From: Macrostomum lignano
Lineage: Eukaryota
DNA length: 64,000 nt
NCBI GenBank assembly: GCA_002269645.1
Contig: NIVC01003303.1
Span: forward strand, 41,123-105,122
Direction of reading: 5' to 3'
The notes under the pieces were generated by a model. The model did not search any database and was not told where the DNA came from. It worked only from the letters and a program-made list of their open reading frames with translations. The stretch's first letter is position 1, and each line of letters opens with the position of its first letter. The translations under genes were made by a program, and so were the position numbers. Shown piece by piece: positions 1 through 64,000 of this stretch.

Positions 1-935
1 ACTCCTGACCAATCAGAGCATAGCAGTTTGTTATCATACAACTCCTGACCAATCAGAGCATAGCAGTTTGTTATCATACAACTCCTGACCAATCAGAGCA
101 TAGCAGTTTGTTATCATACAACTCCTGACCAATCAGAGCATAGCAGTTTGTTATCATACAACTCCTGACCAATCAGAGCATAGCAGTTTGTTATCATACA
201 ACTCCTGACCAATCAGAGCATAGCAGTTTGTTATCATACAACTCCTGACCAATCAGAGCATAGCAGTTTGTTATCATACAACTCCTGACCAATCAGAGCA
301 TAGCAGTTTATTATCATACAACTCCTGACCAATCAGAGCATAGCAGTTTGTTATCATACAACTCCTGACCAATTAGAGAATAGCAGTTTGTTATCATACA
401 ACTCCTGACCAATCAGAGCATAGCAGTTTGTTATCATACAACTCCTGACCAATCAGAGCATAGCAGTTTGTTATCATACAACTCCTGACCAATCAGAGCA
501 TAGCAGTTTGTTATCATACAACTCCTGACCAATCAGAGCATAGCAGTTTGTTATCATACAACTCCTGACCAATCAGAGCATAGCAGTTTGTTATCATACA
601 ACTCCTGACCAATCAGAGCATAGCAGTTTGTTATCATACAACTCCTGACCAATCAGAGCATAGCAGTTTGTTATCATACAACTCCTGGCCAATCAGAGAA
701 TAGCAGTTTGTTATCATACAACTCCTGGCCAATCAGAGAATAGCAGTTTGTTATCATACAACTCCTGACCAATCAGAGAATAGCAGTTTGTTATCATACA
801 ACTCCTGACCAATCAGAGCATAGCAGTTTGTTATCATACAGCTCCTGACCAATCAGAGCATAGCAGTTTGTTATCATACAACTCCTGACCAATCAGAGCA
901 TAGCAGAGTAATCTAACTCCTGACCAATCAGAGCA
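1..935. repeat. 40-bp tandem minisatellite (ACTCCTGACCAATCAGAGCATAGCAGTTTGTTATCATACA), about 23 copies, immediately 3' of MKK4
   Basis: Exact 40-bp periodicity from base 1 to ~905, decaying to ~935; runs off the window edge. Confidence 0.98.
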
Positions 936-999
936 CAGCAAGCCTATTACTATTAAAACACACTGAGCAAAGACAAACTCATACAAGCATCATACAGAG

Positions 1000-3900
1000 C
1001 TAAAAGTGCACAGCAGCCAGAAGTTCATTCAGTCGAGCCTCATCGGGCGATCGATCCAGCACGCTGCAGAAGTAGGCAGCAATGTCCACGGAGTCCTGGG
1101 CGCACTGTTCTAGAAACGGCTGCTGCAGTAACTGCCGATATTTTGGTCGCTTTTTAACGTCTTTGCTCAGGCAGAGGTTGACAAAATTGCGAGCCTCCTC
1201 TGAGAAGCGAGCGTCCGTTAGACGGGGAGGCTCGCTTTTAACAACCTGCGGATGGGTTCAGGCCGGTTCTTTGCACTGTACAGGTGGCCTGAGAGTGATT
1301 CTTTGTACTGTACAGGTATATTGAGGGTGATTCTCTGTTCTATACAGGTGGGCTGAGGGGCTGATGCCTTGTACTGTACAGGTGGGTTGAGTGGCTGATT
1401 CTTTGTACTGTACAGGTGGGTTGAGGGCGATTCTTTGTACTGTACAGGTGGGTTGAGTGGCTGATTCTCTGTACTGTACAGGTGGGTTGAGGGGCTGATT
1501 CTCTGTACTGTACAGGTGGGTTAAGGGGCTGATCTTTGTACCGTACAGGTGGGTTGAGGGGCTGATTCTCTGTACTGTACAGGTGGGTTGAGGGGCTGAT
1601 CTTTGTACCGTACAGGTGGGTTGAGGGGCTGATCTTTGTACTGTACAGGTGGGTTGAGGGCGATTCTTTGTACTGTACAGGTGGGTTGAGTGGCTGATTC
1701 TCTGTACTGTACAGGTGGGTTGAGGGGCTGATTCTCTGTACTGTACAGGTGGGTTAAGGGGCTGATCTTTGTACCGTACAGGTGGGTTGAGGGGCTGATT
1801 CTCTGTACTGTACAGGTGGGTTGAGGGGCTGATCTTTGTACCGTACAGGTGGGTTGAGGGGCTGATCTTTGTACCGTACAGGTGGGTTGATATTTTAATA
1901 ATAAACTTCTATTATATTCAGCAATTCCCAAACGAACTCTCTCACCTGCTCCAGCTGCTCAAACATGGTGCCCCACTGTTTGTAGGGAAACCGGCCGGTA
2001 CACAGTTCGTACAACGAGATGCCCAGCGACCAGACGTCGCTACGAACGTCGTAGCCTTCGCCGACGCGTTGATAGTCGATTCGTTCCGGCGCCATGTAGG
2101 GCCGGCAGCCGGCGTCCCGGGTCTTGGCGATGCTGTCCACCAGCTTGCCGGCGATGCCGAAGTCGCACAGCTTCACCCGGCCCGACCGGTCCGCCAGGAT
2201 GTTGCTGGGCTTCACGTCTCTGAGGGGGTGGGTGGTGAAGTCGGGATGGCCACTTGAAGTACCCGCGTCTGGATAGGGATCGGGTATTCGATGGGGAGTT
2301 ATGGGGTCGGGAATCAATGAGATCAGGGATTGCTATGGGATCGAAGATCAAAATGGGATCAGGGATTTTAATGGGATCAGGTATTACAATGAGATTGAGG
2401 ATTAGAATGGGATGGTGGATTACAATAGAATCAATGATTACAACGGGATCGGGGAATACAATGGGATCAAGGATTACAATTGGATCAGGGATTACAATGA
2501 GATCAGGGATTACAATTGGATCAGGGATTACAATGAAATCAGGGATTGCAATGGGATCAGGGATTACAATGGGATCAGGGATTACAATGGGATCAGGGAT
2601 TACAATGGGATCAGGGATTACAATGGGATCAGGGATTACAATGGGATCGGGGATTACAATGGGATCAGGGATTGCAATGGGATCAGGGATTACAATGATC
2701 AGGGATTACAATGGGATCAGGGATTTCAATGGGATCAGGGATTACAATGGGATCAGGGATTGCCATACCGGTAGCATCGGGACCGCACTAGGATCAGAAA
2801 AGAGACTGGAAATTCCGATTTCCAGTTGCATAAAAAAGACCCCATTCTTCAACACGCCCTCTCACCTGTGCATCATGCCCAATTTCTCCTTGAGATAATT
2901 CAACGCTTTGACAGTTGCTAAGGAAACCTGGGCAATTACCACCTCGGGTATGACTTCGTTGAGATGATGATAGACAACCCGGTAGAATTTGTCTAGACTG
3001 GTGTCCATCAGCTCCATGCAGATCCAACAGTCGCCCTCTTTGAATAATGCGCCATAGGACCTGGCCAAGCAAACGGTTTAGGGTTCGATGTTCGTTTTGT
3101 ACACTTACAAGCGCTTTCCTAATCTGGCTCCACTTTTACTTCGCAATCTCACTCAGTCACTCCCAATCTCACCAGTCACTCCCAATCTCACCAGTCACTC
3201 CCAATCTCACCAGTCACTCCCAATCTCACCAGTCACTCCCAATCGCAGTCAGTCACTCGAAATCTCACTCAGTCACTCCCAATCTCACTCAGTCACTATA
3301 AATCTCACTCAGTCACTCCCAATCTCACTCAGTCACTATAAATCTCACTCAGTCACTATAAATCTCACTCAGTCACTCCCAATCTCACTCAGTCACTCCC
3401 AATCTCACTCAGTCACTCCCAATCTCACTCAGTCACTCCCAATCTCACTCAGTCACTCCCAATCTCACTCAGTCACTCCCAATCTCACTCAGTCACTCCC
3501 AATCTCATTCAGTCACTCCCAATCTCACTCAGTCACTCCCAATCTCACCAGTCACTCCAAATCTCACTCAGTCACTGAATCTCAGTCACTCCAAATCTCC
3601 CTCAGTCACTCCCAATCTCACCCAGTCACTCCAAATCTCACTCAGTCACTCTAATCTCACTCAGTCACTCTAATCTCACTCAGTCACTCCCAATCTCACT
3701 CAGTCACTCCCAATCGCAGTCAGTCACTCTAATCTCACTCAGTCACTCCCAATCTCACTCAGTCACTCCCAATCTCACTCAGTCACTCCCAATCTCACTC
3801 AGTCACTCCCAATCTCAGTCAGTCACTCTCAAGCTCACTCAGTCACTCCCAATCTCAGTCAGTCACTCCCAATCTCACTCAGTCACGCCCAGTCGCAGTC

Positions 3901-4468
3901 AGTCACTCGAAATCTCACGTCAGTTACTCCCAATCGCACTCAGTCACTCCCAATCTCACTCAGTCACTCCCAATCTCACTCAGTCACTCCCAATCTCAGT
4001 CAGTCACTCCTAAGCTCACTCAGTCACTCCAAATCTCACTCAGTCACTCCCAAACTCACTCAGTCACTCCCAAACTCACCTAGCAATAAACGGACACTCG
4101 CAATTGACCACAACATTCAGTTCCAGCAGCATATTCTTCTGCTGGCGCTGATCGACAGTAGATCGAATTCGTTTCACAGCCAGCACTGATCCTGTGGGCT
4201 TGAACCGCATCCTATTCACTGAGCCAAATGCTCCCCGACCGATCTCTCCCAGATCTTCCAGATCGTCAACGCTGAACTGTCGTTCCGGTTGATCTGGCAG
4301 CTTCAATTGGCCAACAGGCGGCAGACCGGGCAAGCCTGGCTGCGTCTGCAGCTGGCCAATAGGAGAGGCCGACTGAGGCGCAGCTCGATTCTGATTGGAC
4401 GCCGTCAGTGGAAGCACAAATCGAGGCCGAGAAGTGCCTCCGCTACCAATTCTGTTATTGTCTGACAT
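1000..4468 (-). CDS. MAP2K4: Dual-specificity MAP kinase kinase 4 (MKK4/SEK1), 367 aa; complement(join(4080..4468,2866..3060,1946..2219,1000..1245))
   Basis: All junctions are GT-AG and phase-compatible (389+195+274+246=1104 nt, TAG at 1000-1002). Motifs GRGAFGSV, AVKRI, HRDVKPSN, DFGIAGKLVDSIAKTRDAGCRPYMAPERID (MKK4-type activation loop), DVWSLG; N-terminal docking-like RPRFVLPL. The last exon (VVKSEPPRL...) was read manually and is missing from the ORF track. Confidence 0.95.
1290..1890. repeat. 33-34-bp minisatellite (CTGTACTGTACAGGTGGGTTGAGGGGCTGATTCT) filling MKK4 intron 3
   Basis: Direct periodicity; explains ORF 1521..1931. Confidence 0.95.
2300..2760. repeat. 18-bp minisatellite (GGGATCAGGGATTACAAT) filling MKK4 intron 2
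   Basis: Direct periodicity; explains the GSGITM and GIRDYN ORFs. Confidence 0.95.
3145..4079. repeat. 20-bp minisatellite (CAGTCACTCCCAATCTCACT) filling MKK4 intron 1
   Basis: Direct periodicity; the array abuts the 5' splice site at 4079. Confidence 0.95.
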
Positions 4469-6001
4469 TTGATTTCTTTATTTGATGTTTAATTATGTTT
4501 ACAATCAATTGTATTTTTTTAACAGGAAATCACAATAGCTCTCGAAGAAGTGGCTCATATGGCCATGTTGTTTAACTGAATAAACATGAATTCAATTAAA
4601 GATTAAAATAGACAAACAATTTAGAATTTTTACATTCTTTTTATTTATAACAATCGAATGTTGTACATAAATATGGTAATGGTATCAGAATATTAGAACT
4701 ATTAAGTGTAGAATAGGCCTATAGAATAATTAATATTTAAAATTAACCACAAAATTATCTATAGCCTATACTAAGTCTATATTGGTGCATTCTACTAATT
4801 TCAAGAAGGTTATGGATACCTTTTGGCAACATTGTTCAACTACATCAGTTCTAAGGCAGTTATGCCTATCATGTTGACTCCTGAGATATACATGCAATTG
4901 TATAGATAATTTAATTAAGTATGCCTTTACACATATCATTAGTATATTTATACTCAGTGCTCACATAAAATTAAAAAAATATAAGCACTAAATAGTTAAA
5001 AACAAAGAGAGACTTAAATGGCATGCAAATCAATAAAATAATAGCAATGTCTTACTTTCCTGCAATAAATTCTTTTGAAACCAAATTTTAACAAACTTAA
5101 CAAGTTAAAGACAAATTGAACAAAAGTAAACAAAGTTAACATATATTAGTTTATTAAAACAAGTCTATTAAAGTATAATTGAGCTAAATGCAAGTCTTTA
5201 TAATATATACAACTCTTAAAAATAGCATTATGTGGCATTGTAATGGGTTATCTAATAGAGGAAACTTTTAAAGCAAGTCTTTAGATAGTCAATGCCAGAG
5301 GAACTTGCTTAATTGGGGTCAAAAAGGTCATCACCAGTTTTATTTTAACTATAGAACTTTGCCTTTACATGCAAAGTTCAAAACTTGCCAACATTTTCAA
5401 GATTTGCATAAATTTCAATTATACTTCTAATAAACTTGATAAAGTTTTTTGTTAAAAAAATATAGAATTTCTAGCTATAGTTATGTCACTATTATAGAAA
5501 GTATAATAGTGATAATTATAATTGTAATTGCAATTCCATTATAATTGCCAGGTAAAATTAAGGTTGCATAGGAGCCCAACAACTAGCTTTTACAACCAAT
5601 GCCTTTTTCTTCTAAATACTAGTTTCATGAAAAAATTAATTATAATGCATATACAAGGTTATGTGCTGGTGCTCTGTCTACTCTCTATAAAAAATCCCAC
5701 CACTAAGTCACCAAGCTGTGCTAGTTCTCTTCCCTGTACACTGAGAATCCCACCGGTTAGCCACCAGCTGTTGTAGGGCTATTTTTTTATTCCTATTATT
5801 GACTGTTCTAAAGCTGCCACAAAGTTGTTACAGGGGTTATTCCTTCTTGTTAATATTGCTGGTTATTACTTGCCTTTTACTAGTAGCGTATGTACTTCTA
5901 TTGGTAGCGTATGTACTTCTATTGTACTTTTTTGGCCTGAGCAGTCTTTAGGCACTGTCTATTCTATTTCTATACTCTAAAGATATTATTCTCAGTCCTG
6001 G

Positions 6002-6345
6002 GCGTTCCCAGGATCAGAGGGTCACAGCGCACTTCGCTGGGTATTCTGCCCTGAGGCGGGTTTCTCAGACTCTAAGCCTGGATTTCTCTACCCTGTGGTA
6101 GGAATTCTGCCTTCTAAAGGTGGGTTACTAGACTCCTAAGTCTAGGATTTCTCGTTCTCTAAGAACGGACTGAACTCCCAATCTTGGGGTGACTCTTATG
6201 TCACTATCCACTACTCGAAATAAGTAACACAAGTGATCACAAGTCCAAGGCTGATTTAAAGCTTGATCAATGTTCGAAACAATGGTACAAGAAAAGGTTC
6301 ACAAGGTTATTTATTTTTGCTCCCAGCTGACTCCTATTTATAGTA
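6002..6345 (-). mobile_element. Possible LTR remnant
   Basis: GC- and CpG-richer island in AT-rich DNA; the minus strand has CTATAAATA followed by AATAAA, as in a U3/R segment. No partner LTR or TSD seen. Confidence 0.25.
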
Positions 6346-8424
6346 AAATTTTACTAGTATTTAAAACAAAGTATTAATACATAGAATATTCAGAATATTT
6401 TGCACATAAGAAATATTTTTAATATTCGCATGGTATAACAACAGTAGTATGTTTTTGAAATGCAACTTTTTCTAAGAAATCGTTATAAAAACTGGAGGCC
6501 TATTATAGTTAGAACCTATAGTATTGATGTAGTACACTTTGTAATTTATATACTTGTATTCCTATATTTTATGAAATATCAGTCTATTCTTTCTTAGAAA
6601 TTTGCACATTTTAAAATTCCACCAAGTTTTTGTTTAAATATTGTGTCATTGAAAAATATTCTATTATTTTATTTATATAAAATTTGTTTAAAATTGTTCC
6701 AAAATGCAGGATGAATAGAATGTGAAAAAGGCAGAAGGAATCAACCATTTATGAAATCATATTTTGTTCTTATGTTCAATACTATGGTTCTTCTATTTTG
6801 CAAAGTATTCAAGCTAAATTGCCTTGACAGATTTGAATTGGCTTATTAATTTCTATAGGACTATAAGACCCAAGCATTGGGAGAATTTGAAACCATTTAG
6901 AAATGAGATAAATCTCAATAGTCTGAGGTAAATTTCTATAAAGAAGTAAAATTGCCTTAGAATAATATAAATGCTTAGAATCTATAACACTCTGATCCCA
7001 AAAATGCCTAGGACTGAGAGAAATCCCTTTATAGGAATAACTGAAATATAGGAATAGGGTAGACAGTGCCAATAACTTCTCAGGCCAAGAAATAATATAG
7101 TAAAAAGTATATATGCTACCAGTGGGTATATTCATGTACTACTAGTAATATCTATCATTAGTAAGAGTATATAAGTAGTAAGAACATTAAAAACCATTGA
7201 AACAGCTTAGTGGCAGTAGAGGCCAAATGAGCAAAGATTTTTGGTCAAGCCAAGTATCAAGTCAAGACTTGGTGCTTATATCAAGTAGGCCAGTTGAGAA
7301 ATGTTGAGTGAGTAATCTGCACATTTTATATAGCACTTTCTATAGCCAAACTGTCAGTGTCATTTTATACAAAGATTTATATGAATATATTCTATCATAA
7401 ACAATTAATATTTTGTTTTTAATACTTTATTTATTATTAAAAATAAAAAATTTACTAATTAATGTTTGTTTATATTGGTCATTCCATGAGAGACTTGAAG
7501 ACAATTTCAGGACATTTTATGCAATGTCAGATCAAAAGGTAGAAGAGTATATAAGGACTTAATTATGAACTTATAAAGAAATGATAAATGAGTTAAAAGT
7601 ACAATTATTAAAAATAAATTTAACAATTAATTATATGAAACAAGGGCTGCAGAGCTGAGTTGTCCAGCTGACTGCCAAAATATGACATCCATATCTCCAG
7701 GAGTGTCTTGCCATAGTTGCAGCTTGTTAGCCGGCCAAATTCTTGTATAAGGATTTGAAGAAAGAAGGTGATAATATTTCTAGTTAGTGTTCTATTCAGA
7801 TATTTTTTGTATAAAAATACAAAGATTGGGCGCAACAATAAAACTGATACAACTATTAAAAAAAGGGAAATGCCATGCTGATATTTCTTTCTTAAAAGGC
7901 ATATTTACCCTATATTATCTATATACAGACCCATTAAAAATATCCAACTTCTTGAATTAACCAAAGTAAAATTTCTTGACTTAAAATTGAAGTCAATTTA
8001 AAAAACTCAAAATCAAATTGAAGTAAAATTGAAAAAATAGCCAATCACTTGACATGTCAAGTACTCAGTAGAGTACTCATTTGGCCTCTGCCCTCTAGGT
8101 GGCAGCAATATTAATAAATCATAATTGAGAAAATAACCCTACTACAACTTTGGTAACAGCTTTAAGGGTTATTATACAGATAGAAGAAAACTTCTATTAT
8201 AACGTCGGTAGCATTAGTGAAATTTTAATAAGTCAAGCAAAGTCATATTACAATTGGTATTAGCAGATCAATTTTGGATGGAAAAAGTTAGCCCTGCGGC
8301 CTGCCCTTAGGATAGGCCTAAGTATATATAGTTTATTTTTTAAAATCTTCATTGTTACCTTTATAATACTAATAGAATAGCAATATAGATTGCTAGTATA
8401 AGCTAATTTTCTTTGATTATATAT

Positions 8425-11400
8425 TGTTAGGCCTGGTGCGTGGGGTTGGGGTGCGCTTTTACTCCGTGTATTGTTTGTGTTCTTAACTCTGTGCGTGTAC
8501 TCATGGTCCGTGGCTCTCGCTCTTTGCACATCTCTGCTCTATCGTGATTTTAATGTACATTGTTGGTGTTTTAGCCCTGGGGTGGGGGTGGCTACTATTG
8601 AACCTTGCTTGTGATAAATCGTATTGTTGGTTGTCGGTGCACTTGGCACGTTCGTCTTGTCTCGCATACTCTCAGCTCATGACTTGTTCATTTCAACATT
8701 TTGGCGTAACGAGCAGGATCTACAGATGTCTATAAAGCTACGAGACCCACTGCCTCTAAACAACATTGAAGAGTTGCGGGTGTGGATCGAGGTCTTTGAT
8801 GCCCAGGCGCGATCAAAAGGAGTGAAGGACACTGATCGCACTGATGACATAGTCGGCAATCTGGCGTTGACCAATGCCTTCCTTGGCTGCCTTGGCATGG
8901 CACAGCTCATCAAAGTGAAGCAGCTGGTCGCGCCCAAACCGCTCTCGCAGATGAAGTGGGCGGAAATCAAGGAGTGCCTTGTGCGGTTTCTGGAGCCCAA
9001 GAAGAGGCTGCTGATTGCCGAGAGAGCGGCTTTCATGTCCATGCGCCAAGGAGACGGCGAGACGGTTGCCGGCTTCGCTGCCCGACTTCAAGAGCAGGCG
9101 GTAGTGTGCAAATTCGAGAAGCTGAAGGGCGAGAATGTTGATCCAGCTGAGCAGCTGATCAAAATGCGCCTCATCGCCGGTCTTAGCAACCAGGAGGTCC
9201 GGAGCAAGGTTCTCGAGTGCGAAGTCTCCGCAGAGCTCTCGGTGAGCCAGATCACCGAGTACATGCAGCAACTTCAGATGGTGAGCAAATTTTCGTTCGG
9301 GCCACTGACTGCCTCCGGCCAAGCTGAAAGAGACTTGGCGGTGCATCAGGCATTGCCCGCTAGCCAGGAGGTGCCAGAAGAGGATTCTGCTGGTGCCAAC
9401 AGCATCAACGCGGCTGAGATGGTGAGGCCCAGAGCCGGTGGAGGCCAAAGCTGCCAGTGTTGCGGCCAGGCGCAACATCACAGACCGACAGACTGCCGGG
9501 CCCTGAAGGTCACCTGTCACAAGTGCGGGAAGACTGGCCACTTCGCGAAGGTCTGCCGGAGTGCCAGGACCCACTTTGTCGCACCCAACGAATCCAAGCA
9601 CTCTGACTCTGTAACCAGAGACGAGCCGGTTTTCTACTGCAGTGCGGGCACCCCTGCTGCATTCTGCGATGTGAAAATCAACAGAAGGCAGGTCAAAATG
9701 GAAAAGGACAGTGGCGCCTCGTGCTCACTAATCTCGAGAAAGATCTGGGAAGAACTTGGCAGGCCGCCACTGAAGTCGCCCAAGTCTTGGATGCTGGCCT
9801 ACGACGGGCACGTGATGAAGCAGCTCAGCATCCTGGAGTGCCTGGTGGAGACTGGCGGCCCTGATGGCTGCTTTGCTCCGGCGGAGCTGCCCGTCATCGA
9901 ATGCGAGCAGAAGTTCGGTTTGCTCGGCTGGGATCTGCTCAGCTCGCTGCCAGCTCACCACTCAGATGAGGCCAAGCCGCCCAGCAACAACAGGTACGAG
10001 AGCTTGTTGGGCATCAAGGGAGCAGTTGGCGAGATCTTGTTGAAGGCGGGAGCCAGGCCAATTTTCCAACCAGCCAGAGAGCTGCCGCTGGCGCTGCGTC
10101 CACTGGTGAAGAAGGAGCTGGACCTGATGGAGAAGGCGGGCATAGTTGAGAAGGTGACTTCCTCAGAGTGGGGCAGCCCCATTGTGGTGACGGTGAAATC
10201 CGACAAGATGTCTGTGAGGATCTGCGGAGACTACACTGCTGTCAATCAGTGGGTGCAGGACCAGACGTACTTGACTCCGTCCATCAAGACAGCCTTCTCA
10301 AAGATGGCAAACAAGAAGTTGTTCTGCTGACTGGACTTATCTGACGCTTATTATCAGGTTCCACTGGAAAATGAGTCAAAAGACATCACCACAATCAATA
10401 CCCCTTTCAGCTGCTACCGCTTTAACAGGCTGCCGTATGGCATCAAGGTTTCTCCGTCTGTGTTCCAGCGCGAGATGGAGAAGCTGCTGGGTGAGCACCC
10501 AAGTGTCATCGTGTACCAGGATGATGTGCTTATGGGAGCGGTGTCAAAGGCAGAGCTGCAGAATATCAGAGAGAAGGTGCTAGACAAGCTGAGGGTGGCT
10601 AATGTGAAAATCAACAAAGCGAAGTGCATTTTGGAGGCCAGAAGCCTAAAGTTCCTGGGCCACATCATCGATGAAGAGGGGATCAAGCCAGATCTGGGAA
10701 TGGTGCAGAAGATTCAGGATGTGGAGGCTCCGAAAAGCAAGAAGGATCTCGAGCGGTTTCTGGGCTTGACGCAGTTTTATGGTCGGTTGGTTCCCAACTT
10801 TGCTGAGAAGTGTTGGTCTCTGCAGGAACTTCGTCGAGCGGACTGTGTTTGACTGGAGTGCGGCTGCTGAGGCAGCGTTCACCAATGTGAAGCAGAGCCT
10901 GAGCTCGAATCCGTGTGTGAAACCATTTGCTGTCAACTCGCCGGTGTGTCTGCGGGTGGATGCTAGCGAGCAGTCTCTGGGCGCTGTGCTGGTGCAGTCA
11001 GGGCACCCAGTCATGTACCTCACTCGGGCGCTGACCAAGTCTGAGGCCAACTACTCCAACATTGAGCAGGAGGCTCTGGCCATTGTCTGGGCGGTGGAGC
11101 GAGCCTGCAAGATGCTCCTGGGGAAGAGGTTCACGCTCCAGACTGACCACGAGCCACTGAAGTACATCTTCAATCCCAGCAAGAACCTTCCTAAAACAGT
11201 GTCGGCAAGACTAACTCGCTGGGCCCTGCGACTATCTGCTTTTGACTACGAGGTTGAGTATGTGCCAGGAAGACTGATGGTGGATGCGGATGCCTTGTCT
11301 CGTTTGAGTTTTGCTGCCCAAGACCCTCCAAGTGACGCCATGCACCAGTTGGAGCATGAAGAGGTCGTGTCAAAAGGAGCTCTTGTGACTCTGCAGGATC

Positions 11401-12929
11401 TTCGTGGGGGAACCAGGATGTGCGCGTTGATGAAGCGGCTGCAGCAAAGGATCAGAACAGGCCGGTGGGGCCAGGTGTCGCAGGTGGAGAGGCCGTACAA
11501 AGCGTGCCGGGAGGCGCTGTCGGTGGAAGACGGTCTGGTGATCCACGGAACCAGAATTGTGCCCCCACCTGTTCTCCGCAGGCGCATTCTGGAGGTGGCG
11601 CACGACGAGGTGCATCTGAGCGCCGACAACACCAAGGCGCACATCTCCAAGGAGTTCTGGTGGCCGGGTCTCGATCGCAATGTTCGCAGCTTTGTGGAGC
11701 GCTGCCAGCAGTGTTCAGAAACTCGGCCAGTCCTGCAGCGAAGAATCGACACCTGGCCAGCCGAGAGTGAGCCGTGGTCCCGGGTTCAATTGGACCATTG
11801 TGAGATTTCTGGTGTCGGCCTGCTACTGCTGCTGTCGGACTCCTACTCCGGGTGGCCTGAGGCGATTCAGGTGCCAGACCGAACTGCGGACAGTGTCCTG
11901 CGAGTTCTGAGAGCGGTATTTGTCAGGAATGGAGTGCCTCGGACGCTGGTGTCGGACAATGCGCCAGAGTTCAAGTCGGAGAAAGTGTCCCAGTGGCTGC
12001 GCAGCATCGGGTGCCAGGAGCTGCACACTCCACCGTACCATCCGGCCTCGAACGGTCAGGCAGAAAGGCTGGTGAGGATCATCAAGGATGGACTCAAGGC
12101 GTGGACGAAGATAGTGCCGTTCGACCACTTCCTGCAGAAACTGCTGCTGACGATCAGGACCAGCCAGCCCAGTGGAAATAGAGCGGCTTCTCCAGACATT
12201 CTGATGTGGGGTCGTCGCCTTCGCCACCCGCTAACCATGACTGAGCAGGTGGGCGATCCAATCTGGCTGAGGATGCGTCCAGGATTTTCGCCGGTTCCGG
12301 CCAAGTTCGTGGTGCAGCACGGCCAGAACACGGCGCTGGTAGCCCCTGCGGACCAATTGGACGGCGGCCTGCGGCTGGCGCACTCGAATCAGTGGACTGG
12401 CCAGCCGAGGCGCCTGGGTCGCCTGAGGGGGCTGAACCTGAGGCGGAGTTGCCGGAGCAGCTTCCTAGCGCCATGGTTGAGCACCTTCCTGATCCGGAAC
12501 CAACGGAGGCGCCAATGAACTGGCCAGCGAGAGCCGTACGAGCTTTGGCCTCGCCAGCCTGTCTGCTATAAAGTCTAGTGACTCTTTGTGACTGTACTTG
12601 ACTCTTTGATTTTGTTCTTGTGGTTTCAGTCTTTGTTTGCTTTGGCGGGGGGCAGTGTTGGGCCTGGTGTGTGGGGTTGGGGTGCGCTTTTATTCCGTGT
12701 ATTGTTTGTGTTCTTAACTCTGTACGTGTACTCATGGTCCGTGGCTCCCGCTCTTTGCACGTCTCTTCTCTATCATGATTTTAATGTACATTGTTGGTGT
12801 TTTAGCCCTGGGGTGGGGGTGGCTACTATTGAACCTCGCTTGTAATAAATCATATTGTTGGTTGTTGGTGCACTTGGCACGTTTGTCTTGTCTCGCATAT
12901 TCTCAGCTCATGACTTGTTCATTTCAACA
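8425..12929 (+). mobile_element. Full-length Ty3/Gypsy LTR retrotransposon, Mag-like, degenerate
   Basis: 274-bp TG...CA LTRs at 8425-8698 and 12656-12929; 5-bp TSD TATAT on both sides; PBS TGGCGTAACGAGCAGGA (tRNA-Ser-like) after the 5' LTR; purine tract GGCGGGGGGCAG before the 3' LTR; gag-PR-RT-RH-IN order. Confidence 0.95.
8726..12518 (+). pseudogene. Mag-like gag-pol, disrupted by a premature TGA (10328-10330) and a frameshift near 10840
   Basis: Two Cys/His knuckles (CQCCGQAQHHRPTDC, CHKCGKTGHFAKVC), protease KDSGAS, RT W GSPIV / LDLSDAYYQ / YQDD, RNase H DAS...YSNIEQE...TDHEPL, integrase HHCC plus D(QLDH)-D(SDNAPEF)-E(NGQAER). Confidence 0.92.
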
Positions 12930-13360
12930 TATATTAAAATATTTTAGGCTTATTAACATTGCATTTTGATATGTATTTTTCTAAAAGATTAAATTTCTAT
13001 AATATTGCCTAGGCTTTTATTATAATTTATATTATATTAACTTACTGTCTATATAAACTAGCCAAGTTAAATAGGCTAATCCAGATAAAAATGAAAGGTC
13101 CTGAATATTAGGGCCTAGCCTATTAATATTATCTTTAAATTAAAACTAAATCAAGTCATAATATAATTTATATAATAATAGGCTAATTTAATTTAAAATA
13201 TAATGTTGTAGGCCTAGTTTTAATAGGCCGTTATAAAGAAAATAAATGTAAAACTGGCCCAATTTGCATAGGCTAAAGCATAATAGTTTTATAGATAGGC
13301 CCCTTTAAATTTTAAATTAAAAAATGTCCATTCAAATAAAATAAAGAGTAGGGCCTAGGC

Positions 13361-13938
13361 CATACTCAGGATCATGTCATATATGCCAGAAATTTCCAGT
13401 GCACATTCAGGACAGCTGGCGTATACTTGGCTTACAAAATTTTTGAAAGGGTCTTCTGGCATACACCTTGGCATATATACAATTGGCGCACCCTACATGG
13501 CGCACACACATGGCACACACTGCATGGGGCATATACATGGTACACACATCACTGGAGAAAGCTGTGCCATGGCTACTGCAAGAGACAAAATCAAAGAAAA
13601 TAAAATACATGAAGCGTGAAATTTTGCACAAAGTTTAACAATGATTTTGCAAATATATTGTAATGACAATTGACAACAGTTGCTTTATTTGAAATATTCT
13701 TTAAATTGTGTTTTACTTCTTATTTTTATTCTTTATTTTTGAAATTAAAAACATAAATCTTCAAAATTTTAATTTATAATCTTTACTTGCAATTACGCAT
13801 TTTTTTACATTAGGATTAAGATTTAGGACTGGTAGGCCTATACCTGGCACACTTGTGCATTTTGGCTAGCGTACCTGGCGAATACCAAAAAAATTTTGGG
13901 GTGGCTTCTAGCGCACACATAGCATGATCCTGACTATG
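13361..13938. mobile_element. Non-autonomous TIR element (MITE) with 10-bp TSD, Mutator-like by TSD length
   Basis: TIRs CATACTCAGGATCATG / CATGATCCTGACTATG (1 mismatch); identical 10-bp flanks GGGCCTAGGC at 13351-13360 and 13939-13948; subterminal TGGCRCA-like repeats. Confidence 0.85.
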
Positions 13939-16676
13939 GGGCCTAGGCCTATCTGACTGAGCATTTTGCATTTATCAGGGCCCTAGTTTAAACATACCAC
14001 TAACCACTAGGCTTCTTGTTTAATTCAGGCATAGGCTATACACATACAGATATAGGCCCATCTATGCCACCAATAATTTTATTATAAAATTATAAAAAAA
14101 ATAGATAGGGCCTAGTCTGTGATCCTACATTTCAGTTCTGAATTAAAACATTAGCAGATTAGATTGTGATTGCAATGATGCCAATTTATTTTAAATAAAC
14201 CATAAAAATGAAGTCAATATTTATGGACTGGAGTTGTACAGAACTCAAGGCCGACTAAAATCGATGAGACTTGTTGATCGTTGCAGGTTAATTAGGACTC
14301 AGTTAGCCAAGTCAGTCGAGTTCACTTTAAAAATCACCTTTGCCCTTTGCGCTGTTTTAAAGTAGGGCTTAGTAGTAGCTGTACTAAGAGTTTTGGCTCC
14401 GGCAAATAGCCTGTTTTTAATTCCTATGCCAATGTTCAATTCGAAAAGGAAGGTTTATGAGTTATGATAAAATTCCGATGTTTGTAAAAAATATAGTTTT
14501 TTGAAAGCGCGTCTGATATTTTACATCTTCGGGCGTCGGGACGAAGAATTCTAATCTAATATTATAAAATTCTAAGGATTTTTTAATTTTGAAAGTGTGC
14601 AAAACAATTTTGTTTTGCTACATGATTTACTTTCTATTCACTAACGGAAAGTAGTACGTAGAAAGTTTAAATAGCAAGTTAATGTGTGTGAAATGAAATG
14701 CGTAGCATTTAAATTTAACATCAAGAAGGACCATTGTAGTTGAAGGACTCGGCACTCACGAAGCACGGAAAAAGTTTTTAAGGGCTGATTTTCGAAGCTT
14801 GATGCTGCCTCTTCAGATACAGATATTAAGATGATTATAGTCATCCTTGTTTACAATGTGGGTGTTTTTAAGCTGTATAGTTGTCTTACTGCTAAAGGTA
14901 TTATTTTTTCTGGATAGAGCATTATTAAATTTTGTGTCATCTTACCTTTTCTTCTAGTAACGGCATCTATTAAAGCTAAAATTTAGTTTATTTGCTTAAA
15001 CTGCTATAAATACATGTTCATTTTGTATTTATATAATGTAGCCTTATTTTGCTTGATGCATATAAGGATATTAGATCAAGCAACTGCGTTCAACATATAT
15101 TAACGTCGACCCACAAATAGGTACATGTAGTGTAAACGAGATAGATCGTGTCATTGTAGTCGGGGCATAGAGAGTATTATATTTTATTAATACTACGTTG
15201 TATAGGGTTTCATTAATACCTGGTATAGGTAATAAGAAAGTCATACGCATCATGCTAGCCAATCAGCCAATCATTCTACTTCAATTCACAGTGGTGCGCA
15301 ACCATGGGCGTCACCATCCTGCATGGGGAGGGGGACGAGTGAGAAATTCTCGGTATTACGAGTTGGGCCGAAAGGAAGACGCACATCGACAGAATTGGCT
15401 GCGCCGACGGAATCGGAGGAGCTGAGCTTGATCGTGTCCGGAGAGTTACTCGTCGAATCTCCCATCTGAACAACTCATCACGCATTTAGCCATCATCAGA
15501 GAAGTTTTAACAGACAAAGCGTCGCTTATTTCTACGCTACCGAAGTCGACATGGTTGATCATGGCGGTTAATGCGATTTCATCGGTCTCGTCGGCATTTC
15601 CTCTCGTGATCATGGACCAGTAATTCGAAATTTGTGTAGGGGACAGATATGTTGTACTCTATTATTCTACCTTGCGCGTTGCGCCTTTGTCTATTTATAA
15701 TATACATCAAACTAATGCACGTTGCTCTCGGAGCAAACCCTAGCTTAGATCTCAAATATAAGTATCTCGTATGAATTGCATTCAATGGCCAAGTGGGGCT
15801 AAACTCAAAAAATTCTACTGGCCTGTCGTCCACTACTATATGTACAGTTGCTGTTGTCATTATTTGTTCAAACGCATGCAGACTCAAATTTGTAAGGATA
15901 AAAGTAGGGTAGGAACTATATAGGCGAATTGGGCGAAATAGGATAAAATTGAATGGCCTACGACAACTTGGTGGCATCTTGGTGACTGATTGACTGACTG
16001 ACTGACTTAAATTAAGAAATTAAGCTATTGTAGAACAACAGAAATGGGCAAATAGTCAAAGCCTACAATAGTACAAGCAGTGCATGGCAAAGCTCCCATT
16101 AATTTCAGACAATATCATGCGAGGCGGCAATTGACTCAGGTGGTTGACAGGCGGAGACAGCCGGTCGCAGAATTCTAAATGAGCCCGGCGCGGAGGCCGC
16201 TCCAGGGGAGGAGCTGCGATCACGTCCGGGGCCGACGGCCAACCCCGACAGGCGTAGCAACGGAGGGGTGGACATGTGAACCGGCCCGCACAAGAGGACT
16301 GCAAAGGAGCGCAGAACTGAGCTTCCCACAGATGCTCTAACTCAACCAGAGTAAAACCGTGGAGTCTAACCGCCTAACCCTCGCCCCCGTAGTAACGGGC
16401 ATGTCTAGTGCTTATTTGATTGCATCCGCTTCTGTGTAAACCCTGCCATCGTTAGGTAAGCTGTATCCCACCTCATCGGCAGCGGGGGGATGAGTTTTCA
16501 GAGAATTTGTAGACAACTCATTTAATATACACGATCTTGAAGCCCAAAGAGGCAATGCTTGTTTTGAGATCTAAAGTGTGACGTCAACGAAAAGCATCTC
16601 AGGTTTTGTTGTCTGTTCCACCGCTGTCTGAAGGCAGAAGATAACCGGCGTTTAGAACATCGAAAACATCGTGTTA

Positions 16677-16689
16677 TATGACTGACTGG

Positions 16690-16724
<35 letters not shown>

Positions 16725-16869
16725 GCTGACTGACTGACTGACTGACTGACTGACTGACTGACTGACTGACTGACTGACTGACTGACTGACTGACTCACTC
16801 ACTCACTGACTGACTGACTGACTGACTGACTGACTGACTGACTGACTGACTGACTGACTGACTGACTGA
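16677..16869. repeat. (GACT)n microsatellite
   Basis: Direct; a short (GACT)n run is also present at ~15985-16008. Confidence 0.97.
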
Positions 16870-17141
16870 CACAGACAAATTAGATACATTGCATGGTTAA
16901 TGCAAAGAGAAAAGAGAAAAGTAAAAAGCTTTTGCTGCCATGCACGGTAGAAATTTGTTTATTTTATATTTGGGCATTAAGATAATAACAAATTTTTTAG
17001 AGTAGCTTGTTTTAACAAGTTCTTTAAAATTCAAAATAGAATAGATTTATAAATAAACTATTGATTGGAGTCATTTTTAAAACAATCGGCTTTTTCTCTT
17101 GTTTCAATATTATCTGAAATCTGATTATTCTCAGAGATTTC

Positions 17142-17859
17142 TCAGAACACCTTGACGAATCTGCTCCAGGCGGGGTCCTTCTCGATGGCGTCACCAACAC
17201 TGGAATCCGAGTAGTCCAGCATGCGGCAGAGCCCTGCGTCCGTGTTCACCAGAGCCGCCCGGCACTCCCAGCGGGAGGCGCACGCGTCCAAACAGGTGAA
17301 CTGCTCCTCGATCGTGATGTCGGTGTAGCAATAAGTTGGCGTGATCTCCCCCAGCTGCAGGAACTCGGACCGTTTAAACACGCCGCTATTCGGGGTCTCG
17401 ATCGGCTGGCACAGACAGAGCTTCGTCCCGCCAGACGTGGCGTCCATGATTCCCGACTGCCGAATCGCCAGTCCGTCGTCGCTATCGTTGATGTCGTCTG
17501 GACAGTCGTCCGACCAGTCTTCGTCGCCGAGCACGGGGAACTCGGTGCCGTTGGTCATCAGCCAGCCGGTTCTGTTGCGGTACCGCTCGACCAGAAAATC
17601 GGTGCCGCCCAGCCACAGCAGCCTCGGCCACAGGTGACGAGCAGCCCGCGCCCGCTCGATCCCGAGCGCCAGCTCTCCGTTGATGCCGTGGCAGAACCTG
17701 GCCGCGTCGCACCATGCAGGTCCTCTTGATGTCCGAGAGGTTCCAGAACAGGCAGAATCCATTCAGAGTGGTGTAGGGCGGCGGGCAAGCGAACAGAGGG
17801 TAACTGCAGATTACAGCAAATGCGAAGCTTGCAAAGAGCAGGAGGCCTTTCTTAGCCAT
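17142..17859 (-). pseudogene. Single-exon secreted C-type lectin + PAN/apple protein with a 4-bp frameshifting insertion at ~17714-17718
   Basis: Signal peptide MAKKGLLLFASFAFAVIC; CPPPYTTLNGFCLF, then after removing 4 nt TWCDAARFC...LWLGGTD...W...PDD...KLCLCQ (CTLD); C-terminal TCLDACASRWECRAALVNTDAGLCRML (PAN). The two ORF-track frames overlap at the insertion. Confidence 0.8.
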
Positions 17860-18526
17860 TGCTTGCAGTTGGTCCTGTTCGGCGTCAGAGGCATGTCTTG
17901 TCGGAATGGGTTCCGACAAACGCTATTTAAGCGCTTCTTCTAGCAACCAGCAGATTTCCCTGAGCAGATAAACGATTCAGCAACTTAATCGCGATAAGGA
18001 GAATGCATGGGACCTAAAGCAAAACCTGGGTTTTGCGATCCAGTCTGATTTTTTGAACAGTTCAATTTCAATAGAGACAATGAGGCTGTTTGAAATCATT
18101 TTGTCGGCATCGGTAAACAGCAAAGCAGCTTAATTTATAAAATAAAATCCAGCTCGATCGCTTATCTATCTTGCTCTATAGAATTGGAAAAAATATTCGA
18201 TTTTAGAGGATTCAATTCCAATAAAATAGTTTTTATATTTCACGTACTGGGAGCAGATTAAATCCAGTTAAACACTGCTGAGAATTCGTCAAATGAAATT
18301 ATTCAGAGATGAATTAGCTTAATGATTAATTAGCTAAAGCATGAATTAGATTAGGGATGAATTAGCTAAGGGATGAGTTAGATAGATAGATAAATAGATA
18401 GATAATGCGAAATGAAACCACGCACACAGTTGAAGCAAATTCACAATTTCTTTAACTCTAAGAAAAGAACCGAATTTTCGACCTAAACAGGGTCTTCGTC
18501 AGGGTATATTGTAAATAAAAAACTGT

Positions 18527-18530
18527 AGAT

Positions 18531-18613
<83 letters not shown>
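18527..18613. repeat. (TAGA)n microsatellite
   Basis: Direct. Confidence 0.97.
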
Positions 18614-18614
<1 letters not shown>

Positions 18615-18885
18615 CAGAAAACAAATTTGCTCTCATTGGGCCGTCTGCTGAGCCAGTAGTTGTTTGTCGCTGAGTTGCTGCTAATAATGGTCAAAAGAAG
18701 AGTTTCTGCTTTTATTGTGCAGCCCTCTTAGCCCATGAACGCATATTTGTTTCAAAAATTGCCTTTTTGCTGAAACAAACCATTTCAACTTCCTTTGATA
18801 GCTTATCTTTAGATCCTGGCACTGGAAGAACGAAGATTAAACCCAGTCGCATCATTGATTATTTAGTACAAATTTATCCGCCTAA

Positions 18886-20561
<1,676 letters not shown>

Positions 20562-21764
20562 TTATTGGCAGCGTCTGATAAAGCAGTTACAATGAAGAAA
20601 ATAACGATTTTTGCTATATGATTCCAAACGGTTGTGTAATACTGACTATAATTATACGAGGGGTCACAGAAAAGTCTATAAAACCCCAAAATCACTACAC
20701 TGTCTCTAGTGCCTATATGTTCATGACTCATTCATTTTATCGTGTAATAAAATAATCAATGAAAAGCAACATGTACTTTTGATTGTCTTGATTGTGGAAC
20801 TTTATTGACTACTGATAGTATAACATCTAGCAAATGCAAAATAGGTAAATGATTTTACTGTGTAAATTGAATTCAACTAAACAAAGGACGCTTGCAACAA
20901 ATGCAATGAAGTATAGAAACAGAAGCTCCTTCTAGCAATGTACTGCAATGCATAACTTCAATGAGAGCAATGATTTGAGTACCATTGGGTTTAGGGTATT
21001 TCGTCTAATGAATTTTCGTCCGGATCACTTTGTCCGCTACGTCTGGTCCAGATAGGACCCATATTCCAAGATAAATCTGACGGATCAAATACAGTTTCAA
21101 TGTGACTAAGGACTTTTACAGACTACATGTTATCTCGTGTCGTTTTAATGATTTCACTAAACAATGATCGTTAAATATAAAAATTCGATGATTTATAACA
21201 AACTTACTTGAATGTAACGATCGTGATGCATTAAGATCATCTTCGGTAACTTTTCTCTTCAATCAAACCAAATGTGCTGTAACTACTTATCATCTTTTTC
21301 CGATTGGAGTTGAAACATGATTGATCGAAGAGACGAAGGGAAGTCGTATAATCGATTGTAGCTTCAATTCTTCTAACCAAAACTGCATTGTCTTCAAATA
21401 GAATCTTGTCAGCTGTAGTTTTGTCTGCATCGTTAGTAAAAAAGAATTAACCAAAAGCAATGTTGATACACATGCTGCAGAGCCAATGTAGGCCTAAAGT
21501 GCATGTATTATAAAACAATAAGGTTGAAAATCCTACTAGAAACTGCTAGACGAGACTACAAGAATTACCTTGTCGAAAGATACCAAAAGATGTCAACAGA
21601 GCAGTAAACTTCACTAAAAACTATAATTAATTAGTAGGTTGAGTTGTAAATAACTTCAAGTTTTAAGGGACATCAGCTTCATCCGTAGAAGGAAGTGGTT
21701 TTATCTGATCGTTAAAGGAGAAAATCCCATCATCTAGTTGAACCTCGGACATGCGTTTTCATAT

Positions 21765-21905
21765 TAGAGGCAGGGGGGTTGTGTGCACCCTGGCGCATTT
21801 TAAGCGACATTGGCACACAACCGGCGAGAGGCATTACTGCCCATTCCGCCGACTCCCCTGAGCAGGCACACAAGCACAGAGTGCCGCGCTGGATCACTGG
21901 GGCTA
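21765..21905 (-). mobile_element. SINE family 2, 3' fragment
   Basis: Near-identical to 25830-25935 (TAGAGGCAGGGGGGTTGTGTGCACCCTGGCGCA...CCCCTGAGCAGGCA). Confidence 0.75.
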
Positions 21906-23050
21906 GGCCCCCTCAGACAGGCGTATAGAGGTTGTACGTCGAATTGGATGTAAGACTCTATGCTCATTGCCATACAAAAGTGGGATCCGGCAGAAAGAAA
22001 CTGCTGATTGTGACAAGATGATTCCATGTCAGACTCCCTTTTAGATTTAAAAAAGCAAAAATAAACACAAAAATTAAGGTCTTGACAAGTAGGGGGCCTT
22101 AGCCCAGCCCAATAAAAAAATAAGGTCTTGACAATGATAGAGGGACACAACTAATGTTTTAGAACTTAAAATTGCGTTCATCTTCGCAGACTACTCAGAC
22201 GCTGCCGAGAACTACTCAAGAACGGCGACGCAGCGGAAGCAGCTGCCGCCGATGAAGCCGGCCAGGCCCCCGCTCGGTCCGAACAGAAGGCAGTCGCCGT
22301 TTCCAGGAATGACCAAAGCAAACAGGCAGGCCGGCTGCGCCGTGCACTTGAAGATGCAGTCCAGCCGAGGGCTCTTCAGGCCGGACCATCGGGTCAGGAG
22401 GGCGCTTGATGCAGCTGGGAAGCTGGACTGAGCACTGCTGACGCACAGGGAGGCTCCCTTAGCCACTGAAATTGCATCAGACTCACGATTTAGCAAAACT
22501 TGTGATTTTTATCGACACTACTCATAAATATTTTCACAAGTATGTCGATCTGCTCTCACTTGCTAAGATATCGATTTCGAATATGTTGAGGTACTGATAA
22601 AGTGGAACGAGGCCAGTGATGTTCTTGTAAATAGCGAAATACCTGCCCACAATGGGCTTGGAACAGTTGACTTTGATCGGGTTGTCAGCAACAGTGGGCA
22701 CATCCGTGTAGTAGAAGCACAGTTGGAACAGGTGTGAATTGAATGCAGTCCACACGGCGGGGTTGTTTGTCACACCTGTGGTGGCAGAGGTGGGATAGCG
22801 ACAACTTCAAAGTCTTAAAAAGAAATTAAATAGGTTAGGTAGGCAGGCAACCGAAAGTTGAAAATTCATATCTTAGCACTTATTCTGAAACATGTCTCTA
22901 ACGAGTTCAACTCGATATCCAGAAATTATTTTAGCTGTAAACTAAAATACACTAGCAACCTTCGCCCCCGGGAGGCAAGGCAACAAAGAAAGGAATAAAC
23001 TCTTTAATAAACTACAAGTAGCTTTTGAAACTGTACGGTCACTATTACCT

Positions 23051-23272
23051 GAAGGCTGCGTACGGCTGTTCAGTCCAAGGACTGGGGGGTCATCACACAC
23101 ACTAAATTACCAATTTACCCCAGCTACTGCTGGCACCCATTTTACAGCTGGGTGAACTGAAGCAATGCAGAGTTAGGCGTCTTGCTCGAGGACACAAATC
23201 GTTCCGAGTGGATCGAGAATCGAACCCCTAACCTTTCAGTCGTGAGTCAGACGCTCTGACCACTAGGCTGTA
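23051..23272 (-). mobile_element. tRNA-derived SINE family 1
   Basis: Minus strand has A-box/B-box head (TAGTGGTCAGAG...GGTTCGATTCTC), central CAGTTCACCCAGCTGTAAAATGGGTGCCAGC and tail GTCCTTGGACTGAACAGCCGTACGCAGCCTTC; four copies in the window. Confidence 0.85.
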
Positions 23273-23611
23273 GCCTCTACCAATTGCTGAGATATCAAGG
23301 CTTATTGGGAGGTGTAACGAACCATGGTTTGATTGCTGAAGTGCTGTGGCTCATGGTGGGTTGCTCGATCAGAAGCCTTGAGCAAAAGCTCAAATAGGAT
23401 GCTGATATCTTAGGCTAGGTATAGCTGAATTTCATATCGGAAGCATTTTGCTTTAAACATCATTTTCCTTAATAAATTAGCAATAAAAATGTTCAAAATC
23501 AAATTCAACATTCAGTTTGTTTTCTCATCCTAAATATTTTCGCCTCCTGAAACTTGTTACGTTAAGCGTTTACTAAATTAATAGTACATTAATACCCATG
23601 CTTTAAGGGCG

Positions 23612-25072
23612 TTAAGACAGCTTTAAGACAGCTGGGAACTCGCTGGCGATGTCCACGTTGGCAATTCCGATGTTGGCATCGTGAGGCTGGAGTCGCACTT
23701 GGATGCCCAGCTTCTGCATCAGATCGCGGCCGACGATATTTTCGCCCGACCTAGTGACGTGAAAGTCGTGTTGCAGTTCTTGGCTGCAGTACTTGACACA
23801 GACTGTTGCGAGCCCCGCGACGGCGATCTTCTTCCCGCCGTAAGCTCGTGGCTGTACTGTCGATGGCTTTAGATTGATGTCGCTCAGACTTCTCGCCGTA
23901 GCCTCGTTGAGCAGAGAAACTTTGGCGCGGCAGTCGACCATCAGGCTGACAGTCTTCGAGCAGGTGCCCAGCTGAAGCTCGACTCGGATCTCGTCGCTGC
24001 CATGCACCGCTTAGATCATGACCGTCTCGTCTGCGCTGACTTGGAGTGCCTTGCTGCGGCAGCATCGACTGAAGTGGTTCAAATCCCCGCAACTGTTGCA
24101 TTTCTTGCCGTGCGCGGGACACTTCGCCTTGGCCTCGTGGCTCCGTCCGCATCGGGTGCAGGAGCTTTTGGCTGAATGCTGCGACCTGCTGTCTGGCGGA
24201 GCGCTGCCGGGGCCCTGTCGCCTCGCTGCCTGCCGCACCGTCTGGACGCTCCCAAAGGAGCTGGTCGCCGCCATCGCCTTGCTGCCTGCCGCCGCGTCCT
24301 CGATCGTAGTCGCGATGACAACTGCTTGCTCTAGTGTCAGCCTGGCGGCGTCCTTCGTCAGAAGACGCTCGCGTATTCGAGTGCTGCTGGTCTTATGGGC
24401 AAGCTGGTCGCGGATCATTTCGTCTGCCAGAGGTCCGTAGCTGCACGTGGCTGATAGCTCTCGTAGCCCTGCGACGAACGTGACTGCGTCTTCGCCCGGC
24501 AGCTGCTGTCGCTCCCTGAATCGATGACGCGCCAACATCACATTTGGTCGGTCACCAAATACCGTCGTCAGCTGATCGGGGTTTGCCAGAAGGTATGACC
24601 GTCAACAATCGCGTTTCGGGCCCTTGCAATCCGCTGCCCCTCGAAGCCGAGAAGTGCAGTAGATGGTTCCTGCACACCGTCACCAGTCGCGTAGCCTCAT
24701 CAATCGGGGCTTCTTCTCCTGCCGGTCGGGGTGTCCAGATTTTGGCTGCTTGGCAATAGAAGTCGAATGCGTCCAGCCATCTGTTCCATGGGACCGCCGG
24801 TGATCCGCTTGTTGGCAGAAATGGTGCAGGTGGGCTAACGTTGAGAGCCATCTTAGTCGATCCTCGTCGCCAGTTGTTGTGTAGCCAAGACTTGAGGTTT
24901 CCAGTTGTAGTTGAAAGTAAAGTGCCAGTTGCGCACAGTTGCTTTATTTATATTTTAGTCACCTTAGAAAAACTACATGATCGATATTCTGTCCACACTA
25001 GAAAACTACACGATCGATAAATTAAAGAGCCAGAGATATCACGTGATCAATAAATAATACATTATACGGACA
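23612..25072 (-). mobile_element. 5' fragment of a second Mag-like Gypsy element (LTR, PBS, gag, protease; truncated before RT)
   Basis: Putative LTR ~24875-25072 (TGTCC...ACAACA); PBS TGGCGACGAGGAT (tRNA-Ser type) at 24860-24872; gag WNRWLDAFDFY, RHRFRERQQLPGE, CTRCGRSHEAKAKC / CNSCGDLNHFSRCC; protease LMVDCRAKVSLL; frameshift near 24545; no 3' LTR. Confidence 0.88.
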
Positions 25073-26014
25073 ATTTATCAACTACTCTACTGAAAGTGGC
25101 AGTATAAGTAAAATACAATAATAATAATATAGTTAGCAGTTACGTTATACCATACTATATTAGAAATCTCAGCGTAACAATATTATCATTTAGTTGACCC
25201 GTCAAGTTACACGACACAACACCAGGTAGCTTAATTACCTGGCCGGAGTTTTTGGCAGGGCGGAGGGAATTAGAGTACTTAAGTAAGTACAAATAGATTA
25301 GGTCCAAATCAAGACAATAAGCAAAGACTAAAGACCAACTTCACTCACCAAAGCCGGTTCCAGACACGAGCACCGAACACGGCGTGCGGCTGATCCATGT
25401 CCAGCATCACCCACGGCATTGGGTCTCCAGCTGCTGAATGAATCATGTATCTATTGGTGACACCATCGTTGACATGGATGGGGTCCGCCGTGCCCGAGTA
25501 CCTTGATGATGTCTGGGCCGATTTGTTCTTGCCAACAAACACCAGTTCGAAGTCAGAGACATGCTGCACAGCTGTGTAATAAAGGTATTTCTTTTGAATG
25601 TAGTAGCTGTTTGATGAATTCAAAAAATCGTAGTTAACATCCATATTTTATTTTAGAAGTATTTTAGACGCTCCACTGCGTGTCCAGGGGCTAGTCAAGG
25701 AAAAAATGATGAGGTTAATCTTGCTAACATTTAGTAGAGGCTGATTTGTCATCCAATTTTTGATGACAGCTCAATTAGCTCCCAAAGGTAAATCCTCTGA
25801 ATCCATGAGCAACCCTTTTTTATTTTTATTAGAGGCAGGGGGGTTGTGTGCACCCTGGCGCACTTTAAGCGACATGGGCACACAACCGGCGAGAGGCATT
25901 ACTGCCCATTCCGCCGACTCCCCTGAGCAGGCATACAAGCGCGCGGATACGTACGCAGGCACACACTCACACAGGAGTGTACAGCGGCCCTAACTTTATT
26001 TTATCGTTAGGCAT

Positions 26015-28820
26015 TGTCGGATTTCCATCCTCCAAATATTTGTACTTTCTATTACCTTGTACTTTTCAGTTAACCGTCTCCCTTTGTCTACCATGCCTTT
26101 CCCACAGACTATCGTAACCGTTCATTTACCACAGACAATTCAGCTGGCCTGTTCATTATTGTTAGTATAAATACAACTTCAACCCGCGGCTTAGGCCCTT
26201 CACTTCTTCTTTCCCCTCCTTCCTTTCTGCACCACTAATCACATATTGTTAGTTGTTAGTTTATTGTCTATTCGACAATTCTGGTAGCAGAGCGTGGTTC
26301 CAGCAGTCGGAGAATGACCACCTCTCAGCCTCTGCTGAAGCGACCACTGCCGCGGAGCAGCCACCCGCCGAAAGCAGTGACCCGCTGCCAGCCGCTTCGT
26401 CCGCCACGACATCCGCTCCTCCCGCTGCTCCGTCCTCAGCTCCGATCCCTGCAACAGCTCCCACTGCCTCCGTCGACGTGAACGCCCTCATCGCCTCAAT
26501 GACTGCGATGATGCAGCAGAACCAGCAGCTCATTCAACAGCTTGCCGCCACCGTCCGTCCAGCCTCAACATCAACTGCCTCAACGCCCGCATCAGATGCT
26601 CACGATCCGGCCGGGCTCATCCGCTCCACCATTCTCAAGAACGTACATCTCCCGATCTTCGACGGTACGGACCCTGCTGCATTTCCGGGCTTCTGGGACG
26701 CCTTCGTCTACCGCGTTGACCGCTCCAGCCTCAACGACGTCGACAAATTCGAGGCGCTTCGCGGTCTGCTCTCCGGCTCCGCTCTCAAGAAGCTCGGTGC
26801 CCTCAATGCCTACCAACCCAACGCCTACGCCGAGGCCTGCTGTGTCCTCCAGGCCAACTACACCGACACACAGGAGCAAAAGAACGCCTCCTTCCAGCGT
26901 CTCCTCGCCCTTCACTGCAACTCTGCCTCCGACATAGACGAGCTCGAGACCTACACCGACGCCCTCCGACTCGCTACCGGCCAGCTCCTCCGCCTTGGCG
27001 AGCCCGCCAGCACCATGGACGGCTACGTCTACGCCCTGTGGAGCCGCCTCCCGATCGAGCTGCAGAGCGAGATCCGCAACCTTCGTGCTGCCAACGGGCA
27101 GCCTCTCATGCCAACTATGACACAGCTCCAGTGCCACCTCGATTACAAGCTGAAGACGCTCAGAGCCGCTTCCGCTACCCCTCCGGCTGCGACCTTCGCT
27201 TCCGCCATCCTTCTGGGCAACGCCAGTTCCCAGCCGCCACAAGCCCGCAGCACCGGCAATCGCTTATCGTCGGACGCCTATCAACCTGACCCCGCTCCTT
27301 GCGCCGACATTAAATCTCGCCCAGCCGCGAAGTTAAGTTCCACTGCCAGCCAAGAGCCCAAGAGTTCTTGTCCCTGCAGCGACGCCAGTCAGCCTATCAG
27401 CCCTAACGTACCTGCCCAAGCGCTTCGAACGACTCTCAAAGCCTGCCCGACACCCTTCAGGGCCATCCTCGACGGCTCCCTCGATACCACAGCCTCTCGT
27501 CTCAACGGCTTCCTCGGCTCCTCGCAAGTGGTCATTGCGAACACTTTCCCTAACAACGATGGGCTCCACCTCGACCGACTTCTGGACAGCATGTCCAACC
27601 TCGAAGCTCTCGGCACGGCAAAGGATGCTGAACGGCCCGACGCCAGGAACGACAGACCCCAGGAACGCCTGCCCGACTCCATCATGCGCGATACCGACGG
27701 TCGAATCTCCGTCGACCTGCCATTCGAACCTGGAGCCGAACTCCTACCTTCCAACTTTGGCCAGGCCTTCGGTAGTGCTCAAGCCACACACCGCCGCCTC
27801 AGCCTTCCCGAGCGCGAGGCCTACTACGCCGAGTTCGAGAAGCGCAAGCAAAAAGGTGTCCTGGAACGAGTCAGCCCTGGCCAGCCAGCTGGCCCAGTCA
27901 TCCAGACTCTGCCGCACTTCCCAGTCATAAAGGAGAGCTTCAACACGACGAAGATCCGCCCCGTCGTCGACGGCGCTACACTCGACGACCTCCTAGAGCC
28001 TGGGCCCAACCTTCTGACCTCAATGCTTCAAGTCTTACTAGTTCACCGCGCTCACCGGTTCAGCATCTCATCTGACCTCAAGGCCGCCTTCTACCAGATA
28101 GGTGTTCACGAGCCTCACCGCGACGCCCTCCGCATCATCCTTCCAAAGGATATCAACAAGCCGCTAGTACAAGGCAACTTCGAGCTCTGGCGCTTCACTC
28201 GCATCGTCATGGGCGCCTCTCCCAGCCCGTGGATTCTCTTGGTGGTCCTCCACAAGATCTGCTTGGACGCAATTAACTCTGGAGATTCCGACCTCACCCG
28301 ACCCGAGCTCGAGCGCATCATCGGCGGCCTCTACGTCGACAACCTTGTCATCGGCGCTGACACCAAGGAAGATGATGCCCGTCCCGTCTGCCGGCTTGGC
28401 TTCCGGCCCGGAATTATTGTTGCACCTGACTAAACATTTTACCGTTTCCACGAACTAAAATCAATGCGCAAATACTCGCTTTTAATCATTCTACTGATTT
28501 TACCATTCAAAATCCCCTCTATCTTATCGTTACCTGTTGGCCCCCCGAGCCTGTCGGATTTCCATCCTCCAAATATTTGTACTTTCTATTACCTTGTACT
28601 TTTCAGTTAACCGTCTCCCTTTGTCTACCATGCCTTTCCCACAGACTATCGTAACCGTTCATTTACCACAGACAATTCAGCTGGCCTGTTCATTATTGTT
28701 AGTATAAATACAACTTCAACCCGCGGCTTAGGCCCTTCACTTCTTCTTTCCCCTCCTTCCTTTCTGCACCACTAATCACATATTGTTAGTTGTTAGTTTA
28801 TTGTCTATTCGACAATTCTG
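26015..28820 (+). mobile_element. Internally deleted Bel/Pao LTR retrotransposon with identical LTRs
   Basis: 263-bp TG...CA LTRs at 26015-26277 and 28552-28814, identical by eye; PBS TGGTAGCAGAGCGTGGTT (initiator tRNA-Met type); no RNase H or integrase; no TSD. Confidence 0.92.
26253..28433 (+). CDS. Bel/Pao gag (DUF1759-like) plus RT N-terminal part, truncated just after the YVDN motif
   Basis: LPIFDG...FWDAF...DKFEALRGLLSGSA; GRISVDLPF; LPHFPVIKE...TTKIRPVVDGA; GPNLL; SDLKAAFYQI; FTRIVMGASPSP; LYVDNL. The true start is probably downstream of the LTR. Confidence 0.88.
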   Translation: MLVYCLFDNSGSRAWFQQSENDHLSASAEATTAAEQPPAESSDPLPAASSATTSAPPAAPSSAPIPATAPTASVDVNALIASMTAMMQQNQQLIQQLAATVRPASTSTASTPASDAHDPAGLIRSTILKNVHLPIFDGTDPAAFPGFWDAFVYRVDRSSLNDVDKFEALRGLLSGSALKKLGALNAYQPNAYAEACCVLQANYTDTQEQKNASFQRLLALHCNSASDIDELETYTDALRLATGQLLRLGEPASTMDGYVYALWSRLPIELQSEIRNLRAANGQPLMPTMTQLQCHLDYKLKTLRAASATPPAATFASAILLGNASSQPPQARSTGNRLSSDAYQPDPAPCADIKSRPAAKLSSTASQEPKSSCPCSDASQPISPNVPAQALRTTLKACPTPFRAILDGSLDTTASRLNGFLGSSQVVIANTFPNNDGLHLDRLLDSMSNLEALGTAKDAERPDARNDRPQERLPDSIMRDTDGRISVDLPFEPGAELLPSNFGQAFGSAQATHRRLSLPEREAYYAEFEKRKQKGVLERVSPGQPAGPVIQTLPHFPVIKESFNTTKIRPVVDGATLDDLLEPGPNLLTSMLQVLLVHRAHRFSISSDLKAAFYQIGVHEPHRDALRIILPKDINKPLVQGNFELWRFTRIVMGASPSPWILLVVLHKICLDAINSGDSDLTRPELERIIGGLYVDNLVIGADTKEDDARPVCRLGFRPGIIVAPD

Positions 28821-29599
28821 ACACTTCACTGCGCCTTGGGGGGTTGGCTCGCAAGGCCGTTAATTGCACGAGCAGAGCCAAGCCGAGATTCCAATTCAGC
28901 CCCAAATTAATGTGACTGCACTTGGAATCGAGCCTGGGTCGCTGGCACACCAGAGCAGCTGCGCTACCGCTGGGCTACGGCCCCCCTATGAGCAACCCTT
29001 AATGTTGAGGGGAAGTTGAGGGAGGCTTGTTAGCAAGACAATTAAAAATTGATGATGCTATAGGCTAGAATTACAGGAAGACTGCCACCGGCAAGTGTTG
29101 TCTGCTGCAAGTTTAGCGAATGCTTTTCTCATTACTTTGACAAAAAGACAAAAGGCATTTTACTTACAGCTTCTGGGACAGTCTAGCTTTATACTAATTT
29201 GCTGTTTGGCTTCCACCTCAATTTTAGCATTGTGTGGCAGCCCTCTGTAGTAATGAACAAAATGCCACTTACTTGGGGCAAATGAAAATGCATTCAAAAG
29301 CATTCTCCGTGTTACTATGGCTATGACTCTTCTTCTTACATGTAATTCACCTAACTCAAAAAACGTTTTCAGGCAGTGAGCTAAGCTTCTTTCAGAAATT
29401 TTCGGTTCAAGCTAACTGACAACTGAAGATTCAGAAACTTTTAATGCACAAATGAGCAGTGTTACAGGCATCCGTTAATGAAAATCTAAACAATTCTATC
29501 ATAACAAAAGGGATCATCGTTCAAAAAATCCGTTTACATTCAATTTAAAAATAGTTTAACGAACCCTTCTGACCCAGATACATTCTGTCTATTGATTTT

Positions 29600-29960
29600 A
29601 CTGGTTTACCCAGCAAAATTGGTCCTTTGTACGAGATATTCCATTTAAATGATTTTTAGGCAACAGTACATGTACTACGTAGGATACAAAATTAATATGG
29701 AATCCTAAATTTTCCTAACGAAAAGTTCTATGAATGCGACACTAGATCTCTTAGAAAGGCAGGACATATCGAAAGATGAACATTGGAATGAACGCTTTGA
29801 ACGCAAGATCGGGGATAGAATCCCACAGCCTTGACTACACTGTGTATTCAGAAAAGTCAATGCCAGTTATAAAGTTCATGCCCACTTCATGGCTAACGCG
29901 TGGCGAGTAAAGTGGAGATGAGTCCCGCCTAGATGTAACTTCCTTCACCACCATGCATTT
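29600..29960 (-). mobile_element. Highly decayed non-LTR retroelement remnant (similar pieces at ~31780-31920 and ~61180-61350)
   Basis: Shared blocks CATATC(G/A)AAAGATGAACA(T/C)TGGA and (T)CCTAAATTTT...AAGAAACG(A/T)AGTTT between the sites; family not determined. Confidence 0.35.
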
Positions 29961-30829
29961 TAAATGCACTGCTTTATGTGTACTGCATACTTTATGCATG
30001 TAGTTTATCGTTTCTCAAATCGATTATAAACATGGGTTTTTTACAGTTTACATAAACCTGATTGTACTTTGACGTTAAAAAATTAAAATACCGGTATAGT
30101 TACCTGCAACTAGCGTCAGACACAAGAGCAAGGCAACCGTTGTGATGACTGCAGTTTTACAGGCCATTTCGCTGCACACAAATGGATTGTTGAAAGAATT
30201 TGTTACTGGCAATCTAAAGCCTATATAGAACGGTTCTTTCTTAACCAAAAAGATTGCCAGTGCGTTGCCACTAGGGCTTGCTTCAATTTCAATGTGAGGC
30301 ACAATTTTTCAGCAGCAATGGACTCATGTATATTTCATGGGCTGAATGAGCTAGGCCGAAAATCCCTATTTACACTATAACCAGAAAAACTTCCCGGCGA
30401 CAAACACTTAACTGGCTACGAAGTTGGACGGCCCAATGAGAGAATGCAAGATGTTGAAAAAATGGGCATTAGGAAGAGACGACAGGGTGATGGCATACCC
30501 AAAGCTGTTGTAGCTTTCAACCTGGCTCGGTTGAAGGAAGCTCTTTCAGTGTGTGCTTTCACACATTGCAGTAAGTGCAGTTCATGGATACTAGGCCTAT
30601 ACTTTACATTTAATGTGTTTTTTTGGCTGCTCGTGTGTCATATTTGCTGTGCATGCCAAACCGGCTGTGAAAATGAAAAGTGAAACCTCCAAGTCGAAGA
30701 CCTGACTAAATATAAACCTTGTAAAACACGAAATTTTGTCTTTGCAAGGCTGCTCTGAATAAACATGGACTGGATGCTTTTCTTACTAGCTTATTGTCGT
30801 AGCACAAGCAGCTTTGGGCTTTTCGCACC

Positions 30830-31290
30830 AGGGGCTGTAGCAGCAGGGGCTTTAGCACCAGGGGCTTTAGCACCAGGGGCTTTAGCTCCAGGGGCTTTAG
30901 CTCCAGGGGCTTTAGCACCAGGGGCTTTAGCACCAGGGGCTTTAGCACCAAGGGGCTTTAGCACCAAGGGGCTTTAGCACCAGGGGCTTTAGCACCAAGG
31001 GGCTTTAGCACCAAGGGGCTTTAGCACCAAGGGGCTTTAGCACCAAGGGGCTTTAGCACCAAGGGGCTTTAGCACCAAGGGGCTTTAGCACCAGGGGCTT
31101 TAGCACCAAGGGGCTTTAGCACCAAGGGGCTTTAGCACCAAGGGGCTTTAGCACCAGGGGCTTTAGCACCAAGGGGCTTTAGCACCAAGGGGCTTTAACA
31201 CCAAGGGGCTTTAGCACCAAGGGGCTTTAGCACCAAGGGGCTTTAGCCCCAGGGGCTGTAGCAGCAGGGGCTGTAGCAGCAGGGGCTTTA
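30830..31290. repeat. 15-16-bp minisatellite (GGGGCTTTAGCACCA[A])
   Basis: Direct periodicity; explains the PGALA and KPLVL ORFs. Confidence 0.95.
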
Positions 31291-32338
31291 GCACCAGAGA
31301 CGCCAGAACATTTTCCGAGTGCCCTCGACTCAGTGCTATAAGATACTATCAGGAAGATAATGCAGAGTTTACTAGTAATAGCGTTTGCGTCTTGAAGATT
31401 TCTTGAAACTGTTTTAAAATTTCAAGCGGCCTTTGAAGAAGACCACCGAATATCTCTTTAAAAATTGATAACCAACAATTAAATAATCTTTTAGAAAATG
31501 TTACATGTAGCTAAATGTAGAAAAATTTAATGCAAGTCGATCCATTGCAGCTGCTGTTGCCACTACTAAAAGTAGTCAGATTACACTCTATTTACCGTCG
31601 GCATAGGAAAGGAAAAAAAATCCTTGAACAAGCAGTCGAATAATTTGCATAGATCAAATTCTTATTAAATCGTAATTATTTTCATGTATTTTTTACTTTT
31701 ATCAATACTTTTTTTCGCTTATTTTTGCCAAGGACTACTTAAGTTGAAAGACGATCGATATCCTTGTGTTACACTTTTACACAGTCAACTACCATACATG
31801 TATAAGAAATGAAAACCTCCATTCTCCGTATTGTACTTTTTGGTAAGGCTACCTTTTAAAATTTTCCAAGAAACGTAGTTTACTGTCCTTAATTACAGTA
31901 AGTCTCCCCGTAATATCAACTGCTTTATAATTGAGCTACAGAAATTAAACGGTAGCTGTTGAGCCTGGCATTGCAACCTAACTGATGCCAGCCAAATATC
32001 AGATAATATCGCAACACGGGCTAAAATTGTTTATTAAAAGATCTTGTCAACCCACTCAAATAAGGTATTTCAGTAGCTATTTTACTGTTTCGACTTAACT
32101 GAACTGGAAAATGTTTGCAAAAATTATTCATACAAAAAATTGCAAAGTATTGCTATTTTAAAGTTGAATCGTTCAGTGGCAACATCCTACTCTATAGCAA
32201 CTCAATATTCTCTGTAATTTTTTTCTGTGCGTCTTTAACGTCAAAAGTCGTTACTGGAAACTACTCAAGAAGACACACAACAAACATTTTGGAACTCAAA
32301 ATTGCGTTCATCTTCGCAGACTACTCAGACGCTGCCAA

Positions 32339-35155
32339 CTACTCAAAAACGGTGACGCAGCGGAAGCAGCTGCCGCCGATGAAGCCGGCCAGGCCCTCGC
32401 TCGGTCCGAACAGAAGGCAGTCGCCGTTTCCAGGAATGACCAAAGCAAACAGGCAGGCTGGCTGCGCCGTGCACTTGAAGATGCAGTCCAGCCGAGGGCT
32501 CTTCAGGCCGGACCATCGGGTCAGGAGGGCGCTTGATGCAGCTGGGAAGCTGGACTGAGCACTGCTGACGCACAGGGAGGCTCCCTTAGCCACTGAAAAC
32601 AAATATTTTGGATGCGTTAGCTACAGCAAAGCAAACTGGATTTACAATCTTCAGAGGTGCTCACTTGCTAAGATATCAATCTCAAATATGTTGATGTACT
32701 GTTGCAATGAAGAGAGTCCAGTAATGTTCTTGTAAATAGCGAAATACCTGCCCACAATGGGCTTGGAACAGTTGACTTTGATCGGGTTGTCAGCATCAGT
32801 GGGCACATCGGTGTAGTAGAAGCACAGTTGGAACAGGTGTGAATTGAATGCAGTCCACACGGCGGGGTTGTTTGTCACACCTGTGGTGGCAGAGGTGAGT
32901 GTCATTAAGAAAATGATCTAAAAGTAGCTGCGAACCCCTTGCAAGACGCAAACAGCCTATTCGGATCTTCCTGTCGATATTAATTTCGCAAGGCATGTGA
33001 AAATTAATATGGCAATGGGGTTGTCATCTAGTGATTGTAGCGTCGGTCCGACGACTTGAAGGTCGGGAGTTCGATTCCCGATCTCACTTGAATAATTTGT
33101 GTTCTTGAACAAGACACTAAACTCTGCTTTGGTTGAGTTCACCCAACTGTAAAATGGGTGCCAGCATTAACTGGGGTAATTGAGGGTGTATGTGACGACC
33201 ACGCAGTCCTTGGACTGAACAGCCAATAGCTACGGGTGAGCTGTCGGTAGCACATCTGGCCCAATTGGGGCAGGTGTAACAAAAATATGCAGCAAAAATG
33301 CAGCATCAAATTCAGTTAATCAAGCCGAGACCGAGATGTAGTCGCTCTCGTCTCAGGAATATTGAATTCAGTTGTATCGTCTACAATTCAGGAATCCGTG
33401 GATTGCACAGGGCTGCCATTGTGAGACTATATAGGAATAGTTTAATAAGCGACTTTCGCGTTCAAACATAAAAATGAAGCCCCAAATTATTGCAATCGAC
33501 ATGCACACGCGCTAGATTTGAAGAAGGGATTTAGCATTTTACTTTACATGTAAAAAGCAAAGCATTGAAGCTCATGTCTGCGATACCGAAGTTTCGGTGG
33601 ACTCTGTGTCAATAACGATTCAGAATTCAGTTCTAATGTGCCATTAGCAGCATCGGCATTTTGTCTTTCTTAAGAAAGCCAAAGGATTCAGGCAGACTTT
33701 TAGATCTCCAGGACTCTGTCGGATCTCAATCAATAGTTTGCATCGAAGCAGCTGGGTGATGGGGCAGACCAGTTCTCTCTCTCGCTCACTCTCGCTCTCA
33801 CTCCACGACCTCTAGTTCGATTCAGTATGCGACCACCTTAATTTATTGCGCCCTGTACACCCTGTGTGAGCGTGTGTATGAGTGTGTGCCTTCGTACAGC
33901 ACTGTCGCGCTTGCATGTTGCTCAGAAGTCGCAACGGAATGGGCAGAATTGACGTCAGCGTTGGTTGTTAGGGACGTTGTCGCCGAAAGGCGTTGCTAGG
34001 ATGCCCCGAGACCTTGTGCGAAGATATTTATAACTTATTCCACAGCTAGGCGTGAAGTTTGATGGTGATGACCAACTACCCCTAACCCTCTAGTAGAGTG
34101 GTTCTGGCATCAAAGAGAATACCTTTGGTGCCAAAAATGTATTTGAATTGCTCACTTAGCTGCAGGGGGCGGTCTGAAGACACGGCTGGGAGGCGGGGGG
34201 TCGCCCCCGCTAATAATCCGCTAATCCCTGAACCAAAACTATGTGCACTGACTGCAGAGATTTTAGCTGGCACTTACCAAAGCTGATCTGAGTAAATCTC
34301 TTGGACCAGGAGTTGTCAAGCCGGTTCCACACTCGAGCACCAAAAACAGCGTGCGGCCGCTCCATGTCCAGCATCACCCATGGCAACGGATCTCTAGCTG
34401 CCGAATGAATCATGAATCTATTGGTCACGCCATCGTTGACCCGGATGGGATCCGCCGTGCCCGAGTAGCTCGATGATGCCTTGGCCGATTTGTTCTTGCC
34501 AACCAGCACCAGTTGAAATTCAGACACGCTCTGCAGAGCTGGTGAAAGGTTACTTTATATGATTGAGGCTTTAGGCAAATTTACCTTGTAGGGATTTCTT
34601 TTGTCAGTTGAATTGAATCGAATTAATACATGCATGACCTTCAACACTTGTAGTTTGATTAATAATAATAATAATAATAATTGATTACAGCTGCCCTAAT
34701 GGCAGCCATTTCGCAGCCATTTCGCGGCGCATCTGAAGGCTGCGTACGGCTGTTCAGTCCAAGGACTGGGGGGTCGCCACACACATCCTCAATTACCCCA
34801 GCTAATGCTGGCACCCATTTTACAGCTGGGTGGACTGAAGCAATTCAGAGTGAAGTCTCTTGCTCAAAGACACAAATTGTTCCAGTGGGGTCGGGAATCG
34901 AACCCCTGACCTTCAAGTCGTGAGTTCGACGCTCGAACCACTGGGCTGCAACCTTTTATTATACAGTGATAAAACCGTATAACTATTCATTTTTTATTTA
35001 CAATTCGAAGCGAAATCTTCTTTAACTTAAGTTTCTGCTTCTAGACAGGTCAAAGTGAAATTTGTTAAAGCAATCAAGTTACCTGCGCTTATGGTAGAAC
35101 AAAACAGGAAAGCTATGGTTATTTGTAGACTGTTTTGATTTCTGCTTGGCTTCAT
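32339..35155 (-). CDS. Secreted F-type lectin + PAN protein, copy 3; complement(join(35083..35155,34278..34538,32665..32880,32339..32592))
   Basis: First exon MKPSRNQNSLQITIAFLFCSTISA (phase 1); intact IHS...PWVMLD...WNRLDNSWSKRF; exons 3-4 nearly identical to copy 1. Confidence 0.83.
33017..33225 (+). mobile_element. tRNA-derived SINE family 1
   Basis: GAGTTCGATTCC B-box, GTTCACCCAACTGTAAAATGGGTGCCAGC core, GTCCTTGGACTGAACAGCC tail; in intron 2 of lectin copy 3. Confidence 0.8.
34718..34950 (-). mobile_element. tRNA-derived SINE family 1
   Basis: Homologous to 23051-23272; in intron 1 of lectin copy 3. Confidence 0.85.
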
Positions 35156-35664
35156 GCTAGCAAAAAGAAGCAATTTTTTAAGATTTTCTTAACCGATTTC
35201 TCCCAGTGACAAATAAGTCTTAACGCTATAGATGCGTCGTGAGAGATGCAGTGGTTAATAACTATTGAATGTCTATTGACTGAACGTGCAGTAGCACCTG
35301 AGCTGACTAAATCGAAGCTCAAATGCTGCTTATTGGTTGAAGCCATCTACCTGTACAGTTAGGCATCACAGTGTCTAGGGTAAATAAGTAATGGTTTCGG
35401 GTTTATGGCTTGATTTTTTATATTTGACATGCATGGAACCATGGTTGAAGGTTAACATCCAGGTTAGAGCTAATATTTGTAGGAAATAACGGACCATAAA
35501 ATCGGTCGAACTTGTAGACAAACAAGGCCGAATCAGTAGAAGCGTATGCAGACAAGGTATGTCAGAACTGCTTATTTTACCTGGTTAAACATAGCAATGG
35601 CGCCTGTCAGAGCGGAGACAACTGTTCTAATCTTCCGATGAGACCTCTGCATTTCACTTATCAA

Positions 35665-36785
<1,121 letters not shown>

Positions 36786-37094
36786 TAAGCCATAAATTAT
36801 TAAAACATAGCTGCCAGTTGTAAAATATCTTTGATCCCGAGCTAGTTTGTCATCGTCTATAATTTATGGGAATTTACTTCTCATTAAAAACTAAACTACA
36901 AAGTTTTTATTACGTAACCATAGGAAATGAAATTACGTGTACCGAACTCACGAGGAAAAACTTCCAGATACAAGAATTGGGTTACATTGAAAAAAGAGTC
37001 TCGCTAAATACACTTGATTACATTCTACAGTCGGTTACGTAAGCGTGAGTACAATTGTCAACTGTCCCGCCTTTCACAGGCCCGCCGGCAGCTG

Positions 37095-37921
37095 TCACTT
37101 GTTGGACACGGAGATGCGGCTGAACAGCAGGCCGAACGACCTGCAAATCGGTCCGCACACGCAGTCGGTGACGGAGACGCAGCACTCCCTGTAGACCCCC
37201 GTGCAGATCTTGAACAGCTTCATGCTGGGCGTGATGCACCAGATGTTGTTATAAGCTACGATAGCAAAGGTGCAGCCCCAGTACAGAGCAATGCACAGGC
37301 CAGTGAGCACAGTGAGCAGTTTGTAGCAGCAATTCTTGCCGCCATTGTAGCACCGATATGAGTTGCGCCACACGCAGTCGATTGAGTGCGCATCGTCCGG
37401 CTCAGCCAGGACGTCCTCGAAGCCGACCTGCGCGGAGGTCAGTGAAATGTGTGTAGCACACGCAGACAGAGAGGCCTAAGGGGGCTAGTTTATAACGTTG
37501 ACCAATGGTATCAACACAAGGACCACCATAGAAGTTACCGTTGTATTAGGACGTAACACTCGCAAATATTGCCGATTCATTTGAAGGCCCGCTTGTTTGC
37601 GTTTATTTAGCGATGCTTGCCTTCAAAAAGCACCCCTTTAAGCCTGAGAAGCTATAGAATAGATACATGTACAATGGTAACTTCTAGTGGTCCTTGTATC
37701 GGCAATTAAATGGAAAGACGTTTCAACTTTTCAGCATCGAGTTAAAAAACCGTTCGGAAAATCCAAAAATAAATTTTTGAAGCCCGGGAACTTTCCATAT
37801 ATTTTGCTATCAAACACTTGCGCTGACCAACCTTGAGGTATGCATTGAGTCCGTTCGGGTCGCGGTTGACCATATCCAGGTCGGAGTCGTCGCTCCTGCG
37901 TGAATCGTTGTCTCGGCCCAT
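37095..37921 (-). CDS. Caveolin A, 140 aa; complement(join(37832..37921,37095..37427))
   Basis: MGRDND...DMVNRDPNGLNAYLK|VGFEDVLAEPDDAHSIDCVWRNSY...KNCCYKLL...IWCITP; caveolin signature FEDVxAEP; phase-0 GT-AG intron. Confidence 0.93.
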
Positions 37922-39622
37922 GTCGCGTCGCCTACTTCTGGTGAGCTGTTCTTGACTTCCTTCAGGCGGAGCAGAAATTCAGTTTATTATTCTGCTGGCT
38001 TGCGAACCCTCTTAGAGAAAGCTGCTCACTCACTTTTAAGGCGAAATTTTTCATTGCTTTTGCTGCCAGGGCGGGTTACGCGGCCACACCCTTGTGGTGG
38101 CCTGTCGATACAGCGACTTCTTAGGTTGGAAAATCACCGAGTTCCCACGCTGAGAAAGCAGCACAGCAACGTGGACTACATGGGAATTAAGCGAACGAAT
38201 GGGTTGGGCGTGGCTGACCTCGATAGTTAGGATTTTCCCAGGACCCCATGGCGCAGAACGATGGCGCTGATGTTGAGATGGAATGGGAACAACGCCAAAA
38301 GAAATTACACTATGCCTACTATTGTAAGTAGCAGCTAAGGGTGCTGAGTCTCTTCGGTTTAAAAAGGGCCTGAAGTTAAAATGTTTATGCCCACAGAACA
38401 GTATGATAGCATGTGAAACTTCAAACTTAAGCTGACTTGCTTTCGAAGCTAAGAAAAATATGGAAGTCTAGCGTTTAGTATTTGTTCAAAATGGTTTAAG
38501 ATCGCATTGGTATCATTGTCAAGTCTTCCTCAGGAGTAGTTCATAAGTATAATCATAATTAAAAGTCGCTTTGAGCTGTACAAGCTGCGGTCTAAGAATT
38601 GAAAACCTGAGTATCTGCATCTCCGCAACTGTTTTCGAAATTAAACCGAGTGCACCGGAAAACTGCTGGTCAGACTTCAGAGCTAAAAAAACAGGGATTA
38701 CAAACGAAAGCAGTCATCTTTATTCAACGGATTGTGGGATTTAAAACCGTGTTGTGCTGGGATTTCAAAGTATACATATGGTAAAATTAGGAATGGATTG
38801 GAGAAACAAGACGTGGAATTCTAAATCAGTGTGCGGGAATTGCCGGGGCTGGGAGAAGGAGAACCGTCCCGTGCAATACGATCCCGGAGTTAGCGCTGAT
38901 GTACCCGAAATACCCGACGTCGGATTGTTGTAGGCTACAATTCGCTGCACAGATTATTCTACTCGTAGCATAATAACTTAAAATAACTTGCAGGTTATTA
39001 TAAAGCTATCTGTATATTAATAAATCATTCGGTTTAAGCCCCATCTCATATATTCACCGGTTATACTTTCGCCAAAAAACTCATTTGCGAATGTCGCTCT
39101 CGCATAGAGAGAAGAAGCATCTCCGTATCCAGTAGCAACGGCCACCCGCCCACCGCCCGAGCCTCTCTTAGAAAGAAGAGAAACACCCCTGTCACAAATC
39201 CAAGAGATAGAAACAAACCGAATAGCTATGTAGCTCGAGCTCAAGAACCCGCTGCAATTAAAGAGAGGGCCAAAAACAGCGAACCCCTGACGCGCTTGCC
39301 AAGCAATTCATGAGGCCCGCTTCGGCTTGCAGCGGGAGGGTGGAGGCTGTGCTGTTGAGATGCGCCTTAACTATAGAAGTGGATACAGTCTCATGCCAGC
39401 TCTGCAATTCAATACTGTCAATTGAAGTGTTTCTGCGCAAATAATGCCTCTCCGCTCTGCTCGGTGATGTAGCCGCACTAAGGTAGACAATACTTAGCCC
39501 TCTGCTTGATGGCGCCAAACCATTGTGCTTACAACTGCACCCAAGGCCTGCAAGCATATCGAAAAGAAAAATATTATCAACCCTAAAATGCCCCTAGCAA
39601 CGGGTTTAGCGAGGGCTAAGAT

Positions 39623-39624
<2 letters not shown>

Positions 39625-39692
<68 letters not shown>
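39625..39692. repeat. (GA)n microsatellite
   Basis: Direct. Confidence 0.95.
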
Positions 39693-39697
<5 letters not shown>

Positions 39698-40063
39698 AGA
39701 GAGTAGAAGCTCCGAAACGATGCCACTTTAGAACTGTTGGGCTGCAGAGAATTAGGCGCATTTGAGCACAATAGCAACTGTTTCACTCTGGCAGCTACGG
39801 TAGGGGGGGGGGGAGGTTGCAGTTGCCAGAGGGGGTTAGGACTGAGAAGAGAGACGAGAAGCAGCTTCCATGCGATGGGGCTGGCTCTCCCAGAGAGGCA
39901 AGCTCTGGGGGCGTCTCTCCGTAGCCATGACTACGTGTCCAACGCAGCCAAAGCAGCATAAATTGGGGCGCAGCGCCGAAGGAGCGCAGCACCGCAGCGC
40001 CACAGCAGCCGCAGACCTCAGTATTCCGCAGTCCCTTACCAAAAAGAAAACTCGTAAGCAGCA

Positions 40064-40585
40064 ATGGCCAAGGAAGGCGAAGAAGCCAAGGTGGAAGTCG
40101 ATCTGGTCAACCGCGACCCCAACCAGCTCAATGGTCACCTGAAGGTAAGCATAGAATGCTCAAATACGACTTCACACCTGAGCATAGTTACTCACCCATA
40201 CCATGAGCCGCATTCTAACTGACCCATCGGCAACTCTCCCACAAACCTGCAGGTCGCCTTCGAGGACGTCCTGGGCGAGCCGGAGCACGCGCACTCCATC
40301 GACTGCTTGTGGCGCAACTCCTACGGCTGCTTCACTGGCGGCAAGAACTGCTGCTACAAGTTTGTCAGCGTCCTGTCGGGCCTGTGCATCGCCCTGTGCT
40401 GGGGCTGCACCTTCGCTATGGTTGCCTTCTACAACATCTGGTGCATCACGCCGTGCACCAAGGTCTTCAAGATCTTCATCGGCGTGTTCAGGGAGATGTG
40501 GGAGACCTACTGGGACTGCTGCGTGGGCGCCGAGTGCAAGGCCTACGGCTACTTCTTCAGCAGGGTCAAGGTCCAACAGGGCTAG
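40064..40585 (+). CDS. Caveolin B, 137 aa; join(40064..40144,40253..40585)
   Basis: MAKEGEEAKVEVDLVNRDPNQLNGHLK|VAFEDVLGEPEHAHSIDCLWRNSY...; 108-bp phase-0 intron. Confidence 0.94.
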
Positions 40586-41136
40586 ACTCTTGCCAACTGC
40601 TCGCAAGGCGGCCGCATGGAGTCTGGCAGCTTTGATAACTGTAAAAACACCAAACCACCAATCGAATTCCTTAATTAAGATATTTATTAGCTAAACTCGA
40701 ATTTACAGCCAATTTGTACCTTGCTATTTTTGTAACTAAGTACGAACCCAATTTTAGCGGCAAAGACGCGACGTGGGCGTAGAGTTGGCGGTCTTCATTA
40801 GCGACCATAGTGTTCTATAGTTCCAAGCTGATTTTTACTGATTTTTTTTCCCAAGAATTGACAAATAAACTAATTAACTACACAAAAATCCGTAACTGAC
40901 TCAGAGGTCGCTCCTAAAGTACTTTCAATTAAATTTATTGTTTTGTCAGCGTTCTTTAATAACTATTAATTCTTATCAAAACGGTTCTTATTGGTTTAAT
41001 TAAAACATAATTATACGGCATGCAGTAGAAAGCATTGAGCCCCTTACTAATAAAATGGTATTAAAGATCGATATTAATTTAGAGAAAGGAACAGGCCTTT
41101 GCAACTTGTATCACGTCAAAAAGCAAATTAAAAAAA

Positions 41137-41363
41137 TTTAAATTGGCGCCACTGCGTGGCATAGCAACAACAATTTTTGTTTTGTCAAAGTGGGCTGGAC
41201 GCAGCTCGTCGCAGCCAGAGAAGTGAGTCCGAGCAGGGCGGGGGGAGCGAGGGAGAGGGGGTAGAGGGGTGCCCACCCTACCTTGTTGCTAAGGTCGATA
41301 GCCTACCACCCCGCCGCAGGGTGTGTTGCCTGGTAGCGCAACGCTTGGCGCTAATTTGAATTT
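41137..41363. mobile_element. Possible MITE in the spacer of the caveolin inverted pair
   Basis: Imperfect 18-bp inverted repeats AAATTTAAATTGGCGCCA / TGGCGCTAATTTGAATTT; no TSD established. Confidence 0.35.
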
Positions 41364-41785
41364 GTTTTTTTCTAAACAAATTGTCAGGCCAGACCTCGAA
41401 TTTGCTTGAATATCCTAATATTTTTTACAAATTGCTTTTAACAGCAAATTCATCAAAGTCTAACAGTTAATTAGTTCGTTCTAAAAGCTAATCCTTAAAA
41501 AGTAAGACAGGATCTTATAAGAAACTCAGTGTTATCATAGTGTATTTGTATTGAAAATATCAGTTTTGATAGTAAGAAAACTGCTAAGATATGGTTAAAA
41601 AAACATTCAGTGGTCTTCTGCTGCAATAGAAACAGTCTTGAAAAAAGGACAGCAAGATAGACGGCTGGAAAAATCGGTACAAAAATCTGGTACCAAATCA
41701 AATCAGGTTGTTGGTAATCACAATCAGCAAGACAGAGTTAAGCCAGAGTAAATTAGTTTTCCCAAATCTTGCGGAGACATGCAGC

Positions 41786-42310
41786 TTATTTGCCCTGCTC
41801 CACCTTGATCCTGCTGAAGCAGTAGCCGAGGGCCTTGCACTTGGCGCCCACGCAGCAGTCCCAGTAGGTCTCCCACATCTCCCTGAACACGCTGATGAAG
41901 ATCTTGAAGACCTTGGTGCACGGCGTGATGCACCAGATGTTGTAGAAGGCAACCATAGCGAAGGTGCAGCCCCAGCACAGGGCGATGCACAGGCCCGACA
42001 GGACGCTGACAAACTTGTAGCAGCAGTTCTTGCCGCCAGTGAAGCAGCCGTAGGAGTTGCGCCACAAGCAGTCGATGGAGTGCGCGTGCTCCGGCTCGCC
42101 CAGGACGTCCTCGAAGGCGACCTGCAGGTTTGTGGGAGAGTTGCCGATGGGTCAGTTAGAATGCGGCTCATGGTATGGGTGAGTAACTATGCTCAGGTGT
42201 GAAGTCGTATTTGAGCATTCTATGCTTACCTTCAGGTGACCATTGAGCTGGTTGGGGTCGCGGTTGACCAGATCGACTTCCACCTTGGCTTCTTCGCCTT
42301 CCTTGGCCAT
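41786..42310 (-). CDS. Caveolin C, 138 aa; complement(join(42230..42310,41786..42121)); inverted near-identical copy of caveolin B
   Basis: Same exon 1, identical 108-bp intron; diverges only near the C-terminus (…AKCKALGYCFSRIKVEQGK). Confidence 0.94.
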
Positions 42311-43019
42311 TGCTGCTTACGAGAGTTGGTAGCACAGAAGCTGGTTACTGAGGTTGCAGACGGGAACTTGGCTCGGCCAGTCGGGTCGGTTGTCTTCCGA
42401 ATAGAAAGCAGACGGGCCCGCTCGATGCACTCTGCTTTTATTCTGAGCGGCAATGAGCCGTCGTCAGGGGCGACCTAGGACGCCAACTCGAACCCTCAAG
42501 CCTTCGGAGCTCACGCCACCGTTTTTCCTATTCAATAGGCAGCTCAGGTCCATCTCTCTTACCCATCTCTCTCTCTCTCTCTATCATTCGTACCCAGCGC
42601 TGAGAATTGCTTCTTTTCTTTTTTGCTACAAAACTGAGAGCACAGTTCGAGGCTCACGCGCTGACAAGCAAACGTGGTTAGAAGAATATCTCCTTAGCTA
42701 GAATTGTGCCGACAGCAGAGAGCTGGAGGCGGGGTGAGCTTCGGGGTAAAGTGAAGCAGCCCAATGGCCCAAACCACATGCGTGCAACTTGCAATAATTA
42801 TGCAGTTAGAAACAGACGAAATATCTTTTAGATCTTTCTGTCATTGTTAGTGGAGATGCATCAAAACAGCTTCTGTCTAATCTTGCCAACTGTAGGCGAA
42901 TACAGATAATACCTGTAACTAAATTAAATCAACTAAATTATAGTGTCGGTAGCTGTGCCATAGAAAGCTCATTATGGAGAATCAGGGGTGTGGCTCTGCA
43001 GGCTGCTTACGGTCTATGG

Positions 43020-43795
43020 GAATCTCTAGTTGAATCTCACTCATCTCCAGTTGAATCTCACTCATCTCTAGTTGAATCTCACTCATCTCTAGTTGAATCT
43101 CACTGATCTCTAGTTGAATCTCACCCATCTCTAGTTGAATCTCACTGATCTCTAGTTGAATCTCACTCATCTCTAGTTGAATCTCACTGATCTCTAGTTG
43201 AATCTCACTCATCTCTAGTTGAATCTCACTGATCTCTAGTTAAATCTCACTGATCTCTAGTTAAATCTCACTGATCTCTAGTTAAATCTCACAGATCTCT
43301 AGTTAAATCTCACAGATCTCTAGTTAAATCTCACAGATCTCTAGTTAAATCTCACTGATCTCTAGTTGAATCTCACTCATCTCTAGTTAAATCTCACTGA
43401 TCTCTAGTTGAATCTCACTCATCTCTAGTTAAATCTCACAGATCTCTAGTTAAATCTCACAGATCTCTAGTTAAATCTCACTGATCTCTAGTTAAATCTC
43501 ACAGATCTCTAGTTAAATCTCACAGATCTCTAGTTAAATCTCACAGATCTCTAGTTAAATCTCACTGATCTCTAGTTGAATCTCACTCATCTCTAGTTAA
43601 ATCTCACAGATCTCTAGTTAAATCTCAATAATCTCTAAAAATCTCAATAATCTCTAGTTAATCTCAATAATCTCTAGTTAATCTCAATAATCTCTAGTTA
43701 ATCTCACTGATCTCTAGTTAAATCTAACTGATCTCTAGTTAAATCTCAATAATCTCTAAAAATCTCAATAATCTCTAGTTAATCTCACTTATCTC
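43020..43795. repeat. 21-bp minisatellite (TCTCTAGTTGAATCTCACTCA and variants)
   Basis: Direct periodicity. Confidence 0.95.
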
Positions 43796-44755
43796 TACCT
43801 CGTAAATTTTGTTCTCACGCATGCAATTTGCTAAACACATACGTGGAAAAGTGGCCTTTAACTAACAACAACAACTAACTACTTCGACCACCTAATTATC
43901 TGCTTTAACTAAATCATTTTAAGCTCAAAGCAGCCCCCATTTTCGTTACTAAAGCCAACAAAAGCGTTTCTAAGCAACTTAGCGACACAAACAGAATCCT
44001 ATAGAAATACTTATTAGGAATAAAAAACCTAAATAGACTACTGCTTGGTGAAACAGTAGTAGCAGCAGCAGTAAATAAAAGTAACGATTTGAACATTTTC
44101 CAAGAAATGATTGATCCAAAAACTGTGGAGGAGTGTTAATCAATTAGTTATTTTTTGCATTAATTTAATTTATTTCCAACTTCAATCACTAAACAATGAA
44201 TTAATGAGTTATTAATTAGCTTAGTTCTCACAGAATCCGGTTCCCTAGCAACGATAAAATGAAAATAAACTTATATAAAAATTCAATTTGGCAATAATAG
44301 GTAAGAAAAAACACACAAATGAAGATTGAAAAAATAAAGAAAAGTCAGTCAGATAATATGTATCAATCAATACGGACCACAAATAATGCAAATACAGAAC
44401 ACCCACAACTAAAAAAACTAGATAAGATAACAAATAAGTAAATACCAGTTTATATAGTAATAATTCAACTAAAACAAGACCAAAGCTGACTAGGTGGTTG
44501 GCTTCGATAAATAACAAATCATGCTGTAAACTTGGATGACAGGGTTATATATCAATCAAGCAACAATTTTTTGCAGAATACGCGGAGATATGCGAAACAG
44601 TTTTTAATTATCTGCTTTTGTATCAGTTGGTCAGTAGGGCTGCTAGGGTTGTTGGTGCTTGGTTTTAAAGAAAATAAATTGGTTATAAATAGCGTCTACC
44701 AGGTGCCAGCGGTTACCATGGTCTATCAATCAAGTCAGTTCTGATTCCATCATTT

Positions 44756-47700
44756 TTAAGCCCTGGACTCGCCTCCATTCATGTTGACTGGCTGCAAAAA
44801 AACAAACAGAACTTTTCTTAGTAACAGAACTGCAATCAGATCATACAGGAACTGCAATCAGATCATACAGGAACTGCAATCAGATCATACAGGAACTGCA
44901 ATCAGATCATACAGGAACTGCAATCAGATCATACAGGAACTGCAATCAGATCATACAGGAACTGCAATCAGATCATACAGGAACTGCAATCAGATCATAC
45001 AGGAACTGCAATCAGATCATACAGGAACTGCAATCAGATCATACAGGAACTGCAATCAGATCATACAGGAACTGCAATCAGATCATACAGGAACTGCAAT
45101 CAGATCATACAGGAACTGCAATCAGATCATACAGGAACTGCAATCAGATCATACAGGAACTGCAATCAGATCATACAGGAACTGCAATCAGATCATACAG
45201 GAACTGCAATCAGATCATACAGGAACTGCAATCAGATCATACAGGAACTGCAATCAGATCATACAGGAACTGCAATCAGATCATACAGGAACTGCAATCA
45301 GATCATACAGGAACTGCAATCAGATCATACAGGAACTGCAATCAGATCATACAGGAACTGCAATCAGATCATACAGGAACTGCAATCAGATCATACAGGA
45401 ACTGCAATCAGATCATACAGGAACTGCAATCAGATCATACAGGAACTGCAATCAGATCATACAGGAACTGCAATCAGATCATACAGGAACTGCAATCAGA
45501 TCATACAGGCCTTGCAACCAGACTCCAAACCTTTTCTCCGTCAGCCGACGCATGCGAAGCATCGCGTCTGCGACCGCCGCCGCGGCCGCGCCGACCACCG
45601 CGTCCTCGGCCGCGTCCGAAGCCGCCGCCGCCACCGTAGGCCGGCACGGGCACATCGTAACGCCGCGGGCTGAAGTACAGACCTCCGCCACCGCCGCCAC
45701 CGCCGCGGGTGATTCCGCCTCCGCCGCCGTTGGCAGGTCCCATGTTGTATGGCCGGCGAAATCCGCGACCGCCGCCGCGGCCGCCGCGGTAGAAGCCGCC
45801 GCCTCGTGGCGGAGGCGGCATCACCGGAGGGTAGCTGGGGTACTGCAGTGGAGTGTAGAATTTTGGAAAGATGCGGTGCTGTGCAATGAAGGCAACTGAG
45901 TTACGATATGACACGAGCAGTCAGGGGCGATTCTGTTTAGGGTTGAGTCAGGGGCGATTCTTCACAGGGGTTGAGTCAGGGGCGATTCTTCACAGGGGTT
46001 GAGTCAGGGGCGATTCTTCACAGGGGTTGAGTCAGAGGCGATTCTTCACAGGGGTTGAGTCAGAGGCGATTCTTCACAGGGGTTGAGTCAGGGGCGATTC
46101 TTCACAGGGGTTGAGTCAGGGGCGATTCTTCACAGGGGTTGAGTCAGAGGCGATTCTTCACAGGGGTTGAGTCAGAGGCGATTCTTCACAGGGGTTGAGT
46201 CAGGGGCGATTCTTCACAGGGGTTGAGTCAGGGGCGATTCTTCACAGGGGTTGAGTCAGGGGCGATTCTTCACAGGGGTTGAGTCAGAGGCGATTCTTCA
46301 CAGGGGTTGAGTCAGAGGCGATTCTTCACAGGGGTTGAGTCAGAGGCGATTCTTCACAGGGGTTGAGTCAGGGGCGATTCTTCACAGGGGTTGAGTCAGA
46401 GGCGATTCTTCACAGGGGTTGAGTCAGAGGCGATTCTTCACAGGGGTTGAGTCAGGGGCGATTCTTCACAGGGGTTGAGTCAGAGGCGATTCTTCACAGG
46501 GGTTGAGTCAGAGGCGATTCTTCACAGGGGTTGAGTCAGGGGCGATTCTTCACAGGGGTTGAGTCAGAGGCGATTCTTCACAGGGGTTGAGTCAGAGGCG
46601 ATTCTTCACAGGGGTTGAGTCAGGGGCGATTCTTCACAGGGGTTGAGTCAGAGGCGATTCTTCACAGGGGTTGAGTCAGGGGCGATTCTTCACAGGGGTC
46701 GAGTCAGGGGCGATTCTTTACAGGGGTTGAGTCAGAGGCGATTCTTCACAGGGGTTGAGTCAGAGGCGATTCTTCACAGGGGTTGAGTCAGAGGCGATTC
46801 TTCACAGGGGTTGAGTCAGAGGCGATTCTTCACAGGGGTTGAGTCTTTATTTGTGCACACAAACTTTGATTTCAATATTTTACATACATTTTCTACAACC
46901 TACATATAGGCTGTAGATAAAAAAATCTACAGCCAAGTACATGAAAGCTACTTGGCTAACAGGGAGATAAAACAGCTAGTTTTATTTTCTCCAAGTCCGA
47001 AAATTGCGGGTAAAAAGTGCGAGTAGATTAAAAATATGCCTCGTCAGCTGATTAGTAAATAAAAACACGAAATTGGCTACTCTGCTATCTTAGCAGTGAA
47101 TTTGTGCCAACGCAATGCAGAATCCAAAGAAACACAGACGGCACTGTGTTGCATTGCAAGACAGTCAAATTCTACTTTTCTTTCTTTACCCCGTTAAGAA
47201 AGGGGTGGGATTAGAATTTATTGATTGGGAAAACTAAAGCCAGAGGCAACAGCTGGAAGTTCTCTTTATTTCGAGATATCCCCTCTCCCCTCTCTCACAA
47301 TACAGTTGCTAGGGGGTGTGTAAAGCATAGTCAACTAACTTGGCTAGCATTTACTAGCAACTAAGAAAGGCTGTTGCAAGACTTCGCTTCGATCGCGGCC
47401 CAAAAAAAGTAAACGGTGAATACTCTCATAGTTTAATAAACTCTACACGGTCTACAGACTACATTACTGTGTATACTGTCTCGGGAAGGAGTAGAAATAA
47501 GATGTGCTGAAATTTGCTTAGTAAGTCCTACTATTATTGTTACTAATCTGCATAAATACTTAGACAATAAACGCAATATAATCAATAATTCAATAGACAT
47601 TTGGGACACTGGGAATGGAGAATTGGGACACTGAGAATGGAGAATTGGGACACTGAGAATAGAGACCCGGAACACTGAGAATGGAGACCCGGGACACTGA

Positions 47701-50700
47701 GAATGGAGAATTGGGACACTGAGAATGGAGACCCGGGACACTGAGAATGGAGAATTGGGACACTGAGAATGGAGAATTGGGACACTGAGAATGGAGAATT
47801 GGGACACTGAGAATAGAGACCCGGAACACTGAGAATAGAGACCCGGAACACTGAGAATGGAGACCCGGGACACTGAGAATGGAGAATTGGGACACTGAGA
47901 ATGGAGACCCGGGACACTGAGAATGGAGAATTGGGACACTGAGAATGGAGAATTGGGACACTGAGAATGGAGAATTGGGACACTGAGAATGGAGAATTGG
48001 GACACTGAGAATAGAGACCCGGAACACTGAGAATAGAGACCCGGAACACTGAGAATGGAGACCCGGGACACTGAGAATGGAGAATTGGGACACTGAGAAT
48101 GGAGACCCGGGACACTGAGAATGGAGAATTGGGACACTGAGAATGGAGAATTGGGACACTGAGAATGGAGAATTGGGACACTGAGAATGGAGAATTGGGA
48201 CACTGAGAATGGAGAATTGGGACACTGAGAATGGAGACCCGGGACACTGAGAATGGAGAATTGGGACACTGAGAATGGAGAATTGGGACACTGAGAATGG
48301 AGAATTGGGACACTGAGAATGGAGAATTGGGACACTGAGAATGGAGAATTGGGACACTGAGAATGGAGACCCGGGACACTGAGAATGGAGACCCGGGACA
48401 CTGAGAATGGAGACCTAGAAGACTGAGAATAGAGTTAGGGACACTGATAATAGACTCTAAGAGTTAAAAGGACACACAGAAGGACTCACAGCCATCACAG
48501 GCCCATACTCAGGCGGCCCATAATAAGATCTGGGGAATCCTCTGCCGCGACCGCCTCGGCCACCGCGTCCCCGGCCAGACTGGCGATCCGCGGCATAGTC
48601 GCTGCCCTTGACGGCGGCACCGTCCGGCCCAGTAACATTGGCAGCCTCGTGGCCTTTGGCGCCTTGGACAACGTCGAATTCAACAGATTCGCCGTCGCCA
48701 ACGCTGCGCTGAAATTTCTTAGGATTGTTCTTGATAATGGCAGATTGGTGGACAAAGATGTCTTCTTTGGTGTCGGCTCGGTTGATGAAGCCGTAGCCGC
48801 TCTTGACGTTGAACCATTTTACTGTGCCGCTGACCTTGGTGGCTGGCGGGGTCAGGGGCGAGGAGTGGAGTTAACAAATAAAAAGTATCCCTTGTACTTT
48901 AATTCAAATCAAAATATTCAAGATAATTCAAAATAAAAACGTGACTTTGCTCAAACATACATGCGCAACCTCTAAAATTCAGTCAGCCGTGCGACTTAGC
49001 TTTAGCAAAAATGCGACGTAGTTTTTGGCCAAAAATGCGACTTACATGTAAAAAACCCTAAAGCAGAATTAACGCAACTTTGAGTAAACGGCAGGAGTAA
49101 CTATGACTGTCTTATTAAGTCAAAATGCCTCGTCAGCTACTTAGTACTCCTACTTCGGTGTTTTTTCGGTTGGGCATTTTTGCGACTTCCTTGGTTGGCC
49201 GCCAAATCGGTCGGCCGGATCGGCTGACTCGGCCGACTGTTGCGCATGTATGTGCTCAAACCCTTAGCTTATTATATTAGCTATACACATAAGACAGTTA
49301 GAGATGCATATTTTCGCCTAGGTATGGTATATGCTACTATGCTGAAAGAGTTCAAAATCCTCTCCAAATCCTTTATGAAACCTCTCAAATCGCAAATATT
49401 GTTATCTCTGTTTGCAAAAATTGACTGCCATTGTCTAGACAAAGATTCTCTTTTGCCTCCTCTCTCTTCTTTGTTCTCTTATCTCTAATCTCTCCTCCTC
49501 TATGCTCTCATCTCCACACTCTTACCTATCATCTCTTATTTCTGCACCCTCATCTCTATTCTTTTATCTATTGTCTCTCTTCTACCCTGTCTTGTCTTAT
49601 CTCTTCTTTCTCCTATCTCACATTGGCAACTTTCTAAAATAGACTTTATTTTTTATTTCTATAGGACCAGAAGCCCCTAACATTGGAAGAATTAAGAACC
49701 ATTTAGAAAGAGAAACTATCTCAGAAATAGGCTGAGTGAATAGCCTTAGGTTAGGAGTTTAGCAATCTCAAGCTCTTAGGCCACATGTACCCTGCAGAGC
49801 ATTTTTATCTAGCCTTTGGGTCCTTTTAAACTTTATAATAGCAATATACTTTGCTTTTAGGAAGTTTAGAGTGGCTGTGAAGTTTAGAGTTTTGTGCCTC
49901 TTCTTAGCTTCCTTCTTTCTGATCTCATCTTCTCATTTCTCCTCTATCCTTTTATCTCTCTTCTCCTCTATCTTTTTCTCTTTCTTTTCCTTTCTCTTCT
50001 ATCTTTTTTTTCTCCTCTCCTCTATTCTCTATCATCTCTCTCTTTTTTCTCTTTCCTCCTCTCTTTTTTACCCTTTTTTCTCATCTTTTTTTTCTTTTAC
50101 TTCTCTTTTTCTTTTCCACACTCATACTAGGTTTTTTATCTGGCCTTTAAGGTAAAAAAGTTTGCTAAACTCTGCCTTAGACAATAAAAATCTATTGTAT
50201 TAGAGCTGACTCCCTGATCCTAGGAATGCTAGAACAAGAGCTTTCAATAAGGAGTAATTTGAACTAATTAGAAAGATATATACATTACTAATAAAAGCAT
50301 TATAAAATAACTTCAATTTAGCTATTAATTTAAAGTATGATAAAAAAGTTCTATTATTAGCACTTTGGTCTGTTTTTTTACATTTTTTTAATAGGCCTAA
50401 GAAAAAATATACTATAGGAGTTGATGCCATTTGAAGTATATAAATTCATAATTGTTTTTTTTCAATTTTTGTTATATATTTTTTGCTATTTAATATATTG
50501 TCATTGATCTTAGATTTAATATAGGCCTAGTGTTGAGCTTAGATGCCTATATCATTTTTAAGACCAAACAGTTCTACACATAATATAATAGTAGGCCCCC
50601 CTGAATACTAGCAAATTGTCTTAATTCTTCTTAAGGTATTTTATAATGAGTTTGTATTTCAACTTAAAAAAATGAAAATGCATGTAAAATTTAGGGTACT

Positions 50701-50998
50701 GTTACTAGTAATAGTATTTTTTTTAGCCTAGTAATTCAACAACTAAGAACTAACAAGTAAAGGTTTTAAAACAATAGCCAGGTACAATGCTTGTCAAAAA
50801 TTTATAAAAATAACGCAAGCTAAATGAAGGAACTAATAAAATATCAACTTGCCCTGTAATTCAATGACAATTTATACTATCTAACTATCAATACTAACTA
50901 ATTTACTAAACAAAGTAAAATAAAAAAATCATACCGAGAATGACTTTCTCGACATCCTGATCAGTAACTGGCGATTTTTCAGCGGCTTTAGCGGCCAT
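44756..50998 (-). CDS. YBX1: Y-box binding protein (cold-shock domain plus Arg/Gly-rich tail), ~254 aa; complement(join(50935..50998,48490..48842,45531..45842,44756..44791))
   Basis: EKVIL|[36 protein letters not shown]...[28 protein letters not shown] (CSD with RNP1/RNP2), then RGG/Tyr-Pro-rich exons; GT-AG junctions are phase-compatible (765 nt). The symbol means family, not strict orthology; the short last exon is less certain. Confidence 0.9.
44825..45508. repeat. 22-bp minisatellite (GAACTGCAATCAGATCATACAG) in Y-box intron 3
   Basis: Near-perfect periodicity; explains the repetitive part of ORF 44781..45899. Confidence 0.97.
45915..46846. repeat. 28-bp minisatellite (GAGTCAG[G/A]GGCGATTCTTCACAGGGGTT) in Y-box intron 2
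   Basis: Direct periodicity with two interleaved variants. Confidence 0.97.
47006..47056 (+). other. Degenerate 28S rRNA-like fragment (helix 69-71 region), core replaced
   Basis: GCGGGTAAA...GAGTA and ATGCCTCGTCAGCTGATTAGT resemble the conserved eukaryotic LSU sequence as recalled from memory. Confidence 0.5.
47600..48415. repeat. 22-bp minisatellite (GGGACACTGAGAATGGAGAATT / ...AGACCC) in Y-box intron 2
   Basis: Direct periodicity; explains the three SQFSILSVP ORFs. Confidence 0.97.
49083..49145 (+). other. Degenerate 28S rRNA-like fragment spanning the R2/I-PpoI target region
   Basis: GTAAACGGCAGGAGTAACTATGACTGTCTTA-TTAAGTCA-AAATGCCTCGTCAGCTACTTAGT versus canonical GTAAACGGCGGGAGTAACTATGACTCTCTTA-AGGTAGCC-AAATGCCTCGTCATCTAATTAGT: 50/54 identity in the flanks, mismatched 8-nt core. 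Confidence 0.75.
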
Positions 50999-51384
50999 CC
51001 TGGACTCCTAGCCAAGATGTTAAACCCACACAGATATTGGATGGTTTCTGCACTCAATTCGAGCTGTTAACACACACTGTAATTTAATTTGCTATAAGGT
51101 CAAGTACGCTTACTTGTGCTAATTTGAAAATTCACAGGCCTGTTCACGTTGTTTTAAGAAAGATAAAGCATACCCATTATCTATCTGCTAAGTTAAAATG
51201 CTTGTTTAAAAATTCTAATTTTAAATGTTTTAATATTATCACTAAGCTTGAACCTTCTTGCTTTTAAAAACGAAAAAGTACGATGACGCTAAAAATACAA
51301 TTTTGAGAAGAAAGCGTGCTTATAGTTAAGAGCAAGCAATGACCGGATTTTCAGTTCCACGTTCAGTTCCACGAAAATAAATAA

Positions 51385-52330
51385 ACAAAAAATCAAATGC
51401 ATACTACAGTAAGGAAAATCTTTTTAAAATTAAACTAATAGCATTTTTGCAATATAACATCTGAGTAGAATTTACACCAAAAATATCTTTTCAATTGAAC
51501 ATCTGTGAGCTTCGTGGCACACCTCGAATGCTGAAATGGAGTGAATTTTCTTTAGAATTTACGACGTAGATGGTGACTGTACAAAAAAATCAAATGCATA
51601 CTACAGCAAGGAAAATCTTTTTAAAATTAAACTAATAGCATTTTTGCAATATAACATCTGAGTAGAATTTACACCAAAAATATCTTTTCAATTGAACATC
51701 TGTGAGTTTCGTGGCACACCTCGAATGCTGAAATGGAGTGAATTTTCTTTAGAATTTACGACGTAGATGGTGACTGTACAAAAAAATCAAATGCATACTA
51801 CAGCAAGGAAAATCTTTTTAAAATTAAACTAATAGCATTTTTGCAATATAACATCTGAGTAGAATTTACACCAAAAATATCTTTTCAATTGAACATCTGT
51901 GAGCTTCGTGGCACACCTCGAATGCTGAAATGGAGTGAATTTTCTTTAGAATTTACGACGTAGATGGTGACTGTACAAAAAAATCAAATGCATACTACAG
52001 CAAGGAAAATCTTTTTAAAATTAAACTAATAGCATTTTTGCAATATAACATCTGAGTAGAATTTACACCAAAAATATCTTTTCAATTGAACATCTGTGAG
52101 CTTCGTGGCACACCTCGAATGCTGAAATGGAGTGAATTTTCTTTAGAATCTACGACCGAGATGGTGACTGTACAAAAAAATCAAATGCATACTACAGCAA
52201 GGAAAATCTTTTTAAAATTAAACTAAAAGCATTTTTGCAATATAACATCTGAGTAGACTTTACACCAAAAATATCTTTTCAATTGAACATCTGTGAGCTT
52301 CGTGGCACACCTCGAATGCTGAAATGGAGA
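51385..52330. repeat. 197-bp tandem repeat, ~4.8 copies, upstream of the Y-box start
   Basis: AATCAAATGC anchor at 51391, 51588, 51785, 51982, 52179 (period 197). Confidence 0.95.
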
Positions 52331-52339
52331 GATTTCTTC

Positions 52340-54160
52340 CTGCTTTTTTATCTGTTGTGGAGACGCATCGTTCGCCACAGCGGCAAAAAACACCTGAGCT
52401 TGTTTGGCAACGCTGGCGACCTCAGCCTCTTTTTCTCGTCTGTTGAAAGCACAGAAAGAGGTGGGTTCAAGCGTTGACAGCATATTGAAGACCGAGATGC
52501 TGACTGTGTCTGCTGACGTATCAGCGGACCTGACATGCCACGACGCAGACGCACGCTGCCAGCAGTGGTTCATCACATCAGCGGTCTGGTGCTCCGTGGA
52601 GAAAAAAACCTTTCATATGAGGAGCCAGGCCCGAACCCATTGATCAATCCAAACTAGATGTACACGTATAGCTGTTCTACGTGTTCTCTATACACTACAT
52701 ATACTTTTTGCAATCTGAACTGTATGTCATCACAGCCTTAAAAGATCCCCTGATAAAAATCCGTCTGTATGATCCCGGAGTTCTCGATTTGTGCCCAAGC
52801 AGATTCCTATCAGCTATTCGGCTGCATGCTGCTCACCGCTAGCTCCAACCCTTTGATACCCATCCCAGGCGGGGCTCCGGCCTCGCCAGGTCTGGTCATA
52901 CCGTAGATCCAGGTTCGCCAGGTCACAGAGTGGTGGCAGCCAGTGGGTCATGCAATAACCCAATGATCAATATTTGCACCTTAGCTATCGATGGGGCACA
53001 TTTGGGTCCTTACCGCGTCTCTAATATAGCACTACCAAAAAGTTATCAATATGCATGGGCGGGACAACCTGAAGGGCGATCTGTCGGTCATAGTCTGGTC
53101 ATAGACGGCTGGCAGCCATCCATAGTCATACGATCTGATCCTTCCCCATGAGAAGACGGTTCACTAGTAGGGCGATTACATACATGTAAATCATCATCAG
53201 TTCGACACTTCATCAGGAGTTCTGCATGGCGACACTTTGGCGCCGTTTCTCTTCGTGCTGCTGCCACTGGGTGCTTCGGACCGCAGTCTCCTCGGCTAAC
53301 GACGGCTTCCTGCGCTGCGCAGACGCATCGGTCGCCGCCAAGGTGAAAAGCGCCTTATTATTATTTGCTTGGCTACGCCGACGAACTCGCCCTCCTGTCC
53401 TCGTCCGTTCAAGGTGGCATCCCGCCAGATCGACAGGTTGGTCAAGGTGGCATTGAGCGTCGGACTGGTTGTCAACACGCTAAAGACCTAGGTGCTGACT
53501 GTGCCGGCCGACATCCCAGCGCTAGCGGACCTGACATGTCGCCTCGCAGACGGGCAGATGACCACGCTCGCGCGCACGCTACCAGCGGGATCACCTACTC
53601 GGCGGTCTGGTGCCTCACGTGGACGGACCTCGATCCGGCGGCGCCGAGGACTTGCCTGGGCGGCCTTCCGTTCGATCCGAGCCGACGTCCAGTCCGAAGC
53701 GCTGCCCGACCGCCAGAGGGCTCGTCGGCTGTGGCAGGCGGTGTGCTCTACAACGCCGAGACGTGGACACTGACGGCTACGCTTAGAGCGGCAGCTGGAC
53801 TCGGCGCATTCAGGGCTGCTCCGTGCGACCTTTCGAGCTGATGAGAGCGTCGGGACTGAGGCCCTGTACGATCGGGCCAAGCTGCAGCGCCCGTCCACCA
53901 TCCTGCGCCGGCGGCGACTTCAACTGGCGGGCCACGTACGTGATCCGGGCCGAGGGCTACTGCCCCCAACCTGTTCAGGACGTCCTAGCCCTGTTGCTCA
54001 CTCTGCAGGGCCCGCTCAGGCGGGGTCAGGCCCAAACCCGTCGATACGTGGACTGCCTCCTACGTACGCGACGCCAGGGCGCCCGACACTGCCAACGGGG
54101 CGGACTTCCTCCGCTCTCAGGCTCTGCGGCGCGCCATCTGAAGCACCCTGCTCTGTGACT
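52340..54160 (+). mobile_element. RTE-like non-LTR retrotransposon remnants (RT C-terminal part, frameshifted; two overlapping-homology fragments)
   Basis: LGYADELALLSSS, KT(E)MLTV present twice (~52490 and ~53485), AWAAFRSI, LYNAETWTLT, QLAGHV. Confidence 0.75.
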
Positions 54161-54630
54161 TAATTGATTGCTAGCTGCATAATTTGTTGTTAAGTTGTTG
54201 CTGTTATGAGCTATTAACTTTTACTGTGTATATTTTTTTATTCATTTAAGTAAAACAATTAGTTGAAACAAGTTATACTTCATGTAGTCCCAGGTAATTT
54301 TTTTATAGTCTTAAGAGTAACTAAAAACTAAAACAAAGTTCATCTACGCGTAAATATTTAATACCATCATTATAGAGTGACAGTTTTGCTCAGCAAAAGA
54401 CATTTAAGCATGACTTTTAATGCTTATATTTTATTTTTATGAGGTTAAATTTTCAAAGAAAGTGCAGATAAATTAAATATCTTTTTAAATTATATAATTA
54501 TATATACATGTAAGTAAAATTAAAATTATAATTATAATTATAATATGTAATTAATATTATAATTTTATATTAAAATATAATATAATTATAAATTTATATT
54601 GAAGAGAGGGTGTGTAAGGAAACTTTCGTT

Positions 54631-54811
54631 CAGTAGTGCAACCAGAAATTTTATGAGGGGGCGGATTCTGGAGGGTAAAGTCCCGGGAGGTGGGGCGGAC
54701 GGGGTGGCTCTGTTTTGGCGAAAATTCGCTTGGTCCCCCTTTGATTTTTTGGGTCTCCGCGCCTATAAGAGGGGGGCGACCGCCCCCCGCCCCCACCTGG
54801 TTGCGCCACTG
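54631..54811. mobile_element. Possible small MITE
   Basis: Imperfect TIRs CAGTAGTGCAACCAG / CTGGTTGCGCCACTG around a GC-rich island in AT-rich DNA; TSD not convincing. Confidence 0.5.
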
Positions 54812-55111
54812 CCTTTGCCTTAGTGTATTCTCATTCAAAGCACTTCGAAAGCAATGTGCTTATTGAATTTCGTGTGGATAAGTTTCATATGCGCGCTAAA
54901 ATGACTGACGAAAAAAGTACAATAAAATGTAAAACTATCAAAAAAAAATATAATTTAAATATTTATTGCAATGGCAATGCTTTTTTATTTGATGTTTAAG
55001 TGAAATTGGAGCAGAAATGTTTTTACTTTGTTTATACACTAACTATTTAGAGGCAATCCGGAGTGAATTAATTTAAATTTCGGAACTGAACCGAGAACCG
55101 AAAATCCGGTC

Positions 55112-58100
55112 ATGAGCAAGCAAGTGTGCGCACGCGCGCGCAGACAGTCCAGATCGTCGAACTCATCTATATATTCATTTGACTTCAATTGTCCGAGCTA
55201 CATCAGTATCCGCTATCGGGCATGCTTTTTAAAAGTTTCAGTTTTTTTGACGGGGCTCTAAATAAATGAATATAATTTTTTTGGATATAAGTATTAGGCG
55301 GAACATCCGAACATGTTCATAAACAGATGCTTGTGTTTTGCGGTATAGAGTATTTTGAATATTGCGAATAGAGAGTCCTATGTATTCACGAAATAAAAGT
55401 ATCTTTGTGTAGGGCCTAATCATTAGCTTTTTAATTTTACGATTTTCGATTACTTTTTTGTGAACTTTAAAAACAAGGAACTAAAATTATCCAAGTAGCA
55501 TAGTCATAGGGAATAGGCTAGCTGAAAAAATAGTTTCTATACTTTACTTGATGCTTAAAAGTCACGAAATTTAAAATTTCAAAGATTGATAAAATTATTG
55601 ATTCTTGACATTTTTTGTTAAATTTTTTTATATTTAACTCAGTTTAGGTCTAATATTCTAAGTTTTTGGACTTAAGTTAAAGTCTTCTAGCAATATAATA
55701 TAAAATAAAAATAGGCAGAAAACGAATAAATGTATTCCTATTGCTAAAAACTATAGCTTAATCCTTTAAAACTTTAAAAATTATATAAGTTCTGTTTCTA
55801 TAGATATAGAATGTCATTTCCATTTAATAAAACATATTACTTGCTGATAATGATAATATAATTTTTCAATGAATTCAAAACATCTGTTTTATTCAAAAAC
55901 TTAACTGCTTTCAGTATCAAACCCAACAACTAGCTGATAGCCTGCAACAGGCTATCAAAAATGGTAGCACTAAAAGTGCTTTTCATCTTGTAGACCAGCT
56001 ATGCCAGATTCCTTGTCAGGTATGTATCTACCCAGAGAAATCCCAGCATCAGTTCTTATCCAATCAGCAGCAAGCGGCTCCTCAGATGGTTGTGGCGGTG
56101 ACTCTGCAGTCTCGAGGCGGTCATCTCAGTAGAAAAATTCGACTCTGTCTACCAGGAGGCCCAGCTTCCACCATTGCCGACCTGAAAGAGCAGCTTCTAA
56201 TCAATTTTGGTTTGCCTATCGCCTCCCAATGTTGCATTGTTAATCAGCAAGTTCCAGACGATTTGGTTACTCTGGCTAATCTTGCTGAACAGTCCAGATC
56301 TGGTCAATTATTTGGCATCGAGGTTCTTGTGTATCTGCAGCCACCGCCTCCGGTGAAGGACCATGGGCAAGACAGGTTGGCCAGCGAGACTTGGGCCCCG
56401 CCTACCGAGGAGAGGCTGGCTCAGATTCGGCTGGAGGTTCAGAGGAAGCGAGAAGAATTGATTGCAGCGGCGGAAGCTGCTGCTGCAGATTTTGCTTTAG
56501 AAGATTTCGAAAATCAAGTCCAAGAGGTGAGATTGAGTGAAACTGTAGTCTGTTTCTAGGTTTAACGCTGTTTTCGTATTAAGACTGGGCTGCTACCCGC
56601 CACCCTCCCAGATCCTCAGTTGCTGAGCCAGCCTCCCAGATCCTCAGTGGCTGGGCCAGCCTCCCAGATCCTCAGTTGCTGGGCCAGCCTCCCAGATCCT
56701 CAGTTGCTGGGCCAGCCTCCCAGATCCTCAGTTGCTGAGCCAGCCTCCCAGATCCTCAGTTGCTGGGCCAGCCTCCCAGATCCTCAGTTGCTGGGCCAGC
56801 CTCCCAGATCCTCAGTTGCTAAGCCAGCCTCCCAGATCCCATATCAAGCTACTATCCCTAGCAGCTCGGTAACTAAGTCGATTTATAAGCCGAGTCGCAT
56901 TTTACAATCCAATTATTTATTTCTCATTCGTAGTTTTTCTTTCGAGGCGAAAGTTCAACTACTGGCTAAAACTTGGGTTAAAATAGCGGTTACAATATTT
57001 TTCTTCAACTAATCTCTGTTTGAATGGGTGCCAACAGGATACTGTGTTATTCACCTGAACCTAATAATGCTTTTATCTAATCGCTTTCGTTGCCTTAGCT
57101 ACTAAACTCTTTAGTTTGTGCGACTGTGGAATATACTTTAGAGGACTAGAAGCTAGTTTTTAGGGTAAAAACAGTTTTTTTCAAAAGAAAAAAGTTAATA
57201 AATTTATAAGTTTTCCTAATCCAGGACTGGTTTGGATTTGGAAATGGAAGATTTGGAAGTCCCATCATTGGGAATCATCTTGATCCCAGAATTAGAGATT
57301 TGAAATCCCATCATTGGACTTTGGGATCTTGATCCTAGAATTAGAGATTTGGAAGTCTCATCATAGGAGATATTGATCCCAGAATTAGAGATTTGAAATC
57401 CCATCATTGGACTTTGGGATCTTGATCCTAGAATTCGAGATTTGGAAGTCTCATCATAGGAGATCTTGATCTCATAATTAGAGATTTGAAATCCCATCAT
57501 TGAGGATCATCTTCATCCCAGAATTAGAGATTTAAAGATCCCATCATTGGGGATCTTGATCCCAGAATTAGGGGTTTGGAAATACCATCATTGGGGATCT
57601 TGGTCCCAAAATTAGAGACCTAGAAATCCCATGATTGGGGATCTTGATCCCAGCATTAGAGATTCGAAATTCCAATCATTGGGGATCTTGATCCTAGAAA
57701 TAGAGATCTGGAAATCCCATCATTTGGGGATCTTGGTCCCAAAATTAGAGATCTGGAAATCCCAAATTTGGTCATCTTGAATCTCCTGAACCGCAGCCGC
57801 ACTGGGAGTGTCCCACCTGCACTTGCTGGAACCCGATTCGTCGTCCAGGCTGTCAGGGCTGCGCCACCGACCGTCCAGCTGATGTTGACGCCGACTTGCT
57901 CGCCGCCTACGGTGATGAAGCTGACAAATTGGAGGCTGAGGTGGAGGACGACGATCCGGATAATGTGAGTGAGGGGGGAGCGGAGCGTAGGAATGTCGGG
58001 GGCTATAAGTTGGGTGAAGAGTGAAACTGTCAGTGAAAGAGTACCAATTTTAGAAGTGTCCAGATAGGGAAAAAGTGACCAGATAAGGAGGTGTGACTAG

Positions 58101-61100
58101 ATAGAGGGAGTGACCAGATAGGGAGGGAGTGACCAGATACGAGTAGAGAGGGAGCGACAAGATAGGGAGAAAGTGACCAGTCAAAACAGATAGGGAATGA
58201 GTGACTCTGTTATGGAAAGAGTGACCAGATAGGAAAGAGTGACCAGATAGAGAGGGAGTGACCCTGTTAGGAAAAGAGTAACTAAATAAGGGAAGGCGTG
58301 ACCAGATGGGGAGAGAGTGACCAGATAGGGAAAGTGTGACCCTGTTCGGGAAAGAGTGACCAGATGGGGAAAGAGTGACCAGATAGGGAGGGAGTAACCA
58401 GATAGGGAAAGAGTGACCAGACAGGGAAAGAGTGACTACATAGGAAAAGATTGACCACATAGGGAGGGAGTGACCAGATAGGGAAAGAGTGACCAGACAG
58501 GGAAAGAGTGACTACATAGGAAAAGATTGACCACATAGGGAGGGAGTGACCAGATAGGGAAAGAGTGACCAGACAGGGAAAGAGTGACTACATAGGAAAA
58601 GATTGACCACATAGGGAGGGAGTGACCAGATAGAGAAAGAGTGACCAGAGGGGGAAAGATTGACAGGCTCATGCGCAGGAGAGTCTGTCTGACCCATCCG
58701 CGCTCTCCTTCAGCCTGGCTGGCGCTGTCCGATCTGCACCTACAAGAACCCGCCCCACCGGCCGGGCTGTGCCGGGTGCGCAGCCGATCGACCGGACGGC
58801 TACGAGCCACCGGACGGCTACGAGCCTCCAGAAGATCCGGAGCAGCAGCGGCTGGAACAGCTGCTAGACCAGGAGCTGCGAGATCAGGCAAGAAAGAACT
58901 TCTTTAAATCGAACCGTTTTTATATAATTTCAAATAGCCGATATGTATCGAAAATAATATTTTTGCGAATCATTATGCGTTTGTGTGTGGCTGAAACGTT
59001 TGACTGGGATAATTGGACTATACGTAATGCTAGTATAATTTATATAAAAATATAGAAAATGATACAACTTGATTGCTACTTACTAAAAAATGGAAAATTG
59101 CTGGAAAAATGTGTTGTTCGAATCGCTTGAGATTCGAACCAAGGACTGACGGCTAATTTGAACTCTAACCATCGAAGTATAATGGCGTCTACGACAATTC
59201 TTAAAATTTTTCGAAGAGGAGTAAGTGCTACTTTAATATTTCACTTACCGACAACTACTAAAAGTAATATGATTTAGGGAAATAAATAAACATTTGGCTG
59301 TTTATTTTTAACTTTGAGTTGTAATTTTTTCAGCCGGGCTGGCTGTGCTCAAAATGCACGTACAAGAATGCCCCGTACCGACCGGGCTGCCAGGTGTGCT
59401 CAGCTAACAGACCCGCCGACTACAGACCACCTGCGGGTTACCAGCCACCACCCGAGGTGCTCGCTATGGAGCAGCAGCAGCAGAGAGCCTACCTGGAGAC
59501 TTTTGTTAAGGTAAGACTGACTTATCAAATTGTATTGAGAGATCATATTTTAATTCTTAGATAGTTATAATTCATGAGTGTTCAGATTTCCATAACTTAA
59601 ACTTTAAACCAAAACCCAAAACTCAGCACGAAACCCACAAGCCACAACCCTGCACCGAAACTCAAAACCCGGTACCAAAACCCACAACACAATATAGAAA
59701 CCCATAACACGATAAAGAAACCCACAACTCCATAAAGAAACCCACAACTCCATAAAGAAACCCACAACTCCATAAAGAAACCCACAACTCCATAAAGAAA
59801 CCCACAACTCCATAAAGAAACCCACAACTCCATAAAGAAACCCACAACCCGGTATACAAAACCAACAACCCGGTATACAAAACCCACAACCCGGTATACA
59901 AAACCCACAACCCGGTATACAAAACCCACAACCCGGTTTACAAAACCCACAACCCGGTATACAAAACCCACAACCCGGTATACAAAACCCACAACCAGTG
60001 TATAGAAACTCACAACCTTGTATAGAAAACCCACAATCGGGGTATAGAAACCCACACAAACTTAGATCTCGTAGGCTAACAAAGCCCGACCTCGGTGTGC
60101 AACCGCAGGAGAACCGGATGCAAATGGTCAGCCGGCAGTTCGACTGCGGTCACGAAGAGAAAATTTCTTGGTACGCAAATTTCCGAAGGATCAACAACCA
60201 GTTCTGCTCCAGGTGCTGGTCCATCGCCGCCCAGATACACAAAGAGAAGCTGGCAGGCGCTGGGGCTGATGAAGCGGGTGAAGTTAAGCGAACACCAGTC
60301 ACCGAGGACGATGAGGACACGGCTGTTGAGTACTTTAGGGTGAGCTCGGCCGCGTGCTGCAGGGAATTTACGACCAAGGATTCCAAGTGCAGTCACATTA
60401 ATTCGGTGCTAAATTGGAATCTCGGCTTGGCTCTGCCAACCCCCAAGGCACAGTGAAGTGTACATGCCTAACGATAAATAAAGTTAGGGCCGCTGTACAC
60501 TCCTGTGTGAGTGTGTGCCTGTGCGTATGACTGCGTACGTATCCGCGCGCTTGTATGCCTGCTCAGGGGAGTACAAGCCCCCGCCATCTGTCCCTAATAC
60601 CCAACTCCATCCTCATCTCCAAATCAGGACAAATCGTGAAATTGATTGATTATGAAATAGCAACATCCAAGTAGAAAAACTCGTAGCTCGTACTCTAAAT
60701 ATGATGAAGTTTTAACTATAGTTGGTGTGTGACTTCCTAGTCTAGGCTCGTACTTAGTTTCGTAAGTTTGTATTGCCACGAATTCTGCTTCCAGAGTCCT
60801 TCAATTTTCGTTATTAAGTTTGTCTGCGGACCAACCTAAAACCGAAGCTTCCAGACCGCTTCTTACTTGTATAAAGGACCACTAGGAACATTTTGTTATA
60901 GTATAATCGTTATCGTTCTTCTTCTCATTCATTTTTATTGATTGTCAATCTTATGGGAAAGATTTTAAAGGATATAGGCCAAACTATGCGGGTTCTGTAT
61001 GTGATCCCCTGGCTCAGTGGCTCCGATATATTTTTAGAACCGTCACTAACTACATGTCACTAAGGACACTACATAAGCATGCAAATGACACGTGCAAATG

Positions 61101-62133
61101 TACGTAGAATAAAAGATTAACATAGAAACCTAATTGTCTGAACGAAAAGCTTTAATAAATATCGATAGAGGAATAAGAAAGGCACAACATATCAAAAGAT
61201 GAACACTGGATCTGCCTCCAATCAAAAGCAATAACAATTTATGTGCTGAAAAAATGAAAACTTCCTATCCTATGTCCATAGTGTATTTTTCGGAAAAACC
61301 AGTCTCCTAAATTTTTTTAAGAAACGAAGTTTCCTGTCCTTCGACTTAAGTAGTCCTTGGGTAGTCCTTGACTTGTATATATCCCGGTAGAAACCTACAA
61401 ATCCATTTTCATTCCAACTTCTAACATTTTCCAAGCCTTAACTACTACTAGTAGTGTAAAAGCAAATCTGCTGAATAATTGGAAACATACGTCAAATACG
61501 CTAACTTTGGAATGATAAAAAATCATTCTGTAGACCACTAATAGTTAGGAACAATAGTTTCTTAAAAACACTCTTTTAACGACGCAACAAAAGTTCATCA
61601 CCCCCCCCCTCACCCGGGCACAGGTGCACGATCGGGTGATGCGCTACATAAAACCTGATCACTACATCAAGGTGGTGCAAGTGCAAAGCGTTGAACGCAT
61701 AGAAAACCCCGTATTAGACCAGCGCCTATTCGAATGCTACGATCAGTTGCAGAAGAAGAACTGCGTACCCGAACTGCTGTTCCACGGCACCCGTGGCGAC
61801 ATTGCTGAGAAAATCATCGCCGAAGGTTTCCGCATCGGAGGCGGTGGCATGTTCGGCGCCGGGATCTACTTTGCCACGGATACGACTAAAAGTGCGCAGT
61901 ACTGCCGAGAGAACGGCGTGAAATCCCTGCTCCTATGCGAAGTGGTGCTTGGCAAGACTATGGTGTGCAAAGCGGCTAGGCAGGATTTGAATTTGCAGGT
62001 GGTCACGGATGCCGGCTATGACTCTGTGTTTGCCAAACGGAACACCAATAACAATGGCGGGGTGGCCAATGATGAGTACATTGTGTACCGGCCTGAGCAG
62101 GCCACTCCGAGGTATCTGATCAAGTTTCAGTGA
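55112..62133 (+). CDS. HOIL-1L/SHARPIN-like (LTM-like, UBL, 3x NZF) fused to a PARP catalytic domain, ~627 aa; join(55112..55123?,55915..56526,57797..57964,58714..58887,59334..59510,60109..60339,61624..62133)
   Basis: All junctions phase 0 (one GC-AG donor at 58888). LADSLQQAIKNG...AFHLVDQL; UBL TIADLKEQL...FGLP...Q...TLANL...VYL; NZFs WECPTCTCWNPIRRPGCQGC, WRCPICTYKNPPHRPGCAGC, WLCSKCTYKNAPYRPGCQVC; PARP LFHGT, GGMFGAGIYFA, KSAQY, CEVVLG, NDEYIVY. The 4-codon first exon is tentative. Confidence 0.82.
56600..56840. repeat. 28-bp minisatellite (GCCAGCCTCCCAGATCCTCAGTTGCTG[G/A])
   Basis: Direct periodicity, intronic. Confidence 0.9.
57230..57775. repeat. Degenerate ~45-bp minisatellite (GATCCCAGAATTAGAGATTTGGAAATCCCATCATTGGGGATCTT-like)
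   Basis: Recurrent motif, intronic. Confidence 0.85.
58070..58660. repeat. 19-bp minisatellite (GAGTGACCAGATAGGGAAA) with a 76-bp higher-order unit
   Basis: TAGGGAGGGAG anchor recurs at 58460 and 58536 (4x19). Confidence 0.88.
59620..60058. repeat. 20-21-bp minisatellite (AAACCCACAACTCCATAAAG / AAACCCACAACCCGGTATACA)
   Basis: Direct periodicity, intronic. Confidence 0.9.
60385..60570 (+). mobile_element. SINE family 2 internal fragment (uninterrupted at the Bel/Pao insertion point)
   Basis: Reverse complement matches 25915-26014 joined to 28821-28930. Confidence 0.8.
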
Positions 62134-62289
62134 GTTAATTACAGTGTCTTTCTATATTTCGGATTTGTAATTTCTATTGTGTTCATTAAAACATTACAGC
62201 AAAGTTTTTTTTCTGTGAAGACTAAAATTGATACGCAATTACCTATTTTATCTTTCTGTTTAAACATTTTATTACGGCATTCTATAGTA

Positions 62290-62815
62290 CATGTATATTG
62301 AATGAGTGAGGGGTATTCTATTGTATTTTGCATGAGTAAGGGGTATTCTATAGTATTTTGCATGAGTAAGGGGTATTCTATAGTATATTAAATGGCAGGA
62401 GAGGGGTATTCTACTTATTGAATGGCTGAGGGGGGTATTCTACGAGTAGTATATTGAGTGAGTAAGGGGTATTCTATAGTATATTGAGTAAGGGGTATTC
62501 TATAGTATATTGAGTAAGGGGTATTCTATAGTATATTGAGTGAGTAAGGGGTATTCTATAGTATATTGAATGGCTGAGAGGGGTATTATATAGTAAATTA
62601 AATGGCAGGAGAGGTATATTCTACATATTGAATGGCTGAGGGGGTATTCTATAGTATACTGAATGGGTGAGGGGTATTCTGCAGTATATTAAATGGGTGG
62701 AGAGGGGTATTCTATTGTATATTGAATGGGTGAGAGGGGTATTCTGCAGTATATTGAATGGGTGAGAGGGGTATTCTGCAGTATATTGAATGGGTGAGAG
62801 GGGTATTCTATAATA
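62290..62815. repeat. ~32-bp degenerate minisatellite (GAGGGGTATTCTATAGTATATTGAATGGGTGA) 3' of the PARP exon
   Basis: Recurrent motif. Confidence 0.9.
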
Positions 62816-63194
62816 CATCAAATGGGGATTCGAGTTATAGTTATGTAGCATCCTCCTTTGCGGTTTCAACCCCTCTGCCATCGCTTATATGTCCTATGCT
62901 TCAAGGCTATTTATCCAGCCAGACTTTCTATTGTTATGACTGATTTTTTTCTATTGATCAGAAAAAATTCGTACGCCTAATCATGCTGAATTATCTTTGA
63001 GTTGATATTTTTTAAACAAATTCCCAAGCCGTTGCGCTTTTCTTCTTCTGCAAAACTTCCAAATATTTTCTACATTTAGTGTCGTGGCTAAAGACTTGCT
63101 GTTAAAATATATCTACGAGACACAAATTTTACCGGCAGTTAAACTGCTTCAATTAAAAAAATGTGTGCCTTACTATTGGATGCTTTTGTAGAAG

Positions 63195-63440
63195 AATGTG
63201 GTATTCAAGCCACTCGGACTCGTGACTTGAAGGTCGGGGCTTCGATTCCCGATCCCACTGGAACAATTTGTGTCCCTGTTGAGCAAGACAACTCAACTCT
63301 GCACTGCTTCAGTTCACCCATCTGTAAAATGTGTGCCAGCATTAGCTGGGGTAATTGAGGGTGTGTGGCGACCCCCCAGTCCTTGGACTGAACAGCCGTA
63401 CGCAGCCTTCAGATGCGCCGCGCAATAGCTGCGGCTGAGC
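63195..63440 (+). mobile_element. tRNA-derived SINE family 1
   Basis: GCTTCGATTCC B-box, CAGTTCACCCATCTGTAAAATGTGTGCCAGC core, GTCCTTGGACTGAACAGCCGTACGCAGCCTTCAGATGCGCCGCG tail. Confidence 0.85.
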
Positions 63441-64000
63441 TGTCGTTGCACATCTGCAACCGACCGTAGGTTTGGGTTAGTAGCACCAATGCTCCTGCTC
63501 TCACCAGGTCCTGAGCTCTGGTCCCAATCGTGGCCTCTCGGGCTACATGCCCCTGGTAGTATGGCCCACAGAATAGATCCAGCGGTAGAGCCCCTCTAGG
63601 GCTGATCCGCGGTTAGCCCCTGGCTTTCCACCCCCGTTTAACACAAATATTCGCTTAAATACGAGCGTAAAGATAGTAACTATCATCTAGTGTTGGAGTA
63701 ACAGGGTTGTATAGTTTTAAAAGAGTCCAGTGACGTAAGACCACAAAAAAAGATTAATAAACTGATAGAAGCATGCAAAGACGTACTATAAACAGTGTAA
63801 AACGAACTAAATAGAAATATGTTATCTTAAATAGAGTTCAGTGTTTGGTTGTTGCATCGTGCGAATTGACCTTCCGCTCAAGTCGCAAACGCTGTAAATA
63901 AATTATTCCACATCCGGTAGAGACACTCTGGCAGCCAGTTTAGAAGGCGACCATGATGTTCTGCTGAGGCCTTCGGGCCAAATTAATGTGGCCTCCACGG

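Follow-up and report, generated by a model that had tools for sequence, protein, structure and literature searches.

A predicted Macrostomum lignano gene that joins a HOIL-1L-type LTM-UBL-NZF half to a Zn-PARP cassette

The interplay of ubiquitin and ADP-ribose is under active study, with tankyrase-RNF146, DTX3L-PARP9/14, ADPr-Ub hybrid marks and the UIMs of PARP10 as examples. To our knowledge, no enzyme combines a LUBAC-specific docking and reading module with a PARP domain. The catalytic triad of PARP10 is other than H-Y-E. PARP10 unites modules that bind ubiquitin chains and a PARP catalytic domain in a single polypeptide (PMC4245714, PMC12687431). As regards the fingers that read ubiquitin, the ubiquitin-binding NZF motif is defined as T-F/Y-x10-hydrophobic (PMC5135002), and Thr203 and Arg210 of the NZF are required for linear-chain binding (PMC8561004).

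The window analysed here is a stretch of 64,000 nucleotides of the Macrostomum lignano genome (contig NIVC01003303.1, positions 41,123 to 105,122 of the forward strand), and all positions given below are counted from its first letter. On its plus strand a gene was modelled that encodes, in this order, two LTM helices, a UBL, three NZF fingers, a C-H-C-C element and an H-Y-E PARP domain. A sequence-only reading of this DNA had held the architecture to be undescribed. This stands in so far as it was absent from all protein and literature searches (no literature on an LTM-UBL-NZF-PARP architecture or on M. lignano PARPs was found), but a ubiquitin-reading PARP has a precedent in PARP10 with its UIMs.

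The gene model and its HOIL-1L-type half

Rebuilding the model by script gave seven exons, all in phase 0 and with no internal stop, for a product of 627 aa, and thus bore out the earlier claim that the six exons between 55915 and 62133 join in phase 0 without stops. The acceptors are CAG at all exons and the donors are GTGAG or GTAAG, the sole exception being exon 4, whose GC donor (CAG|GCAAGA) is kept in all three genomic copies. These near-identical copies of the locus lie on the contig of the window (C3303) and on contigs C890 and C1332. The domain matches of the gene are far beyond chance.

Exon 2 (55915..56526) encodes the LTM helices (~55918-56004), the UBL (~56083-56340) and a long helix (~56407-56523). 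When exon 2 alone was compared with the PDB, the best match was the LTM-UBL of HOIL-1L (5y3t_A), with an E value of only 0.01. A profile built from five M. lignano paralogues matched 5y3t_A at E 3.5e-11 (positions 6-123), SHARPIN 5y3t_C at E 2.6e-10 and the SHARPIN LTM peptide 8k6p_A at E 0.002. The AlphaFold model of the exon had a pLDDT of 46.7 from the single sequence and of 72 with the alignment of the five paralogues; in the latter model helices 2-15 and 19-30 have a pLDDT of 81-87, and 5y3t_A is the top Foldseek match (E 1.5e-9). Exon 2 is 40% identical to the M. lignano HOIL-1L orthologue P0034 (E 5.8e-12), which is the only specific relative of the N-terminal half among 1.84 billion representative proteins and which has RING1-IBR-RING2 (8eaz_A, E 2.8e-68). 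In P0034 as annotated, the NZF segment is joined directly at ..SS|PPGW and ..FLEQ|, as is expected if the limits of the NZF exon are common to P0034 and the window gene. A word-indexed protein search with the N-terminal region returned zero matches, low-complexity words having probably filled the candidate list. Profile, Foldseek and P0034 match together support the HOIL-1L/SHARPIN-type LTM-UBL-NZF half proposed in the sequence-only reading, and these comparisons show the N-terminal half to be paralogous to HOIL-1L of the worm itself. The M. lignano genome has four further gene families of LTM-UBL-NZF type.

The three fingers lie on an exon each: NZF1 (WECPTCTCWNPIRRPGCQGC, 57803-57862) on exon 3 (57797..57964), NZF2 (WRCPICTYKNPPHRPGCAGC, 58720-58779) on exon 4 (58714..58887) and NZF3 (WLCSKCTYKNAPYRPGCQVC, 59340-59399) on exon 5 (59334..59510), where it is followed by a HOIL-1L-like tail that begins with RPADYRPPAGYQP (59409-59510). 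Pfam found zf-RanBP on the product, the NZF of HOIL-1L/RBCK1 was the best PDB match of the fingers (E 6e-10), and NZF3 alone aligns to HOIL-1L 3b08_B through the tail (E 4.8e-11). The NZF exon with its helical tail is shown to be triplicated in the window gene. Each of the three fingers has retained the equivalents of Thr203 and Arg210. NZF1, which also keeps its Zn ligands, has a degenerate ubiquitin-binding motif (T-C..G), NZF2 has the T-Y but a Gly at the hydrophobic position (T-Y..G), and NZF3 has the complete motif (T-Y..V). The triplicated HOIL-1L-type NZF described earlier is real as to its three fingers, but the full T-F/Y-x10-hydrophobic motif is found in NZF3 only.

With the RBR of P0034 as query, tblastn gave no match in the window or in the 23.6 kb downstream of copy C890, and there was no match to IBR on contigs C3303, C890 and C1332. 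Over this range the RBR is absent, as had been proposed, and an RBR exon just outside the window is rejected.

The Zn-PARP cassette and its proposed junction with the NZF exons

Exon 6 (60109..60339) encodes a candidate Zn element, F-D-CGH...CSRCW (60139-60219), followed by a linker and by the first half of a conserved pre-PARP helix (..TAVEYFR). No Pfam family was found on this exon, so the zinc element stays a call at motif level. Exon 7 (61624..62133) completes the pre-PARP helix (VHDRVMRYIKPDH) and encodes the PARP catalytic domain, with the catalytic codons for His at 61783-61785, Tyr at 61867-61869 and Glu at 62074-62076, and ends in a TGA stop (62131-62133); a candidate polyadenylation signal, ATTAAA (62185..62190), lies 52 nt past the stop on the same strand. 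Pfam PARP (PF00644) covers residues 455-626 (E 2.6e-25, 89.6 bits against a curated cut-off of 26.7). The His of FHGT, the Tyr of GIYFA and the Glu of NDEYIVY fall on the triad residues of tankyrase and do not vary across the family alignment; both Pfam and the tankyrase alignment agree with the H-Y-E PARP domain recognised before. It should be noted here that an H-Y-E triad is no guarantee of poly-ADP-ribosylation, and PARP activity of this protein is a prediction.

Tankyrase-1/2 were the best PDB matches of the PARP domain (2e-10) and have GGMFGAGIYFA in common with it, as would be the case for a diverged tankyrase, or a different classical metazoan PARP, to which NZF fingers had been added. 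Such an origin is extremely improbable. PARP4 scores almost equally (3e-10), Pfam shows neither ankyrin nor SAM domains, and in the alignment to 6qxu_A a gap stands in place of the zinc-binding insertion of tankyrase, as had been noted by eye. The nearest kin by far are cassette paralogues specific to M. lignano (58-68% identity), followed by cryptophyte and haptophyte proteins. The likeness to tankyrase on which the sequence-only reading laid stress is thus a generic H-Y-E resemblance, the true kin being the M. lignano Zn-PARP cassettes and then protist PARPs, and tankyrase orthology is rejected.

Zn-PARP cassettes also sit on ZNFX1-like helicases (for example the helicase-PARP gene G000:C103:482015-487111) and on coiled-coil proteins of M. 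lignano, and stand-alone PARPs of the cassette family exist (P0012, of 229 aa and without the zinc element, and P0014). By sequence relationship, the two-exon PARP cassette is shown to come from a large lineage-specific PARP expansion. The gene is shown to have been assembled by exon shuffling from a 5' half that is a HOIL-1L paralogue and a 3' half that is a Zn-PARP cassette. A copy of the HOIL-1L gene seems, from its sequence, to have exchanged its RBR end for the PARP cassette.

The two joins on either side of exon 6 differ in their footing. The exon 6/7 junction (EYFR|VHDRV) falls within a stretch that runs on unbroken in all paralogues and in protist homologues, which gives this join good support. 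For the exon 5/6 join, by which the fusion would arise, we go by splice-site logic only: exon 5 has a consensus donor (AAG|GTAAGA), and the CAG acceptor of exon 6 is in phase 0 and lies 10 residues before FDCGH. No homologue spanning this junction was found, and in its place one may think of two genes in an operon, a SHARPIN-like LTM-UBL-3xNZF adaptor, which would end by reading on for 17 codons into "intron 5", followed by a stand-alone Zn-PARP whose mRNA would be trans-spliced to the spliced leader (SL) at 60109. About 15% of M. lignano genes belong to operons, whose spacers are close to 100 bp once adjusted for repeats, and intron 5 (59511-60108), with ~415 of its 598 nt in a tandem repeat, has a repeat-adjusted length of ~130 nt that is also typical of such spacers. 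The phase-0 acceptor at 60109 would bring the ATG of the SL into frame, P0012 and P0014 show that short PARPs of this family can stand alone, and the paralogue family famC (on contig C108) seemingly stops right after its NZF. On the other hand, an acceptor with a donor upstream in cis is expected to be cis- rather than trans-spliced (PMC8629364), which is the arrangement at exons 5 and 6. Intron 5 contains neither AATAAA nor ATTAAA, and the acceptor CCGCAG does not fit the SL acceptor motif [T/C]TNCAG. In the P0001 and P0003/4 genes, moreover, the equivalent cassette exon begins 6 residues upstream of F-x-CGH with an acceptor in phase 0, and cis-splicing joins it to coding exons further upstream. 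Taken together, two separate genes are unlikely, although they would be the strongest competitor of a single cis-spliced gene on the present evidence for the junction.

The 5' end and the state of the genomic copies

The four-codon exon MSKQ (55112..55123, plus strand), which the sequence-only reading had itself doubted, turns out to be an unconserved by-product of the edge of a transposon insertion. A copy-specific insertion of 3.77 kb (51340..55113, unstranded) has terminal inverted repeats (TGACCGGATTTTC... and ...GAAAATCCGGTCA) and a target-site duplication (GAGCAAGCAA); no Pfam families were found in its ORFs, and it is not present in the sister copy on C890. The ATG of MSKQ consists of the last bases of the insertion and the target-site duplication, and C890 has TAAGAGGAAGCAA at this position, without an ATG. 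MSKQ is thus rejected as the true N-terminus, as it is not ancestral to the gene and its ATG was created by the insertion edge.

The codon before YQTQQ is ATG in C1332, which gives a genomic start (M-YQTQQ...), CTG in C890 and CAG in the window. Judged from the three sequences, the start of the family is an ATG directly before YQTQQ that C1332 alone has kept. Directly 5' of exon 2 the window has TTTCAG (55909..55914, plus strand), which fits the M. lignano SL acceptor motif. The M. lignano spliced leader ends in ATG, which would be in frame if spliced at 55915, and the published SL exon followed by GTAAG has 30 exact copies in the genome that was searched (764.4 Mb, 5269 contigs). The initiator Met of the window copy would then probably be supplied by the 3' ATG of the spliced leader.

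C890 is the same as the window from 57965 to 62133 with no differences, and is thus uninformative for a test of selection. Compared with C1332, the window has 8 differences in the 1362 sites of exons 2-6 and 74 in 3683 non-coding sites (Fisher p 1.4e-4), in keeping with constraint on these exons. In C1332, the sole copy with an ATG before YQTQQ, the PARP exon is displaced, with ~32 kb between exons 6 and 7, but its open frame and H-Y-E are kept. Word-indexed searches of a collection of 5.8 billion proteins found no product, orthologue or junction-spanning RNA-derived fragment of the window gene. This negative result and the ~32 kb between exons 6 and 7 in C1332, together with the CAG and CTG that stand in the other two copies for the ATG of C1332 and the transposon lying 0.8 kb upstream of exon 2, would suit a duplicate that is silent or in decay within a polyploid genome, the architecture then being perhaps evolutionarily real and not translated as drawn. 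We consider such decay improbable, as the window and C890 have every exon open and every splice site intact, the exons are ~3.4-fold less diverged than the introns in comparison with C1332, and TTTCAG with the in-frame SL ATG makes a workable start.

Proposed function and comparison with known systems

In the single-gene model, the exons would be cis-spliced into one protein of ~624 aa, M-YQTQQ...LTM-UBL-NZF1-NZF2-NZF3-Zn-PARP. The LTM/UBL could dock it on a HOIP-type UBA and/or another LTM protein, by analogy with HOIL-1L and SHARPIN, NZF3 and its tail may bind Met1-linked ubiquitin, and the PARP domain may ADP-ribosylate components of the linear-ubiquitin platform or ubiquitin itself. Of the host counterparts that the sequence-only reading had proposed to look for, the HOIL-1L orthologue P0034 and HOIP-type genes were found. 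A HOIP orthologue with UBA_HOIP, IBR and LDD is present as one locus in three copies, along with expanded HOIP-like clusters, so that a LUBAC-like partner is available in the same genome. The protein could thus serve a LUBAC-like system as a regulator or as an alternative "writer" subunit, probably in signalling of the innate-immune type. That the locus encodes an exon-shuffled LTM-UBL-3xNZF-Zn-PARP protein with such a role is, on balance, probable. The stricter proposal of a LUBAC-type adaptor in which an active ADP-ribosyltransferase replaces the RBR, with HOIP docking, Met1 reading by NZF3 and ADP-ribosylation of ubiquitin or LUBAC substrates, is tentative and rather doubtful, and Met1 specificity, LUBAC association and enzymatic activity are all predicted properties.

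It was also observed that PARP and HOIP-like genes are strongly expanded in M. lignano, which has several LTM-UBL-NZF families and ZNFX1-like helicase-PARP fusions; this set looks like an invertebrate innate-immune repertoire that arose from exon shuffling. If the proposal is true, the gene would be a direct, genetically hard-wired link of linear ubiquitination to ADP-ribosylation, and the LTM-UBL-NZF scaffold would be a swappable delivery module for differing "writer" enzymes. An expressed and active fusion would amount to a natural experiment on the effector chemistries that the linear-ubiquitin platform can recruit, and would point to substrates worth testing in mammals.

The predicted protein is like HOIL-1L/RBCK1 in its N-terminal LTM helices, UBL, T-F/Y-hydrophobic NZF and helical tail (R-P-x-x-Y-x-x-P-A-x-Y-Q-P), and unlike it in having no RING1-IBR-RING2, three NZFs of which two are degenerate, and a zinc element and PARP domain at the C-terminus. 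With SHARPIN, whose LTM-UBL (5y3t_C) was the second-best profile match and, as the best one outside HOIL-1L, the fourth-ranked fold match, it has in common the LTM-UBL-NZF order without an E3 domain. It differs from SHARPIN by its three NZFs and catalytic PARP domain and by having no N-terminal PH domain, the frame opening just 14 codons before the LTM and the ATG of C1332 adjoining YQTQQ. PARP10, a mono-ADP-ribosyltransferase acting on NF-kB signalling, likewise combines a ubiquitin reader with a PARP domain, but it is confined to vertebrates, has no LUBAC-docking LTM/UBL and reads ubiquitin through UIMs instead of UBL and NZF; Pfam found no UIM in the window protein, whose ubiquitin-related modules are the UBL and the NZFs. 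The H-Y-E triad, the GGMFGAGIYFA donor-loop region and the C-terminal EY.VYR..QA.P.YLI are common to tankyrase-1/2, which differ by their ankyrin clusters, SAM domain and zinc-binding insertion and are not orthologous. The M. lignano Zn-PARP family (P0001-P0005) has the same F-x-CGH...C-S-x-C-W element, pre-PARP helix and PARP domain, with a phase-0 acceptor just upstream; its other members combine these with coiled-coil/spectrin-like repeats or with a helicase and NFX1-type fingers, whereas the window gene carries a HOIL-1L-type module in their place.

Gene model, genomic copies and surroundings

The gene model was rebuilt by script from seven phase-0 segments on the plus strand (55112-55123, 55915-56526, 57797-57964, 58714-58887, 59334-59510, 60109-60339 and 61624-62133). 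It contains 627 codons and no internal stop, as had been read from the sequence alone. Acceptors are CAG throughout and donors are GTGAG or GTAAG, except in exon 4, whose GC donor (CAG|GCAAGA) is kept in all genomic copies. Three copies were found in the M. lignano assembly (764.4 Mb, 5269 contigs), on contigs C3303 (the window, which shares its end with the contig), C890 and C1332. The C890 copy is identical to the window copy over 57965-62133. In C1332 exons 2-6 are in place (G000:C1332:25311-30444, L010) and the PARP exon, 95.9% identical and one codon shorter with open frame and triad kept, lies about 32 kb downstream of exon 6 (62376-62879, L011); this distance may reflect a rearrangement, an assembly problem or a large insertion in the intron. 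The window and C1332 differ at 8 of 1362 sites in exons 2-6 as against 74 of 3683 in non-coding DNA (p 1.4e-4), which is modest evidence of constraint. Tandem-repeat arrays, each different, occupy introns 2, 3 and 5 and the 3' flank (56599-56839, period 28 bp; 57249-57764, 44/93 bp; 58055-58664, 19/57/76 bp; 59642-60056, 20-21 bp; 62293-62826, 30 bp) and account for the intron-length differences among the three copies.

Elsewhere in the window, caveolin genes or exons lie at 37098-37475 (minus; Pfam Caveolin E 5e-31), 40223-40582 (plus; E 1e-29) and 41786-42151 (minus), the last two within an inverted duplication (40172-40690 / 41642-42202). Protein kinase exons resembling a MAP kinase kinase (1898-2332 and 4079-4477, minus; Pkinase E 1.8e-24) have introns full of tandem repeats. 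Long open frames mark a Ty3/gypsy-type retrotransposon (8618-12515, plus; gag zinc knuckle, protease, RNase H, integrase) and another resembling BEL/Pao (26253-28430, plus; DUF1759). A Y-box/cold-shock-domain exon (48460-48870, minus; CSD E 1e-25) adjoins, on the upstream side, the region common to the window and C890, and a cysteine-rich open frame of 206 aa (17145-17762, minus) has no Pfam match.

Start codon, LTM-UBL and NZF fingers

The 4-codon first exon had been regarded as doubtful, and with good reason. A 3.77-kb insertion with terminal inverted repeats occupies 51340-55113 (target-site duplication GAGCAAGCAA), and the ATG at 55112 is made by its end plus the duplication. C890 has neither the insertion nor this ATG, which rules out the MSKQ mini-exon as an ancestral part of the gene. 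Just before the TAT at 55915 the window copy has the codon CAG, where C890 has CTG and C1332 has ATG. Since the M. lignano HOIL-1L paralogue starts a few residues ahead of a homologous QQLA..L motif, the C1332 ATG places the family start at M-YQTQQLADSL. In the window copy TTTCAG| matches the spliced-leader acceptor motif [T/C]TNCAG. The published M. lignano spliced-leader exon plus GTAAG occurs in the assembly as 30 exact copies, which assigns the window to this species. Donation of the initiator codon by flatworm spliced leaders is known to be possible. The M. lignano leader ends at its 3' end in ATG (PMC8629364), and could give the window copy a methionine and exactly the C1332 N-terminus.

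The LTM-UBL had been assigned to the HOIL-1L/SHARPIN type, and profile matches, Foldseek and the relationship to a HOIL-1L orthologue all uphold this. The best PDB sequence for exon 2 alone is the HOIL-1L LTM-UBL (5y3t_A), a weak match (E 0.01). Among 1.84 billion representative proteins searched with HMMER, its sole specific relative is P0034 (E 5.8e-12, 40% identity, residues 2-128), the M. lignano HOIL-1L orthologue, whose NZF and RBR match human HOIL-1L at E 2.8e-68. Four more families of LTM-UBL-NZF genes occur in the genome; three were seen in three copies each, and two have an RBR. A five-family profile matched the LTM-UBLs of HOIL-1L (3.5e-11) and SHARPIN (2.6e-10) and the SHARPIN LTM peptide (0.002). 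The AlphaFold model from this alignment (pLDDT 72; LTM helices 81-87) has the HOIL-1L chain of the LUBAC core as its top Foldseek match, followed by other HOIL-1L and SHARPIN UBLs. No RBR or PARP was detected in the families on C108 (G000:C108:158162-158479 with 156107-156199, L006/L007) and C4658 (G000:C4658:16817-18400, L008). Both may encode adaptors of the SHARPIN kind that lack a PH domain, and one of the two has a second HOIL-1L-like RBR gene immediately downstream.

Pfam finds RanBP/NZF fingers in the spliced protein, and their best PDB sequence match is the HOIL-1L NZF. The limits of the three NZF exons agree with the junctions implied by the annotated HOIL-1L protein (PPGW... / ...FLEQ|), which points to triplication by tandem exon duplication. 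The proposed triplicate HOIL-1L-type NZF holds in that three fingers are present and all keep the equivalents of the HOIL-1L Thr and Arg at which mutation abolishes the binding of linear chains (PMC8561004). However, the full ubiquitin-binding motif, T-F/Y-x10-hydrophobic (PMC5135002), occurs in NZF3 only, which also has a HOIL-1L-like tail; NZF1 reads T-C..G and NZF2 T-Y..G.

The Zn-PARP cassette and its probable junction with the NZF exons

The PARP catalytic domain (Pfam E 2.6e-25) finds its best PDB sequence matches in tankyrase-1/2 and PARP4. In the alignment with tankyrase the His of FHGT, the Tyr of GIYFA and the Glu of NDEYIVY fall on the triad, and this alignment also agrees with the sequence-only reading that the tankyrase zinc-binding insertion is absent. 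The description as tankyrase-like fits this match and the shared triad, but the resemblance is generic, because the closest relatives of the C-terminal half are M. lignano proteins (58-68% identity) with an F-x-CGH...C-S-x-C-W element, a conserved pre-PARP helix and a PARP domain, followed by cryptophyte and haptophyte proteins (36-45%). The N-termini of these M. lignano relatives differ, being either coiled-coil or spectrin-like repeats, or helicase plus NFX1-type fingers (ZNFX1-like). Exon 6 belongs to no Pfam family and carries, at motif level, a candidate zinc element. The exon 6/7 join (EYFR|VHDRV) is secure, since it falls inside a block contiguous in every homologue. At least 138 PARP exon matches occur in the genome. 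This expansion includes ZNFX1-like-PARP fusions at G000:C103:482015-487111 (L016), with similar loci on C2210, C411, C446 and C1317; each is one uninterrupted open frame of about 1,700 aa that encodes a helicase and two tandem PARP domains together with many NFX1-type zinc fingers.

The PARP was said to replace the RBR of HOIL-1L. No RBR-like sequence occurs in the window, and an RBR exon outside it was looked for in the 23.6 kb downstream of the C890 copy and not found. Neither RNA nor a homologue spanning the exon 5/6 join was found. The PARP could be a separate gene in an operon, as operon spacers in M. lignano measure about 100 bp once repeats are taken out, a length with which intron 5 would be compatible, and stand-alone PARPs of the cassette family exist. 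In favour of fusion, the join has a consensus donor (AAG|GTAAGA) and a phase-0 CAG acceptor, for which cis-splicing is expected when a donor lies upstream in cis (PMC8629364); neither AATAAA nor ATTAAA occurs in intron 5, and an ATTAAA follows 52 nt past the final stop. In the genes of P0001 and P0003/4, M. lignano proteins with the same cassette, the cassette exon also has a phase-0 acceptor, there 6 residues ahead of F-x-CGH, and is joined by cis-splicing to exons upstream of it. Judged from these sequence signals, exons 5 and 6 are probably joined into one LTM-UBL-NZF-PARP protein.

Possible function and relation to known PARP fusions

The analysis shows which domains occur and in what order, that the gene is a paralogue of HOIL-1L, and that neither the window nor the 23.6 kb searched downstream of C890 contains an RBR; the genome has a HOIP orthologue (UBA_HOIP, IBR and LDD in one locus) besides expanded HOIP-like clusters. 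The UBLs of HOIL-1L and SHARPIN bind the HOIP UBA and relieve HOIP autoinhibition, and the HOIL-1L NZF is a reader of Met1 chains (PMC5135002). The fusion protein may bind a HOIP-type ligase, Met1 chains or both and ADP-ribosylate targets nearby, in which case it would be an alternative effector or regulatory subunit. The canonical UBA-IBR-LDD locus is present as three copies. HOIP-type LDD domains occur in at least 32 places (contigs C691, C762, C110; C1573, C1037, C1484), the other sites being tandem clusters of HOIP-like RBR genes; this suggests an expanded linear-ubiquitin ligase repertoire in M. lignano.

A HOIL-1L-type LTM-UBL-NZF on a PARP, of which no earlier description had been known, was found neither in the literature nor in protein searches, whose reach is limited for distant eukaryotic proteins. 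The architecture appears to be real and unusual. The combination of a PARP with a ubiquitin-related module is itself a known theme: UIMs occur on PARP10 and UBCc on PARP6/8, and there are fusions with U-box and UBA (PMC4245714, PMC12687431). PARP10 carries UIMs on a PARP, whereas here it would be an LTM-UBL-NZF module that is placed on one.
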